Source: a bacterium (GTDB lineage Bacteria; Patescibacteriota; Doudnabacteria; UBA920; VMFF01). From it: 51,840 nucleotides of DNA. Numbering within the stretch: the first letter of the stretch is position 1; every line of letters begins with the position of its first letter. The translations under genes and the position numbers were made by a program. Shown one piece after another: positions 1-51,840 of this stretch. Where the stretch lies: positions 1 through 51,840 of the forward strand of contig DAIEPO010000002.1 of NCBI GenBank assembly GCA_027348385.1, given 5' to 3'. Under the pieces are notes generated by a model, which had not been told where the DNA came from, searched no databases, and saw only the letters and a program-made list of their open reading frames with translations.

Positions 1-368
1 CAGAAATACAAGTTGTCCCAATTCCAGGTCCCAATGCAGCAATCACAGCACTCTGTGCTTCAGGACTACCAACTGATAAGTTCATATTCCTAGGCTTTGT
101 CCCTAAAACAGAAATTAAGTTCACCAATGAATTAAAAAGTGCCGAAGACTTAGAAGCAACCATCATCTTCTATGAATCCCCACATCGAATCATAAAAAGC
201 GTTGGCTTCATTGCAAACTCTTGGCCTAATGCAAAAGTTGTTGTTGCCAGAGAACTAACTAAAATACACGAAGAATTCATTAGAGGAACAGCCACAGAAG
301 TCAAAACCTTACTTGAAGCAAGAACAAGCATCAAAGGAGAGATAACCGTATTAGTAAGCTTCAAATAA
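1..368 (+). CDS. rsmI: 16S rRNA 2'-O-methyltransferase RsmI, C-terminal part (5' end outside window)
   Basis: Open frame from nt 3 to TAA 366-368. It translates to EIQVVPIPGPNAAITALCASGLPTDKFIFLGF...IIFYESPHRIIKS...VVARELTKIHEEFIRG, typical of the C-terminal half of RsmI-type methylases. Confidence 0.8.
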   Translation, partial: EIQVVPIPGPNAAITALCASGLPTDKFIFLGFVPKTEIKFTNELKSAEDLEATIIFYESPHRIIKSVGFIANSWPNAKVVVARELTKIHEEFIRGTATEVKTLLEARTSIKGEITVLVSFK

Positions 369-369
369 T

Positions 370-1080
370 ATGTCCGGGCATTCTAAATGGGCACAGATCA
401 AAAGAACAAAAGGAGCAGCTGATGTAAAAAAGGGTGCGCTCTTTTCAAAACTTTCAAAACAAATAACTATAGCGGCAAAAAATGGCACTAACCCTGATAC
501 AAACTTCAAACTTCGTCTAGCTATCCTAAAAGCTCGTGAAAATGCAATGCCTAACGATAACATTGATCGAGCAATCAAAAAAGCATCTGGTGCTGAAGCA
601 GGCAACATCCACACCCTGCAATACGAAGGTTACGGGCCAGCAGGCACAGCATTCATTGTTGAAGCTGCTAGTGATAACCCAAACAGAACATTTCAAAACA
701 TGCGCACGATCTTTACAAAAAACGGTGGCAATATCGGACAACCAGGCTCTGTTGCTTGGCAATTTCAAACTAAAGGTCAAATATTGGTTGAAAGAACAGA
801 GGATTTAACTAACATGGAATTAACTGCAATAGATGCAGGAGCAGATGATGTTAGAGAATCAACAGAAGGTCTTGAAATATATACTAAACCTGAAGACTTA
901 GAAAAAATTAAAAATCTCCTTAAAGAAAAAGGTGCAAAAATAGCGCAAGCAGAAATCATCATGGAATCTTCACAAGGAGTTGATCTAACCCCAGAACAAA
1001 TTCCTGCAGTGCACAAACTCTTCGATGCTCTTGCTGATGATGAGGACGTTGTTGCAGTACACACTTCAGCCAACCTTTAA
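370..1080 (+). CDS. yebC: YebC/PmpR family DNA-binding regulator
   Basis: 236 aa. The N-terminus MSGHSKWAQIKRTKGAADVKKGALFSKL is the family signature. Starts 1 nt after the rsmI stop. Confidence 0.9.
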   Translation: MSGHSKWAQIKRTKGAADVKKGALFSKLSKQITIAAKNGTNPDTNFKLRLAILKARENAMPNDNIDRAIKKASGAEAGNIHTLQYEGYGPAGTAFIVEAASDNPNRTFQNMRTIFTKNGGNIGQPGSVAWQFQTKGQILVERTEDLTNMELTAIDAGADDVRESTEGLEIYTKPEDLEKIKNLLKEKGAKIAQAEIIMESSQGVDLTPEQIPAVHKLFDALADDEDVVAVHTSANL

Positions 1081-1088
1081 CAAAAAAT

Positions 1089-1562
1089 ATGATCATACTA
1101 GGAATAGATCCAGGGACAGCCACAACAGGTTATGCCCTAATCAAAAAACAAAAGAATAACAGCTTTGAAATAGTTGATTTTGGAGTAATCTCAACCAAAA
1201 AAACAAAGAGCGATTCAGAAAGACTTTTAGAAGTCCAAAAAGATCTTGCTAAAATAATTACAAGGTACAAACCTGAAATTGCTGGTGTTGAAAAACTCTA
1301 CTTTGAAAACAATGCTAAAACCGCAATGACAGTCTCCCAAGCAAGAGGGGTGGTGCTTTTAACACTACAACAAAAAAAAGTTAAACTTCTAGAATTTACG
1401 CCACTTCAGGTTAAATCAATGATTTGTGGATATGGTAAAGCAGAAAAAAAACAAGTTCAACTAATGGTTCAAAAAACATTCAATTTAAAATCTTTACCAA
1501 AACCAGATGATGCGGCCGATGCTTTAGCCATAGCACTATGCGCTGGTTTCAAAAAAATATGA
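1089..1562 (+). CDS. ruvC: crossover junction endodeoxyribonuclease RuvC
   Basis: 157 aa. MIILGIDPGTATTGYA start and C-terminal PDDAADALAIAL motif. Confidence 0.9.
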   Translation: MIILGIDPGTATTGYALIKKQKNNSFEIVDFGVISTKKTKSDSERLLEVQKDLAKIITRYKPEIAGVEKLYFENNAKTAMTVSQARGVVLLTLQQKKVKLLEFTPLQVKSMICGYGKAEKKQVQLMVQKTFNLKSLPKPDDAADALAIALCAGFKKI

Positions 1563-3319
1563 ACAAAAATCTGACAAAAGAAACAATCAAAATATACTGG
1601 GACCATTCAAAAAAATACCGCTGGAATTTTGCTTTGATGATTCTTGCTTTAATTGGTGGGGTAGCAGCTGACCTTTATCGACCTTTCCTTTACAAAGCGC
1701 TATTCAATGAATTAATTTCCGATCAACCTGGCGTTGAAGCCAGACTCTTAACAATCTTGGTATACATGTTAATCGCCGGTTTAATTTCCTGGGTTTTTTG
1801 GAGAGCAGCAACTTTTCTAAACCAATACTTTGAGTTAAAAACAATTCGCGATCTAACGAACACTTGCTTTGCATACCTCCACCAACACTCATACAGCTTT
1901 TTCAACAACAACTTTGCTGGAAGCTTAGTACGTAAAGTCAACAAATTTTCAAGATCATATGAACAAATTGTTGATATCGCTTACTGGAACATTGGTCAAA
2001 TTGTTTTAAGGATCTTAATAATTGTCACTATTTTGTTTACAAAATACTGGTTAGTGGGAATAGTCGTGCTAGCCTGGGCAGTAGCATACATTAGTTTCCA
2101 ATTCTTCTTTTCAGAATACAAACTCAAATATGACATAGAAAGATCAAAGATAGACAGCCAGGTAACGGGTCAGTTAGCAGATACAATTTCAAACAATGTA
2201 AACATCAAGCTTTTTGGAACATTAAACTTTGAGATAAAATCATTCAAAGCTTTGGTTGATAAATGGTACAAAGTCCAACACTTTAGCTGGACACTAGCGG
2301 GTGTTGCAGAAATGATTCAGTCGCTATTAATGCTTAGCCTGGAGATCTGTGTTTTTTACTTTGCTATAAAATACAGAGAGGTAGCGCACCTTTCAGTTGG
2401 TGACTTTGTATTAATACAGATATATATAATAGGGCTGTTTGACCACCTCTGGGGTTTTGGTAAAAACATCCGTAAATATTACGAAGCAATGTCTGATGCT
2501 GAAGAAATGACCAGCCTACTGCTTACTGCGCATGGCATACAGGATACGCCAAATGCAAAGACCTTGGTAGTTAAAGAAGGAGCTATTACGTTTAAAAATG
2601 TTGAATTTGGTTATGAGCAAACCGGAACAGTGCTTAAGAAATTCGATTTAAACATAAAAGCTGGAGAAAAAATTGCCTTAATTGGCCCTTCTGGGGGAGG
2701 TAAATCAACAATCACTAGAATAATCTTTAGGTTCTTTGATCTACAAAAAGGAAAAGTCTTCATTGATAATCAAGACATTGCAAAAGTTACCCAAACAAGC
2801 TTAAGAGAAAATATTTCTCTGGTTCCTCAAGAACCGATTCTTTTCCATAGATCTCTGATGGAAAATATTCGTTATGGCAAACTTGATGCAACTGATACAG
2901 AAGTGGAAGCAGCTGCAAAACTTGCTCACTGCGATGAATTTATCAAAAAGTTTCCCGAGCAATACAAAACATTTGTTGGTGAGAGAGGTGTTAAACTCTC
3001 TGGCGGTGAAAGACAAAGAATAGCAATTGCCAGAGCAATTTTAAAAAATGCTCCAATTTTAGTTCTTGATGAAGCAACCTCCTCTCTTGATTCAGAATCT
3101 GAAAAACTAATTCAGGACGCTCTTGTAAACCTAATGCGTGGTAAGACAACAATTGTCATTGCGCACAGACTTTCAACAATTATGAACATGGATAGAATAA
3201 TTGTCATTGAAAATGGGGAGATAACTGAAGAGGGTAAACACAAAGAACTTCTCAAAGCAAACAAAGGAACATATCAAAGACTCTGGCAAATCCAAGCCGG
3301 AGGATTCAACAAAGCATAA
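1559..3319 (+). CDS. ABC exporter, fused permease/ATP-binding protein (MsbA-like)
   Basis: Multi-TM N-terminal half, then Walker A GPSGGGKST, signature LSGGERQR and Walker B ILVLDEATS. ATG 1559 overlaps the ruvC stop as ATGA. The ORF-track start at 1538 is also possible. Confidence 0.85.
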   Translation: MNKNLTKETIKIYWDHSKKYRWNFALMILALIGGVAADLYRPFLYKALFNELISDQPGVEARLLTILVYMLIAGLISWVFWRAATFLNQYFELKTIRDLTNTCFAYLHQHSYSFFNNNFAGSLVRKVNKFSRSYEQIVDIAYWNIGQIVLRILIIVTILFTKYWLVGIVVLAWAVAYISFQFFFSEYKLKYDIERSKIDSQVTGQLADTISNNVNIKLFGTLNFEIKSFKALVDKWYKVQHFSWTLAGVAEMIQSLLMLSLEICVFYFAIKYREVAHLSVGDFVLIQIYIIGLFDHLWGFGKNIRKYYEAMSDAEEMTSLLLTAHGIQDTPNAKTLVVKEGAITFKNVEFGYEQTGTVLKKFDLNIKAGEKIALIGPSGGGKSTITRIIFRFFDLQKGKVFIDNQDIAKVTQTSLRENISLVPQEPILFHRSLMENIRYGKLDATDTEVEAAAKLAHCDEFIKKFPEQYKTFVGERGVKLSGGERQRIAIARAILKNAPILVLDEATSSLDSESEKLIQDALVNLMRGKTTIVIAHRLSTIMNMDRIIVIENGEITEEGKHKELLKANKGTYQRLWQIQAGGFNKA

Positions 3320-3347
3320 AAAAACAGGGCCCTAAGCCCTGTTTTTA
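3318..3347. terminator. bidirectional intrinsic terminator between convergent ABC exporter and tyrS
   Basis: ACAGGGC-cctaa-GCCCTGT stem (3324-3342) flanked by an A-run and a T-run. Confidence 0.7.
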
Positions 3348-4517
3348 AACGATCTTTACAAAATTTCGTTTACCTACAGAAACAATTGAATCTTTGGGAA
3401 CAATGGAGATATAGCTTTCACAAGTCTTACCGTTTATCTTAACCCCTCCCTGATCAATCAAACGCCTGGCAACAGTATTACTTTGAGCAAGTCCTGTACC
3501 TATAAGAACCTCCATAATACTTCGTTCTGCAAGCTTAAAACCCTTTAAATTCGTAGGTATCTCCTTGTCCTTGTGCACCTTATCAAACTCTTCTCGCGCA
3601 TGTTCTGCGGCCTTGTTGCCATGATACAAACGCACCAATTCTGTTGCTAGACGAGCCTTGGCATCTCTTGGATTTAACTTACCAGATTTCAATTCTTTTT
3701 CTAGCTCTTCAATTTCAACAAGAGGAATGTGTGGAGTGCACATCACAAAATATGGCACAATCAAACGATCAAGAATAGACATGGTCTTACCAAACATTTG
3801 TGTTGGTGAATCTGTGATGTTTATAACATTACCCCAAGATGAACTCATCTTTCTACCATCAGTTCCTTCTAACAAATCAAAAGTCATAATTTCCTGAGGT
3901 GTTTGTTTGTAAAAACGTTGTAAGACTCTACCAGCAAGTAAATTAAAACGCTGATCTGTACCACCAACTTCTAGATCAGACTTGATTGCTACGGAATCAT
4001 AACCCTGCATCAGGGGATAGAGTAGCTCTCTTAAACTAACACGTTTTTGTTCTTTCATTCTTCTGGAAATATTTTCTCGGGCTTCAAACTCATGCAAAGA
4101 AAACTGGTCTGCCTGCTCTGCGATCTCTAAATATCCTAACTTTTTCAACCACTTTGAATTATAATGTATCTCTGCTTTCTTTAAATCAATGATTTTACCA
4201 AACTGAGATATGTAATTTTTCATGTTTGCTTTAACTTCCTTTGAAGAAAGCATTGGTCGTTCACTATCTTTGTCTGAAGTATCACCAATCAACCCCGTAA
4301 AATCTCCGATAATCAAAACTATTTTATGCCCAGCATTCTGCAAAGCTCTGAGCTTCCACAAAACAACAGCTCTACCAATATGAATTGATTTTGCTGTTGG
4401 ATCAATACCTAATTTAACACGTAGTTTCTTTTTACCAGCGAGTCGTTTCTTTAAACTAATTGGATCAATAATCTCATTAACACCACGGGTCAATATTTCG
4501 GATATATCTGTTTTCAT
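3345..4517 (-). CDS. tyrS: tyrosine--tRNA ligase
   Basis: GIDPTAKSIHIGRAV (HIGH region), KMSSSWGN (KMSKS loop) and a C-terminal S4-like domain. Start set at ATG 4517 (MKTDISEIL) because TATAAT lies exactly 6 nt upstream. The ORF track extends to 4544. Confidence 0.9.
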   Translation of the reverse strand: MKTDISEILTRGVNEIIDPISLKKRLAGKKKLRVKLGIDPTAKSIHIGRAVVLWKLRALQNAGHKIVLIIGDFTGLIGDTSDKDSERPMLSSKEVKANMKNYISQFGKIIDLKKAEIHYNSKWLKKLGYLEIAEQADQFSLHEFEARENISRRMKEQKRVSLRELLYPLMQGYDSVAIKSDLEVGGTDQRFNLLAGRVLQRFYKQTPQEIMTFDLLEGTDGRKMSSSWGNVINITDSPTQMFGKTMSILDRLIVPYFVMCTPHIPLVEIEELEKELKSGKLNPRDAKARLATELVRLYHGNKAAEHAREEFDKVHKDKEIPTNLKGFKLAERSIMEVLIGTGLAQSNTVARRLIDQGGVKINGKTCESYISIVPKDSIVSVGKRNFVKIV

Positions 4518-4523
4518 GTTGAT

Positions 4524-4529
4524 ATTATA
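4524..4529 (-). promoter_or_regulatory. -10 box TATAAT (with TGC extended -10) 6 nt upstream of the tyrS ATG; leaderless start
   Basis: Minus strand reads TTGCTATAAT-atcaac-ATG. Confidence 0.5.
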
Positions 4530-4550
4530 GCAACTTTTTAGCATCTAAGA

Positions 4551-4556
4551 TATAAT
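4551..4556 (+). promoter_or_regulatory. -10 box TATAAT 6 nt upstream of the PBP1A ATG; leaderless start
   Basis: Plus strand reads TATAAT-ccatgt-ATG(4563). Confidence 0.5.
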
Positions 4557-4562
4557 CCATGT

Positions 4563-7076
4563 ATGAATAAAATAAACTACTACCGCCCACAAGCATATAT
4601 TAAAAAGGGCGCTGGTTTCTGGAAAAAACTAAAAACAGCAATAAAAACAAAGCGTTTTTGGACCTGGGTAGTGCGCCTAGCAGCCTTAGGCTTTGCCACT
4701 TTAGCTTTCCTTTTCATCTGGTATTCAAAAGATCTCCCTGATCCAAACCGCCTGCTTTCAAGACAAGTTGCTCAATCAACAAAAATCCTTTCTCGGGATG
4801 GTGATCTGCTTTATGAAGTGCACGGTGAATACAAACGCACCCTCATTCCATATTCTGAAATGAATGACTATGTTAGAAATGCAACCATTGCCATAGAAGA
4901 TAAAAACTTCTACAACGAAAGTGGTATCAATCTCAAAGGAATTATGCGTTCTGTTTTTGTAAACTTTGTTTCTGGAAGCAAAGTTCAAGGTGGTAGCACC
5001 ATTACCCAACAGTTTGTTAAAAATGCAATCTTAACAAGAGAAAAAACCTGGGCTAGAAAAATAAAGGAGATAATTCTTTCAATTGAAATAAATGAAAGAT
5101 TCTCAAAAGATGACATCCTAAAACTCTACCTCAATGAAATACCGTATGGTAGCAATGCTTACGGTATTGAAGCTGCTGCTCAAACATACTTCAACAAACA
5201 TGCTAAAGACTTAACACTAGCAGAGGCAGCTTACATGGCAGCCCTACCACAATCACCAACCTACTACCAACCAAATGGTAGTCACAGAGATGCGCTTGAT
5301 GCCAGGAAAAATACTGTACTTTCTGAAATGAAAAAACAAGGTTACATTACTGAAGAACAATACAACCAAGCAAAAAAGGAAGAAGTGGTTTTCCAAAAAA
5401 TAAGGAACAGGATACTAGCACCTCACTTTGTGCAATACATTCAAAGCTACGTTACTGCAAAATATGGCGATGCAAACCTTGAAAGTGGGGGACTAAAAAT
5501 CACAACAACACTTGATTTAAAACTACAAGAAAAAGCGGAAAAGGCAGTGGAAGATGGAGTTGTAAAAAATGCTAAATCCTACAATGGAAACAATGCAGCT
5601 CTCGTTGCAATAGACCCTAAAACAGGGCAAATTCTGGCTATGGTTGGCTCTAAAGACTTCTTTGGAGAATCGACTCCAACAGGCTGTAAATCAGGCCTGA
5701 ACTGTACTTTTGAAGCAGAAGTTAACGTTGCTACCGCATTAAGACAAGCTGGTTCTTCAATGAAACCATATATTTATGTCACAGCTTTCAAACCAGAATT
5801 TGCACAAGCTCCAGCAACCTTGCGTTTAGATGTAGAAACAAACTTTGGAAAATACGGTAACAAAGATTACATCCCAAAAAACTACAATGGCCAAGTTCAT
5901 GGACCAGTTTCAATCAGACAAGCACTTGCGGGATCTTTAAACATTCCTGCAGTTAAAACTCTTGATTTAATTGGAGTTGATAACGCGGTTCAAACAATGC
6001 GTGATGTTGGTATTACCAGTCCTCTAAAAGACTGTGGTCTGTCCTTAGTACTTGGGGGATGCGAAGTAACCTTGGTTGATCATGTTAGTGGTTATGCAAC
6101 ATTTGCAAACGAAGGTGTGCATCACGAGACAGCGGGAATCTTGAAAATTGAAGATGCTAATGGAAACATTCTAGAAGAATACAAAGATCAAAGTAAGGAA
6201 GTTCTTGATCCTCAAAGCGTCTATGAATTAATCAGCATCATGACTGACAACGAATCAAGACAATTCACCTTTGGCTCAAGCTCAATATACCTAACACTTC
6301 CTGGAAGACCTGTGGCTGCAAAAACAGGAACAACACAAAACTTCCATGATGGCTGGGCGGTTGGATTTACTCCATCACTGGTTGCTGGAGTATGGACTGG
6401 AAACAATGATGGCGCTTTGATGAAAACAGATGCAGTCATTACTGCTGCACCAATTTGGAAACAATTCATGACTGAAGCGTTAAAAGACACTCCAGTTGAA
6501 CAATTCCCAGTACCAGATGGCATTCAAACCATCACAGTTGATGCACTTTCCGGAAAACTCCCAGGTGCATACACTACAGCAACAAAAACAGATGTTTTCG
6601 CAAGCTTTTCAGTACCAAAAGAATACGATGATCTACACCTTGCTGGTGGAGTCACGGTGCTACATTCAGAACGACCAGATAATATCTCCTGGGAACAACC
6701 TGTCGCAACCTGGGCTCTTAACCACGGCTATTCCTACATTCCAAAAGGAGACATGCCTATAGTTCAACCACCACAAATACCAGGACAAATAGACGTCGGC
6801 AGCCCACCAACAATCACAGTGATTGCACCAACAGATGGTTCTACTATCTCACAAGTACCTTTCTTCATTCAAGCACAAGTATCTCCTGATACAAACAACA
6901 AAATTGATAGAGTTGATCTATTAATCGACGGCTCATTTGTTCAAAGCTTAAACTTTGAACCTTACAGTTTCCAGATATCCCAGCAATTACCATCTGGTTT
7001 ACATTCTTTTGCACTGCATGCTGTTGATGACAAAGGGAATACTGCAGACACAAGCATCAAATTAAAATTTAAATAG
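4563..7076 (+). CDS. class A penicillin-binding protein (transglycosylase/transpeptidase, PBP1A-like)
   Basis: N-terminal TM anchor. GT51 motifs EDKNFY, GGSTITQQ and RKIKE. Transpeptidase motifs SSMK (SxxK) and KTGTT. About 110 aa C-terminal beta-rich extension. Confidence 0.9.
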   Translation: MNKINYYRPQAYIKKGAGFWKKLKTAIKTKRFWTWVVRLAALGFATLAFLFIWYSKDLPDPNRLLSRQVAQSTKILSRDGDLLYEVHGEYKRTLIPYSEMNDYVRNATIAIEDKNFYNESGINLKGIMRSVFVNFVSGSKVQGGSTITQQFVKNAILTREKTWARKIKEIILSIEINERFSKDDILKLYLNEIPYGSNAYGIEAAAQTYFNKHAKDLTLAEAAYMAALPQSPTYYQPNGSHRDALDARKNTVLSEMKKQGYITEEQYNQAKKEEVVFQKIRNRILAPHFVQYIQSYVTAKYGDANLESGGLKITTTLDLKLQEKAEKAVEDGVVKNAKSYNGNNAALVAIDPKTGQILAMVGSKDFFGESTPTGCKSGLNCTFEAEVNVATALRQAGSSMKPYIYVTAFKPEFAQAPATLRLDVETNFGKYGNKDYIPKNYNGQVHGPVSIRQALAGSLNIPAVKTLDLIGVDNAVQTMRDVGITSPLKDCGLSLVLGGCEVTLVDHVSGYATFANEGVHHETAGILKIEDANGNILEEYKDQSKEVLDPQSVYELISIMTDNESRQFTFGSSSIYLTLPGRPVAAKTGTTQNFHDGWAVGFTPSLVAGVWTGNNDGALMKTDAVITAAPIWKQFMTEALKDTPVEQFPVPDGIQTITVDALSGKLPGAYTTATKTDVFASFSVPKEYDDLHLAGGVTVLHSERPDNISWEQPVATWALNHGYSYIPKGDMPIVQPPQIPGQIDVGSPPTITVIAPTDGSTISQVPFFIQAQVSPDTNNKIDRVDLLIDGSFVQSLNFEPYSFQISQQLPSGLHSFALHAVDDKGNTADTSIKLKFK

Positions 7077-8237
7077 ATGTTCTATTTACTTTCCCTGCTA
7101 TTTATCCTTGCTCCTAGTTATGTAATCCGCTTTTCAATTTTTGGGCTACCAAGCAATTTACTTGAATTGTTGGTAGCTTTGTTTTTAGTCTGCTTCATTA
7201 TTTGGATAACTAAAAACAAACTGAGCAAGGAGTTTAAGGAATACATTCAAGCACAACCAAAGTTCTTCAAAACTTTTTTCCTCCTCTTTTTTATTTCTGG
7301 TTTTATCTCAACCTTTGTTGCACCTGACTTACAAAAAGCAGCCGGACAATTCTTAGTCTTGTTCTTAATGCCGATGCTAGTATATTTTCCTGCTGGTTTC
7401 ATTCTTGCAAACCCAATAAACAAAATACGATTTGTAAAAATTCTTTTCCTTGCAGTTGGAATAGTTTCAATCTATGGCATAATCCAATACTTTACTTTGA
7501 TTGGACTACCGAGTCAGTGGTGGGGCAATGCTAATGAACCAAAAAGAATACTAAGTTTCTTTGAATACCCAAATGCTTTTGCTTTATTTTTAGCTCCGCT
7601 TCTAGCATTCCTTCTTCCCTTTGTAAGACAGAGTGGCTTAAAAAATCTGGTCTACAAAGCATCATATGGCCTGGGTTTGATCGCTTTGCTACTAACACTC
7701 TCAAGGGGTGGCTGGCTTGGTTTACTTGTAGCCTTAGGCGTTTATACCCTTTTCTTTGCAGGCAAAAAAGAACGTTTTGTAGCCCTGACAGGCTTTGTTC
7801 TAGCGTCTATCATGGTCCTTGCAACCCCTAACTTAAGATACAGGGTTATTCTTCCTTTTATGGGTGAAAAATCAACAGTTAGTAGGTTTTCCCTTTGGCA
7901 AACTGCTGACAAAATGATTAATGACTCACCAATATTAGGCAAGGGTTTGACTGGTTTTAAAAGCAACTACGATCAATTCAATACTGATCCAAACCTTGCT
8001 TCATTAAACTATCCTCACAACATTTTCTTAAACTTTTGGGTAGAAACAGGGCTGTTGGGATTAATTTCGTTCTTAGGATTAAGCTACTTCTTTATAACTA
8101 AAGCGATTAAACAAAAAGGGTTGCTTAGTGTTGCAACAATCTTGTTTTTAACTGCACTGTACTTCCACGGTCTTGCAGATGCGCCGTATTTAAAAAATGA
8201 TCTGGCTTTAATATTTTGGATACTGTTGAGCTTATAA
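7077..8237 (+). CDS. O-antigen ligase (Wzy_C) family membrane protein
   Basis: 386 aa polytopic membrane protein with an LTLSRGGWLGLLVALG-type Wzy_C core. ATG directly follows the PBP1A stop. Confidence 0.7.
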   Translation: MFYLLSLLFILAPSYVIRFSIFGLPSNLLELLVALFLVCFIIWITKNKLSKEFKEYIQAQPKFFKTFFLLFFISGFISTFVAPDLQKAAGQFLVLFLMPMLVYFPAGFILANPINKIRFVKILFLAVGIVSIYGIIQYFTLIGLPSQWWGNANEPKRILSFFEYPNAFALFLAPLLAFLLPFVRQSGLKNLVYKASYGLGLIALLLTLSRGGWLGLLVALGVYTLFFAGKKERFVALTGFVLASIMVLATPNLRYRVILPFMGEKSTVSRFSLWQTADKMINDSPILGKGLTGFKSNYDQFNTDPNLASLNYPHNIFLNFWVETGLLGLISFLGLSYFFITKAIKQKGLLSVATILFLTALYFHGLADAPYLKNDLALIFWILLSL

Positions 8238-8240
8238 AAC

Positions 8241-8268
8241 AAAGCCCCGCATTTAGCGGGGCTTTTTC
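8241..8268 (+). terminator. intrinsic terminator
   Basis: AGCCCCGC-attta-GCGGGGCT followed by TTTTT. Confidence 0.75.
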
Positions 8269-8515
8269 TGACAAGTAGAATATCAGCTTACCAAACTCAG
8301 AATATTAATTTTGATTCATCCTGTCAATTTGTGTCTATGAATCAAACACCATTAGTAATAATGTTATAAAAAATTTAAGATGGTTTATTAGAAAATATAA
8401 GTTGGTAATCTACCCTCAAAACACCAATAATTGATGTGTTAAGGGCAGAGGGTTCTCAATTCATTTTGTAGTGAATCAGAACCCTTCCCGTATATTCGGC
8501 CGTTTAGTGGCCTGA

Positions 8516-9040
8516 TTATTCCTCCTGTTTAGCTGTGCTTTTTTGCCACTCACTCCACCTGCGATGGTAGCTCGGGAGCTCGCGGTCTTCACCAATGGGA
8601 TCTTTATATCCTGCACCTGTACTATGACCCCCATTTGCGGCAATGATTTCCGCTTCGGTGAACTCTCCGCTCGGTACTGGCGTAAATCCATGTTGAGTCC
8701 AGTAACCCAGACCATGGATAGTCTCTCCTTTGGTTTTATTCGATTTGACTCCATTGTTCTTCGCGACCGAATGTTGAATCTTCTTGCTTAGAGAAATTAA
8801 TAGCAAAAAAATTTCAACTATATCATTCGCTGGCAGGGCCGCTTCCTCTGCAGCAACCCATATAGTGTTCATCACGGATCTCTCTTGTTCGACGTTCTCG
8901 ACCGGAATTCTAAGCTCTGCTTTTGCCATTCCAACCCTCTCTGCTACAGCCATCCTTTTAGCAATCAGCTTAAGGATTTGTAGATCGATTTTCTTGATTC
9001 TGCTTCGCAGGTTCAGAAGCCGGTGTTCATAATTGTTCAT
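8516..9040 (-). CDS. chorismate mutase (AroQ class) fused to an uncharacterised ~80 aa C-terminal domain
   Basis: Residues 1-90 (LLNLRSRIKKIDLQILKLIAKRMAVAERVGMAKA...) look like a CM_2 helical domain. The remainder (GETIHGLGYWTQHGFTPVPSGEFTEAEIIAANGGHSTGAGYKDP...) I cannot place. SD GGAGGGG lies 6 nt upstream. GC-rich relative to the flanks. Confidence 0.7.
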   Translation of the reverse strand: MNNYEHRLLNLRSRIKKIDLQILKLIAKRMAVAERVGMAKAELRIPVENVEQERSVMNTIWVAAEEAALPANDIVEIFLLLISLSKKIQHSVAKNNGVKSNKTKGETIHGLGYWTQHGFTPVPSGEFTEAEIIAANGGHSTGAGYKDPIGEDRELPSYHRRWSEWQKSTAKQEE

Positions 9041-9058
9041 GGGTACCCCTCCATTGCT

Positions 9059-9895
9059 CTAGATGCAAGCAGAAATCAATTCCAGTTTGTACATCATGTA
9101 TCTGAACTGAAACAAGTTAAGTGATTGTGCACCGTCAGTTAACGCTTTTCTAGGATTGGGATGTACTTCAATAATGAGTCCGTTCGCGCCTGCTGCGATA
9201 GCCGCATAGCATAAAGCAGGAACAATATCACTGCGTCCGGCAGCATGGCTCGGATCAATGATGACAGGCAAATCAGTCATTGATTGCAGCACGGGTACAG
9301 CCGATATATCTAGAAGGTTCCTGGTGCAGCTATCAAAGCTGCGTAATCCACGTTCGCACAGAATTACCTGATCGTGGCCTCCTGCGTTCATAACGTATTC
9401 TGCGGCGAGCAAGAATTCCTTGATTGTCGCAGAAGGCCCCCGCTTCAGCAGGACAGGTTTCCCTGTTACTCCCGCTGCTTCGAGCAATGCGAAGTTTTGC
9501 ATGTTTCGTGCGCCAATTTGGATCGCATCAGCGTAGGAAGCGACCAGGTCAACATGTCGGGTATCCATTGCCTCAGTCACTACCGGCATATTGGTTTGAT
9601 TACTAACTTCGCGTAGAATTCGCAGTCCTTCCTCCTGCATTCCCCGAAATTCATATGGAGATGTTCTAGGTTTGAAAGCGCCGCCACGCAAGACTGTTGC
9701 CCCAGAACTCTGCACAGAACGAGCGGTTTGTTCCATCATTTCCAGCCCTTCTACTGAACATGGACCAGCAATCACAAACGGTCTGCGGTGCTGTGGTTGA
9801 AGATCACATCCACCAATATGCACATGTCCGATCTTAACCAAATTTTGGTGCTTCTTAACAGGAACTGCTTTCTCGTAACGCATTTTTCTTGTCAT
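9059..9895 (-). CDS. 3-deoxy-7-phosphoheptulonate (DAHP) synthase, type I-beta
   Basis: [37 protein letters not shown] and IIDPSHA motifs. Start placed at ATG 9895 (MTRKMRYE) with GGAGA 7 nt upstream. The ORF track extends to 9994. Confidence 0.85.
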
Positions 9896-9940
9896 TGTAT
9901 TTCTCCAGAGAGGGACAAGGGACGTGGTAAGGTTGTTAAA

Positions 9941-9978
9941 GAACACAAAAAAGCTTCCTGGCCAAAGCCAGGAAGCTT
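9941..9978 (-). terminator. strong intrinsic terminator between tyrA-pheA and the DAHP synthase gene
   Basis: Minus strand reads AAGCTTCCTGGC-tttg-GCCAGGAAGCTT (12-bp perfect stem), then TTTTGTGTTCTTT. Confidence 0.7.
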
Positions 9979-10060
9979 GAGTCGATTTTTCCAACTCAAA
10001 ATCCCTAGCTTCAGCCAGGCATAAAATAAAAGTAAAAAGATTGTGTATAAAGTTTTTTCA

Positions 10061-11344
10061 TCATCGTACTATTAAGAATGTAGTAGTGTTCTTTTTGTTA
10101 TCTTGTAGATCTTGATCTAATATCGCCAAGTCATACATTTCAGATAAGATTTTGGGGCCTAAAATTGCAGTGTTTTTATTTAATTTGCCTAAGCTTAAAG
10201 CTTCAGCAGTTTTTGCCGTATCAATCATTACGCCGATTCCGGTTTTCAATTTTACTTTCGGATATTTTCTGCATAAAGTGTTCTCACATTGTTTGAAAAC
10301 CTGTTCGTGAGCCATGATTGTTTTTATGGAGCCCTTGGCATCTTTGCGTCGCATTAAATAATGCCTGACAAAAATTGAAATACTGTTTTCAACTTCGAAG
10401 CTATGCTTAGAAATTGCCTGCATTGATTCCTCAACTAGGCCTCCTATCGCATTCGCTATTGCAAATACTCCAAAATCTATTCCACCTTTATTCAGTTCGC
10501 TTAATACTTTTTCTGATGTGTAAAGGTATTTGATTTTAAAATGTTTGATGTTTTCAGCTTGAGTGTAGCTAAATAGCGCTTGTTCGCTAAAACTACCCTT
10601 GCCACCCTGTATTCCGTATATAGGAAGTTTTGAATCAGAAGGTAGCAGCTGGCCGTAAATTTTTTTGTATGCAGTCCCTAAATCTAAACGCATTTGCTTA
10701 GTATACGGATTGTAGGTTTGGAGATCTGAGAAAAGTTTCCAGGAATCATTACAAGTTTGCTGCATTATTTCGTGAAGTTTTGTTGCCCCCAATGTATCAA
10801 TTACGGTGGGTTTAAAATGAACGGATTCCAACAACCTGCCCACAAAGTGGGTTAATCCTTGGGAATAAGCTGCTAAGCGATCATGCTCCTTAGGGTTCAA
10901 CTCTATCACGCCAAACCCTTTTGCTCGAAAAAAGTCTTTCCAAAATCTGTACACTTTTTTTGATCCTAAGCTTGACCACATCACAATGGAAAGTCCTTTT
11001 GATTTAGAGCTAAAACTATCTGGGCCGAAAAGAGGATGTGACAATATTGTATTTATTCCTTTCTTCTTCAAATATTTTTTGAAAATTTTGTCTGGGTGAC
11101 TTTTAACAGAAAGCACATCAATAATGGTCTGCCCGGCTTTTAAGTATTTAAGATTCTCTTTTAGCACCTTCTCAAATTTAGAAATCGGAACTGCCATAAA
11201 TATTGTTTCTGCTTGCCATGCTTTTTCAGCAGTAACTGATTTTGGTGAATGTCTATCGTGAATAAGCACGTTAAAATCAGCCCTTAAAATCTTTTCCAGG
11301 ACTTTACCAAACCTACCATGGCCGATAATGCTGACTGTTTTCAT
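10061..11344 (-). CDS. bifunctional prephenate dehydrogenase / prephenate dehydratase fusion (TyrA-PheA, no ACT domain)
   Basis: N-terminal half has the VSIIGHGRFGK Rossmann motif and SHPLFGP. C-terminal half has IQGGKGSFSEQA ... NTTTFLIVR (PDT domain) and ends right after it. Start at ATG 11344 with AAGGA 8 nt upstream. Confidence 0.8.
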   Translation of the reverse strand: MKTVSIIGHGRFGKVLEKILRADFNVLIHDRHSPKSVTAEKAWQAETIFMAVPISKFEKVLKENLKYLKAGQTIIDVLSVKSHPDKIFKKYLKKKGINTILSHPLFGPDSFSSKSKGLSIVMWSSLGSKKVYRFWKDFFRAKGFGVIELNPKEHDRLAAYSQGLTHFVGRLLESVHFKPTVIDTLGATKLHEIMQQTCNDSWKLFSDLQTYNPYTKQMRLDLGTAYKKIYGQLLPSDSKLPIYGIQGGKGSFSEQALFSYTQAENIKHFKIKYLYTSEKVLSELNKGGIDFGVFAIANAIGGLVEESMQAISKHSFEVENSISIFVRHYLMRRKDAKGSIKTIMAHEQVFKQCENTLCRKYPKVKLKTGIGVMIDTAKTAEALSLGKLNKNTAILGPKILSEMYDLAILDQDLQDNKKNTTTFLIVR

Positions 11345-11353
11345 ATATTTCCT

Positions 11354-11390
11354 TAAAAAAACAACCCTTGGCACGAAGCGAAGGGTTGTG
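11354..11390 (-). terminator. attenuator terminator immediately upstream of the tyrA-pheA SD
   Basis: Minus strand reads ACAACCCTT-cgcttcgtgcc-AAGGGTTGT followed by TTTTTTT. Confidence 0.65.
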
Positions 11391-11409
11391 AATTACTTTC
11401 TCAATTTTC

Positions 11410-11487
11410 TTACTTAAGCAATTGCAAATACCAACCCTGTTTACAGAAGCTGAAGTAATAACCGAAATTTTGAGGTAGATTTTGCAT
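11410..11487 (-). CDS. putative 25-aa aromatic-rich leader peptide MQNLPQNFGYYFSFCKQGWYLQLLK
   Basis: Hand-translated small ORF, too short for the ORF track. 7 of 25 residues are F/Y/W. It sits between a near-consensus promoter and a terminator. Confidence 0.5.
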   Translation of the reverse strand: MQNLPQNFGYYFSFCKQGWYLQLLK

Positions 11488-11493
11488 GTACAA

Positions 11494-11522
11494 ACTATAA
11501 TCTTTCGCTAAGAAAATGTCAA
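11494..11522 (-). promoter_or_regulatory. sigma70-like promoter TTGACA-17-TATAGT; the ATG of the leader peptide lies 6 nt after the -10
   Basis: Minus strand reads TTGACAttttcttagcgaaagatTATAGTttgtacATG. Confidence 0.55.
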
Positions 11523-11540
11523 GGAGTATAGTAACAAATT

Positions 11541-11570
11541 AAAAGACCCCAGAAATTTCTGGGGTCTTTT
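11541..11570. terminator. bidirectional terminator after jag
   Basis: Perfect 24-nt palindrome AGACCCCAGAAATTTCTGGGGTCT flanked by A and T runs. Confidence 0.7.
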
Positions 11571-11580
11571 AATAACTCTT

Positions 11581-12081
11581 TTAAAATCCTTTTTCTTTCG
11601 GCTTTATAACTATCCTTCGATTTGGTTCTTCACCAATGCTTTCTGTTTCAAAATCAAAATCAGCTGACAAAAATGCATGGATCACTCTTCGATCATGTGC
11701 TGGCATTGGTTCTAGTGCAACAGGGCGTCCGGTTCTTTTCAACTGCTCTAAAGCTTTCTTTGCTGTCTCTCTTAAATACCATTCTCTTTTCTTCTTGTAA
11801 TCATCAACATCTAAAGTAAAACGATCAATTGGACCATATCTCTTGTAAGCAATACTATGTATCAAGCTTTGTAAGGAATGCAGGTTGGCTCCGCGCTGAC
11901 CAATCAAAAGGTTTGAATCGGGGGAAGAAATATTAAAAGTAAAACCTTGAACATTTTGCTCAATACTTACCCTTGCTTCTACTCCCATTTTTTCAAGGGC
12001 TTCTTTAATTAAGGCCGCGATTTCCGCGGTCTTAATTTCGTTTCTCTGACCTTGATTTTCTTGGTTATCTTCTAGGTTCAT
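11581..12081 (-). CDS. jag: Jag/KhpB RNA-binding protein (KH + R3H domains)
   Basis: 166 aa. LIGQRGANLHSLQ (KH) and PMPAHDRRVIHAFL (R3H). Conserved position after yidC. Confidence 0.85.
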   Translation of the reverse strand: MNLEDNQENQGQRNEIKTAEIAALIKEALEKMGVEARVSIEQNVQGFTFNISSPDSNLLIGQRGANLHSLQSLIHSIAYKRYGPIDRFTLDVDDYKKKREWYLRETAKKALEQLKRTGRPVALEPMPAHDRRVIHAFLSADFDFETESIGEEPNRRIVIKPKEKGF

Positions 12082-12788
12082 ACAACTTCTGTCTTTGGTT
12101 TATTGCCCTTCATTATATAATATTGCTGGCCAATAGCAAACAAGGTTGTAACTATCCAATACAGTGGCAAACCAGCAGGAAGTTTAATTGATAACAGGAC
12201 AGTTAAAATCGGAAAAACATAAACTGTTTGAATCTGTAATGCTTTCTGAGTCGTATCCATAACAGCACCGCTTTGTGAAGCAACCATCATCTTTGATTGC
12301 ACAAACTGAGCAATGCCCGCAACTACACCAAAAATAATGCTTGGTTTAGATAGATCTACAAGATCAAAAAATCTAGGATTTAAAACTCCTGGGTTATGTA
12401 CCCAAGGATAGAGATATGTTTGTAATTCAGAACCACCGAGACCTAATATGAAGACTTGATACAAAGCAATCAATAAAGGTAGCTGAACCAACAAAGGTAA
12501 ACAAGAACCTAAAGGACTGACCTTATGTTCTTGATACAAAGCCATGATTGCTTGGCTTTGCGCAACCTTGTCATCTTTATGTTTTTCACGAAGATGATTT
12601 AACTTTGGTTGCAGCTCTGTCATTGCTTTCTGTGCTTTCAAAGATTTGTGGAAAGAAGGCAACAACAACAAACGAACAATTACTGTTATTAAAATAATGA
12701 CAACACCAATATCAGGAATATACCGATAGGCGAGGACCATCAGGTTAATTAACGGATCAACTAAAACTATGTGGAATAAATTACCCAT
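12078..12788 (-). CDS. yidC: membrane protein insertase YidC (short form)
   Basis: 236 aa polytopic protein with the PLGSCLPLLVQLPLLIALY core. Lies in the rnpA-yidD-yidC-jag context. Confidence 0.9.
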   Translation of the reverse strand: MGNLFHIVLVDPLINLMVLAYRYIPDIGVVIILITVIVRLLLLPSFHKSLKAQKAMTELQPKLNHLREKHKDDKVAQSQAIMALYQEHKVSPLGSCLPLLVQLPLLIALYQVFILGLGGSELQTYLYPWVHNPGVLNPRFFDLVDLSKPSIIFGVVAGIAQFVQSKMMVASQSGAVMDTTQKALQIQTVYVFPILTVLLSIKLPAGLPLYWIVTTLFAIGQQYYIMKGNKPKTEVV

Positions 12789-12791
12789 AAT

Positions 12792-13019
12792 TTAGACTAA
12801 ATCTATGCCACCTTGAGACCAAGGATTGCATCTTAATATTCTGTAAAACCCTTTAAAAAGCCCTAAAATACCGTATTTTTCAACAGATTGCTTAGTATAT
12901 TCAGAACAAGAAGGATAGTACTTACAAAAACCATTTGGATGGTTATGCTTAAAAACCCCATGATCCGGAGAAATTGTTTTCTGATATATGGTTATTAACC
13001 CAATAATGATTCTTTTCAT
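12792..13019 (-). CDS. yidD: membrane protein insertion efficiency factor YidD
   Basis: 75 aa. CKYYPSCSEY...RCNPW signature. Confidence 0.85.
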   Translation of the reverse strand: MKRIIIGLITIYQKTISPDHGVFKHNHPNGFCKYYPSCSEYTKQSVEKYGILGLFKGFYRILRCNPWSQGGIDLV

Positions 13020-13020
13020 A

Positions 13021-13356
13021 CTATGCTTTTAAAACCTTACCTCTTGTTAACGTGTACTTTAGTTGTTCAACTAACTCCTTGTTTTTAAATCCAGCAGCTT
13101 TTGGTTTTGCAACCAACATATAATCACCAGTAACTAAGCGGGGCAGTGCTAAACGCATTTGTTCGCGCAAAACTCTTTTTACCCTGTTTCTTTCAACTGC
13201 TAATTTTGATATTTTCTTTGAAACAACAAAAGCAGTCCTAGTCTTAGGTGTAGCAACAAATTTAATAACCAGGGCAGGCGTATGCATAGTCAATCCTGTG
13301 CGGTACACCTTTTGTAATTCCCTGGTTTTGTTGATCCTGTTTGCTTTTTTAAGCAT
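13021..13356 (-). CDS. rnpA: ribonuclease P protein component
   Basis: 111 aa basic protein directly downstream of rpmH. Confidence 0.85.
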   Translation of the reverse strand: MLKKANRINKTRELQKVYRTGLTMHTPALVIKFVATPKTRTAFVVSKKISKLAVERNRVKRVLREQMRLALPRLVTGDYMLVAKPKAAGFKNKELVEQLKYTLTRGKVLKA

Positions 13357-13373
13357 GCAGATTATTCAGAGTG

Positions 13374-13508
13374 TTAAACTGTGAGCTTTTTTCTCTTTTT
13401 TGCACGGCGTCTTGCCAAAACGTTTCTTCCGTTGGTGGTGCGCATACGTTTTCTAAAACCGTGTCTGCGCTTTCTCTTGATTTTCTTTGGCTGATAAGTT
13501 CGTTTCAT
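13374..13508 (-). CDS. rpmH: 50S ribosomal protein L34
   Basis: Hand translation gives [44 protein letters not shown] (44 aa). Too short for the ORF track. Confidence 0.9.
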
Positions 13509-13535
13509 CGTTAAAAGATTAATATTGACCTCTGC

Positions 13536-13564
13536 ATTATACTTTTAATTTAGCTTTTTTTCAA
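13536..13564 (-). promoter_or_regulatory. promoter TTGAAA-17-TATAAT for rpmH operon
   Basis: Minus strand reads TTGAAAaaaagctaaattaaaagTATAAT, about 27 nt upstream of the rpmH ATG. Confidence 0.45.
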
Positions 13565-13667
13565 GTCCCTGAGGAAGAAAAAAACTTTTTTGAAATATCA
13601 TCAGGATATGCACACGATATTAAAAGTCGCTTTAATTTTGTTCATATTTTAAAGGGATTTTAAATAT

Positions 13668-13696
13668 TTTACATGTTGATAACTACTTGTTAGAAT
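13668..13696 (+). promoter_or_regulatory. promoter TTTACA-17-TAGAAT for dnaA
   Basis: TTTACAtgttgataactacttgtTAGAAT, 44 nt upstream of the dnaA ATG. Confidence 0.4.
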
Positions 13697-13739
13697 GCCG
13701 GTATTGAAATAAAACGTGTGTATTTGGAGACCTTTCGTT

Positions 13740-15101
13740 ATGACCAACCAACAACTTTGGCAGGCTATTTTAGGTAATCTAGAAGTATCATTAAGCAAGG
13801 CTAATTTTACTACTTGGTTTAAAAACACAGCTATTCTAGAAAAGAACGATGACCATATCATAGTCAGCGTACCTAATGGTTTCACCAAAGAATGGTTACA
13901 GAATAAATACAACAACGAGGTTATGAAAGCCTTGAAAATGATTGCTCCTGAAGTAAAAGAAGTAAAATACCAGGTTATGGGTAGCAACACACCAAGCCCT
14001 AAGACAAATACAGAAGCAAACCAGAAAACAACCACCCAAGCTCAGACACAAAGCACTCAAAGACCAGCAAGTTCTCAAAATTCTCATGGCTTAAACCCTA
14101 AATATTCTTTTGATACCTTCATAACAGGAAAGGGGAATGAACTTGCCCATGCAGCATGTGCTGCAATCGCAAAAAATCCAGGACAAGTTTACAACCCTCT
14201 TTTTTTGTACGGTGGGGTTGGTCTTGGAAAGACCCATTTAATGCAAGCTGTTGGTCATGAAGTACTAAAAAACAATCCAACTGCAAAAGTTCTGTATGTT
14301 ACAAGCGAAAAATTCACAAATGAGTTTGTTCAAGCAATTAGTTTAGGAAAAGTTGCACAATTTAAAGATCTATACCGCAATGTTGATCTATTAATGATCG
14401 ATGATATTCAATTCTTGGCCGGAAAAGAACAAACCCAGGAAGAATTTTTCCATACTTTTAACACTCTACACCAAAATAACAAGCAAATAATCCTTTCATC
14501 AGACCGCTTACCTAAAGACATCCCAGCGATCGAAGAAAGGCTTGTTTCGCGCTTTGAGTGGGGTATGATAGCAGACATCCAGGCCCCTGATTTTGAGACC
14601 AGATTAGCCATTTTACGCTCAAAAGCTGCTGAAAAACACTATGAAGTAAGCACAGAGGTGTTAACTCATATTGCAGAAACCATCCAAAGCAACATCAGGG
14701 AATTAGAAGGGGCTTTAAACCGTTTGATGGTATATTGTCAGTTAAATAACACTAAACCAACATTAGAACAAATAAAAAGCGTTTTGGTTGGTGTTGCTTC
14801 TGCTAAAAAAAGAGTTGTTTCTGTTAAAAAATTAATGGAGGTGGTTTCTGATTTTTACAACATCACTACAGATGATCTGTTAAAACAATCCAGAAGAAAA
14901 GAATTCGTTAAACCAAGACAAGTTGCAATGTTTTTAATGCGCGAACAACTAGAAAATTCTTTTCCAAGCATTGGTGATCATTTTGGTGGACGCGACCACA
15001 CAACGGTCATGCACGCTGTAGATAAGATTACAAGATTGATGAGCGAGAAGGAATCATTGAAGCAAGAAATAGATTTAATTGTGAATAAGCTGTACATGTA
15101 G
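13740..15101 (+). CDS. dnaA: chromosomal replication initiator DnaA
   Basis: MTNQQLWQAILGNL start, Walker A GGVGLGKTHL and a C-terminal DNA-binding domain (DHTTVMHA). GGAGA lies 9 nt upstream of ATG 13740. Confidence 0.95.
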   Translation: MTNQQLWQAILGNLEVSLSKANFTTWFKNTAILEKNDDHIIVSVPNGFTKEWLQNKYNNEVMKALKMIAPEVKEVKYQVMGSNTPSPKTNTEANQKTTTQAQTQSTQRPASSQNSHGLNPKYSFDTFITGKGNELAHAACAAIAKNPGQVYNPLFLYGGVGLGKTHLMQAVGHEVLKNNPTAKVLYVTSEKFTNEFVQAISLGKVAQFKDLYRNVDLLMIDDIQFLAGKEQTQEEFFHTFNTLHQNNKQIILSSDRLPKDIPAIEERLVSRFEWGMIADIQAPDFETRLAILRSKAAEKHYEVSTEVLTHIAETIQSNIRELEGALNRLMVYCQLNNTKPTLEQIKSVLVGVASAKKRVVSVKKLMEVVSDFYNITTDDLLKQSRRKEFVKPRQVAMFLMREQLENSFPSIGDHFGGRDHTTVMHAVDKITRLMSEKESLKQEIDLIVNKLYM

Positions 15102-15341
15102 TGTGACAATCTTGTTCCTGAAAAGATGTAATAGCTGTTAAAGAAAAGTTAATAACCAAAAGATTAAAAAAGAAAAAAATAGTTTCAGAAAACAAACCCC
15201 AAGTTGTACACAAAGATATCCAAAAAAAAGAACAAACTTTTTCTAACAAAAACCAAACAGAACAACACAAAAAAAGTTCTCCACCAAATCCACACCCCTT
15301 ATTACTACTACTATATTTATTAAACTATTAAATTAATATAT
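15102..15341. other. candidate oriC (degenerate DnaA boxes plus AT-rich unwinding stretch)
   Basis: TTGTACACA, ATATCCAAA, TTCTCCACC and AAATCCACA, each 2 mismatches from TTATCCACA. They cluster at about 15225-15300 and are followed by a nearly pure A/T run up to dnaN. Confidence 0.35.
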
Positions 15342-16436
15342 ATGCGATTAGTCTGTACACAAGAAAATTTAAAAAAAGGTTTAGCAATAACTTCAAGAGT
15401 TTCAAACGGCAGCACAACCCTTCCGGTTTTAAATAATATTCTTTTAAAAACAGAACAAAGCGGCCTTAAACTTTCCTCAACGAATTTAGAAATGGGAGTA
15501 AACACTTGGATTAGATGTAAGGTTGAAGAAGAGGGTGGAATTTCAGTGCCAGCAAAAACAATCAGCGATCTAGTAAACAATCTCCCAAACGACAACATTA
15601 TCCTTTCTGTCGAAGATAATCATTTGTTAATAGAAACCAGTAATTACAAAACTAAAATTAAAGGTTTGGGGCCTGATGAGTTTCCTTTGATTCCTCAAGT
15701 AGATCAACATAATTCCGTTGAAATAGACTCAAAAGACCTTAAAAACAGCATATACCAAACAGTTTTTGCAGCGGCTTACAGTGAAAGTCAGCCGGAAATT
15801 TCTGGGGTTTTGTTTGCTTTTGATGACGCCAGATTAAAACTTGTCGCTACAGACCGATATCGTTTAGCAGAGAAAGAACTTAGTGTTAAGGGGAGTGTTC
15901 AAAAAAATATCATTGTACCAAACAAAACAATTCAAGAACTAGCAAAGATTTTAACAAATACTGACACTCAAACACTTTCAGTTTTTTTCACCCAAAATCA
16001 AGTAATGTTTAAAACCGACGACACAGAATTGACCTCAAGATTAATTGATGGTCAATATCCAGAATACAAAGCAATCGTACCAACCAGTTTTAATACAGAG
16101 ATTGATTTGTCAGTAGAGGATTTAAGCTCAGCAATGCGTACTGCTGGGATATTTACCCAAACTGGTAACAACGTTGCCTTAGAGTTTTCAGAACCCGATC
16201 ATTTGGAGATTAGCGCATCTTCCGGAGATTTAGGAGAAAGCAAAGTAAATGTAGCTTCCGCTGTAAAAGGGGACGCAGGGAAAATAATATTCAACCACAG
16301 ATATGTTCTTGACGCGCTTGCTTCAATAGGAACAAAGAACGTTACTTTCAGAATAGTTAATGAAAACGCACCAGCAGTTTTAGTCAGCAAAGATTTGCCA
16401 GGTTATGTTTACTTGGTAATGCCAATAAAGATATAG
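15342..16436 (+). CDS. dnaN: DNA polymerase III beta sliding clamp
   Basis: 364 aa, three-domain clamp. Conserved dnaA-dnaN-recF order. Confidence 0.95.
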   Translation: MRLVCTQENLKKGLAITSRVSNGSTTLPVLNNILLKTEQSGLKLSSTNLEMGVNTWIRCKVEEEGGISVPAKTISDLVNNLPNDNIILSVEDNHLLIETSNYKTKIKGLGPDEFPLIPQVDQHNSVEIDSKDLKNSIYQTVFAAAYSESQPEISGVLFAFDDARLKLVATDRYRLAEKELSVKGSVQKNIIVPNKTIQELAKILTNTDTQTLSVFFTQNQVMFKTDDTELTSRLIDGQYPEYKAIVPTSFNTEIDLSVEDLSSAMRTAGIFTQTGNNVALEFSEPDHLEISASSGDLGESKVNVASAVKGDAGKIIFNHRYVLDALASIGTKNVTFRIVNENAPAVLVSKDLPGYVYLVMPIKI

Positions 16437-16461
16437 CACAACGAGGGAAGAAAGTTTTGTA

Positions 16462-17541
16462 ATGTATATTAAAAATATCCAGTTAAAAAATTTCCGCAAT
16501 CACCAAGATTTAAACTTGGATTTTACTAATGACTTTGTTGTTTTCCACGGTCCCAATGCAACCGGTAAAACTAACCTTTTAGAATCAATATATTTTCTCT
16601 CACTCTTTAAATCCTTCAGAGACGCCTCAACCTACCTTTTTTCCAAAGGGACTTTTAACCTTCAGTTAAAAGCAGTAATTGAACGTGGGAACAAGGAGCA
16701 TATTTTAGAAGTTTTCTTAGAAAACCGAGGCGGTAAAATCTTTGCTAACTTCAAATTAGACGGTGTCAGAAAGACCAAAAATCAAATAGAAAGCTATATA
16801 ACTGCAGTCATATTTGACCCAACCCACGTTGACCTATTAAACAAAGCACCCGATGACCGCAGAAGATACTTAAATATCTTGCTGTCCCAAAAATCCACAG
16901 AATACATGCAGAGCCTCTACAACTATAAGAAAGTCATTACCCAAAAAAATCAGCTGCTACAAAGCATTAGAAGCGGCAAGGCTTCTCCTTTTGAGCTAAC
17001 TGCTTGGAATGATCAGCTCGCCCTTTTTGGTTCTGAAATAATCGACCACAGAAGACAATATATAAACTACTTAAACCAAACCATTTCTGAAGTCTATGCT
17101 GCAGTCTCTGGTTTTGCCAGACCAATTGATGTTGAATACATTGGGTTAGCCGGAGAGAATAAAAATGAGATCCACGCTAACTTTAAAAAAGCGCTTTTTG
17201 ATAATCAACAAAAAGAAATTATGGCAGGAACTTCCTTAATCGGACCACACCGTGATGACTTTACTTTAAAAAGCGAAGGTTTATATTTGGCACCTTTTTC
17301 TTCTAGAGGAGAACTTCGCTCCCAGGTCCTGTCTTTAAAAATTCTTGAGCTTGAATTCTTAAAAGAAGAACAGGACAATCCAATCCTGCTTTTAGATGAT
17401 GTTCTTTCAGAACTTGATGAAGATCGCAGAGTTTTCTTACTAAAATACTTAAAGGGACGTTTCCAAACATTTATAACCAGCACTGTGCCAGTTGAGATGG
17501 AAGCACAGCATGTTAACCTAAAACAACTAAGCTTAAACTAA
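16462..17541 (+). CDS. recF: DNA replication/repair protein RecF
   Basis: Walker A GPNATGKTN, signature-like region and LLLDDVLSELD Walker B. Confidence 0.9.
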   Translation: MYIKNIQLKNFRNHQDLNLDFTNDFVVFHGPNATGKTNLLESIYFLSLFKSFRDASTYLFSKGTFNLQLKAVIERGNKEHILEVFLENRGGKIFANFKLDGVRKTKNQIESYITAVIFDPTHVDLLNKAPDDRRRYLNILLSQKSTEYMQSLYNYKKVITQKNQLLQSIRSGKASPFELTAWNDQLALFGSEIIDHRRQYINYLNQTISEVYAAVSGFARPIDVEYIGLAGENKNEIHANFKKALFDNQQKEIMAGTSLIGPHRDDFTLKSEGLYLAPFSSRGELRSQVLSLKILELEFLKEEQDNPILLLDDVLSELDEDRRVFLLKYLKGRFQTFITSTVPVEMEAQHVNLKQLSLN

Positions 17542-17542
17542 A

Positions 17543-17830
17543 ATGCAAAGAATAAACAAAACGCTTTACGCAAATATTCGTAAATACAAAATAGAAGACA
17601 AGGTTAAAGCAACCGAGCTTTTAAAACTTTGGGATAAAGTAATAATAGATTTTATGCCAGACGCAGCTTCTCAGACCATGGTCATAGCGTACGAAAAAGG
17701 GATCTTAAAGGTAGCCGTGCTTTCAAAAGAAATTGCATACCAAATTCATCTCTATCAAAAACGTTTAATAGAGATGCTTAATAACCTACTTGGTCGGCGC
17801 ATGGTTTTTAGAATAGTCTGTGAAGCTTAA
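17543..17830 (+). CDS. DUF721 (DciA-like) protein
   Basis: 95 aa, in the conserved position right after recF. Assignment rests on context and size. Confidence 0.55.
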   Translation: MQRINKTLYANIRKYKIEDKVKATELLKLWDKVIIDFMPDAASQTMVIAYEKGILKVAVLSKEIAYQIHLYQKRLIEMLNNLLGRRMVFRIVCEA

Positions 17831-17857
17831 AAAACAAGGCATTTATGCCTTGTTTTG
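17831..17857. terminator. bidirectional terminator
   Basis: ACAAGGCA-ttta-TGCCTTGT with an A-run before and a T-run after. Confidence 0.7.
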
Positions 17858-18397
17858 TTATTCATTGCCTCTTGGTCCATGATATAGACCGGTTTGATTA
17901 ATAATCATCTTCTCTATCTCCCGCGGTTCTGGAACACTTTGGAAAATAAAGTTTTCTTTTTCACCAGCAGTTTGGATTTCTACATTACCATAACCTAAGA
18001 CTGTAGCCCAAAAGCCCCTGACTTCGCTAGTAACGTCTTCAATGTTTGGTAGAGTTAACTCAGAAATACGTTGACTGAAAATCCCTTTTTGCCAAATGTC
18101 TACTATTCTTTTGTTTGTAACGATTTGAACATTCAGATAGTAGATTGTCCAAAGCATGAATAACCCTAGAACTAAAAACATTACGTAAATATTCTTTCCA
18201 AGGTTAACAAAGTTTAAATATGGCATTTCAAAGAGTCTTGGAATAAATTGCGGTGCGTATTTATCAAACAAGAAAAGAACCGCAACAAAGATCAACCAAG
18301 CTAAAACTCTTGTGAACATAAAAAACCAATGCTCACGAACAACAAGGATAATAACCTCATCTTCTTCTTGGCTTGGAAATAGTTTTTTAATATTCAT
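17858..18397 (-). CDS. membrane protein with bacterial PH-like (YdbS/YdbT-type) domain
   Basis: 179 aa with two TM helices followed by a soluble beta-rich domain. Family call is tentative. Confidence 0.45.
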   Translation of the reverse strand: MNIKKLFPSQEEDEVIILVVREHWFFMFTRVLAWLIFVAVLFLFDKYAPQFIPRLFEMPYLNFVNLGKNIYVMFLVLGLFMLWTIYYLNVQIVTNKRIVDIWQKGIFSQRISELTLPNIEDVTSEVRGFWATVLGYGNVEIQTAGEKENFIFQSVPEPREIEKMIINQTGLYHGPRGNE

Positions 18398-18401
18398 AAT
18401 A

Positions 18402-18626
18402 TTAAATGCTGTTTAATATGCCAACGCCTTGAGCAGCGATTGTTAAAAAGAAAACTAAATACAAAACCGCAACAGCAAAACTTAGGGCTCTGGACCTACC
18501 ATTTTTAATAAGGACAAAAACTGTTGAAAATCCAAAGAAGGTTATTAACACCACCACAGCGTAAAAAACAAAACCAACTATAGTTTGAGTTAAGGTGCTT
18601 GGATTAAATGTATTAAAGTCTTGCAT
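18402..18626 (-). CDS. small two-TM membrane protein, hypothetical
   Basis: 74 aa with two hydrophobic helices. The start overlaps the ruvB stop as TAATG. Confidence 0.4.
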   Translation of the reverse strand: MQDFNTFNPSTLTQTIVGFVFYAVVVLITFFGFSTVFVLIKNGRSRALSFAVAVLYLVFFLTIAAQGVGILNSI

Positions 18627-19666
18627 TAGAGCAGGGTGTTAGTTTTTGTGTTTTTACCAAGATGTTTGTAAGCAAGGTCAGTTGCTTCGCGTCCCTTAGG
18701 AGTTCTTTTAATAAAACCAAGACGCAGAAGATATGGTTCGTAAACATCAGTAACCGTATCTTCTTCTTCAGAGGTGGACATGGCCAACGTCTTTAAACCA
18801 ACAGGACCACCACCAAACTTATCAATCAAAGCTTCAAGGATCCTTAGATCATTACGATCAAGCCCCATCTCATCTATCTGCAGCATTTCTAGAGCTTTCT
18901 TTGATGTGTCTGCGTTAATTTTACCATTGCCGTGTACTTCAGCAAAATCACGAACGCGTTTTAGTAGTCTGTTAGCAATACGTGGTGTAAAGCGAGAACG
19001 TTTAGCAAGTTCAATTATAGCTTCCTTGTCATATTCTAGGTTTAATAGACGTGCGCTTCTTTGCAGAATCTTTTCAACTTCTTCTTGTTCATAGAAATCA
19101 AGACGTTGAACCATACCAAAACGATCTCTTAGAGGAGCAGAAATTAAACCCATGCGTGTAGTTGCTCCAACAATTGTAAACTTTGGTAAAGACAAACGCA
19201 TCGAACGAGCTCCTGGTCCTTTGCCTAAAACTAAATCTAGTGCAAATTCTTCCATTGCTGGATAAAGGATCTCTTCTACGTTTTTGTTTAAACGATGGAT
19301 CTCGTCAATGAACAAAATATCATTCTCAGCAAGATTACTCAAAATACTTGCAAGATCACCACCTCTTTCAATAGAAGGGCCTGAAGTTATTTTTATATTC
19401 ACGCCCATTTCGTTTGCCAGAATATGGGCCAGTGTCGTTTTACCGAGACCAGGAGGTCCGTAAAAAAGAGTGTGTTCTAAATTTTCTCCTCTTTGTTTTG
19501 CAGCCTGAATCATGATCTTTAGATTATCCTTAACTTTTTCTTGTCCAACATAATCTGAAAGTTCCTTTGGACGTAGCTGCATATCTAAAGTCGTATCTTT
19601 TACCAAGGGAGAAAGGATTTTTTCTTCTTGTTTTTCTTCGTTAGTTGCTTTTGATGATGAGATCAT
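18626..19666 (-). CDS. ruvB: Holliday junction branch migration helicase RuvB
   Basis: [11 protein letters not shown] Walker A, DEIHRL, and winged-helix C-terminus. Start at ATG 19666 (MISSSKAT). The ORF-track extension to 19822 overlaps the vanW-like gene. Confidence 0.9.
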
Positions 19667-19667
19667 A

Positions 19668-20897
19668 TTATTGTGCAGGAATTGTATTAGGAGTATCGCT
19701 TGCTTGAGTTGGTTCAGGTGTAGTTTCTGTTGGAGTACCAGTTCCTGGTAACTCCAATGTTTTATGAAACAAAGCCGGGGATTGATATGTGCTATTGAAA
19801 ACCTGTTTCTTAATTGTACCATCTGCCGTAGTTACAGTCCTGCCCCAAGTTGCTTTCATTGAACCATCTGGTTTTTTGTCATATACATACGGCGCTTCAA
19901 ACTCTACCTTGCGTTCATCTTTAGTGCCATATATATAGAAGCGGAGATGGTTGCCTTTTTCTAAAACAGGCCAAATTAAGATGTGTGCTGGAGAATCATT
20001 AATAAACTTAAGGTCTTGAACCCCTGGGTAGATGGTTGCATCAGTGCCCTGTGGAGCATAGTATTGCACAGCATAAGAGTGATTTCTCCTCTCAGTTATT
20101 GGAAAACCCGCATTCATCGCTGCTCTAAACATTGTTGAGGAAACCTGACATAAGCCACCACCAAACTCAGGGACCGTACCCTCTTTTTTGATGACTAGCT
20201 CGGGTAAAAAGCCGTGTTCACCATCTACTGGTCCTAAGTACTTGTTAAAGGAGAATGTTTCTCCAGAAGCTAAGAGTGTTCCTCGTTCTTTGTTTACTCC
20301 AACCTTAATATTAAAGATCCTGTTAGCCGGGGAACCAGAATAGTTTGATTCACCGTATGCAATCAATTCATTAATACCCACATCATTAGTTTCGGAAAGT
20401 TTTTTCTTGTTCTCAGTTTGTATAACAACAAGAGCGCTTTCTTTCTTTTCAGCATCTAGATCAGAAATAATTTGATCAACAGATGATTTAGTATCCAGGT
20501 CGCGACCGTTCTTCCCTGGATTAAACTCAGTAACAATGCCATTTTCTGTTTTAAAGACTGCATCCTCAGGTTCACCGTTAATTTCAGAAGCAACATCTTT
20601 TAGAGATGTATATATCGCCGCAAGATTATATTCCAAAAAAGTTGATTTAACTTTTGTTTTGTTCCTTAAACCAAGTTCAGTTAAAAGAAAAGCATCAGCA
20701 TTTTTTTCTGGCTCTAGAGAAATGAATTTAAGGTTAGCGTTAGTTGGCTTTTGCCAATTTTTTAAGGTTGCAGCTGGAATATTAAACTCTTGATCATCTG
20801 CAAGCAAAGTAAAAGCGCTCGCTTTTGTAGAGAGTGCAAAGAAGAGCAAGAGTGTTAACCCAACCCCAATATTATATTTTAAAATTCTTTTTAGCAT
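19668..20897 (-). CDS. VanW family protein (secreted/anchored)
   Basis: N-terminal hydrophobic anchor, [30 protein letters not shown] VanW core, and a Thr/Pro-rich tail. Confidence 0.75.
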
Positions 20898-21315
20898 TTT
20901 TTATGGTTATTTTCCTCTCTGTGTTTTTTAAAGAAAAAACTTCAAACTTTAAATAAATCGTATTCTTCGGCAGGTGTTTTTTAATTCGTTCTGCCCATTC
21001 AATGATAAAGACGTTATCTTTCAAACCCCAAAGCTCTTCTAGACCCAAAGCGGCGATCTCTTTGAAGGAAGAAGTTCTGTAAAGATCAAGATGGTAGTAG
21101 GTTGTCTTTTTATGAACATAGGGAACCATCAAAACAAATGTTGGGCTAACAATCCTGCTTTTAATACCAAGTTCTTTAAGCAAAAACTTGGTAAAAGTGG
21201 TTTTACCAGCCCCAAGTTCCCCTGATAAAGCGAGAATTTCACCCCCCTTAAGGGTTTTTGCTACTATCTGGGCAAACTTTTTAAGCTCTTTTAAGCTATG
21301 TATCTTAACAACCAT
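20872..21315 (-). CDS. tsaE: tRNA t6A37 biosynthesis ATPase TsaE
   Basis: 147 aa with the LSGELGAGKTTFTK P-loop. Confidence 0.85.
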   Translation of the reverse strand: MVVKIHSLKELKKFAQIVAKTLKGGEILALSGELGAGKTTFTKFLLKELGIKSRIVSPTFVLMVPYVHKKTTYYHLDLYRTSSFKEIAALGLEELWGLKDNVFIIEWAERIKKHLPKNTIYLKFEVFSLKNTERKITIKNAKKNFKI

Positions 21316-21321
21316 ACCCTA

Positions 21322-21327
21322 ATTTTA
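21322..21327 (-). promoter_or_regulatory. -10 box TAAAAT 6 nt upstream of the tsaE ATG; leaderless start
   Basis: Minus strand reads TAAAAT-tagggt-ATG. Confidence 0.4.
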
Positions 21328-21344
21328 TCAGGAAACTAAGGGTA

Positions 21345-21373
21345 TTGCGAAAAGTGCGTTTTTACTGTATATT
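21345..21373 (+). promoter_or_regulatory. promoter TTGCGA-17-TATATT, 8 nt before ATG 21382
   Basis: TTGCGAaaagtgcgtttttactgTATATTtacgagctATG. Confidence 0.45.
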
Positions 21374-21381
21374 TACGAGCT

Positions 21382-22524
21382 ATGCAAACACCTGACCAAG
21401 AAAAACTCTTTGAGTTGATAAGCAAATCCCAGCGCATTTTGATTGCTTTGCCAGAACACCCAAACGGGGATACGTTAGGTGGCAGCCTTGCCCTGGCTTC
21501 TTTTTTGCGCAAACTTAACAAAGAGGTTGAAGTTTACTGTGAACGAAAAGATTTTGGCAGCCTTTCTTTCTTGCCAGGTATAGAGCAGGTGCACCATGAA
21601 ATAGTTTTTCCTAAAAGCTTTGTCATCACAGTTAAAACTGAGAACGCAAAGCTTGATGAACTAAGCTATGACCTACTTCCTGAAAACGTAAACATCTACT
21701 TAAAACCAAAAGAAGGAGTTTTTTCACCAGAAGATGTTTCATTCAGCAGTGATGTTACTAGATTCAATTTAATCATCTGTGTTGATGTGGCTTCTTTAGA
21801 ATCACTAGGTGCGCTCTACGAGAAAAATGCTGAAATGTTTTTTGCAGTTCCTAAAGTAAACATTGATAACCATATTCATAATGATAACTACGGTAATATA
21901 AACATCGTTGATGTTACAGCATCCTCATCTTCAGAAATTTTGCTGGCTCTTTTAAGAGACTATGAAGCAAGTTTGATTGATCAAGATATTGCCACAAATC
22001 TTTTAACAGGTATCATTACAGAAACAAATAGCTTTCAACATAACAAAACAACCCCAAGCTCTTTTGTTAATGCTTCAGAATTAATTTCGTACGGTGCTAA
22101 ACAACAAGAAATAGTCCGAAACCTTTTCAAGACCAAAGAATTACCCGTGTTAAAACTTTGGGGCAGAGCCATGGCACGTATTCAAACAATTCCAGAGTAT
22201 GCTACGATTTTTTCAGTGGTTGGTATTTCTGATATTGAAAAATCAGAAGCTGGTGAAGCAGAAATATTCCAGGTAGCTCAGGATTTCATGGTTAATATAA
22301 ACGACGCGAAAATGCTTTTCTTTGTCGCAGAAAGACCAGGGTACTTAGAGATGTATGTTGCTTCCAATCCAAACATTAAATTAAAAGAACTAGTTAATTA
22401 CTTAGGTGGTAGCTTTGTCGCTGATGGTTTAGGGAAAATATTGATAAAAGACAAGCAAATCACCGAAGTAGACCAGATTATCAAGCAAACACTAGCAGAT
22501 TTGAAGATCAGACTTGGCATATAG
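21382..22524 (+). CDS. DHH-family phosphoesterase-like protein (NrnA-like, divergent motifs)
   Basis: 380 aa with DHH/DHHA1 architecture. The DHH-position motif reads IDNHIH and the GGGH-position motif reads LGGSF. Confidence 0.65.
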   Translation: MQTPDQEKLFELISKSQRILIALPEHPNGDTLGGSLALASFLRKLNKEVEVYCERKDFGSLSFLPGIEQVHHEIVFPKSFVITVKTENAKLDELSYDLLPENVNIYLKPKEGVFSPEDVSFSSDVTRFNLIICVDVASLESLGALYEKNAEMFFAVPKVNIDNHIHNDNYGNINIVDVTASSSSEILLALLRDYEASLIDQDIATNLLTGIITETNSFQHNKTTPSSFVNASELISYGAKQQEIVRNLFKTKELPVLKLWGRAMARIQTIPEYATIFSVVGISDIEKSEAGEAEIFQVAQDFMVNINDAKMLFFVAERPGYLEMYVASNPNIKLKELVNYLGGSFVADGLGKILIKDKQITEVDQIIKQTLADLKIRLGI

Positions 22525-22530
22525 TATACT
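22525..22530 (+). promoter_or_regulatory. -10-like TATACT 6 nt upstream of ATG 22537
   Basis: TATACT-gcagtc-ATG, directly after the upstream stop codon. Confidence 0.35.
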
Positions 22531-22536
22531 GCAGTC

Positions 22537-24180
22537 ATGCAGCTTCAAGATCAGCAGACACAAAAAGATTTTCAAAAGAAACTAACTGATGTAAACCGAA
22601 AGATGGAAGAAGAGCAAGCTTCGCAACGCTCTTTTCTTTTTGGCATACAATACATTGATCTTTCAACATTCCCTGTTGATTTAAATGCTATGGGTTTGTG
22701 GAGTGAACAACAATGTACTGATTCACACGCCGTAGTTTTTTACAAAGAAGGTAATGATGTTAGGGTTGGCACAATAGATCCTCAAAATCCTGCTCTAAAA
22801 CAAAACCTTGAAACACTAAAAACCGAACATGGTTACAAAGTAACCCTTTACTTAATTTCTGAATCAAGCTTGCAACAAGCATACAAACTTTTCCCTAAAG
22901 TTGTAAGACATGCAGTCGTTAAAGAAGATGGTGTAGAAGTTAAAGCAGAACAAGACTACGCAGTCGCTTTGAAAGATTTAGAAAATGGAGCGCAGATTTC
23001 TGCAACCCAGATTCTTTCTGTTCTCTTAGGTGCTGCAGACAAACACGGAGCTTCAGACATTCACTTAGAACCAGAAGAGCATTTCATCAAGGTTCGTTTT
23101 CGTTTAGATGGCGTGCTTCAGGATATGGCGCATCTAAGCAAGGATTACCAGAAGACAATAATTTCAAGAGTAAAAATTCTTTCGCATTTAAAGTTAAACG
23201 TTGAAGATATTCCACAAGATGGACGTTTTACTTACATGTTAAATTCTAAACCAACCGATGTTCGTGTTTCAGTACTACCTTCTGCATATGGTGAAGGTGT
23301 GGTTATGCGTATCTTAGGGATGGGGGCTGTCAGCTTAAAATTAAAAGAGCTAGGTTTTTCAGACAAAGACTACGAATTAATTCAAACAGAACTTCAAAAA
23401 CCAAACGGCATGATCATTACTACTGGACCAACTGGTTCTGGTAAAACTACAACACTTTATGCTTTCTTAAACCAGCTTAATGAACCAGGGGTTAAAATAA
23501 TTACGCTGGAAGACCCAGTTGAATACAAACTTGAAGGTATTAACCAAACACCAATTGATTCTTCAAAAGGCTTAACCTTTGCAGCTGGCTTAAGAGCAAT
23601 ATTAAGACAAGACCCAGATGTTGTCATGGTCGGTGAAGTTAGAGACCAAGAAACAGCAGAAGTAGCATTACAGGCAGCATTAACAGGACACGTTGTTTTA
23701 AGCACATTGCACACCAATGATGCAGCTGGAGCCATTCCAAGACTTAGAAATATGGGTATTAAGCCATATGTCATTGCTCCTGGAATGAATGCAATCATAG
23801 CCCAAAGATTGGTGCGAAAGCTTTGCACAGAGTGCAAACAAGAAGTAAAACTAGACCCCTTTCTTTTAACAAAAGTTCAGAAAATACTAAGTGATATTCC
23901 AAAAAACTCTGGGGTTGAGATTCCAACAGAACAAAAGTTTTTCCATGCCCCAGGCTGTGACAAATGTAACAAAACAGGATACAAAGGAAGAATTGGTATT
24001 TATGAGCTAATCATAAAAGACGACGTAGTTGAAAAATTGATCCTTGCAGAAGCAGGTAGCAACGAGCTTAAGGCTGCAATGATTGCTCAGGGTATGTTAA
24101 CGATGACTCAAGACGGATTAGTCAAAGCACTTAAAGGGATTACTGACGTTGAAGAAGTATTTAGAGTTTCTCAAGATTAA
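22537..24180 (+). CDS. type II/IV secretion ATPase (GspE/PilB family)
   Basis: Walker A GPTGSGKTT, Asp/His boxes, and the tetracysteine motif CTECKQ...CDKCNKTGYKGRIGIYE. Confidence 0.85.
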   Translation: MQLQDQQTQKDFQKKLTDVNRKMEEEQASQRSFLFGIQYIDLSTFPVDLNAMGLWSEQQCTDSHAVVFYKEGNDVRVGTIDPQNPALKQNLETLKTEHGYKVTLYLISESSLQQAYKLFPKVVRHAVVKEDGVEVKAEQDYAVALKDLENGAQISATQILSVLLGAADKHGASDIHLEPEEHFIKVRFRLDGVLQDMAHLSKDYQKTIISRVKILSHLKLNVEDIPQDGRFTYMLNSKPTDVRVSVLPSAYGEGVVMRILGMGAVSLKLKELGFSDKDYELIQTELQKPNGMIITTGPTGSGKTTTLYAFLNQLNEPGVKIITLEDPVEYKLEGINQTPIDSSKGLTFAAGLRAILRQDPDVVMVGEVRDQETAEVALQAALTGHVVLSTLHTNDAAGAIPRLRNMGIKPYVIAPGMNAIIAQRLVRKLCTECKQEVKLDPFLLTKVQKILSDIPKNSGVEIPTEQKFFHAPGCDKCNKTGYKGRIGIYELIIKDDVVEKLILAEAGSNELKAAMIAQGMLTMTQDGLVKALKGITDVEEVFRVSQD

Positions 24181-24183
24181 AAT

Positions 24184-24948
24184 ATGGATGAATTTTTAAA
24201 AAAAATTATAGTCCAAGCAGGAGACGCTGCTTTAGAATTGCAAGTAAAAGCAAAAGTAGCATACGCAAAAAAACATGCAACTGACATTGTTACTGAAGGT
24301 GATTTACTTGCAAACAAAATAATAACAGAGGCAATAAAAGAGAAATATCCAGAGCACGTAATTCTTTCTGAAGAGGGTGAGCATAAACTAGGAGAAGAAT
24401 ACACTTGGATCATTGATCCAATAGATGGCACCTTCAACTATTCCAAAGGTACTCCGTTGTTCTGTGTCATCATAGGACTAGCCTACAAAAAAGAAATGCT
24501 CATGGGAGCTGTTTACGCTCCAGCACTAAACGAACTATATTTTGCCGAAAAAGGAAAAGGAGCTTTTCTGAATGATCAGAAAATCCATTGCGGTGATGTT
24601 ACAGATATAACTTTGGGTTTTGGTAATGCCATGACTTTAATTGGTCCAACGCGCATGGAGTTATTAGAAAAATTTGTAAAAGAAGCAAAACAGCACAACA
24701 TTTGGATGGGTAGTATAGGCGTATTAGGACTTTCACTTGCCTGGGTAGCTGATGGTAAAAGAGACTGGATCATTTCTCAAGGAGGCAGCATCTGGGATTA
24801 TGCTGCTGGGGCATTAATCCTTACAGAAGCAGGTGCAAAGATATCAGATATAAATGGGAACCCTTGGGTCTTAAGTGACGGTATTGATAGCATCATTGCT
24901 GCAGGCACAACTGAGCTTCATGAGTACCTCAAAAAGATGCTAAAATAG
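24184..24948 (+). CDS. inositol monophosphatase family protein
   Basis: EE...WIIDPIDGTFNY and WDYAAG motifs. Confidence 0.85.
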   Translation: MDEFLKKIIVQAGDAALELQVKAKVAYAKKHATDIVTEGDLLANKIITEAIKEKYPEHVILSEEGEHKLGEEYTWIIDPIDGTFNYSKGTPLFCVIIGLAYKKEMLMGAVYAPALNELYFAEKGKGAFLNDQKIHCGDVTDITLGFGNAMTLIGPTRMELLEKFVKEAKQHNIWMGSIGVLGLSLAWVADGKRDWIISQGGSIWDYAAGALILTEAGAKISDINGNPWVLSDGIDSIIAAGTTELHEYLKKMLK

Positions 24949-24959
24949 CGGGGTTTAGG

Positions 24960-24965
24960 TATAAT
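24960..24965 (+). promoter_or_regulatory. -10 box TATAAT 6 nt upstream of the polA ATG; leaderless start
   Basis: TATAAT-cagagt-ATG(24972). Confidence 0.45.
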
Positions 24966-24971
24966 CAGAGT

Positions 24972-27734
24972 ATGCCTAAGAACTTAGAAAAGAGCTTTAA
25001 ACGCTACATGCTAGTAGATGGGAATGCTTTAATCCATCGTGCTTTTCACGCTATCCCAAACCTTTCCACAAAATCAGGTGAGCCAACAAACGCAGTCTAC
25101 GGTTTTTGCTCAATCTTGCTTAAAGCCATCAAAGATATTAAGCCAACGCACATTGCGTTGACTTTTGATTTGGCAGGCCCAACATTTAGACACGATCAAT
25201 ACAAAGAATACAAAGCAACCAGAGTTAAGGCAGCCGATGAACTTTACGCACAAATTCCAAGATGCAAAGAAGTGGTTGCTGATTTAGGCATTCCAATCTA
25301 CGAACAGCAAGGGTTTGAAGCAGATGATATGCTTGGGACTCTAGCAGAACACATAAAACATTCAAACAATGATCACAAACATTTTGAAGCAATAATTGTT
25401 ACAGGTGATTTAGATACACTACAGCTTGTTGATGAACACGTTAAAGTTTACACACTGCGTAAAGGTTTAACAGACACTATGATATATACTCCTGAAGCAG
25501 TCTTTGAGCGCTATGGCATCAAACCAACACAAATGGTTGATTTCAAAGCCATCAAAGGAGACCCCTCAGACAACATCCCAGGAGTAAAAGGGATTGGTGA
25601 GAAAGGCGCTTTAGATTTAATTAAGGAATATGGTAGCTTAGAAAAGATCTACGCAAACATCGACAAGTTAAAAGAAAAAACCAGGAAACTTTTTGAAGAG
25701 CAAAAAGAACAAATCCAAATGTCATATGAGCTTTCAAAAATCATCCGAGACGTTAAAATTGATTTTAACATTCCAGCATACGAATTTTCACAGATTAACT
25801 ACGCTAAGATAGTTGAACTTTTCCAAAAGCTTGAATTTAAATCCTTAATTCCGAAATTACCACAAGTCTCAGGTACCAAAGAAACAACAACCGAAGAACC
25901 GAAAGATACAACACCAAAACACAATGAGCATTACAAGCTAGTTGATACTGAAACAGAATTAGAAAAACTAACCAACCTTCTTTCTAAAGAAGAAGAGTTT
26001 GTCTTTGATACTGAAACAGAAGGATTAGGAGCTTTGGACTATGATTTAGTAGGTATATCCTTTTCTTTCAAAGAAGGGCACGCATATTACCTCCCTGCTG
26101 ACTTTCTAAAGACCTCAAAGAATAAAGAGATACATAATATTTTTGCAAACCCAAACATAAAGAAAATAGGGCACAATATTAAATATGATTACCTCGCATT
26201 AAAGAAATTCGGTATTGAAGTAAAAAATCTTTACTTTGATACAATGATTGCTTCGTACTTACTAGCTCCTGGCTCCCGTTCACATGATTTAGATAGTCTT
26301 GCGTTTAACGAGTTTGGATATCAGATGCAGCCAATCGAAGATCTAATTGGTAAAGGTAAGAATGAGATAAGCATGAAAGACGCCCCCAAAGAAAAAGTTT
26401 GTTTCTATGCCGCAGAAGATGCTGACTACACTTTCCGGTTAAAACAAAAGCTTCTCCCTGAATTAAAAAAAGAAGGCTTAGACAAAGTTTTCTTTGAGAT
26501 TGATATGCCACTGACAAAAGTGCTTGCTGAGATGGAGGAAAACGGAATCATTCTAGACATACCGCTTTTCAAAAAGCTCGAAAAAGAAGTTCAGCATGAT
26601 CTTCAAAAACTAGAAGCCAATATTTTCAAAGAAGCTGGTGAAGAATTTAACATCAACTCCCCGGCGCAGTTAAAAGTCATCCTTTTTCAGAAGCTAAATA
26701 TTCCGTTTGGCGCTGAAGGGACATTCATTAAAAAAACAAAAACTGGATATTCCACAGCAGCTTCAGAGTTAGAAAAGATGAAAGGGTTACACCCAATTAT
26801 CGACAAAATCCTAGAATACAGAGAGCTAAGCAAGTTACAATCAACATACGTTAAAGCACTGCCTGAATTAGTTAGCAAAAGAGATCATCGTTTACACACC
26901 AGCTATAATCAAACAATTACAGCAACTGGTAGAGTTTCTTCATCCAACCCAAATCTTCAAAACATTCCCGCAGGAAGCTCTGGGTATGCTGCTGAAATAC
27001 GCAAAGGATTTTTAGCAGCTAAAGGGTACAAACTTGTTTCTATCGACTATTCCCAGATTGAATTAAGAGTCGTAGCACATCTTTCTGGTGATAAGACCAT
27101 GCTTGAGGTCTTTAAAAAAGGAGAGGACATTCATACAGCAACTGCAATGCAGCTTTATGGCATCACTGATCCTAGCAAAGTCACCAAAGAAATGCGCAGA
27201 GATGCTAAGACTATAAACTTCGGGGTGCTTTATGGCCTTTCATCCTTTGGTCTTTCTGAAAGAGTTGATATGACTAGATCCGAAGCTTCTGATTTCATAA
27301 AAAAATACTTTGAAGTTTTTTCTTCAGTAGAACAATATTTAAAAAAGGTTGTAGCAGAAACAAAAGCTAATGGCTACACTCACAACGAGCTTGGCAGAAA
27401 GAGATACTTCCCAGAGATTAACTCTTCACAGTTCCAAGTCCGAGCAGCAGCAGAACGTGCTGCTATAAACATGCCGATGCAATCACTAGCCGCAGATATT
27501 TTTAAGATATCTATGAACAAGATCGAGCAAACAATTGGTTTGCAATCAGAAGAGATCAAGCTCTTATTGCAAGTTCATGATGAACTAGTCTTTGAGATTA
27601 AAGAATCCGAAGTATTAAAGTATGCCAAGCAAATTAAAGAGATCATGCAAGATGCATACAAATTAAAAGTTCCTTTGGTTGCAGATGTTAAAGTCGGAGA
27701 TAACTGGGGCGAGATGCAAGAATTAAAGATATAA
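24972..27734 (+). CDS. polA: DNA polymerase I
   Basis: 920 aa with 5'-3' exonuclease, 3'-5' exonuclease-like and family A polymerase domains (DYSQIELR, QVHDEL). Confidence 0.95.
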   Translation: MPKNLEKSFKRYMLVDGNALIHRAFHAIPNLSTKSGEPTNAVYGFCSILLKAIKDIKPTHIALTFDLAGPTFRHDQYKEYKATRVKAADELYAQIPRCKEVVADLGIPIYEQQGFEADDMLGTLAEHIKHSNNDHKHFEAIIVTGDLDTLQLVDEHVKVYTLRKGLTDTMIYTPEAVFERYGIKPTQMVDFKAIKGDPSDNIPGVKGIGEKGALDLIKEYGSLEKIYANIDKLKEKTRKLFEEQKEQIQMSYELSKIIRDVKIDFNIPAYEFSQINYAKIVELFQKLEFKSLIPKLPQVSGTKETTTEEPKDTTPKHNEHYKLVDTETELEKLTNLLSKEEEFVFDTETEGLGALDYDLVGISFSFKEGHAYYLPADFLKTSKNKEIHNIFANPNIKKIGHNIKYDYLALKKFGIEVKNLYFDTMIASYLLAPGSRSHDLDSLAFNEFGYQMQPIEDLIGKGKNEISMKDAPKEKVCFYAAEDADYTFRLKQKLLPELKKEGLDKVFFEIDMPLTKVLAEMEENGIILDIPLFKKLEKEVQHDLQKLEANIFKEAGEEFNINSPAQLKVILFQKLNIPFGAEGTFIKKTKTGYSTAASELEKMKGLHPIIDKILEYRELSKLQSTYVKALPELVSKRDHRLHTSYNQTITATGRVSSSNPNLQNIPAGSSGYAAEIRKGFLAAKGYKLVSIDYSQIELRVVAHLSGDKTMLEVFKKGEDIHTATAMQLYGITDPSKVTKEMRRDAKTINFGVLYGLSSFGLSERVDMTRSEASDFIKKYFEVFSSVEQYLKKVVAETKANGYTHNELGRKRYFPEINSSQFQVRAAAERAAINMPMQSLAADIFKISMNKIEQTIGLQSEEIKLLLQVHDELVFEIKESEVLKYAKQIKEIMQDAYKLKVPLVADVKVGDNWGEMQELKI

Positions 27735-27761
27735 AAATACCGCCTCAACGGCGGTATTTTA
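27733..27761. terminator. bidirectional terminator between polA and rpsT
   Basis: ATACCGCC-tcaac-GGCGGTAT flanked by A and T runs. Confidence 0.7.
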
Positions 27762-27770
27762 ATTTATCAG

Positions 27771-28028
27771 TTATTTCTTCAAAGCCTTTGCCATTCTTGA
27801 TTTATTCCTAGAGGCTTTGTTCTTATGTATAACACCTTTTTTAGCAGCTTTGTCTAAAGCAGCCATTGCTTTTCTCATTGCTTCAGAAGCTTCACTTTTC
27901 TTTCCAGCTTTAATGAGTTTCTTAACTTCCTTAACGCTGTTTTTTGCTGCTTCTTTAACTGTTAGATTAAAAGTTCTTCTTCGTGCTGATTGTCTCATTG
28001 CTTTGGCAGCACTCTTTGTATTTGGCAT
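27771..28028 (-). CDS. rpsT: 30S ribosomal protein S20
   Basis: 85 aa. MPNTKSAAKAMRQSARRR start. Confidence 0.9.
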   Translation of the reverse strand: MPNTKSAAKAMRQSARRRTFNLTVKEAAKNSVKEVKKLIKAGKKSEASEAMRKAMAALDKAAKKGVIHKNKASRNKSRMAKALKK

Positions 28029-28121
28029 TTACTATTTCTTTAATTATATTAAGAGGATTTTTAAACGGGATATGCTTAATCTATCATAATCCTTTGATTT
28101 TTTCAAGGTATTTGTGGAGGT

Positions 28122-28153
28122 CCCGCTCTACAAGCTGATAGCTTGCGAGCGGG
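28122..28153 (-). terminator. GC-rich hairpin at the left edge of GC-rich cassette 2 (no U-run)
   Basis: CCCGCTC-ta-CAAGCT-gat-AGCTTG-c-GAGCGGG. Confidence 0.3.
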
Positions 28154-28172
28154 GATCCACACACCAGACCTC

Positions 28173-28382
28173 CTACTTGCTTGCGAAAGCGTGACGCACG
28201 ATCAGGCTAATGCAGGAGATGACTGCTGCTGTGATCAGCAGCGCTGTCAGCATCGAGATCATTGCCATTGCTCCGTCTTTGGTCTTCTCTGAGAGAAGAA
28301 ACGGCAGCGTTAGCAGTAGCACTGTGACCCAGCTACCCATTGCCAGATGAATCTTTCTTCCGTGCTGAGGGGCGCTTTCCAT
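28173..28382 (-). CDS. small two-TM membrane protein (69 aa), hypothetical
   Basis: MESAPQHGRKIHLAMGSWVTVLLLTLPFLL... with GAGGAA 8 nt upstream of ATG 28382. Resembles the C-terminal half of the neighbouring 139-aa protein. Confidence 0.5.
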   Translation of the reverse strand: MESAPQHGRKIHLAMGSWVTVLLLTLPFLLSEKTKDGAMAMISMLTALLITAAVISCISLIVRHAFASK

Positions 28383-28497
28383 CGTCACAATTCCTCGCAG
28401 GTTGTGGGAGTTGAAGTTTTTTTCAAACTTCTGGTGTGTGTCTGTGCTCGGAATCTCTTCGTCAAAAGACAAAGCTATCCACAAATCACAGACAGCA

Positions 28498-28526
28498 ATT
28501 ATATCCAAGAAACTTTACTTTTGCAA
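28498..28526 (-). promoter_or_regulatory. promoter TTGCAA-17-TATAAT inside cassette 2
   Basis: Minus strand reads TTGCAAaagtaaagtttcttggaTATAAT. Confidence 0.4.
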
Positions 28527-28544
28527 GACCCGGGCTATTACAAC

Positions 28545-28586
28545 AAACGAAAAGCGCCCGTTCTGATGATTTCAGATTGGGCGCTG
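28545..28586 (-). terminator. intrinsic terminator after the 139-aa membrane protein gene
   Basis: Minus strand reads AGCGCCC..TCTGA-aatca-TCAGA..GGGCGCT, then TTTCGTTTG. Confidence 0.5.
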
Positions 28587-28606
28587 TTCGCACGTGCAAA
28601 TGGGCG

Positions 28607-29026
28607 CTAGTGGTGGTGACCTCCAGCCAGGGTAAAGGAGGCAAAGAGTCCACCGGTGGCCGTAAGCCAGGTAACGCCGACGATGCTCTCAATGTTGTGG
28701 TTCATGAAAAGGAGCAACGTCAGCAAGGCCACCCCGTAGCAGATCGTTCCGACCATCATCCATCTGTCGCCATGGGACGAACGTTCTTCGAGCGCGCTCC
28801 GGTTGACGGCCAGGATGAAGAGAATCGCTGGGACGAGCATGTTGCCCATTATGTCGAACTGCTCGCCGCGGGAGCTCTGGCCGATGACCTTTGAGATCGC
28901 CCAGAAGTGGGCGGCCAGAAGGCCAGCAAGCCACCACTGCACGTTGGGCCATTCGAACAGGGCGAGGCGCTTGATGCGCTTGTGAAGTGGAAGCTTCTCT
29001 GTGGAGGCTGCGTGCGTGTGTGACAT
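28607..29026 (-). CDS. four-TM membrane protein (139 aa), hypothetical, GC-rich
   Basis: Strong GC3 bias in this frame, AAGGA 8 nt upstream of the ATG, and four hydrophobic helices. His-rich termini (MSHTH..., ...GGHHH). Confidence 0.6.
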   Translation of the reverse strand: MSHTHAASTEKLPLHKRIKRLALFEWPNVQWWLAGLLAAHFWAISKVIGQSSRGEQFDIMGNMLVPAILFILAVNRSALEERSSHGDRWMMVGTICYGVALLTLLLFMNHNIESIVGVTWLTATGGLFASFTLAGGHHH

Positions 29027-29036
29027 TAGGCATCCT

Positions 29037-29053
29037 TGTCAGCTAAGCTGACA
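29037..29053. promoter_or_regulatory. perfect 8-1-8 palindrome TGTCAGCTaAGCTGACA abutting the SD of the 139-aa gene
   Basis: The palindrome is read directly from the sequence and overlaps the last base of the SD complement (29033-29037). Confidence 0.35.
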
Positions 29054-29146
29054 GTGTGGGTTCCATGTATTTGCAGGTGCGTCCTGGTTTCGAGTTTCTT
29101 CGTTTGTTTTGAAAGACAAACAAATACGCTACAGCCAGAATAGATG

Positions 29147-29175
29147 ACTGTAGCATAAATAGAGCTTTCTGTCAA
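29147..29175 (-). promoter_or_regulatory. promoter TTGACA-17-TACAGT in the AT-rich flank, pointing into cassette 2
   Basis: Minus strand reads TTGACAgaaagctctatttatgcTACAGT. The -35 lies in the loop of the uvrB-distal hairpin CTTTCTG/CAGAAAG (29165-29184). Confidence 0.4.
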
Positions 29176-29186
29176 TACAGAAAGTT

Positions 29187-31187
29187 TTAGCTTTTCTTAA
29201 GTTTTTGTATTTTTCTAACCTCAGTTATACGATCTCTAATAGTAGCTGCTTTTTCATATTCTAAGTTTCGTGCAGCAAGATCCATTTGTTCTTCAAGCTC
29301 TTGGATATAGTACCTGACTTCATTTTTATCCATGTTCCTGACATCTGCTTTGTCAGTTTCTAATACTGCAACCTTTGAACCTGAAAGCCTATCATCTTTA
29401 ATTGCTTTTTTGATTGATTGGGGAGTGATAGCATGTTTTGTGTTGTAAGCTTCTTGGATTTTTCTTCTGCGCTTTGTTTCTTCGATAGCTGCTTGCATAG
29501 ATCCTGTGATTCTGTCTGCATACATGATGACATGTCCGGAAAGATGTCTTGCAGCTCTGCCCATTATTTGCATCAAAGCTGTTTCACTTCGTAAGAATCC
29601 TTCCTTGTCCGCATCAAGAATTGCGATTAAAGAAACTTCTGGTAAATCTAAGCCTTCACGTAAAAGATTAATACCAACAACAACATCATAAACACCAAGC
29701 CTTAAATCACGAAGAATCTCTAATCTTTCAAAAGTATCAATTTCAGAGTGCAGATAGTGTACGGCAATACCAAGCTCTTTCATGTATTCTGCAAGTTCTT
29801 CAGCCATGCGTTTTGTTAAAGTTGTTACTAAAACACGCTGGTGTTTTTTAACTCTAGCTTGAACCTGCTCTATTAAGTCATCAACCTGGTTTTTTATGGG
29901 TTTAATTTCAATAGTTGGATCAAGAAGTCCTGTTGGACGAATCAATTGTTCTGCGATTAATTCTTTTGCTTTTGGAGTTGTAGCTCCGCTTTTTGCTAGT
30001 TCATATTTTGCAGGTGTTGCTGAAACATAAACAACCTGATTAATCTTTTTTTCAAACTCTGTAAATTTTAGCGGCCGGTTATCTAGTGCTGAAGGAAGTC
30101 TAAAACCATAATCAACTAGGGTTTGTTTTCTGCTGTGATCGCCTTCATACATCCCACCAATTTGGGGGATAGTCATGTGTGATTCATCAATGAACATTAA
30201 GAAATCATCTGGGAAATAGTGCAGGAGGGTTGATGGGGGCTCTCCTGGGGTCCTGAAATCTAGGTGTCTGGAGTAGTTTTCAATACCATTCACAAAACCT
30301 TGTGTTTGTATGGTTTCTAAATCAAAGTTAGTTCTTTGCTCTAAGCGTTGTGCTTCTAAAAGCTTGCCTTCTTTTTTAAATTTCTTTAACTGTTGATCCA
30401 GTTCCCCTCTGATGTTATCAACTGCTTTTTGGAGTTTTTCTTGTGGAGTAACAAAGTGTTTTGCAGGGAAAATGGTCACAGTTTCTAAATCTTGGATATC
30501 AGAGCCTGTTAAAATATCGTGTTCTGATATTCTTTCAATTTCATCTCCGAAAAAAGAAAGACGGATAACTGCTTCAGAAGAGGCCAAAACAATTTCTAAG
30601 ATATCACCACGAACGCGGTAAGTGCCTCTTTTTAAATCCATGTCATTCCTAGAAAATTGTAAGTCAACAAGTCTACGCAGTAATGTATCGCGTTTAACCT
30701 TTTCTCCTTTTTTAAGTGTTAGAGAAAGTTCAAGATAGTCAGCAGGATTGCCTAAACCATAAATACAGGAAACCGAAGCAACAATTAAAACATCTTTTCT
30801 AGTTAACAAGCTCTGAGTTGCGGCATTTCTCAAACGATCAATTTCTTCATTGATTTGGGTTTCTTTTTCAATGTATGTATCTGTTCTTGGAACATATGCT
30901 TCTGGTTGATAGTAGTCATAGTAGGAGACAAAGTAGTGCACTGCATTTTCTGGGAAAAACTCTTGAAACTCAGAAGCAAGCTGTGCAGCTAGTGTTTTGT
31001 TGTGCGAGATTATTAGGGTTGGTTTCTGAATTTCTGAAATAATGTTAGCCATGGTAAAAGTTTTACCAGAACCAGTTACGCCTAAAAGCGTTTGGTCTCG
31101 ATTTCCTTTTTTGATCGATTTAACCAATTTAGCAATTGCGTCTGGCTGATCACCAGCAGGTTTGTAGGAGGAAACTAATTTGAACAT
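29187..31187 (-). CDS. uvrB: excinuclease ABC subunit B
   Basis: [16 protein letters not shown], helicase motifs and a C-terminal UVR domain. Start at 31187 (MFKLVSSY) is favoured because TAGAAT lies 7 nt upstream. The alternative ATG is at 31196. Confidence 0.95.
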
Positions 31188-31194
31188 ATATTCC

Positions 31195-31200
31195 ATTCTA
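31195..31200 (-). promoter_or_regulatory. -10 box TAGAAT 7 nt upstream of the uvrB ATG 31187
   Basis: Minus strand reads TAGAAT-ggaatat-ATG. Confidence 0.4.
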
Positions 31201-31254
31201 ACTGTTTCGAGAAGCAGGGTAAATAGCGGTATTTCCTTTAACCCTTTTTGTATA

Positions 31255-31260
31255 TATAAT
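31255..31260 (+). promoter_or_regulatory. -10 box TATAAT 6 nt upstream of the ruvA ATG; leaderless start
   Basis: TATAAT-caatgt-ATG(31267). Confidence 0.45.
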
Positions 31261-31266
31261 CAATGT

Positions 31267-31824
31267 ATGATTGGATATATAAAAGGGAAAATAATCGGTA
31301 AAAACGAGCAATCTTTACTCATAGAAAACAATGGTATTGGTTACAGAGTTTTTACAACTCCGCAGATGTTAGCTAAAGAGGTTGGCTCGGAGATTGAACT
31401 ACATACTCATCTGCAAGTCAGAGAAGACGCATTAAACCTTTTTGGCTTCGCAAATGCTTCTGAGTTAAACTTTTTTGAGCTTTTAACAACAGTTTCAGGG
31501 GTTGGCCCTAAAGTGGCTTTGTCCGTGCTCTCCGCAGGAGATCTGGAGTTGATTAAAGGAGCAATAGTTTCTCAAGATGCAGCTGTGTTTACTAAAGTTT
31601 CAGGAGTTGGTAAAAAAACCGCAGAACGAATCATCGTAGAGTTAAAAGAAAAAATTTCTGGAAATGTTTCTGTTTTAGGATTAGGTAAATCTGATGATCT
31701 TTTGGGAGCCTTAGAACAACTTGGGTATTCCCTAAGAGAGATTAAAGAAGTCTTAAACAAAATAGATCACACATTAACAACAGAAGAAAAATTAAAACAA
31801 GCTTTAAAATTACTGAGCAAGTAA
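31267..31824 (+). CDS. ruvA: Holliday junction DNA helicase RuvA
   Basis: MIGYIKGKI...GIGYRV start and helix-hairpin-helix repeats (VSGVGPKVAL, VSGVGKKTAERI). Confidence 0.9.
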   Translation: MIGYIKGKIIGKNEQSLLIENNGIGYRVFTTPQMLAKEVGSEIELHTHLQVREDALNLFGFANASELNFFELLTTVSGVGPKVALSVLSAGDLELIKGAIVSQDAAVFTKVSGVGKKTAERIIVELKEKISGNVSVLGLGKSDDLLGALEQLGYSLREIKEVLNKIDHTLTTEEKLKQALKLLSK

Positions 31825-31825
31825 A

Positions 31826-32815
31826 ATGAAGTTAATAGAGTTTACAGAAGGTGAGCAAGCGACGTATCAATCATTGGTTTCAATCAATGGTTGTTTTTTG
31901 CAGGACTGGCAATGGGGTGAGTTTCAAAAGTCTTTGGGTAAAAAAGTTTTACGTTTTGGAATATTAGAAAAAGAAGAACTTCTTTTAGTAGCTTCCGGAT
32001 ATTTGCAACAAATGGGCAATAAAAGTTACTTCTTCCTACCCTATGGACCAATATTAAAGACGTCAGAGCTTTCTCGTTTTAATGATTTAATGCAATTTTT
32101 TTGTTTGGAATTAAAACAAAAATATCCTAGTTTAATTTTTGTTCGCTTTGAGCCTTTGCAGATTACTTCGGAATCTATTAAGTTAGCAAAAAAAAGCATT
32201 GATTTAGATCCACACCAAACTTTAATATTGGATTTGGAAAAAACAGAAGAGCAGCTACTTTCTGAAATGCATCCTAAAACTAGATACAACATTAAAGTTG
32301 CTACTAAACACGAAGTAGAGATACAAGTTTCAAACGAATTAACAAAAGATGCTTTAAACCTTTTGTTAGAAACTTCAAAGCGTGCTGGGATTAGAGGTTT
32401 TGATTCTGATTATTACACAAAGCTTGTGCAATACTTTAGAGAAAACAAAGACATAACCGTAAAAGTATATACTGCGAAACATCAAGGATATTTGTTAGCA
32501 GTAAATGTCATCCTAACTTACAAACAACAAAGCACATATTTGTTTGGGGGTTCCGCAGATCAAAAGAGAAACCTCATGGCGCCATATCTTTTGCACTGGC
32601 AAATCATTCAAGACTTAAAGAAACAAGGTTTTGAGAAATATGATTTTTGGGGTGTTGAAACAGACCTAAAACATCCCTGGTATGGTTTTAGCAAATTTAA
32701 GCTTGGTTTTGGTGGGGAAGTTGTAAAATATGCTGGAACATGGGATTACGTGCTTAATTCGGCGTGGTATAATGTATATATAATTATTAGAAAATTAAAT
32801 AGAATCATCAAATGA
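31826..32815 (+). CDS. FemAB-family peptidoglycan peptide-bridge aminoacyltransferase
   Basis: 329 aa with a GNAT-like duplicated fold signature (YDFWGV ... FKLGFGG). Confidence 0.7.
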   Translation: MKLIEFTEGEQATYQSLVSINGCFLQDWQWGEFQKSLGKKVLRFGILEKEELLLVASGYLQQMGNKSYFFLPYGPILKTSELSRFNDLMQFFCLELKQKYPSLIFVRFEPLQITSESIKLAKKSIDLDPHQTLILDLEKTEEQLLSEMHPKTRYNIKVATKHEVEIQVSNELTKDALNLLLETSKRAGIRGFDSDYYTKLVQYFRENKDITVKVYTAKHQGYLLAVNVILTYKQQSTYLFGGSADQKRNLMAPYLLHWQIIQDLKKQGFEKYDFWGVETDLKHPWYGFSKFKLGFGGEVVKYAGTWDYVLNSAWYNVYIIIRKLNRIIK

Positions 32816-33405
32816 AATACAAAATCTGTGTCTCAGGTTCAGCAGCAAACAATTGCGGACCGGGTGCGTTCAAGAAGTCATGGGAAGTAGGCAGGGAAAT
32901 AGCAAAACAGGGGGCAGTTTTAGTAACTGGGGCAACAATTGGCATTCCGGAATGGGCAGCAAGAGGAGCTAAATCTGTAAAAGGTTTTTCAATTGGGCTT
33001 TCTCCAGCAGGCAGTATGCGCGAACATGTTCGCAAATACCATTTACCAACCAGTCATATGGATATAATCGTATACACTGGTTTTGACTATTCTGGTAGAA
33101 ACTTGCTCTTAACTCGTTCTTCAGATGCAGTCATTGAAATTTGTGGACGTGTTGGAACCTTAAATGAATTTACCATTGCTTTTGAAGACCGAAAACCAAT
33201 TGGTGTTTTACTTGGTACAGGCGGGGCTGTTGAAGAAATTCCACACATCCTTAAAGTTGCAAAACGTGGTAGCAAAAACGTCATTTACGATACTGATCCC
33301 AAAAGACTTGTAACAAAAGTCATCAAAGCAGTTAGGGCTCAAAACAGAAACATAGAGAGAGAAGAAAGAAATGTTAGAAAGAGAAGAATTACTTCACCAG
33401 AATAA
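32812..33405 (+). CDS. TIGR00725/LOG-like Rossmann-fold protein
   Basis: ICVSGSA...GAVLVTGATIGIPEWAARGA...GRVGTLNEF pattern. ATGA overlap with femAB. Confidence 0.55.
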   Translation: MKYKICVSGSAANNCGPGAFKKSWEVGREIAKQGAVLVTGATIGIPEWAARGAKSVKGFSIGLSPAGSMREHVRKYHLPTSHMDIIVYTGFDYSGRNLLLTRSSDAVIEICGRVGTLNEFTIAFEDRKPIGVLLGTGGAVEEIPHILKVAKRGSKNVIYDTDPKRLVTKVIKAVRAQNRNIEREERNVRKRRITSPE

Positions 33406-33419
33406 TTAGTTTTTGAAAA

Positions 33420-34700
33420 ATGCAATTTTTCTTTAACATCATCAAAGCAATATTGCCAAAAAGCTGGCTTAAAAAAATCCGTCCGTTTGGTCACGGATTT
33501 TTAGCATACCTGGCTGCTTTTTGGTATATGTTTCCAGCAAGAAAAATGACAGTCATTGGTATTACTGGGACAAGTGGTAAATCCACAACAACTCAGATTC
33601 TTTCAAAGATTTTAAACCAAGCAGGTAAGCAAACCGGATATATTACAACAGTCGAGTTCTTTGATGGCAGAAGAACAGAATTGAATAAACATGGCATGAG
33701 CATGCCCGGAAGATTTTTGTTGCAAAGAGAACTAGCAGAAATGCTTGCAGTTGGTTGCACGCACGCAATTGTTGAATGTACTTCAGAAGGGCTTTCTCAA
33801 AACAGACATTTAGGCATTGATTTTGATGTTGCTTTAATAACCAATCTTAAAGAAGCGCATTTAGAAGCACACGGCGGATTTGAAAATTACAAACTAGCTA
33901 AAGCAAAACTTTTCAAAGCACTAGAGCGTTCAAACAAAAAGCACAAGATTATAGGGTTAAACCAAGATGACGAGCATGCGAACTTCTTTGGTGCTTTCAA
34001 ATCAACAGAACAATTCAGTGTTAGTTTGAAAAACGCAAACTTAAAAGTATCGAACAATGCAACTGAATTTGAATTAAACGCGAACACCTACAGAACACAT
34101 CTTCCTGGAGAGTTTAATGCTTACAATGCAGCAATGGCCATAACTTGTGCAAACAAACTCGGAGTTGTCGATGCTAAGGTCATACAAGAAGCACTCAATC
34201 AAATCATCGAAATACCAGGTAGAATGCAGCAAATACAGAACAATAAAGGCATACTAGTATACCTGGATTATGCTCCAGAACCACACGGCATGAATAGCGC
34301 TTTAAAGGCAGTATCTTTAATGCCACATCAAAGGTTAATTAATGTTTTTGGTTCAACAGGAGGACACAGAGATGCTTCAAAGCGTTTTGAGTTTGGTAAA
34401 ATCTCTTCTAACTATGCGGATACAATTATCATCACCAATGACGATGTCTATGATTCAGACCCAGGAGAAATAGCTGCAGATATTGAAAAAGGAATTACAG
34501 ACAATCAAAACAGAAAAGAAAATATTAAAGTTCTAACAATTCTAGATCGTAAAGAAGCAATCCGCACAGCAATCGAGCTGGCTAAACCAGGGGATATATT
34601 AATAATTACGGGAAAAGGTTCAGAGCAGTTCTTGGTATTACCAGGCAACCAGAGAATAGAGTGGGATGAAAAAAGAACCATCGAGGAGCTGTTAAAATGA
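33420..34700 (+). CDS. Mur ligase family protein (MurE-like)
   Basis: GITGTSGKSTT P-loop with Mur ligase middle and C-terminal domains. Confidence 0.8.
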   Translation: MQFFFNIIKAILPKSWLKKIRPFGHGFLAYLAAFWYMFPARKMTVIGITGTSGKSTTTQILSKILNQAGKQTGYITTVEFFDGRRTELNKHGMSMPGRFLLQRELAEMLAVGCTHAIVECTSEGLSQNRHLGIDFDVALITNLKEAHLEAHGGFENYKLAKAKLFKALERSNKKHKIIGLNQDDEHANFFGAFKSTEQFSVSLKNANLKVSNNATEFELNANTYRTHLPGEFNAYNAAMAITCANKLGVVDAKVIQEALNQIIEIPGRMQQIQNNKGILVYLDYAPEPHGMNSALKAVSLMPHQRLINVFGSTGGHRDASKRFEFGKISSNYADTIIITNDDVYDSDPGEIAADIEKGITDNQNRKENIKVLTILDRKEAIRTAIELAKPGDILIITGKGSEQFLVLPGNQRIEWDEKRTIEELLK

Positions 34701-35074
34701 TTCTTTACATTAACAGCGCAGGATTTGAGAAACTACATTTTGCTTTAATTACAAAAAAGATCAAGCAAAAAAAGATTTCCATCAAACACCCAGAGCTTGA
34801 AAAAACAGCTGAATACTTAGAAGCGTTTCTCAAAGAAAACAAAACAAAGCTAGAAGAGATAGAGAAAATAATTGTGGTTGTAGGCAAAGGATCTTTTACA
34901 GGTGTTCGTGTTGGTGTTGCACTAGCCTTGGCATTTGCTATGGCACTCGGGATAAAGGCATATGCGGTTGAACAAACAGAAAACTCTTCAGACCTGAAGA
35001 GTTTAATAAAAAAGAAAATGGTTTTGATAAAAACGGGGTATCAACCAGAGTATGCAGCTAAACCAAACATAACT
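34697..35074 (+). CDS. TsaB-like (t6A protein, N-terminal half) reading frame with no stop of its own
   Basis: GKGSFTGVRVGVALALAFAMALG is the TsaB/YeaZ signature. The frame continues uninterrupted into the pilin at 35075. Confidence 0.5.
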
Positions 35075-35542
35075 ATGAAAAAACAAAAAGCTTTTACCTT
35101 AATTGAATTACTAGTAGTTATCGCAATTATAGGTCTACTTGCATCTATTCTTATGGTCTCTATTGGTAATGCCAGGTTAAAATCCAGAGAAGCCAAAAGG
35201 CTTGCAGATCTTCGTCAGATTCGTTCTGCTTTAGAGTTGTATGTTAACGACAACGGTAATTATCCCGGAGCTGTCACCAGCTATTATTGGATCAGTGACA
35301 ACAACTATCCGGGTTCAGGTCCATGGCCTCCATGTTCAACAACAACAGGTGGTTTAAAACCATACATTGCAAATGTTTGCAGTGTTCTAGACCCAAGTGG
35401 TTACCCTTATGCATTTTCAGTTGATTCAAGTGGTCGGTATCATTTAGGTGCAAGATTTGAAACAACAGCAAACCAAGGCACTCAGTTCTACTACAATAAC
35501 GGTGTTACACCTGTTGCCAACTATTATGAACCTAAAAATTAA
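35075..35542 (+). CDS. type IV pilin-like protein (prepilin N-terminal cleavage/methylation domain)
   Basis: MKKQKA-FTLIELLVVIAIIGLLASI class III signal. An internal ATG in the same frame as the TsaB-like region. Confidence 0.7.
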   Translation: MKKQKAFTLIELLVVIAIIGLLASILMVSIGNARLKSREAKRLADLRQIRSALELYVNDNGNYPGAVTSYYWISDNNYPGSGPWPPCSTTTGGLKPYIANVCSVLDPSGYPYAFSVDSSGRYHLGARFETTANQGTQFYYNNGVTPVANYYEPKN

Positions 35543-36288
35543 TCTTGTTTTAATTTAGCAGTGTAACTAAGAATAACAATAACCACTAAAAGCCACGCTC
35601 CCAAACCTAAAAGATCTGGGAGTGTTTGTTTTAATGTCCAGTCTTGAATAAAGTTGTTGCGCATGCCCTCAGCAAGATATGTTACTGGAAGTTTAGATGC
35701 AATAAATTTTAGGACTGTTGGAAAATTTTCTGTTGGGAAGAAAATATTTCCCAAGAAAGTAAAGAGCAAATTTAGAATCGTAGTTATTGGAGCTGCTTCC
35801 TCATAAGTCTTAGCAAAACTTGAAACTGCAAAACCAATACCAAGGAAAACCGCACCACCCATAAGCATCAAAAGCACAATAGCTAAACCACTTCCAGGAA
35901 TTGATGTCTTAAAATACCAGACCCCAATAGATATGATCAAACCAATTTGAATTGCCATCAAAACCAATCTTGATGCAATCAAAGAGCCAAGCATTTCAAA
36001 GTTAGAAAGTGGTGTTACCAAAAGCCTTTTAATAACTCCACGGGCTTTTAAATCAACCAACCAATACGCTAAAGAAAATATCCCTGTCTGCATTATGGTC
36101 ATAGCAATAATGCCGGGAAGAAGATATTCAGAATAGGTGACAGTGTGGCTACCAGGAGCATTGCCACTGATTTTGCTAATTGCTAAATACAAAAATACTG
36201 GTAGAAATATATTAAAGAACAACCCTCGCCAATTACGGTAGAGCATTCTAAAGTTTGTTAAAAAAAGTTGCCAAAAGGATATAAACAT
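35539..36288 (-). CDS. ABC-2 type transporter permease
   Basis: 249 aa, six-TM ABC-2 pattern, immediately downstream of the ATPase. Confidence 0.8.
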   Translation of the reverse strand: MFISFWQLFLTNFRMLYRNWRGLFFNIFLPVFLYLAISKISGNAPGSHTVTYSEYLLPGIIAMTIMQTGIFSLAYWLVDLKARGVIKRLLVTPLSNFEMLGSLIASRLVLMAIQIGLIISIGVWYFKTSIPGSGLAIVLLMLMGGAVFLGIGFAVSSFAKTYEEAAPITTILNLLFTFLGNIFFPTENFPTVLKFIASKLPVTYLAEGMRNNFIQDWTLKQTLPDLLGLGAWLLVVIVILSYTAKLKQD

Positions 36289-37218
36289 CTAAGACTCCTC
36301 AGAATAGCTATGACCTGTTAAGTGTAAATAAACATCCTCAAGCTTAGCTGTTTTTAAGTTTAAGAACTTGTATTCAGTGTTTGTTCTTTTCAGTTTTTGA
36401 ACTATTCCTGGCAGTTCTTCAACGTCTCCTAGATCAAGCGTTACTTTTGGATATTCTTCTTTTAGATTTTCAACAGATTTAAATTCAGCAAAAAAATCTT
36501 TTGGCATTTGTTTCTCAACAAAAAAACTTAACTTGTACAGACGATCTAAAGAGGCGATAAGGTCTTCGGGACTATCCATCTTTAATATTTTTCCCGAATC
36601 CATAATCGCAACACGGTTACAAAGATATTCTGCTTCTTCCATGTAATGTGTGGTCATGACAATGGTGATGTTTTGTTTGTTGAGTTCTTTAATAAAGTCC
36701 CACATCTCTCGGCGTGCTTGTGGATCAAGACCTGTGGTTGGTTCATCCAAGAAAAGAATTTCTGGTTTATGCACCAAAGCTGTGGCAATAGTGAAGCGTT
36801 GCTTCTGTCCACCCGACAAAGATTTAACAACACTCTTTGCGCGATCTTCTAAGCCAACATGTTTTAACAATGCCAGAGGGTCAATCTTTTCTTTGTAAAG
36901 ACTTGCAAATAAGACTAAGAGCTCTTCAAGACTTAAATAGTTTAGATATTCGCTACTTTGTAGCTGCACACCAATTTTTTTCTTAATCAACGCGCTTTGG
37001 CTTAAGTTATCCAAACCAAGCACATGACAAGAGCCTGAAGTCTGTTGCTTCAGTCCTTCGATAATCTCTAGAGTTGTTGTCTTACCAGCACCATTAGGGC
37101 CGAGGATACCAAAGATTTCATTGCGGTATACTTCAAAGCTTACACCTCTTAATGCTTGAACATCCTTGTACTCTTTCTTTAAGTCCTTAACAGTAATTAC
37201 TTTTTCATTTTTTACCAT
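36289..37218 (-). CDS. ABC transporter ATP-binding protein
   Basis: GPNGAGKTT, LSGGQKQR and ILFLDEPTTGLD. Confidence 0.9.
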   Translation of the reverse strand: MVKNEKVITVKDLKKEYKDVQALRGVSFEVYRNEIFGILGPNGAGKTTTLEIIEGLKQQTSGSCHVLGLDNLSQSALIKKKIGVQLQSSEYLNYLSLEELLVLFASLYKEKIDPLALLKHVGLEDRAKSVVKSLSGGQKQRFTIATALVHKPEILFLDEPTTGLDPQARREMWDFIKELNKQNITIVMTTHYMEEAEYLCNRVAIMDSGKILKMDSPEDLIASLDRLYKLSFFVEKQMPKDFFAEFKSVENLKEEYPKVTLDLGDVEELPGIVQKLKRTNTEYKFLNLKTAKLEDVYLHLTGHSYSEES

Positions 37219-37224
37219 GCGTAT

Positions 37225-37230
37225 ATTATA
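37225..37230 (-). promoter_or_regulatory. -10 box TATAAT 6 nt upstream of the ABC ATPase ATG; leaderless start
   Basis: Minus strand reads TATAAT-atacgc-ATG. Confidence 0.45.
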
Positions 37231-37440
37231 CCCTAAAATCTTTTAAAGTATATTTTGAGCTTGCAATATAATTGTAAACATGGTTTAATCCGTAAATTTT
37301 GACAGTATTTTTTAAAAAACAGGGTAGTGGATAATTGCTTGGGGATATGTTCGGGATGAAATGTGTGTAATTCTGCCATTTTTTGGCTTAAATAAGCCAA
37401 AAAAGTCATTTTCCTTGACATTTTGACTTCTTGCACTCAC

Positions 37441-37468
37441 TTGACAATGAGCCTAAAAGAAGTATAAT
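37441..37468 (+). promoter_or_regulatory. promoter TTGACA-16-TATAAT for rpoBC
   Basis: TTGACAatgagcctaaaagaagTATAAT, about 80 nt upstream of the rpoB start. Preceded by two more TTGAC copies. Confidence 0.5.
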
Positions 37469-37547
37469 TCCATTATGCATTTTCGCCCAATTTTTTAAGC
37501 CTAACTAGAAAGGTCCATTTTCCGTTTGGGGAATGGAGAGTTTTTAT

Positions 37548-40500
37548 ATGCCAAAAAAAGCCACCATGGCACAGGTTTTGGTCAGAACAGGCCAACAGAA
37601 AAGCAACCGCAAGTTCTTTTCTACTCTCCATGAGGTCACTGAGCTTCCGCATTTGATAGAAGCGCAGCTGAACTCATACAAGTGGTTCTTAGAAAAAGGT
37701 CTCAAGGAGTTGTTAGAAGAAATAACTCCGATTAAAGACTTTACTGGTAAGAACCTAGAAATGTATTTTGGTGATTGTTTTCTAGACAAACCAAAGTACG
37801 ACGAAAAAACAGCTCGCGAAAGAAATACTACATTTGAAGCTCCGCTGTACTGCAGCGTTAAGTTAGTAAACAAAGTAACAGGCAAAACTAAAACCCAAGA
37901 TGTATATTTGGGTGATTTTCCGTTAATGACTCCAAGAGCAACATTTGTCATCAACGGAGTTGAGCGTGTTGTTGTTTCTCAGTTAATTAAATCACCGGGC
38001 GTTTTCTTTACAGCAGAAAATTCTAGAGGCAAAAACTATTACGGTTCCAAAGTAATTCCTAACCGTGGTGCATGGTTGGAATTAGACACTGACGCAAACA
38101 ATGTCATTGGAGTAAAGATTGACCGCAAGCGCAGAATTCCAATCACAGCGCTCTTGCGTGTTTTTGGTTTGTCTACAAATGAAGAAATATTAGAAGCTTT
38201 TGCAGACATTGATACAGATCCAGACAACAAGTACATAGCATCAACTTTAGAAAAAGATGCTTCTACAAATGCAGACGAAGGATTCAAAGAAGTTTATAAA
38301 AGAATCAGACCAGGGGATTTAGCAACTGTAGATAATGCCAAGAGCTTAATCTCTGCAATGTTTTTCAATTACGATAGATATGATCTTTCAGAAGTAGGAC
38401 GTTACAAACTGAACCAGAGATTAAACATGCCAGAAAATGAAAGCAGAATCTTGAGCAAAGAAGATTTAGTTGCAACAGTAAGAGAAATAATCAGATTAAA
38501 CAATGTTCAAGGTTTAGCAGATGATATTGACCATCTTGCTAACCGTCGCATTAGATCAGTTGGTGAGTTAATCCAAACTCGTTTCCGTGTTGGTCTTGCG
38601 CGTATGGCAAGAATTGGAAAAGACCGCATGAGCCTTGCTGATTTAGATACTGTAACCCCAGCTCAATTAATCCACGTTAGACCAATTGTTGCTGCAATGC
38701 AGGAATTCTTTTCCTCATCTCAGCTTTCTCAGTTCATGGACCAAACTAATCCATTAGCAGAGCTTGAACACAAGCGCAGACTTTCAGCAATGGGTCCTGG
38801 TGGTTTGTCTCGTGAAAGAGCAGGTTTTGAAGTTCGAGATGTACACCGTTCACACTACGGCAGACTTTGTCCTATTACAACTCCAGAAGGACCTAACATT
38901 GGACTGGTTGCGCACTTAGCAACATATGCCAGGATAAACGACTTTGGTTTCATTGAAACACCTTACAGAAAAGTAAAGAAGAGTGTTAAAAATGACGGCA
39001 AAGAAGCAGTCGGAGAAATTGCAATTAGCGATTTTGAAGGAATTGTTAAAGAAGGCGATGTTATTACAGAATCTCAGGCAAAGCAGTTACACAAACAAGA
39101 AGAGTTAAAAGAAATACGCATCAAAGCAAGAGCTACAGACCAAATCGACTACCTTGATGCTTACGAAGAAGAAAAATTAATCATTGGTCAAGCAAACATT
39201 GATGTAGATGAAAAAGGATTCTTCAGTGAAAGAAGAACCTCTGTTCGTGTGCATGGTGAACCTTCAATTGCAGACACCAATGATATTGATTATTTAGACG
39301 TTTCTCCTAAACAAATCATTTCTGTAACAACATCTTTGATTCCTTTCTTGGAACACGACGATGCAAACCGCGCTTTAATGGGATCAAACATGCAAAGACA
39401 AGCAGTCTCATGTATCAAACCAAGCGCACCAATTGTTGGCACAGGTATGGAGCGAAAAGCAGCTTACGATTCCGGACAGGTTATTCTTTCTGACGTTGAT
39501 GGAGAAGTTGTTTCAGTTGCAGGAAACAAGATTACAGTTGAAGATTCAGACTCAGGGAAGAAAAAAGTTTATGATCTTCTAAAATTCATCAGAACAAACA
39601 GCGGTACTGCCATTAACCAGATTGTCAGAGTTAACAAAGGCGACAAAGTCAAAAAAGGTGATCTTCTTGCAGATGGTGCTTCAACTGAAATGGGTGAGTT
39701 AGCTTTAGGACAAAACGTTTTAGTAGCTTTCATGTCTTGGCAGGGGTATAACTATGAAGACGCAATCATCCTTTCAGAGCGCGTCGTTAAAAACGACCTC
39801 TATTCTTCAGTACACATTGAAGACTTTAAAGTCGATGTTCGCGATACCAAACTAGGACCTGAAATAATCACAAGAGACATTCCAAATGTTGGAGAAGAAA
39901 AACTCAAAGACTTAAACGAAAGCGGAGTTATCCGTATTGGTGCTCAAGTAAAAGCTGGTGATATCTTAGTAGGTAAAATCACTCCAAAAGGTGAAACCGA
40001 CCTTACTGCTGAAGAAAAACTTTTAAGAGTAATCTTCGGTGAAAAATCCAGAGATGTTAAAGACACTTCCTTAGTACTACCACACGGTGAATACGGAAAA
40101 GTAGTTAATATAAGAGAGTTTTCAAGAGAAAATGGTGACAAACTTCCAAGCGGAGTCATTCGTTCAATTCAAGTTTCAGTCGCAGTCTTAAGAAAAATTC
40201 AGGTAGGTGACAAAATGGCAGGTAGACACGGAAACAAAGGTGTTGTCTCCAGAGTAGTTCCTGCAGAGGATATGCCACACTTAAAAGATGGTACGCCAGT
40301 TGATATAATCTTGAACCCGTTAGGTGTTGCTTCTCGTATGAACCTTGGTCAGATCTTAGAAACCCACCTTGGTTTAGCAGCAAAGAAGCTAGGTTACAAA
40401 GTAGCAACTCCAGTTCTAGACGGTGTTACTGAAGATCAGATTAAAGGTGAATTAGAAAAAGCAGGTTTTGCCAGAGATGGAAAAGTTGAAGTTTTTGATG

Positions 40501-41033
40501 GTAGAACCGGAGAAAAATTCGATGAAAGAGTAACCGTAGGTTACACCTACATGTTAAAACTGCACCACTTAGTAGATGACAAGATGCATGCTCGTTCAAC
40601 AGGTCCTTACTCCTTAATTACCCAGCAGCCGCTTGGCGGTAAAGCTCAGTTTGGTGGACAGAGATTCGGAGAAATGGAAGTTTGGGCTTTAGAAGGATAT
40701 GGTGCTGCACATACATTACAGGAAATGATTACTATAAAATCAGACGATGTTGTTGGTAGAAGCAAGACTTACGAAGCCATTGTTAAAGGTGAACCAATTA
40801 AAAAGCCAAACATTCCAGAATCATTCAGAGTTTTAGTTAAAGAACTCCAGTCTTTGTGTTTGGATGTTGATTTGTTAGGCGCTCAGGGAATAATTGAAGA
40901 TGACTCTGAAATAAAAGAGTCTATTGAAGCTTCGGTGTTGCAAGAAAAAGCTCCTGAGTCAGAACCAGCCATTGATTTTGCAGATAGTGAAAAGGTCGCG
41001 GAAAAAGAAAGCAAAAAGAAGTCTAAGAAATAA
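37548..41033 (+). CDS. rpoB: DNA-directed RNA polymerase subunit beta
   Basis: Full-length RpoB homology is obvious (e.g. [15 protein letters not shown]). ATG 37548 has GGAGAG 7-8 nt upstream. The ORF track starts at 37533. Confidence 0.95.
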
Positions 41034-41053
41034 TCTTAGAGAAAGAGACATAT

Positions 41054-44000
41054 ATGTTCACTCAATCAGATGAATTCAAAGGCGTAAGAATCAAACTGGC
41101 AAGTCCAGAGACAATACTCTCTTGGTCTCACGGTGAAGTAACCAAGCCAGAAACAATCAACTACAGAACTCAACGACCTGAAAAAGATGGTTTGTTTGAT
41201 GAAAAAATCTTCGGTCCAATAAAAGACTGGGAATGTTACTGTGGTAAATACAAACGTATTCGTTACAAGGGAATTGTTTGTGATAAATGTGGTGTTGAAG
41301 TTACCAGAAGCGCAGTTAGAAGAGAGCGCATGGGTCATATCAAACTCGCAGTTCCAGTTGCACATATTTGGTTTTTAAGAGGTGTACCTTCAAGAATCGG
41401 TGCAATCTTAAACCTTTCAGTTCAAGATCTTGAAAAGGTCTTCTATTTTGCAGCCTACATCATAACCCGCGTAGATGAAGATGCTAGAGGTGCAACCCTA
41501 GAACAAATTGAGGGTGAGTTTAAAGCAAAGAAAAAAGAAATTGAAACTAAATATGAAGCTTTAATTACAAAAGCAAAACAGTTTAAAGATCCTAAAAAAG
41601 ACGCAGAACTTGTTGCTGCAGGAATTGACGCTGAAGTTGTGCGTTTACAAGAAGCTTGGAAAAAAGAACTAGAAACTTTAGAAACAATCAAAGACCAAGC
41701 AAGGTCAGAACTTAAGGGCATCAAAAAAATGCAGATCATTTCTGAACTTGAATACAGAGATCTTTCCTTGAAATATGGTCCTGTTTTTGAAGCAGGTATT
41801 GGTGCTGAAGCTGTAAAAGGTTTGCTAGAAGATATAAACATGGAAGAGCTTTCTAGAGAACTTGATGCAGAACTAGTAAACACTGATGGTTTAGCAAGAA
41901 GAAAAGTTTTGAAGCGCTTAAAGCTTGTTAAAAACATGATTACTGCAGGACTTCGCCCTGAGTGGGGACTAATCACAAACTTGCCAGTAATTCCTCCAGA
42001 TCTTCGTCCAATGGTTCAATTAGACGGTGGACGTTTTGCAGCATCTGACTTAAACGATCTTTACAGAAGAGTCATCAACAGAAATAACCGTTTAAAGAAA
42101 CTTTTGGAAATAAAAGCTCCTGAAGTTATCACTCGTAATGAAAAGCGCATGCTGCAAGAAGCAGTTGATGCTTTAATAGATAACTCCATCAGACATGGTA
42201 AAGAAGTTACTGCATCTACAGGTCAAAAGAGAAAACTAAGATCCCTTGCAGACATGTTAAAAGGAAAGCAAGGACGTTTCAGACAAAACCTCTTAGGTAA
42301 GCGTGTCGACTACTCTGGTCGTTCAGTTATCGTTGTTGGTCCACATTTGAAACTACACCAATGTGGAGTACCAAAGAAAATGGCTTTAGAGCTTTTCAAG
42401 CCTTTCGTCATTTCAAAACTGATTGGTAGAGAATATGCACACAATGTTCGTTCAGCAAACAAACTCATTGAACAAGGCAAACCAGAAGTCTATGACATCT
42501 TGGAAGAAGTTACTAAAGATCACTATGTCTTGCTTAATCGCGCTCCAACCTTACACAGACTTGGTTTCCAAGCATTCCAACCAGTATTAATTGAAGGTAA
42601 AGCTATTCAGCTTCATCCAATGGTTTGTGCTGCTTTCAACGCAGACTTTGATGGAGACCAAATGGCTATCCACGTACCGCTAACAGAAGCAGCTCAAAAA
42701 GAAGCTAGGGAAATAATGGTCTCAGCTCACAACTTGTTGAAACCAGCTTCGGGCGATCCAGTGATGACTCCAGACAAAGACGTTGTTGTCGGATGTTACT
42801 ACATCACAAAATCACAGGATGGTATGAAAGGTGAAGGTAAAATCTTCGGATCTCCAGATGAAGCAATCATGGCTTACAGAAACGATGTCATTCACGTTAA
42901 AGCAAAAGTTAAAATTAGGGTTGATGGTAAACTCCTAGATACTTCAGTTGGAAGAGTCATCTTCAACCAACTCTTACCAAAAGAAATGGGTTTCAGAAAT
43001 GAAATATTCGACAAAAAGAAACTCCAAGCTTTGGTTAGAGAAGCACACAAAATGTATGGCAATGATTTAACTGCAGAGCTAATTGACCGTATTAAAGCAA
43101 CGGGTTTCTTCTATGCAACCAAATCAGGACTTTCCTGGGGTATGGATGACTTAAAGATTCCAGAAATTAAACAAGAATTACTAGCAAAAGCAGACGAAGA
43201 AGTAGAGCAAACATATCAGCACTTTAGAGAAGGTTTGTTAACAGAAGAAGAACGAAAAGCTCAGGTCATTGAAATTTGGTCTGGCGTTTTAGAGGAGCTT
43301 TCCAAGAAAGTTACTCAATCAGTTGATCCAAACGGTTCTGTTAACTCAATGGTTGTTTCAGGAGCTAGAGGTTCTTTTGCTCAGGTTTCCCAGATGGCAG
43401 GTATGAAAGGCCTTGTGGTTAACCCAGCAGGTGATGTCATTGAACTTCCTGTTAAAGGTTCTTTCAAAGAAGGCTTAACAGTTTTGGAATACTTCATTTC
43501 AACCCACGGATCTAGAAAAGGAATGTCAGACACAGCTTTAAGAACAGCTGACGCTGGTTACTTAACTCGTCGTTTAGTTGACGTTGCTCAAGACATTGTT
43601 GTCAACGCAGAAGATTGTGAAACCAAAGACTTCATTGAAGTTACCAGAGAAATGTCTGAAAAGATGAACAAAGATTTCGGTAAGAGACTCTTCGGACGTG
43701 TAGCTGCAGAAGACATCAAAGACAAAGACGGAAAAGTAATTGTTTCCAAAAACCAAGGTATTGATGAAGCAGACTCTAAATTAATTGGAGATGCTCAATC
43801 AGGAATTAACTCTGTTAAATGTCGTTCAGTTTTGAAATGTAAACTAGTTCGAGGTGTTTGCCGTAAATGTTACGGCTTTGACCTTGGATTCAACAAAATG
43901 GTTGAACTAGGAGCAGCTGTTGGAATCGTTGCAGCCCAAGCTATTGGTGAGCCAGGAACTCAGCTAACCATGAGAACCTTCCACACCGGAGGTGTTGCTG

Positions 44001-44929
44001 GATTAGACATTACCCAAGGTTTGCCTCGTGTTGAAGAACTTTTTGAAGCTCGTGAACCAAAAGGACAAGCTTTTGTTTCAGACATTGATGGTATTGCCTA
44101 CATTAGCAAGGCAAGCAACAAAGAATATGCAATTCGAATTGAAGGAGTAGGTGCAGAAAAAGAAGAACATCTTCTAAATGGAGCGCACACTCAATTAAAA
44201 GAAGGCGAGCATGTTACTGAAAACGAAGCTCTCTACATTGACACTAACGGTAAAGCAGAAAAAGCAAAATCAACCGGTATTGTGCATTTAGAAAAAGATA
44301 AAGTTGTCATTGTTAAAGAATCAGAAGAACACCTAAGAGAATACATGGTGCCAACTTCTTTCTCCCTGCTCATTAAAGAAGGGGATCTAATCACTAAAGG
44401 ACAACAGCTTACTGAAGGTAACTTAAACTTAGGACAAGTCTTGGCATTAAGAGGTGTTCAAGATGCTCAAAACTACATTGTTCAAGAAGTTCAAGACATC
44501 TACGTTTCTCAAGGTCAGAACATCCATGACAAACACGTTGAAGTAATGGTCAGACAGATGTTCTCCAAGATGCGCATTACTGATTCAGGAGATTCTGAAT
44601 TCTTAATGGGTGATTTAATCGACAAAGCAAGATTAAACGATACCAACGAAAAACTTTCTGCGGACGGTAGAAAACCAGCACAAGCAGAACAGCTCTTAAT
44701 GGGTATTACTAAAGTATCATTAAACACTGAATCATTCTTAGCAGCCGCTTCTTTCCAAGAAACAACTCGTGTCTTAATCGAAGCAGCGCTTGCAGCAAAG
44801 ACAGACCACTTAAGAGGTCTTAAAGAAAACGTTATTATCGGTAAACTAATTCCAGCAGGAACTGGTTTTAACCCACAAAACGCTGAGGAAATAGACACAG
44901 ACTTAGTGGTTGCTCAAAGCGAAGAATAA
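41054..44929 (+). CDS. rpoC: DNA-directed RNA polymerase subunit beta'
   Basis: 1291 aa with the zinc motif [20 protein letters not shown] and the catalytic NADFDGD. Confidence 0.95.
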
Positions 44930-44945
44930 CTGAAAAGAAAAAAGA

Positions 44946-44976
44946 AAAAGACTCCGGAATTCCGGAGTCTTTTTTA
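44946..44976 (+). terminator. intrinsic terminator after rpoC
   Basis: Perfect 20-nt palindrome GACTCCGGAATTCCGGAGTC, then TTTTTT. Confidence 0.8.
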
Positions 44977-44980
44977 GTGT

Positions 44981-45092
44981 CGGCCACCACCCTCACCAAG
45001 AATATATTAATAGCCAGACAGTATTTAGTCAATCCATGGTGGAAGTAACGGGATTCAAACCCGTGACCACTACTTGGTGAGGGTGGTGGTCG
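44981..45092. repeat. 20-bp inverted repeat (one G:T) enclosing 72 nt
   Basis: CGGCCACCACCCTCACCAAG (44981-45000) pairs with CTTGGTGAGGGTGGTGGTCG (45073-45092). Confidence 0.8.
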
Positions 45093-45108
45093 CCAGCCTG
45101 CTACTCCC
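45037..45108 (-). ncRNA. tRNA-like element (acceptor stem with G3:U70, T-arm, encoded ACCA) lacking canonical D and anticodon arms
   Basis: Minus strand reads GGGAGTA...ACGGG-TTTGAAT-CCCGT-TACTTCC-A-CCA. I found no 5-7-5 anticodon stem-loop in the 37 nt between the acceptor stem and the T-arm. Confidence 0.35.
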
Positions 45109-45166
45109 TTATTCTTTCCCTGCTATATATACTCCAGAGATATTAAATATTCATTAAGAAATAATT

Positions 45167-45196
45167 AAAAGACTCCGGAATGTTCCGGAGTTTTTA
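45167..45196 (-). terminator. terminator after the PLP-enzyme gene; near-copy of the rpoC terminator
   Basis: AAAAGACTCCGGAAtgTTCCGGAGTTTTT. Confidence 0.7.
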
Positions 45197-45228
45197 AGAA
45201 GCAGTAGAACGCCTAACCAAGGTTGCAA

Positions 45229-46050
45229 TTAAATCAAACCTTTGCCTGAATTAATTATAACGACTCTATCGCTTTCTTTAAAATTTAACTTGGAAAGTGC
45301 GCCAACCACAACCGCACTCGATGGCTCGCAATCCATGAACTTTTTTGCATAGACAAAAGCCAAATGTATTTCATCTTCACTCAATTTAATTATCTTATGT
45401 CCAGCCTCTAGGATTGATTGGATGTTTTTGCTATATGGTGTCCACGGTGTGTGTAGTTTATCAGCAAATGATGGATTAGATTCTGGGGTTATCCCGATCA
45501 ATTTAGTTTCTAACTTTGTTTTTTGCAACCCATTAAACAAGCCTACAAATGCCTCACCACTTCCAACTGGGCAAACAAGATAATCAGGATTATTTTTTTC
45601 CAGCTCTTCAATTATTGATTCATATGCTTCGTGGAATCCATTCGTTGAGTCCCAAATTACTTCTTTATCATTTTCTCTCGCTACCGCGATAATTTCTTTT
45701 GATTCTAGAATTTTTTCTGATAAGTTCGCTTCTATGACTTTTGTACATGTTTCTTCTAAGACTTGTTTGATAGTGGGGGACAAATTTAAATCTACTATGG
45801 AAACAGTCTTTATATCTGATTCATTTGCAAATTTGGCAAGAGAAAATCCTGCATTTCCCGAAGTAATAATGCAAAGTTTATTGACCAATTCATCTTTTGC
45901 TTTTTTAATAATGACTTCTGATCGTCTATCCTTCCAAGTACCGAAAGGGTTTTTACTCTCGTCTTTCACGAGTAAATTAGGAAGATTAAACTTCCTACAA
46001 AACTCATCTACTTTAACCAATGGTGTTTTCCCTGATTTAAATCCTGCCAT
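45229..46050 (-). CDS. fold-type II pyridoxal-phosphate-dependent enzyme (Trp-synthase-beta superfamily, short)
   Basis: DESKNPFGTWKDRRS (PLP lysine region) and ITSGNAGFSLA glycine loop. 273 aa. Confidence 0.6.
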   Translation of the reverse strand: MAGFKSGKTPLVKVDEFCRKFNLPNLLVKDESKNPFGTWKDRRSEVIIKKAKDELVNKLCIITSGNAGFSLAKFANESDIKTVSIVDLNLSPTIKQVLEETCTKVIEANLSEKILESKEIIAVARENDKEVIWDSTNGFHEAYESIIEELEKNNPDYLVCPVGSGEAFVGLFNGLQKTKLETKLIGITPESNPSFADKLHTPWTPYSKNIQSILEAGHKIIKLSEDEIHLAFVYAKKFMDCEPSSAVVVGALSKLNFKESDRVVIINSGKGLI

Positions 46051-46078
46051 GCTATTTCGATAATTCTTCTATATCCTT

Positions 46079-48238
46079 TTATTTTTCCCACTCTGAAATC
46101 ATCAGGAGATCTTTTTGATTTAGATTGCTCCAGATTTCCTCTGTAACAAAGGGCATAAATGGATGTAGCAGTTTTAGTGTTGTTTTCAACGTTTTTGCAA
46201 GAACAGCCTTGGTATTTGCAGAAAGTTCAGGATCTTGTAGCTGAGCTTTGCTTGCTTCAATATATATATCAGCAAGTTCATGCCAGGTAAAATGATATGC
46301 AGCTTGAGCAGCCTCATTTAACCTCAATCCTTCAATGTTTTCTGTGATTTCTTTTGTTGCTAATTCTAGTTTAGAGAGTATTTCTTTATCTGCTTCAGTT
46401 AACTTAGCTTGATCAATCTTTGTTTCAAAGTCATCAGTGTTGCTTAAAATGAATCGAGCAATGTTCCAAAGCTTGTTTGCAAAATGCTTCATTCCTTTAA
46501 TCTTTTCTTCTGCTAGTGGAATATCATTTCCTGCTGCAGTAGAAAATATCAAAGCAATACGCAAAGCATCAGTGCCATATGTATCAATGACACCTAAAGG
46601 ATCGATAATATTGCCTTTGCTTTTGCTCATCTTTTGTTTGTCTTTGTCTCTGATCAAACCATGTAAGTATATGGTTTTAAACGGAATCTCTTCTAAGAGG
46701 TAGGTGGTCATTAAAATCATGCGAGCTACCCAGAAGAAAATAATGTCATAACCAGTTTCTAAGACAGAGGTAGGATGGAATAATTCCATGTCTTTGGTTT
46801 TGTTTGGCCAACCAAGAGTTGAAAATGTCCAAAGTCCTGAAGAAAACCAAGTGTCTAGAGTATCAGGATCTTGTTCCCAGCCAGATTCTTTTGGTGCCTC
46901 AATACCGCAGTGTACCTGATCACCTTTATACCAAACTGGTATTTGATGACCATACCAAATCTGCCTGCTTATACACCAGTCTTTTAAGTTATCAATCCAA
47001 TGGAAATATGTTTTCTGGAAGTGATCCGGATATATTTTAATTAACCCTGATTCAACAGTATGGCGCATGAGTTTTTTCAAGGTTGCTTTTTCAGAAGCAG
47101 GGAAGTTTAGCTTTTGTTCAGGGCTTAATTCAAACTCTTTGTTAACATCAATGAACCATTGTTTCATTATCTGGGGTTCAATAATCCCGCCACCTCTAGA
47201 GTTTGTTGCAATTCTGTGAGCATACTTTTCATCAATCTTTTCAATCAAACCTTTAGATTGTAGTTTTTCAATGATTAAGGGACGAGCTTTTTTAATGTGC
47301 AATCCTGTAAATTCTCCAGCAATTGCTAAAAGCTTACCTTTTTGATCAATGATTTGTTCAAAATCAAGGTTGTGTCTTTTTGCAATTTCATTGTCTGCAG
47401 CATCGTGCCAAGGAGTAATTGTCATTACACCTGTGCCAAACTCCATATCAATTGAATCGTCTTTGATGATTGTTGCTTTAACAGGTCCATTAATCCATTC
47501 AAGTTCGATTTGTTGACCATGGGTATATTGAGTATATCGTTTGTCTTCTGGATGCATGACAACATATTTGTCACCAAATTTTGTTTCCGGACGAGCAGTG
47601 GCAATAGTGAAAGGGCCATACTTAAGATAGTAGAGGGAAGTGATTTCATCCTTCCATTCAATCTCATCATCAGAAACAGTTGTCTGCATCTTTGGATCCC
47701 AGTTAACCATTCTATTACCGCGATATATTAATCCAGCATCATACATTTTTTTAAACGCAGTTTTAACAGCTAAATTTCTGTCTGGATCGAGAGTGTACGC
47801 TTCTCTGCTCCAGTCTAATGAAGCTCCCATGCGTTTTGTTTGCTCAATAATCGTGTCATGACTTTCTTGAGCATATTTTTCAACACGTTTCAAAAATTCC
47901 TCACGTCCTAAATCATGGCGAGTTTTTTCTTCAGCTTTGTAAATCATTGCTTCAACCTTTGATTGAGTTGCAATTGCAGCATGATCTGTTCCTGGAAGCC
48001 AAAGTGTTTTAAAGCCAGACATCCTATGATATCTAATCAAGATATCTTGAATTACTAACATCAAGGCATGGCCAATATGAAGAATGCCAGTAACATTTGG
48101 TGGGGGCAGAACAATGTTGTAAGTTTTTGTTCTTGCACCAGGCAAGTTATCCGGATTAAAATATCCAGAATCTAACCATTTCTGGTAGATCTTTGATTCT
48201 GTTTCTTTTGGATTGTATGCTGAAGATATTTCTTTCAT
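46079..48238 (-). CDS. valS: valine--tRNA ligase (short form, 719 aa)
   Basis: PPPNVTGILHIGHAL (HIGH), KMSKSKGN, and a CP1 editing domain. Ends after the anticodon-binding domain. Confidence 0.95.
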   Translation of the reverse strand: MKEISSAYNPKETESKIYQKWLDSGYFNPDNLPGARTKTYNIVLPPPNVTGILHIGHALMLVIQDILIRYHRMSGFKTLWLPGTDHAAIATQSKVEAMIYKAEEKTRHDLGREEFLKRVEKYAQESHDTIIEQTKRMGASLDWSREAYTLDPDRNLAVKTAFKKMYDAGLIYRGNRMVNWDPKMQTTVSDDEIEWKDEITSLYYLKYGPFTIATARPETKFGDKYVVMHPEDKRYTQYTHGQQIELEWINGPVKATIIKDDSIDMEFGTGVMTITPWHDAADNEIAKRHNLDFEQIIDQKGKLLAIAGEFTGLHIKKARPLIIEKLQSKGLIEKIDEKYAHRIATNSRGGGIIEPQIMKQWFIDVNKEFELSPEQKLNFPASEKATLKKLMRHTVESGLIKIYPDHFQKTYFHWIDNLKDWCISRQIWYGHQIPVWYKGDQVHCGIEAPKESGWEQDPDTLDTWFSSGLWTFSTLGWPNKTKDMELFHPTSVLETGYDIIFFWVARMILMTTYLLEEIPFKTIYLHGLIRDKDKQKMSKSKGNIIDPLGVIDTYGTDALRIALIFSTAAGNDIPLAEEKIKGMKHFANKLWNIARFILSNTDDFETKIDQAKLTEADKEILSKLELATKEITENIEGLRLNEAAQAAYHFTWHELADIYIEASKAQLQDPELSANTKAVLAKTLKTTLKLLHPFMPFVTEEIWSNLNQKDLLMISEWEK

Positions 48239-48424
48239 ATATTTTTAGGGAAAAATAAAAAGCACTGGAAGTGCTCAAGTTCGCCCCTTGGGCGAGTTAC
48301 CAACTTGATTGGTTCTTAATTTCGTCTTTTTAACGCAAGACCTGCGGCAGGTTCTAGTCTTACAAATGTAATTTCTTCCTGCACCTACCCATTTAAGAGT
48401 TTCCGGTGACAGCCGGATTGGCTT
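48239..48424 (-). promoter_or_regulatory. T-box-like leader of valS (tentative)
   Basis: Minus strand 48307-48276 reads CAAGT-[TGGTAAC]-TCGCCC-aag-GGGCGA-ACTTG. That is two helices split by a 7-nt bulge matching UGGNACC of the T-box antiterminator. It is followed by the AGCACT-tcc-AGTGCT hairpin plus a T-run (48275-48251). Upstream is a hairpin (48398-48358) with GUA-A bulged on its 3' side. Confidence 0.4.
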
Positions 48425-48430
48425 TCCATA

Positions 48431-48459
48431 ATCATACCCAAAATGTTTATATTTAGCAA
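48431..48459 (-). promoter_or_regulatory. promoter TTGCTA-17-TATGAT for the valS leader
   Basis: Minus strand reads TTGCTAaatataaacattttgggTATGAT. Confidence 0.35.
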
Positions 48460-48502
48460 GAAATCCTCAAAAACCCCTGTGTTTATTGACTTTTTTAGTA
48501 CT

Positions 48503-48530
48503 TTACAAATTGATATGGTTATCATATAAT
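48503..48530 (+). promoter_or_regulatory. promoter TTACAA-16-TATAAT in AT-rich DNA, pointing into GC-rich cassette 3
   Basis: TTACAAattgatatggttatcaTATAAT. The GC content jumps within about 10 nt downstream. Confidence 0.4.
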
Positions 48531-48636
48531 CCAGATACCCTTTGGAAGGCCGGCAACCGTGTCGGTCTGGGGCCACTCGTTCGCACCCGTATATGTGCGT
48601 CTCGAGCGTACATTACAGGTGTAAGGAGGAACACGC

Positions 48637-49182
48637 ATGATGACCCGAAACCGGGCCGCTCCACTGGTGGCGATGATCGTGATCGTCGCTGCCACGATGC
48701 TCATCGCCGTGACGCCTGCACAGGCCACCGCGACGACCCAGACCAAGCTTCAGCAGTTCAACGAAGCGCCGGCCATCAACCAGGCCGCCATCGCCACCCC
48801 CGCCGACTTCGGCTTGGCCCTGGAGGTGGCCAGTCCCCCCGATGTTGCGTGGGCGAGTTCCAACCAGGTGTTCGCGAACTACACGGCTGCTTCGGTCTCG
48901 ACGCGCGCTGCCCCGGTCAACGTGGCCCTGGTGACGAATTCGACGGTTGACGCGAAGAAGAACCTCGTGCTCGGCGCCGCTCGCGCCGCGCCGCTGGCCG
49001 CTCAGAACAACAACCTCACGTACTCGGCCGCCGGCAACGCTGCGAACGACTTCAAGATGAACCTCGTGATCGAGAATACCCGCGTCGCGCCGGCTACGAA
49101 CGACATGAAGATCGCCGCGATCGGCCAGATCAACGACGCGAAGAAGACCGCTGCGAGCTACGGCGCCGTCGACGGCGCCTGA
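48637..49182 (+). CDS. secreted Ala/Asn-rich protein (181 aa), hypothetical, very GC-rich
   Basis: AAGGAGG 7 nt upstream of the ATG. Signal peptide MMTRNRAAPLVAMIVIVAATMLIAVTPAQA with an AQA-T cleavage-type site. Marked G/C preference at third codon positions in this frame only. Confidence 0.7.
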   Translation: MMTRNRAAPLVAMIVIVAATMLIAVTPAQATATTQTKLQQFNEAPAINQAAIATPADFGLALEVASPPDVAWASSNQVFANYTAASVSTRAAPVNVALVTNSTVDAKKNLVLGAARAAPLAAQNNNLTYSAAGNAANDFKMNLVIENTRVAPATNDMKIAAIGQINDAKKTAASYGAVDGA

Positions 49183-49393
49183 CGCTCGGCTCCACGAGCC
49201 GAGGTCGACCGGGGTTGGCACCGGAATTCCGGTCAAGGTAATGTCGTGAGGTAGCAACCAGAGCAGTACAAGAAGCCCAAGGTTCGCAACCTTGCGCTGT
49301 CCTCATGCGTACATGAACGAGTGCCAAGCCCCGCTTGGCCTCGGCTCCTTGAACCCCGACCCGCACCACAATGCAGGCCGGGGTTCATGCTTT

Positions 49394-50428
49394 CTATTTC
49401 AATTCTAACTGCGGGTTAACTTTTAACTTTGTATATTTAACTGGTTTAAAACCACCCTGTACTTTGATGGCAGCTGCATTTGCAATCATTAAAGCATTGT
49501 CAGTACACAGAGAAAAATCTGGTACATAGAATTTGTTATATATTTTACGACTGGCTGAAGCCAGTTTTTTTCGTAAGAGTTTGTTAGCAGCAACCCCACC
49601 TGAAAGAGTTATACTTTTAGTTTTGTATTTTTCCGCTGCTCTTATGGTCTTTTTAACTAAAACATCAATCACTGCTTCTTGAAAAGAGCAGGCAAGATTT
49701 GCTTTTGTTTGTGGGTTTTTTAAATTTAGTTTTTCATCACGTATTTTGTAAAGTACTGCTGTTTTTAATCCTGCAAAACTAAAGTCAAAGTTTTTTGTAT
49801 TAAGCATGGGTCTTGGGAAAGCATAGTCTTCAAATCCTTTTTTCTTTGCTTTCTTAGCCCACTTAGAAATTTCGGGTCCACCTGGGTATGCTAAGCCAAG
49901 CATTTTAGCAACTTTATCAAACGCTTCTCCTGCTGCATCATCTACAGTTGATCCAAGGATTTTAAATTTGTTTTTCTTTGTAAGGAGGATTAAATATGTA
50001 TGACCTCCTGAAACAATGAGGTTCACGCTAGGAAGTTTAATCTTTGGATCACTAACAAAAGCAGAGTAGAGGTGTCCGAGCATGTGGTTTGTAGGAATGA
50101 CTTTTTTGTTCAAGGCCAAAGCAAGACCTTTGGTGTATTCAGTTCCAACTAAAAGTGAGCTAACTAAACCAGGACCATTTGTTACAGCAAAATAGTCGAT
50201 TGATTCAAGAGGGGTTTTCGCGTCTTTTAAGGCTTTTTGAACAACCCTTGATATTTTTGAGATGTGTGCTCGGGCTGCAACCTCAGGCACAACTCCTTCG
50301 GTTTTTTTGTGTATTAATATCTGCGAAGAAACAATATTACTTAGTTTTTTAACACCTGATTTTTTCCCTGCTAAAACAACCGCTGCTGATGTTTCATCAC
50401 AAGAGCTTTCTATTGCCAGTATTTTCAT
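49394..50428 (-). CDS. tsaD: tRNA N6-adenosine threonylcarbamoyltransferase TsaD
   Basis: MKILAIESSCDETSAAV start, GVVPEVAARAH, and GGVAAN. Confidence 0.95.
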   Translation of the reverse strand: MKILAIESSCDETSAAVVLAGKKSGVKKLSNIVSSQILIHKKTEGVVPEVAARAHISKISRVVQKALKDAKTPLESIDYFAVTNGPGLVSSLLVGTEYTKGLALALNKKVIPTNHMLGHLYSAFVSDPKIKLPSVNLIVSGGHTYLILLTKKNKFKILGSTVDDAAGEAFDKVAKMLGLAYPGGPEISKWAKKAKKKGFEDYAFPRPMLNTKNFDFSFAGLKTAVLYKIRDEKLNLKNPQTKANLACSFQEAVIDVLVKKTIRAAEKYKTKSITLSGGVAANKLLRKKLASASRKIYNKFYVPDFSLCTDNALMIANAAAIKVQGGFKPVKYTKLKVNPQLELK

Positions 50429-51165
50429 TCAATTTCTTCTAAGTTTTTGAGTTCTTGCTCGACAGCAAGTTCCCAGTTGTCGCTTTGATGACCAACGTAT
50501 TTTCTAACTATTTTCTTTGGAGTATCAAGACCTGCTTGGATATAGTAGGTTTCGAGGATGCGGTTTACATCTGCTACTGCTTCATCGTAGTTTTTGTATT
50601 TCTTCATGTTCCAAGCTCCACCAATGCCCCAGCAGTTGTTTGTTACTTGGTGTTTACAAAAAGAACTTTCAGCACGAGAAATGGCAATAATAAGTTTCCA
50701 CTGGCTTTGTTCTGAGATTGCATCAACATGATCTGCAAGTGGGGTACCTTTGGCTCTGAGATATTTTTCTAAAAACTCTTTTCGTTTTTTTAGAGGATCA
50801 GGTAAAATCATGCCTTCTTTAGGCAAGTAAACCTCATCAGGTGCAAGACGAACGTTTGGATCAAATACAGGGACGTCAGGTTTATCTAGTATTGCTAGTT
50901 CGTTTGCTTTTCTTGGAAGTTCTTGAGTTATTAAGGCTTGTTGCTTTGGTGCATTGATTGCTGCAAGCCCTTGGCTAGTTGCAATTGAGAATATGAAAGT
51001 AACTACAAAAGTAATTGCAATTGTTGATATTTGTCTTTTATCAAAAAAAGAAAAAAAGTGAATTTTCTTTACAGAGAAAAAAGTTTTTTGCGTTGGTTGT
51101 TTTTTTGTTTCAACGCGCTTTGCGATATATTGGGGATTTTTTCTAATTCCGTCTATGCTTCTCAT
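50425..51165 (-). CDS. membrane-anchored hypothetical protein (possible muramidase-like C-terminal domain)
   Basis: One TM helix (IAITFVVTFIFSIA). The C-terminal domain contains AISRAESSFCK...NCWGIGG. Start at 51165 is favoured because TATAAT lies 7 nt upstream. The alternative start is 51174. Confidence 0.45.
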   Translation of the reverse strand: MRSIDGIRKNPQYIAKRVETKKQPTQKTFFSVKKIHFFSFFDKRQISTIAITFVVTFIFSIATSQGLAAINAPKQQALITQELPRKANELAILDKPDVPVFDPNVRLAPDEVYLPKEGMILPDPLKKRKEFLEKYLRAKGTPLADHVDAISEQSQWKLIIAISRAESSFCKHQVTNNCWGIGGAWNMKKYKNYDEAVADVNRILETYYIQAGLDTPKKIVRKYVGHQSDNWELAVEQELKNLEEIE

Positions 51166-51172
51166 ATCTCTC

Positions 51173-51178
51173 ATTATA
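51173..51178 (-). promoter_or_regulatory. -10 box TATAAT 7 nt upstream of ATG 51165
   Basis: Minus strand reads TATAAT-gagagat-ATG. Confidence 0.4.
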
Positions 51179-51204
51179 TCATAAAAACATGATGTAAAGT
51201 TGAC

Positions 51205-51233
51205 TTGACATTAATAATCCACTACGTTAATAT
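51205..51233 (+). promoter_or_regulatory. promoter TTGACA-17-TAATAT for msrB
   Basis: TTGACAttaataatccactacgtTAATAT. The msrB ATG has an AAAGGAGAG SD. Confidence 0.45.
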
Positions 51234-51253
51234 ATTTAAAGAAAGGAGAGAGC

Positions 51254-51664
51254 ATGGATACTAGCAAAGTGTTAAAAAGCGAAGAAGATTGGAAAAAAGA
51301 GTTAACTCCAGAGCAATATCATATTATGAGAGAAAGGGGTACCGAGGCTCCTTTTAGTGGAGTGTATGTAAATACCAAGGAAAAAGGAATGTTTCAGTGT
51401 GCTGCTTGTGGCAACCAATTATTTTCTTCAGACACAAAATTTGATTCAGGTACTGGTTGGCCAAGTTTTGATCAGGCAATTCCAGGAAGCGTAGAAATGC
51501 ATGAAGACACTTCAGCTGGAATGAGCAGAACAGAAGTTGTTTGTTCTAAGTGTGGGGCACACCTTGGTCATGTTTTTGACGATGGCCCGATGCAAAGCAC
51601 AGGCAAGAGATATTGCATTAATTCTGCTTGTTTGGTGTTGAAAAAAGAGGGTAACGGGGAATGA
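51254..51664 (+). CDS. msrB: peptide-methionine (R)-S-oxide reductase MsrB
   Basis: CAACGNQLF...GWPSF...[16 protein letters not shown]...RYCINS. Confidence 0.95.
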
Positions 51665-51840
51665 TTCAAATAATATTTGCATTACTGGCGGGTGTGTTGA
51701 CTGTTGGAGCGCCTTGTATTTTACCTGTACTTCCGATTGTTCTTGGAGCCTCAATTGGCAGAGAGAGCAAGACAAGACCATTGTTCTTAACCCTTGGTTT
51801 TATTCTCAGCTTTGTTTTTGTATCTTTAGTTTTCTCTGTG
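51661..51840 (+). CDS. ccdA: cytochrome c biogenesis/thiol-disulfide transporter CcdA (DsbD family), N-terminal part (3' end outside window)
   Basis: Hand translation gives [33 protein letters not shown]..., containing the CxxP motif. ATGA overlap with the msrB stop. Confidence 0.7.

Follow-up and report, generated by a model that had tools for sequence, protein, structure and literature searches.

Multivalent attenuators of Escherichia coli, such as those of thr (Thr/Ile) and ilvGMEDA (Ile/Leu/Val), interleave codons for several end products in their leaders, and shortage of any of these relieves termination. The pheL-pheA attenuator of the same species has a short Phe-codon-rich leader ORF, alternative 1:2, 2:3 and 3:4 pairings, and an intrinsic terminator just before the prephenate dehydratase gene (Zurawski 1978; Gavini & Pulakat 1991; both as cited in PMC11802643). 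For aroR-aroF of Corynebacterium glutamicum, a Phe-Tyr-Phe leader upstream of the DAHP synthase operon is described, with read-through raised by ribosome stalling (Neshat et al. 2014, as summarised in PMC11802643; also PMC4046766). In Actinobacteria, leader ORFs that are leaderless or lack an RBS are on record for C. glutamicum ilvB (Morbach 2000, cited in PMC4046766) and for the polycysteine uORFs of mycobacteria (bioRxiv 10.1101/834739). In these actinobacterial cases the sensing ORF stands at the mRNA 5' end, carries no RBS and makes the operon follow amino-acid supply, and the transcription start sites were mapped experimentally. For the most part, the mycobacterial Cys uORFs are not known to need a canonical intrinsic terminator.

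CPR bacteria (Patescibacteria) are uncultivated and reduced; to our knowledge almost nothing is known of their gene regulation, and we know of no demonstration of leaderless 70S initiation among them. A literature search on leader-peptide attenuation in Patescibacteria, CPR or Microgenomates found nothing relevant. The locus described here lies in a 51.8 kb stretch of DNA (51,840 nt, the window) from a CPR bacterium, as an earlier note on this DNA had supposed from the sequence, and the homologues of its tyrA-pheA fusion protein found by protein search are exclusively from Patescibacteria. The element in front of the fusion gene (L1) is very likely a classical ribosome-mediated transcription attenuator that senses charged tRNA-Phe/tRNA-Tyr, and the first of two in series (L1 and L2, Table 1). 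This reading is well supported in silico, where sequence anatomy, alternative folds, conservation and family-wide recurrence were observed.

L1 shares with E. coli pheL-pheA the short leader ORF rich in Phe codons, the three alternative pairings and the position of the terminator. It is, however, no homologue of it in sequence or structure, mixes Phe and Tyr codons where pheL has a Phe run, lacks a Shine-Dalgarno sequence (SD) and has a predicted leaderless start; the enzyme behind it is a TyrA-PheA fusion without chorismate mutase or ACT domain, and it belongs to a CPR bacterium rather than to a gammaproteobacterium. As in C. glutamicum aroR-aroF, a Phe/Tyr leader also precedes DAHP synthase, but homology to the actinobacterial element is not detectable, the CPR runs are longer (FYFYF, FWFYFYF), two attenuators stand in series, and L2 opens in an ATGA overlap with the gene before it, not at the 5' end of a transcript. 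The resemblance to the leaderless actinobacterial leaders lies in the sensing ORF at the (here predicted) mRNA 5' end, although the CPR start sites are deduced from promoter geometry only, and the CPR elements have strong hairpin and U-run terminators, unlike what is known of the mycobacterial Cys uORFs. Like the multivalent E. coli leaders, the CPR leaders intersperse codons for several end products, in this case Phe and Tyr, with Trp added in some relatives (FWFYF). The Phe/Tyr mix matches the controlled genes, which encode a bifunctional Phe+Tyr branch enzyme and the entry enzymes of the common shikimate pathway.

Table 1. Features of the aromatic operon and its two leaders (window coordinates; energies are predicted)
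Feature	Positions	Strand	Remarks
Terminator of upstream rpmH-rnpA-yidD-yidC-jag unit	11538..11573	-	16-pair hairpin + T-run
Sigma-70-like promoter	11494..11522	-	TTGACA (11522-11517), 17-nt spacer, TATAGT (11499-11494); 11/12 match
Leader ORF L1	11410..11487	-	25 codons + stop, MQNLPQNFGYYFSFCKQGWYLQLLK; TAA at 11412-11410
L1 sensor codons 8-14	11446..11466	-	UUC GGU UAU UAC UUC AGC UUC (F-G-Y-Y-F-S-F)
L1 1:2 "protector" hairpin	11399..11467	-	Loop holds AGGGUUGG; minimum-energy fold of free leader
L1 antiterminator	11382..11438	-	Region 2 AGGGUUG (11438-11432) : region 3 CAACCCU (11388-11382)
L1 intrinsic terminator (regions 3:4)	11355..11389	-	9-bp stem, 11-nt loop, T6; -15.7 kcal/mol
SD and tyrA-pheA fusion gene	10061..11354	-	AAGGA (11354-11350), ATG 11344, 427 aa; Pfam PDH_N + PDT
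Leader ORF L2	10011..10064	-	17 residues; ATG overlaps TGA stop of fusion gene (ATGA)
L2 antiterminator, long hairpin	9957..10019	-	Sequesters terminator 5' arm, loop, part of 3' arm
L2 terminator	9947..9978	-	AAGCTTCCTGGC-tttg-GCCAGGAAGCTT + T-run; hairpin 9978-9951, -22.4 kcal/mol alone
DAHP synthase gene	9059..9895	-	278 aa; no N-terminal regulatory domain
Chorismate mutase gene	8516..9040	-	Range with DAHP synthase 8516..9895

The jag gene (R3H/KH domains) ends at 11581, and the intrinsic terminator behind it closes the upstream unit, so the aromatic operon is a separate transcription unit. Its order on the minus strand is promoter, L1, tyrA-pheA fusion, L2, DAHP synthase, chorismate mutase. 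The fusion protein joins a prephenate/arogenate dehydrogenase to a prephenate dehydratase; as the PDT domain reaches residue 426/427, the protein has no ACT domain, which agrees with the earlier note, and the NCBIfam matches end short of the ACT part of the PDT models. The fusion and the DAHP synthase both lack the allosteric domains found in their homologues, and this loss fits a need for control at the expression level. For the DAHP synthase gene, an extension from TTG 9994 with W-L-W and F-F-V-F-F in frame was rejected, since it arises incidentally from the terminator stem and T-run; translation truly begins at ATG 9895, behind GGAGA.

As a whole, the earlier description of L1 was borne out apart from small coordinate errors. 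Its promoter, its 25-codon ORF with start and stop, and the composition of the peptide (7 aromatic residues, 5 within codons 8-14) were all recovered. The promoter ranks among the top two promoter-like sites in 8000-14000. Between its -10 box and ATG 11487 stand 6 nt (ttgtac) with no visible SD before the ORF, and the predicted transcript start is A11487, the first base of the leader ATG, or a neighbouring nucleotide. The 9-bp stem (arms ACAACCCTT, 11389-11381, and AAGGGTTGT, 11369-11361) is present as described, followed by six T (11360-11355); the seven T counted before are reached only with the last T of the stem. The T-run had also been placed about 10 nt before the SD, but it abuts AAGGA, and the ~10 nt separate it from the ATG of the fusion gene. 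Read on the plus strand, the hairpin is not a terminator. The proposed pairing of AGGGTTG in codons 17-19 with CAACCCT is perfectly complementary, and the antiterminator domain encloses a small internal hairpin.

For L1 and L2, RNA was folded with a ribosome mask, the ribosome being stalled or at the stop codon, and L1 was also folded as nascent (truncated) RNA. The 1:2 hairpin of L1 forms in untranslated RNA, with a contribution of about -14.9 kcal/mol. With codon 8, 10, 11 or 12 in the A site, the antiterminator is the minimum-energy fold of the nascent RNA (-15.3 kcal/mol), and with the ribosome at the stop the 5' arm of the terminator stays free. These masked folds uphold the first half of the switch drawn in the earlier note, that AGGGTTG is free upon a stall. 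The second half, that it is covered when translation reaches the stop, was not upheld, since region 2 then lies uncovered about 5 nt behind the trailing edge of the ribosome. The exclusion of 2:3 pairing is therefore a steric and kinetic argument, and in the model the stop-codon state would work by spacing and the 1:2 hairpin, not by covering region 2. In full-length L1 the antiterminator was never found at equilibrium and the terminator won in every masked state; the L1 switch must accordingly be kinetic and co-transcriptional. An antiterminator that excludes the terminator was thus seen for L1 in nascent, truncated RNA only. The 7-bp AGGGUUG:CAACCCU duplex (-11.5 kcal/mol) was equalled or exceeded by 2% of dinucleotide shuffles (p = 0.02).

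L2 (10064-9947) is the stronger of the two attenuators and was absent from the earlier note. Its sensor run FYFYF occupies 10037-10023. The antiterminator fold (-43 to -33 kcal/mol) was obtained in 4 of 5 modelled stalls (A-site codons 10037-10028) and disappeared once the ribosome was placed on the last Phe codon (10025) or on the stop; the region has a z-score of -4.3. Here antiterminator and terminator are also mutually exclusive, and L2 switches even at full-length equilibrium (0 terminator pairs of 12 when stalled vs. 11 of 12 at the stop).

A chance aromatic ORF in an AT-rich intergenic region, followed by a structural or insulating terminator with no sensing, would be one rival account of such a layout. 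Aromatic clusters are not rare: those with at least 5 aromatic residues in 7 number 25 in the six-frame translation of the window, against ~20 in random Markov sequence (38% GC). The whole-leader fold of L1 does not go significantly beyond shuffles (z-score -1.6), and a first, cruder shuffle control, which counted arm nucleotides paired upstream, gave 27/100 for L1; this control was insensitive and was superseded by the duplex-energy test. The cluster density, however, gives a chance expectation of about 0.03-0.04 per leader, and when both strands of the window were scanned for terminators preceded by an ORF of no more than 45 codons with an aromatic cluster, two ORFs only were returned, L1 and L2, each directly before one of the two aromatic transcription units. 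Both have clustered sensor codons and a same-strand intrinsic terminator between leader ORF and gene. Together with the conservation and recurrence described below, this makes a coincidence highly improbable.

Both leaders are kept in a close relative from Hainich groundwater well H41 (L001, ERZ1292619; fusion protein 86% identical). Its L1 leader, MQNQPQNFSYYFSYCKQGWHLQLLK, has the aromatic run F-S-Y-Y-F-S-Y with an F14Y change, the hairpin is retained, and the promoter geometry before the leader ATG is the same; the loss of the aromatic-rich ORF behind a retained hairpin, named in the earlier note as the pattern that would count against attenuation, was not seen. Between the two L1 sequences there are four amino-acid changes and no synonymous change, which gives no support for coding constraint beyond the aromatic run. 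L2 of the relative differs by two synonymous changes and has the same ATGA overlap. Protein search and genome and metagenome scans gave no close relative of L1 beyond this one. In two distant lineages (L008 and L051) the fusion gene is also the operon head, and there leaders of unrelated sequence show the same design before the orthologous fusion and keep the aromatic identity of the sensor run.

Other Patescibacteria yielded ~20 analogous F/Y(/W) leaders heading aromatic operons. They include leaders before DAHP synthase or at operon heads (L038, L053, L043, L054, L059, L074, L076, L020, L057, L065, L079) and, from a separate metagenome sample, L110, L119, L121-123 and L145; no more fusion-type leaders were found in the metagenome set. 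The leader VLSAKLLNQKIVLFYFSYLNCKP (L052) was excluded from the count, as it has a GTG start and no terminator. In nearly every leader the complementarity of antiterminator strand and terminator 5' arm beats shuffles (Fisher combined p = 1.4e-13), and region 2 lies at a constant 9-25 nt past the leading edge of the stalled ribosome. Of 14 independent leaders, 10 have a sigma-70-like -10 box that ends 6-11 nt upstream of the ATG, compared with 1.55% of background ATGs (p ~ 8e-16), which lends family-level support to the leaderless start proposed for L1. For the fusion gene itself, 7 of 10 lineages with at least 100 nt upstream have no aromatic leader before it; the device is therefore common, not universal. 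The fusion gene is operon-internal in most relatives. A recurrent motif upstream of it in many of these (IFGQKFQ / TW.CFW) was considered as an alternative regulatory RNA and rejected: it is the out-of-frame C-terminus of the upstream aminotransferase gene, a place taken in other loci by a chorismate mutase gene.

An unbiased search for promoter, short ORF and terminator also recovered similarly built leaders rich in Leu, Ile or Val before branched-chain genes, so that the mechanism may be general in these genomes. The Leu-rich leader precedes a gene that resembles 2-isopropylmalate synthase (leuA-like) by its N-terminal sequence, and the Ile- and Val-rich leaders precede branched-chain-type genes recognised in the same way. 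Leader composition thus follows the pathway, with F/Y/W before aromatic genes and Leu before the LeuA-like gene, which argues further against a chance ORF; the Ile- and Val-rich cases point the same way as far as those N-terminal assignments reach.

The short ORFs might instead encode functional hydrophobic micropeptides with membrane or signalling roles, the hairpins merely ending their transcripts. They do have good promoters, and leader peptides with functions in trans exist, such as peTrpL of Sinorhizobium (PMC7298713). Against this, length (15-29 aa) and sequence vary freely across lineages except for the aromatic run and the region 2 nucleotides, and without exception the ORFs immediately precede, in sense orientation, aromatic biosynthesis genes that have no promoter of their own. 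As an explanation of the leaders this is extremely unlikely. A micropeptide and an attenuator are not mutually exclusive.

A further alternative is a real switch that is set by an RNA-binding protein, by a tRNA in T-box fashion or by a small-molecule riboswitch, the ORF being incidental. Translation of the leader is something we infer, L1 has no SD, and an apparent tRNA-sensing leader precedes valS in the same window, all of which would suit such a switch. Yet the window and 20 related loci contained no Rfam match at gathering score. The sole thematically relevant matches below threshold were to Phe_leader (RF01859), full-length and on the correct strand, with 20.0 bits for L1 (E 0.6) and 22.5 bits for L2 (E 0.089) against a gathering score of 55. 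No T-box (RF00230) match was obtained in 11250-11650 even at E <= 10, and the 134-nt leader is too short for one, with no room for Stem I. The analogues share no conserved ligand-pocket sequence; what the otherwise dissimilar leaders have in common is the in-frame aromatic codon run, an AUG where the transcript is predicted to begin and a distance of 17-49 nt from the stop codon to the terminator arm. A switch of this other kind is accordingly judged very unlikely. L1 and L2 stand outside any curated RNA family; the kind of mechanism is known, and its occurrence in CPR is unreported in the literature found.

For transcript ends, leader translation and the response to amino acids under ribosome-mediated attenuation, we infer the following course. 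Transcription of L1 would begin on the leader AUG or no more than a few nt from it, and a 70S ribosome would initiate there without an SD and trail the polymerase. With ample Phe and Tyr, the ribosome would reach the L1 UAA and leave the terminator 5' arm, 20 nt downstream, unpaired; the 3:4 hairpin and U-run would then form and the transcript would end at ~11355. When Phe-tRNA or Tyr-tRNA is scarce, a stall on L1 codons 8-12 would melt the 1:2 hairpin and free AGGGUUG, which would capture CAACCCU on its emergence, so that no terminator forms and the fusion gene is transcribed. L2 would control the pathway-entry enzymes in like manner, but with two states only, antiterminator or terminator, and its leader is probably translated by ribosomes that finish the fusion gene and reinitiate in the shared ATGA; an internal leaderless start behind the -10-like AATAGT (10073-10068) would be the alternative. 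DAHP synthase and chorismate mutase would be expressed only past both attenuators, hence a steeper response is predicted for these entry enzymes.

Beyond this operon, the evidence leans slightly towards leaderless ribosome-sensed attenuators being a general control of amino-acid biosynthesis operons in Patescibacteria/CPR, with serial or tandem arrangements and reinitiation at L2, whose sensing would be gated by translation of the upstream enzyme gene. The classes that point to this, as assigned from sequence, are aromatic, Leu, Ile and Val. The elements indicate that some CPR bacteria synthesise Phe and Tyr and adjust this synthesis to the charging of tRNA, and reduced bacteria thus appear to use classical ribosome-sensed attenuation. 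They would rely on the same kinetic coupling of transcription and translation as model bacteria, with the leader apparently read from the mRNA 5' end. As both regulated enzymes are without allosteric domains, control would have shifted from the enzyme itself to how it is expressed. If correct, this would give CPR their first described cis-regulatory system for nutrient sensing, and would be evidence that these bacteria couple transcription with SD-independent 70S initiation.

Such leaders are easy to recognise (promoter, AUG, amino-acid run, terminator) and label the operons that follow, which would assist the annotation of pathway genes in CPR metagenomes. If the wider reading is right, unknown genes could likewise be placed in the aromatic pathway by the leader in front of them ("guilt by regulation"). 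Candidates for this, located behind F/Y leaders, encode a PfkB kinase, a class II aldolase and a 102-aa protein.

The leader ORF and attenuator before the tyrA-pheA fusion gene (L1) and a second leader/attenuator (L2), which is absent from the earlier note and sits between the fusion gene and the DAHP synthase (DAHPS) gene, are tabulated below with their surroundings. In a promoter scan of 6 kb, the L1 promoter-like site was one of only two 11/12 matches. The L1 coordinates given earlier were right except at the T-run: seven T had been reported after the stem, a count reached only by including the last stem T, and the run touches the Shine-Dalgarno (SD) sequence instead of ending 10 nt before it.

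Features of the aromatic operon in the window, and branched-chain-type leaders on related contigs
Feature	Contig	Position	Strand	Remarks
jag, end	window	11581	minus	rpmH-rnpA-yidD-yidC-jag cluster, upstream of L1
jag terminator	window	11573-11538	minus	strong hairpin directly after jag
L1 promoter-like site	window	TTGACA 11522-11517; TATAGT 11499-11494	minus	17-nt spacing
L1 leader ORF	window	ATG 11487; stop 11412-11410	minus	MQNLPQNFGYYFSFCKQGWYLQLLK; ATG 6 nt past -10 box
L1 terminator stem	window	11389-11361	minus	ACAACCCTT/AAGGGTTGT; 9 bp, 11-nt loop; 20 nt past leader stop
L1 T-run	window	11360-11355	minus	six T, directly adjoining SD
Fusion gene SD	window	11354-11350	minus	AAGGA; gene ATG 11344
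L2 leader ORF	window	ATG 10064; stop 10013-10011	minus	overlaps fusion stop TGA 10063-10061 as ATGA
L2 terminator	window	9978-9951	minus	12 bp + T-run; attenuator extent 10064-9947
DAHP synthase	window	9895-9059	minus	278 aa; downstream of fusion
Chorismate mutase	window	9040-8516	minus	after DAHP synthase
Branched-chain-type leaders	L048	4907-5100; 6510-6600
	L036	4336; 5180
	L073	4452
	L015	5637	minus
	L019	51	minus

For folding, all RNA 5' of the ribosome's leading edge (first nt of the P-site codon + 15 nt) was hidden. The L1 terminator (-15.7 kcal/mol) was the equilibrium fold in every masked state, and the switch must be kinetic because the terminator always wins at equilibrium. In nascent RNA truncated short of the 3' arm, AGGGUUG (region 2, 11438-11432) paired with CAACCCU (11388-11382) for stalls at codons 8-12, and this helix closed a small domain (-15.3 kcal/mol). 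The helix was weaker when the stall was at codon 14, and a ribosome at the stop left the terminator 5' arm unpaired. Untranslated RNA folded into a 1:2 hairpin at 11467-11399 with AGGGUUGG in its loop. The modelled layout is the classical one of protector hairpin (1:2), antiterminator (2:3) and terminator (3:4). Region 2 had been thought to be covered by a ribosome at the stop, but it lies about 5 nt behind the ribosome, uncovered; 2:3 pairing would be excluded in this state by the ribosome between both strands and by the 1:2 hairpin re-forming. Masked folds, relatives and family statistics support in silico the proposal that L1 is a ribosome-mediated Phe/Tyr attenuator, which we consider very probable; confidence in its leaderless start is somewhat lower. 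For the latter, 10 of 14 independent first-in-line leaders had a promoter of at least 10/12 matches whose -10 box stopped 6-11 nt short of the ATG, vs. 1.55% of the ATGs overall in these sequences (binomial p ~8e-16), with no SD visible before those leader ATGs. This promoter geometry supports a predicted leaderless start as a trait of the family.

Aromatic clusters (at least 5 in 7 residues) numbered 25 in the six-frame translation of the window vs. ~20 in Markov-1 random sequence, and the chance expectation from the cluster count was ~0.03-0.04 clusters per leader. When both strands were scanned for ORFs of no more than 45 codons that contain an aromatic cluster and have a terminator at most 140 nt away, L1 and L2 were the only matches. 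Among dinucleotide-shuffled versions of the intervening sequence, 2% gave a duplex as stable as the L1 antiterminator (-11.5 kcal/mol).

The L2 region gave a fold z of -4.3 (0/200 shuffles equally stable). Five F/Y codons were placed in the A site in turn; for four of them (10037-10028) the minimum free energy fold of the full RNA was a long antiterminator hairpin (10019-9957, -43 to -33 kcal/mol) that takes up the terminator 5' arm, and the terminator formed once the ribosome stood on the last Phe codon (10025) or had reached the stop. L2 is predicted to be the stronger attenuator of the two. Its leader could be translated by reinitiation at the ATGA overlap. A weak internal promoter with an internal leaderless start is also possible, since a -10-like AATAGT (10073-10068) is spaced 6 nt upstream of the second ATG, as it is in the close relative described below, although a -35 box is absent. 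An F-F-V-F-F run in a long TTG-initiated ORF at 9994 was rejected as merely a translated T-run.

One close relative was present in the searched collections (fusion protein 86% identical), with the same synteny (dnaA / rnpA...jag / fusion / DAHPS / chorismate mutase). Its L1 (MQNQPQNFSYYFSYCKQGWHLQLLK) has an unchanged promoter spacing and preserves every stem, differences falling in linkers and F14Y keeping the position aromatic; its L2 has two synonymous changes and keeps the ATGA overlap. Hairpin and aromatic codon run are conserved together in this homologous region. Upstream sequence was long enough for judgement in 76 relatives, and in most of these the fusion gene directly follows an aminotransferase or chorismate mutase gene, so that no leader is expected there. 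Where it heads a transcription unit, in two unrelated lineages, the same device recurs in different sequence: leader MQKNPSRQFNFFFFYFFRFRKLGFSKFKN on contig L008, where AGCUGGGG:CCCCAGCU competes with a UCCCC/GGGGA + U7 terminator and full-length folds switch cleanly, and leader MTNNWQNTFSFFYFSNSVCKGGVL on contig L051, where GGGAGG stands against the terminator AGCCUCC/GGAGGCU + U7. Many contigs carrying a Patescibacteria-type fusion gene (L007, L010, L014 and others) are titled 'uncultured Gammaproteobacteria', 'Woesearchaeota', 'Methylomirabilota' etc.; such titles look like placeholders or binning errors, unfit for taxonomy.

The family was scanned at 80 genome loci for F/Y(/W)-rich leaders followed by a terminator. 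Leaders preceded DAHPS or DAHPS-like genes (L038, L053, L043, L054, L059, L074, L076, L020), an aldolase-...-DAHPS-fusion cluster (L057, 1218; here the aldolase gene begins ~1 kb ahead of the DAHPS match), a gene for a PfkB kinase (L065, 1022-1200) and a 102-aa ORF (L079, 1136), and PfkB-like ORFs, recognized by translated sequence, lay ahead of DAHPS in L041, L060 and L072. Tandem leader-terminator pairs stood before a single DAHPS-like gene in L020 (326-650), L059 (1122-1500), L076 (148-420), L119 and L121-L123; an independent metagenome sample added L110, L119, L121-123 and L145. Of 20 leaders, 13 lacked the terminator in the full-length fold of the stalled state, and in the stop state it was fully or almost fully formed in all of those 13 but L008, where the automation had wrongly picked the stem and refolding was done by hand. 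In truncated RNA of nearly all 20, a stalled ribosome left the arm paired with upstream sequence, and a ribosome at the stop left it mostly or completely free. Across 17 independent leaders, antiterminator complementarity was significant (Fisher p = 1.4e-13) and region 2 lay constantly 9-25 nt beyond the stalled ribosome.

Near-identical terminator stems, (G)ACCUCCC-N4-GGGAGGU(U), were seen in L054, L065, L074, L079, L048 and many others, with an SD-like 3' arm a few to ~10 nt before the next gene's start, so that the hairpin could also mask the ribosome-binding site; in L076 the first terminator's 3' arm (AGGAGG) stands at SD distance from the second leader ATG. Directly behind F/Y(/W) leaders, or between leader and DAHPS, stand genes with no obvious aromatic role, for the PfkB-family kinase, the 102-aa protein (no Pfam match) and a homologue of class II fructose-bisphosphate aldolase; they are candidate genes for missing or alternative steps of the shikimate pathway.

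An unbiased search (promoter, ATG, ORF of 8-45 codons, terminator) gave 25 matches, ~20 of them obvious amino-acid leaders. These included leaderless-type Leu-rich (LLGLLLLALLLG), Ile-rich (IIIEIII, IILIII) and Val/Ile/Leu-rich leaders followed by terminators. At L048:4907 a Leu-rich leader (MSKTIVYSFRNTENLLGLLLLALLLGAFLGRSF) precedes a LeuA-like gene, with relatives in L036 and L073; by N-terminal resemblance only, the remaining leaders precede putative CimA- or IlvE-like ORFs, among them an Ile-rich leader (MSKQRAQIIIEIIIASPKGGLLR) before a putative LeuA/CimA-like ORF and a Val/Ile/Leu-rich one before a putative IlvE-like ORF (L015). Judged from sequence, branched-chain amino-acid operons in Patescibacteria seem to be under attenuation of this same design, leader amino-acid content tracking the downstream pathway as far as genes could be named.

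The fusion protein (427 aa) comprises an N-terminal prephenate/arogenate dehydrogenase and a prephenate dehydratase domain that reaches residue 426, leaving no room for an ACT domain; the domain search detected none, as the earlier note had held. That note's 'CPR-like' host was likewise correct, since nearly every fusion homologue belongs to the Patescibacteria (Roizmanbacteria, Levybacteria, Daviesbacteria, WWE3, Torokbacteria). The DAHPS gene has a GC content of 0.48-0.52 vs. ~0.35 in its flanks, and the homologues nearest to it (55-66%) belong to phyla outside the CPR, nearly all with an N-terminal PF18152 regulatory domain that is missing here; this points to horizontal gene transfer in which the allosteric domain was lost. 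With both enzymes lacking regulatory domains, feedback control would rest on expression, and the suggestion that attenuation may be the main end-product control gains support and extends to DAHPS.

E. coli pheL-pheA and C. glutamicum aroR-aroF work by the mechanism proposed here, the latter with F-Y-F in a leader before a DAHPS gene (as summarised in PMC11802643). Leader ORFs that are leaderless or lack a ribosome-binding site occur in Actinobacteria, as in the ilvB leader (cited in PMC4046766) and the mycobacterial Cys uORFs (bioRxiv 10.1101/834739). The CPR elements scored 20-22.5 bits against Rfam Phe_leader, below its threshold of 55, and belonged to no other Rfam family; full-text literature searches turned up nothing that connects leader peptides or attenuation to Patescibacteria, CPR or Microgenomates. 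On these grounds the CPR leaders were rated a new family of a known attenuator mechanism, with two possible variant features, the placing of attenuators in series and an internal leader coupled through ATGA.

Other elements were noted in the window. A ~230-nt leader (48240-48480) before valS (48238-46079, minus) ends in a terminator-like hairpin (48276-48260) and T-run; just before the terminator, overlapping its 5' arm, a bulged helix UCAAGUU[GGUAA]CUCGCC...GGCGAACUUGA resembles a T-box antiterminator with UGGU bulge. This leader may be a divergent T-box, although Rfam gave no T-box match even at E <= 1. Two terminator-like hairpins (37379-37404 and 37514-37537, plus strand) lie just upstream of a 1161-aa ORF starting at ~37548, a putative rpoB to judge by its size and position. 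A promoter-like TTGACA-17-TATTCT (8327-8299, minus) is followed ~35 nt later by a bidirectional terminator (8265-8241), and could mark a very short transcript or be a chance match.

Follow-up and report, generated by a model that had tools for sequence, protein, structure and literature searches.

Gene X, which lies in a sharply bounded GC-rich island of the window (the whole stretch of DNA analysed here, 51,840 nt), is a fast-diversifying lineage-specific gene and not a recent import from a high-GC bacterium. We consider it probable that its product is a Sec-exported, disordered and modular protein diversified by recombination between strains, and that the GC-richness of the gene is actively maintained. 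The initial annotation had taken the locus as a GC-rich cassette of actinobacterial style. Against recent insertion, gene X is fixed and syntenic in the sampled lineage (TsaD at least 87% identical). Hypervariability, a structured 3′ UTR and resistance to amelioration are points that were absent from that annotation.

Table 1. Features of the gene X locus, its neighbour and a second island, in window coordinates
Feature	Position	Strand	Basis and remarks
Sigma-70-type promoter-like site of gene X, TTTACA-17-TATAAT	48502-48530	+	11/12 consensus matches; lies in AT-rich DNA
GC-rich island	48537-49392	+	GC windows, change points; coincides with the inferred transcript, from predicted start to terminator
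5′ UTR of gene X	48537-48636	+	About 100 nt; two hairpins and SD; folding z = −2.1
Hypervariable mosaic core	48620-49080	+	Strain comparison; breakpoints at about 48870, 48930 and 49080
Gene X ORF, 181 aa	48637-49182	+	ORF list, codon-position GC, homologues
Signal-peptide-like N-terminus, aa 1-30	48637-48726	+	Inspection; layout conserved among alleles
Degenerate repeat modules, 16-18 aa	48949-49107	+	Repeat families D1-D3 and D5; allele alignment
Structured 3′ UTR domain	49183-49349	+	Folding z = −4.9; covariation
Anti-SD-like motif GUCCUCAUGCG	49299-49309	+	Invariant columns, duplex energies; function only predicted
Terminator-like hairpin UGAACCCCG...CGGGGUUCA (49350-49387), then U-rich tail	49350-49400	+	Folding; 97.5% paired
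tsaD ORF	49394-50428	−	ORF list
Second island, membrane-protein cassette	28116-29095		Composition; layout like the gene X island

The GC content of the island is 64-66%, against about 37% in the background of the AT-rich genome of this ultra-small bacterium. In 300-nt windows it is 0.64-0.66 across 48601-49200 and about 0.33-0.42 elsewhere in the stretch, and 50-nt windows within the island range from 0.50 to 0.76. Change-point estimates place the edges at about 48544 and about 49395; the left edge is 8-14 nt downstream of the −10 box and the right edge is the tsaD stop codon. The GC-rich composition and abrupt edges claimed earlier were thus confirmed by both the windows and the change points. 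Gene X has a GC1/2/3 of 0.60/0.50/0.87. The GC3 of the 37 other ORFs in the window is 0.298 ± 0.03 with a maximum of 0.36, placing gene X about 19 standard deviations off. Such a base composition (64-66% vs about 37% GC; GC3 0.87 vs 0.30 ± 0.03) is atypical for the host, which is one of the signs of a genomic island. No mobility signature (integrase, tRNA or flanking repeats) was found, and the neighbours of the island are valS and tsaD. In the 52-kb window, no tRNA was detected, and neither the island nor X recurs there, whole or in part, as a second copy or template repeat, in agreement with the claimed absence of an integrase and flanking repeats.

Twelve alleles were found, all between valS and tsaD in AT-rich Patescibacteria genomes and all equally GC-rich; some of the genome records that carry them are labelled Candidatus Doudnabacteria. 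The gene order rpoC - valS(−) - X(+) - tsaD(−) is seen in L001, L005, L006 and L007. In the shorter loci (L002-L004, L008-L010, L013 and L136-L138), X lies beside tsaD and/or the valS leader, and the statement of a common slot covers every copy with readable context. Profiles of 11 sister loci (L001-L010 and L013) show an equally sharp island. Every sampled genome with a TsaD at least 87% identical carries gene X at this site, and its presence among these close relatives is not patchy; genomes with TsaD at most 55% identical (L011, L012 and L014) lack it. One condition that the initial annotation named as refuting it, a family common in the host lineage, therefore applies in the sense that the family is both confined to this lineage and universal in it.

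An assembly chimera or contaminant, with a high-GC piece joined into an AT-rich contig, would be suggested by the composition contrast alone, but it is already refuted by the assemblies and its probability is negligible. In run X1, a single Logan contig spans 48061-49579 with 0 differences and even depth (7.85 vs 6.4-6.5), and both junctions are also crossed in two more runs of another study (3 runs and 2 studies in total). Assemblies made independently in several studies and with several pipelines (NCBI MAGs, ENA, JGI and Logan) place the island between identical junctions. One allele per strain was reproducibly assembled, and allele P0004 was recovered in 4 independent assemblies.

Identity between strains drops as low as 30-60% in the core versus 93-98% in the flanks. 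Between the window and L006, for example, ValRS is 97.9%, TsaD 96.2% and the 3′ UTR 97% identical, and X is 42.4% identical; neighbouring non-housekeeping genes are 82-94% identical. The dN/dS is 0.65-1.0 in X versus 0.04-0.09 in the flanks, and the differences in X are evenly distributed over codon positions, a combination that is also expected without protein-level constraint. Many indels and exchanged blocks separate the alleles, and Asn (AAC) stretches belong to the conserved parts. Segments are exchanged between diverged strains: L006 resembles L007 up to about 48870 and the window from about 49080, and L006 and L010 are 96-100% identical over 48568-48930 with flanks that are only 77-95% identical. 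For close strains, dS in X exceeds that of the flanks; for distant strains, it lies below it. Several alleles of gene X were found together within single samples. Diversifying selection likely acts on the gene.

Gene X has the parts of a self-contained transcription unit: the promoter, 5′ UTR of about 100 nt, SD and ORF that the initial annotation described, and a terminator. The AT-rich host-type promoter ahead of the island stands in the form given in Table 1, and its columns are invariant in all aligned loci. In the 5′ UTR, a 5′-terminal hairpin (48538-48572) is followed by a second one (48576-48628) that partly covers the SD; their pairs are conserved among alleles, none with compensatory change. 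The SD sequence AAGGAGG (48623-48629) lies 7 nt upstream of the ATG and is invariant among the aligned alleles. All 12 alleles keep one frame from a conserved MTTR start to a conserved DAKK...stop despite many indels, with coding lengths of 489-624 nt and a GC3 of 0.81-0.90 in every allele. The ORF, its SD and its GC-rich third positions are therefore all as described before. The first residue is uncertain by one codon; other alleles start at the second ATG (48640) or with MMTT. An antisense ORF of 214 aa (48613-49257, minus strand) was rejected as a by-product of high GC3. This frame is open because its stops would lie opposite sense codons with a final A, of which gene X has few, and the open antisense register differs from allele to allele.

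The gene is expressed, as RNA of gene X was assembled in two metatranscriptomes, with contigs at 48654-49307 and 48941-49115 (assembled, unstranded). Elsewhere in 41000-51800, no metatranscriptome contigs were found besides cross-mapping rpoC fragments.

The structure of the 3′ UTR is conserved and supported by covariation. Its inner hairpins are enclosed by a helix of about 25 bp (49196-49221 with 49321-49347), 96% of cells are paired and 9 pairs show compensatory change; none of 500 shuffles scored as high, and slid controls reached 22-44%. The G-U pairs are compatible with the plus strand only. The first nine bases (GUCCUCAUG) of the motif GUCCUCAUGCG are invariant in 11 of 11 aligned 3′ UTRs, and the full 11-mer is identical in 9. 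The motif is complementary at 11 of 12 positions to the start-codon region (48633-48644), and the predicted duplex has −15 to −22 kcal/mol in 12 of 12 alleles versus −9 to −14 kcal/mol for shuffles. The terminator hairpin adjoins the tsaD stop codon and may end both convergent genes. The ORF folds like shuffles (z = 0.0), indicating that no specific mRNA structure is selected inside it, and we rejected that candidate. Rfam gave 0 matches at gathering score in the window and chance-level matches only at E ≤ 10 in 48200-49450. A metagenome-wide scan with CGAGCCGAGGTCGACCGG, an invariant 18-mer of the 3′ UTR, gave 120 matches, none with the cassette; these are chance occurrences in high-GC genomes.

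The N-terminus of protein X, MMTRNRAAP-LVAMIVIVAATMLIAV-TPAQA, has by inspection a Sec-type n/h/c layout with an R-rich n-region, a 16-residue hydrophobic core and an AQA site. The Sec signal peptide ending in AQA that was named in the initial annotation thus has its layout here, conserved in the alleles, and the protein is likely exported. AF2 predicts a helix at residues 11-19. The L009/P0010 allele is without 20 residues of the signal-peptide-like region. The mature part (about 150 aa, about 15 kDa) is rich in Ala, Asn and Thr; the composition count (25% Ala, 11% Asn, no Cys) matches the Cys-free, roughly quarter-Ala, Asn-containing protein described before. With the 9-allele alignment, AF2 gave a pLDDT of 40 and no confident fold, a value that fits disorder but fits equally a shallow alignment of nine sequences. 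We regard the protein as probably disordered. The repeat modules (KKNLVLGAARAAP, NNNLTYSAAGNAA and KMNLVIENTRVAP) carry NDFK/NDMK and DAKK motifs, and their number varies among alleles, with gain and loss visible in the alignment.

The gene X family is an orphan, in line with the initial annotation, which could name no family. A profile HMM of 9 alleles searched against 1.84 billion representative proteins (of about 15 billion) returned 7 clusters, all of the gene X family. Searches of Pfam (E ≤ 10), NCBIfam and PDB sequences gave no match for protein X, and PHROGs gave a marginal one (E = 0.006). Nothing was found in phages or plasmids (tblastn) or in viral contigs (pattern scan). The description as actinobacterial-style holds for the base composition but not for homology, since the profile search returned the gene X family alone, and an actinobacterial origin is unsupported. 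Literature searches gave no description of the locus and one related case, the hypervariable gene of Gracilibacteria.

Taken as a whole, gene X would be monocistronic and strongly transcribed, and restricted to a single genus-level lineage of Patescibacteria (CPR). Its product, about 150 aa after cleavage, would be exported by the Sec pathway as a low-complexity and probably disordered protein made of short degenerate modules (ARAAP, NDFK and DAKK). The locus would be a diversification hot spot where homologous recombination between strains reshuffles alleles, with the conserved promoter and 5′ UTR and the structured 3′ UTR serving as fixed ends, and unequal crossing-over between internal modules would add further variation. 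Old mosaic alleles would result, spreading through the lineage without being tied to the genome backbone. Such a pattern would be expected if the protein is exposed and selection on it is diversifying (frequency-dependent), as could be the case where the cell meets its host or if phage or antagonists target the protein. The GC-richness would be a long-standing, actively maintained property of the transcribed unit.

The composition bears most directly on where the gene came from and what holds its GC. Horizontal origin, in which the cassette came to the ancestor of the lineage from a high-GC bacterial donor, perhaps an actinobacterial host, and keeps that donor's composition as a relic, is a possibility that we take seriously but consider unlikely; it concerns origin only and is compatible with the explanation we prefer. 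It would account for the extreme GC3 (0.87, about 19 standard deviations above the host mean), the sharp edges and the absence of the island in the more distant genomes L011, L012 and L014, and two further GC-richer islands lie in the same window. However, the searches found no homologue outside the lineage among the 1.84 billion representatives or in phages, plasmids and viral contigs, and no integrase, tRNA or flanking repeats were found. A relic should also have ameliorated, yet the GC3 is 0.81-0.90 in all alleles at a flank dS of 1.0-1.7 (saturated), and the changes are largely between G and C (47% of third-position differences in X vs 2% in valS and tsaD). Because GC3 is held despite saturated synonymous sites in the flanks, something maintains it. 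Moreover, both this island and the second one start right at a host promoter, which is unlikely for two independent insertions. The second island, with its similar layout, also evolves faster than the other segments around it. GC-biased gene conversion, with frequent recombination and biased heteroduplex repair driving and holding the GC, is a rival for the cause of the GC only. The stationary GC3 fits it, as does the finding that, for both GC-rich islands examined, divergence and mosaicism peak in the island and the neighbourhood is otherwise conserved. We nevertheless judge it quite unlikely, since the edges flip within about 10 nt at the promoter and terminator with no fading as conversion tracts would show, and the 3′ UTR is as GC-rich as the ORF yet 97-100% conserved among close strains. 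To our knowledge, no effect this extreme (0.30 to 0.87) has been described in bacteria. We think that selection on the transcript, as a GC-rich, end-protected and nuclease-resistant mRNA, is the likeliest cause; the single observation behind this proposal is the coincidence of the island edges with the transcript. A wider and more speculative proposal, which we hold to be improbable as it stands, is that the lineage carries a class of transcript-delimited, non-ameliorating GC-rich islands whose GC-richness is itself selected. These islands (gene X, 28116-29095 and thus at least two) would each stand behind a host-type promoter, encode a small orphan envelope or secreted protein and evolve fastest locally. 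The selected property could be an unusually stable, nuclease-resistant mRNA or a nucleic acid that has to work in contact with a GC-rich partner organism, and translation of the gene X mRNA would be governed from its conserved 3′ UTR, which holds the invariant anti-SD-like motif.

The conserved ends, the mosaic variable core, the Asn-rich composition and the structured element directly downstream of the ORF would also suit programmed diversification, with gene X as the target of a diversity-generating retroelement (DGR) or as an expression site fed by silent cassettes (pilE/pilS or vlsE type). This is highly improbable. No second copy or template repeat of X exists in the 52-kb window, and in run X1, which holds the whole locus with a single allele, no other contig is at least 80% identical to X beyond two 35-nt chance matches. 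Promoterless partial copies of X were likewise absent from the window and the run X1 contigs. The indels and block exchanges with conserved AAC-rich stretches are not a pattern from DGR mutagenesis, and one allele per strain is reproducibly assembled; the template-repeat idea was rejected on the missing second copy and the indel-rich variation. A functional RNA, with a structured or regulatory GC-rich transcript and an ORF that is incidental or secondary (dual-function RNA), would explain the covariation and strong folding of the 3′ UTR (z = −4.9), the invariant anti-SD-like motif, a dN/dS near 1, the lack of a predicted protein fold and the match between island extent and transcript extent. 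It is very unlikely given the three-base periodicity in every allele (GC3 0.81-0.90), the reading frame that survives many indels, the strong invariant SD 7 nt from the ATG and the conserved signal-peptide layout. The ORF part is without excess structure (z = 0.0), and no Rfam family matches.

The prevailing view of CPR bacteria is that they live attached to other cells, yet hardly any of the molecules at this interface are known. A lineage-specific, strongly transcribed and probably exported protein that differs nearly completely between strains of near-identical backbone is a leading candidate for such a molecule, or for one that phage or antagonists target, and it gives a concrete marker for strain typing in metagenomes. 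A GC3 of 0.87 in a genome of GC3 0.30, bounded within about 10 nt by a promoter and a terminator, also offers a clean natural case for asking whether local composition is set by selection on mRNA or by biased gene conversion. It further indicates that compositional islands are unreliable evidence of recent horizontal transfer.

Strain-variable surface loci exchanged by homologous recombination include the C. difficile slpA cassette, streptococcal emm and the central domains of flagellins. Like them, X is one expressed locus at a fixed chromosomal position, with conserved flanks and a putative signal peptide around a divergent mosaic core, and with high expression; its alleles predate the genome backbone and are not linked to it. 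It differs in its size (about 15 kDa), in lacking a predicted fold and any domain that could be recognised as serving anchoring or assembly, and in a base composition radically unlike its own genome. Stabilising 5′ UTR hairpins have been described for S-layer genes. X resembles S-layer proteins in composition and high expression only: these are self-assembling subunits of 40-200 kDa with an anchoring domain, and protein X is of about 15 kDa, with neither a Pfam domain nor a predicted fold. With pilE/pilS of Neisseria, vlsE of Borrelia and DGR targets, X shares conserved ends, a variable centre, mosaic alleles and a secondary-structure element beside the variable region. Unlike in these systems, searches of the window, and of run X1 for copies, turned up neither silent copies nor a template repeat or reverse transcriptase, and the variation includes indels and is seen between strains. 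Acquired islets and atypical ORFan genes have the same compositional deviation, sharp borders, narrow lineage and lack of homologues elsewhere. Unlike them, X has no mobility signature, is fixed and syntenic in all lineage members sampled and is un-ameliorated over saturating flank divergence, and its borders are transcription signals. The mycobacterial PE/PPE genes are similar in style only, as GC-rich genes for Ala/Asn-rich, repetitive, polymorphic exported proteins shaped by recombination; X has no Pfam PE/PPE match (E ≤ 10), a Sec-type-like rather than ESX-type N-terminus and an AT-rich host genome.

A closer case is a Gracilibacterium (BD1-5) with a hypervariable gene for a PTD-repeat surface protein (Sieber et al., 2019; PMC6851277). 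The two proteins have no homology. In the PTD-repeat gene, the nucleotides of tandem 9-mers vary and the amino-acid repeat is conserved (PMC6851277), whereas in X it is the amino acids that diverge, down to about 40% identity, as blocks are exchanged and modules gained or lost. A term search of the main text of that paper gave no compositional island or structured UTR for the PTD-repeat case (PMC6851277). Like X, the PTD-repeat gene belongs to a CPR bacterium with a low-GC genome, is one locus whose extreme local variation breaks up assemblies, and encodes a predicted extracellular protein with an N-terminal hydrophobic segment (PMC6851277). It too is read as a trait pressed to diversify, possibly at the host interface (PMC6851277).

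The island (48537-49392) stands apart from the rest of the window in base composition. In 300-nt windows, the GC fraction is 0.64-0.66 at 48601-49200 and mostly 0.33-0.42 across the remaining sequence, and 50-nt windows in the island interior range from 0.50 to 0.76. Change points were estimated at ~48544 and ~49395. The left border lies 8-14 nt past the -10 box of a promoter-like site, and the right border coincides with the tsaD stop codon. These results agree with the initial annotation, which had described a GC-rich segment in AT-rich DNA, sharply bounded by a promoter and the tsaD stop and lacking flanking repeats. Within the window we found no further copies or repeats of island sequence, no tRNA, and no Rfam family. 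A chimeric contig, which would show a discontinuity at the junctions, is refuted by junction-crossing DNA contigs in two studies. In sequencing run X1, one Logan contig covers 48061-49579 with 0 differences at a depth of 7.85, compared with 6.4-6.5 in the flanks, and runs of the second study also cross both junctions.

Features of the island, its neighbours and a second GC-rich island
Feature	Position	Strand	Remark
valS	46079-48238	minus	neighbour on the other side of the island
Promoter-like site TTTACA-17-TATAAT	48502-48530	+	11/12 consensus matches
5′-terminal hairpin of the X 5′ UTR	48538-48572	+	predicted fold
SD AAGGAGG	48623-48629	+	upstream of X
X ORF	48637-49182	+	GC at codon positions 1/2/3 0.60/0.50/0.87
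3′ UTR closing helix, ~25 bp	49196-49221 with 49321-49347	+	inner hairpins inside
Terminator-like hairpin	49350-49387	+	after the 3′ UTR domain
tsaD	49394-50428	minus	right neighbour of the island
Second island	28116-29095	minus	layout like X
Second-island promoter TTGACA-17-TACAGT	29175-29147	minus	
Second-island membrane-protein ORF, 139 aa	28607-29026	minus	GC3 0.78

The island gene X (181 aa) is coding. A single reading frame runs from a conserved MTTR start to a conserved DAKK...stop in 12/12 alleles, and three-base periodicity is retained in every one, with coding lengths of 489-624 nt owing to many indels. The SD and the G/C-rich third positions attributed to this ORF were recovered; its GC3 of 0.87 compares with 0.298 ± 0.03 (maximum 0.36) in 37 ordinary ORFs of the window. 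An antisense ORF at 48613-49257 (minus) was rejected as a by-product of high GC3 whose register differs in other alleles. The protein also has the expected layout, namely a signal-peptide-like N-terminus with AQA at its end and a mature part with 25% Ala, 11% Asn, and no Cys. AlphaFold2 on the family alignment gave a pLDDT of 40 with a helix in the signal peptide only, a result compatible with disorder and low complexity, within the limits of a shallow alignment. The product is probably a small, exported, disordered protein, as judged from its sequence. One allele, P0010 (locus L009, 5252-5815, minus; found in two sources), is missing 20 residues, from the end of the hydrophobic core through the signal-peptide cleavage region, and the deletion sits between two AIIA repeats. 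P0010 may be membrane-anchored instead of cleaved, or non-functional.

The absence of a nameable family was confirmed. Sequence searches of Pfam, NCBIfam, and PDB returned no match to X, and PHROGs gave a marginal one (E=0.006). Nine relatives, at 39-63% identity, came from a protein search. When a profile HMM built from nine alleles was run on 1.84 billion representative proteins, it hit seven clusters, each belonging to the X family (7/7). No relatives appeared in phage and plasmid collections by tblastn or in a scan of viral contigs. By these searches, X is an orphan family confined to its lineage, which the relatives' records place in Patescibacteria (two as Candidatus Doudnabacteria, two under a generic Saccharibacteria label). 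In NCBI, ENA, JGI, and Logan assemblies, X occupies the same position in all relatives with a readable contig. The order rpoC - valS(-) - X(+) - tsaD(-) is complete in L001, L005, L006, and L007; on shorter contigs X adjoins tsaD and/or the valS leader, and three short contigs keep this position with the AT-rich valS-leader and tsaD ends still present. A TsaD scan of species-representative genomes added three genomes at 87-91% TsaD identity, 3/3 with the island in the same place, and three genomes at 47-55% that have neither the island nor the valS neighbour. The sister islands are as sharp and GC-rich (ORF GC 0.65-0.67, GC3 0.81-0.90). The initial annotation had interpreted the locus as an actinobacterial-style cassette wired to a host-type promoter. 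A self-contained gene with a predicted exported product, foreign-looking composition, and a host-type promoter stands. A recent cassette is unsupported, as the island is at the same place in sister genomes, and so is an actinobacterial origin: homologue searches return only the X family, so the label holds for composition only and no donor can be named.

X is a lineage-specific, hypervariable, mosaic gene with conserved regulatory ends. Between the window and the related locus L006, ValRS and TsaD are 97.9% and 96.2% identical as proteins (~95% at the nucleotide level in both genes) and the 211-nt 3′ UTR is 97% identical; X is 42.4% identical, or 61% at the nucleotide level. The AT-rich 300 nt upstream are nearly invariant among five fully aligned loci, and non-housekeeping neighbour genes show 82-94% identity. 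By sliding-window identity, divergence of the window ends at ~48870 against L007 and extends to ~49080 against L006. L007 and L006 are identical until ~48870 and then 32-64% identical until ~49060, and L006 and L010 share 96-100% over 48568-48930 with flanks of just 77-95%. This block pattern indicates that segments of X were swapped between diverged strains. The dS of X is above that of the flanks in close strains (0.49 versus 0.19-0.24) and below it in distant strains (0.43-0.65 versus 0.77-1.7), and dN/dS is 0.65-1.0 in X compared with 0.04-0.09 in the flanks. Degenerate 16-18-aa modules (ARAAP, NDFK, and DAKK motifs) make up the C-terminal half, and their number depends on the allele.

Multiple X alleles occur together in single samples. 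Runs X2, X4, X5, and X13, placed on 48400-49500, each carry several side by side, with replacement blocks such as an L001-like one in place of 48875-48979 and, in RNA, an L006-like one in place of 48790-48960. Their assembly graphs are broken at 48540-48630; with coexisting alleles, automated binning likely fragments the locus or mis-pairs alleles. Run X1, with one allele, has no other contig matching X at 80% or more. A DGR or silent-cassette system as the source of this variation is argued against by this result, by the lack of a second X copy in the window, and by the indel-rich variation.

Conservation at the transcript ends includes RNA structure. The 3′ UTR is a structured domain (fold z = -4.9): in an alignment of 11 loci, pairing holds for 96% of cells, with compensatory changes at 9 pairs, a level reached by 0/500 shuffles; slid controls were 22-44% paired. 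Its G-U pairs are compatible with the plus strand only. The 5′ UTR fold has z = -2.1, with conserved pairs, zero compensatory changes, and a second predicted hairpin partly covering the SD; the ORF shows no excess of folding over shuffles (z = 0.0). At L138 (892-1093, allele P0008), a ~75-nt deletion takes out most of the closing-helix 5′ arm, sparing the first 10 nt, together with a large share of the domain interior. The 3′ arm is intact, and the invariant motif and terminator are also retained, so the deleted inner part may be dispensable. This motif is the anti-SD-like GUCCUCAUG (49299-49307), whose nine bases are invariant in 11/11 aligned 3′ UTRs; 9 of these share the complete 11-mer GUCCUCAUGCG (49299-49309), which is complementary to the start-codon region 48633-48644 at 11/12 positions. 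Predicted pairing with the SD/start region is -15 to -22 kcal/mol in every allele, compared with -9 to -14 for shuffles, which suggests a possible role in translational control. In L013 and L008, the start region and the local stem each carry a G-to-A change and the motif carries a C-to-U change; the three occur together and preserve both alternative pairings. They represent a single evolutionary event and only hint at a 5′-3′ switch.

Expression was confirmed in independent sediment and soil metatranscriptomes (one of each), with contigs at 48654-49307 and 48941-49115. Elsewhere in 41000-51800, only short cross-mapping rpoC pieces were found. These assembled, strandless contigs indicate that X is transcribed well above its neighbours.

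The GC-richness of X is maintained, not passively inherited. Across the lineage, flank synonymous sites have reached saturation (dS 1.0-1.7), yet GC3 is 0.81-0.90 in all X alleles; a rough two-rate estimate is that, under host bias, neutral third positions would have dropped from ~0.9 to ~0.4-0.5. Where X alleles differ at third positions, 47% of the differences are G<->C, compared with 2% in valS and tsaD, indicating that third positions of X change freely yet remain G or C. Two forces are candidates, GC-biased gene conversion and selection on the transcript. The borders flip within ~10 nt of promoter and terminator, and the GC content of the conserved UTRs matches that of the variable core. 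On both grounds we favour selection on the transcript, which would hold the island GC-rich. The second island, with its X-like layout and fast divergence, supports a common cause. Its family is likewise an orphan confined to the lineage (5 members, 76-83% identity) and syntenic in L139 and L140 (uvrB - island - rpsT - polA), with nucleotide identity of 64-89% compared with 94-98% in the flanks. It also contains a small second ORF (28173-28508, GC3 0.59) with its own TTGCAA-17-TATAAT upstream.

Other parts of the window were also inspected. The valS leader (48239-48459, minus) is nearly invariant in 7 loci and has several conserved hairpins, a promoter-like TTGCTA-17-TATGAT (48459-48431), and, 20 nt upstream of the valS ATG, a terminator hairpin and U-run (48276-48260). 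It resembles a transcription attenuator and carries GUUGGUAAC, similar to the T-box UGGN bulge; even at E<=10, the leader gave no match to the Rfam T-box model. A moderately GC-enriched gene pair at 8400-10000 (minus; 46-48% GC, GC3 0.44-0.45) comprises what we take, from translations recognised by eye, to be chorismate-mutase-like (8516-9040) and DAHP-synthase-like (9059-9994) ORFs, and resembles an ordinary acquisition of shikimate-pathway genes that has partly ameliorated. ORFs presumed by eye from their translations to be rnpA (13021-13356, minus), dnaA (13716-15101), dnaN (15342-16436), and recF (16462-17541) are grouped together, so the replication-origin region probably falls within the window. 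The cumulative GC-skew minimum is at ~21-22 kb, further on than this cluster.

X belongs to a known kind, the strain-variable exposed proteins diversified by recombination. Out of the ordinary are its CPR context, its orphan family, and a transcript-bounded island that resists amelioration.
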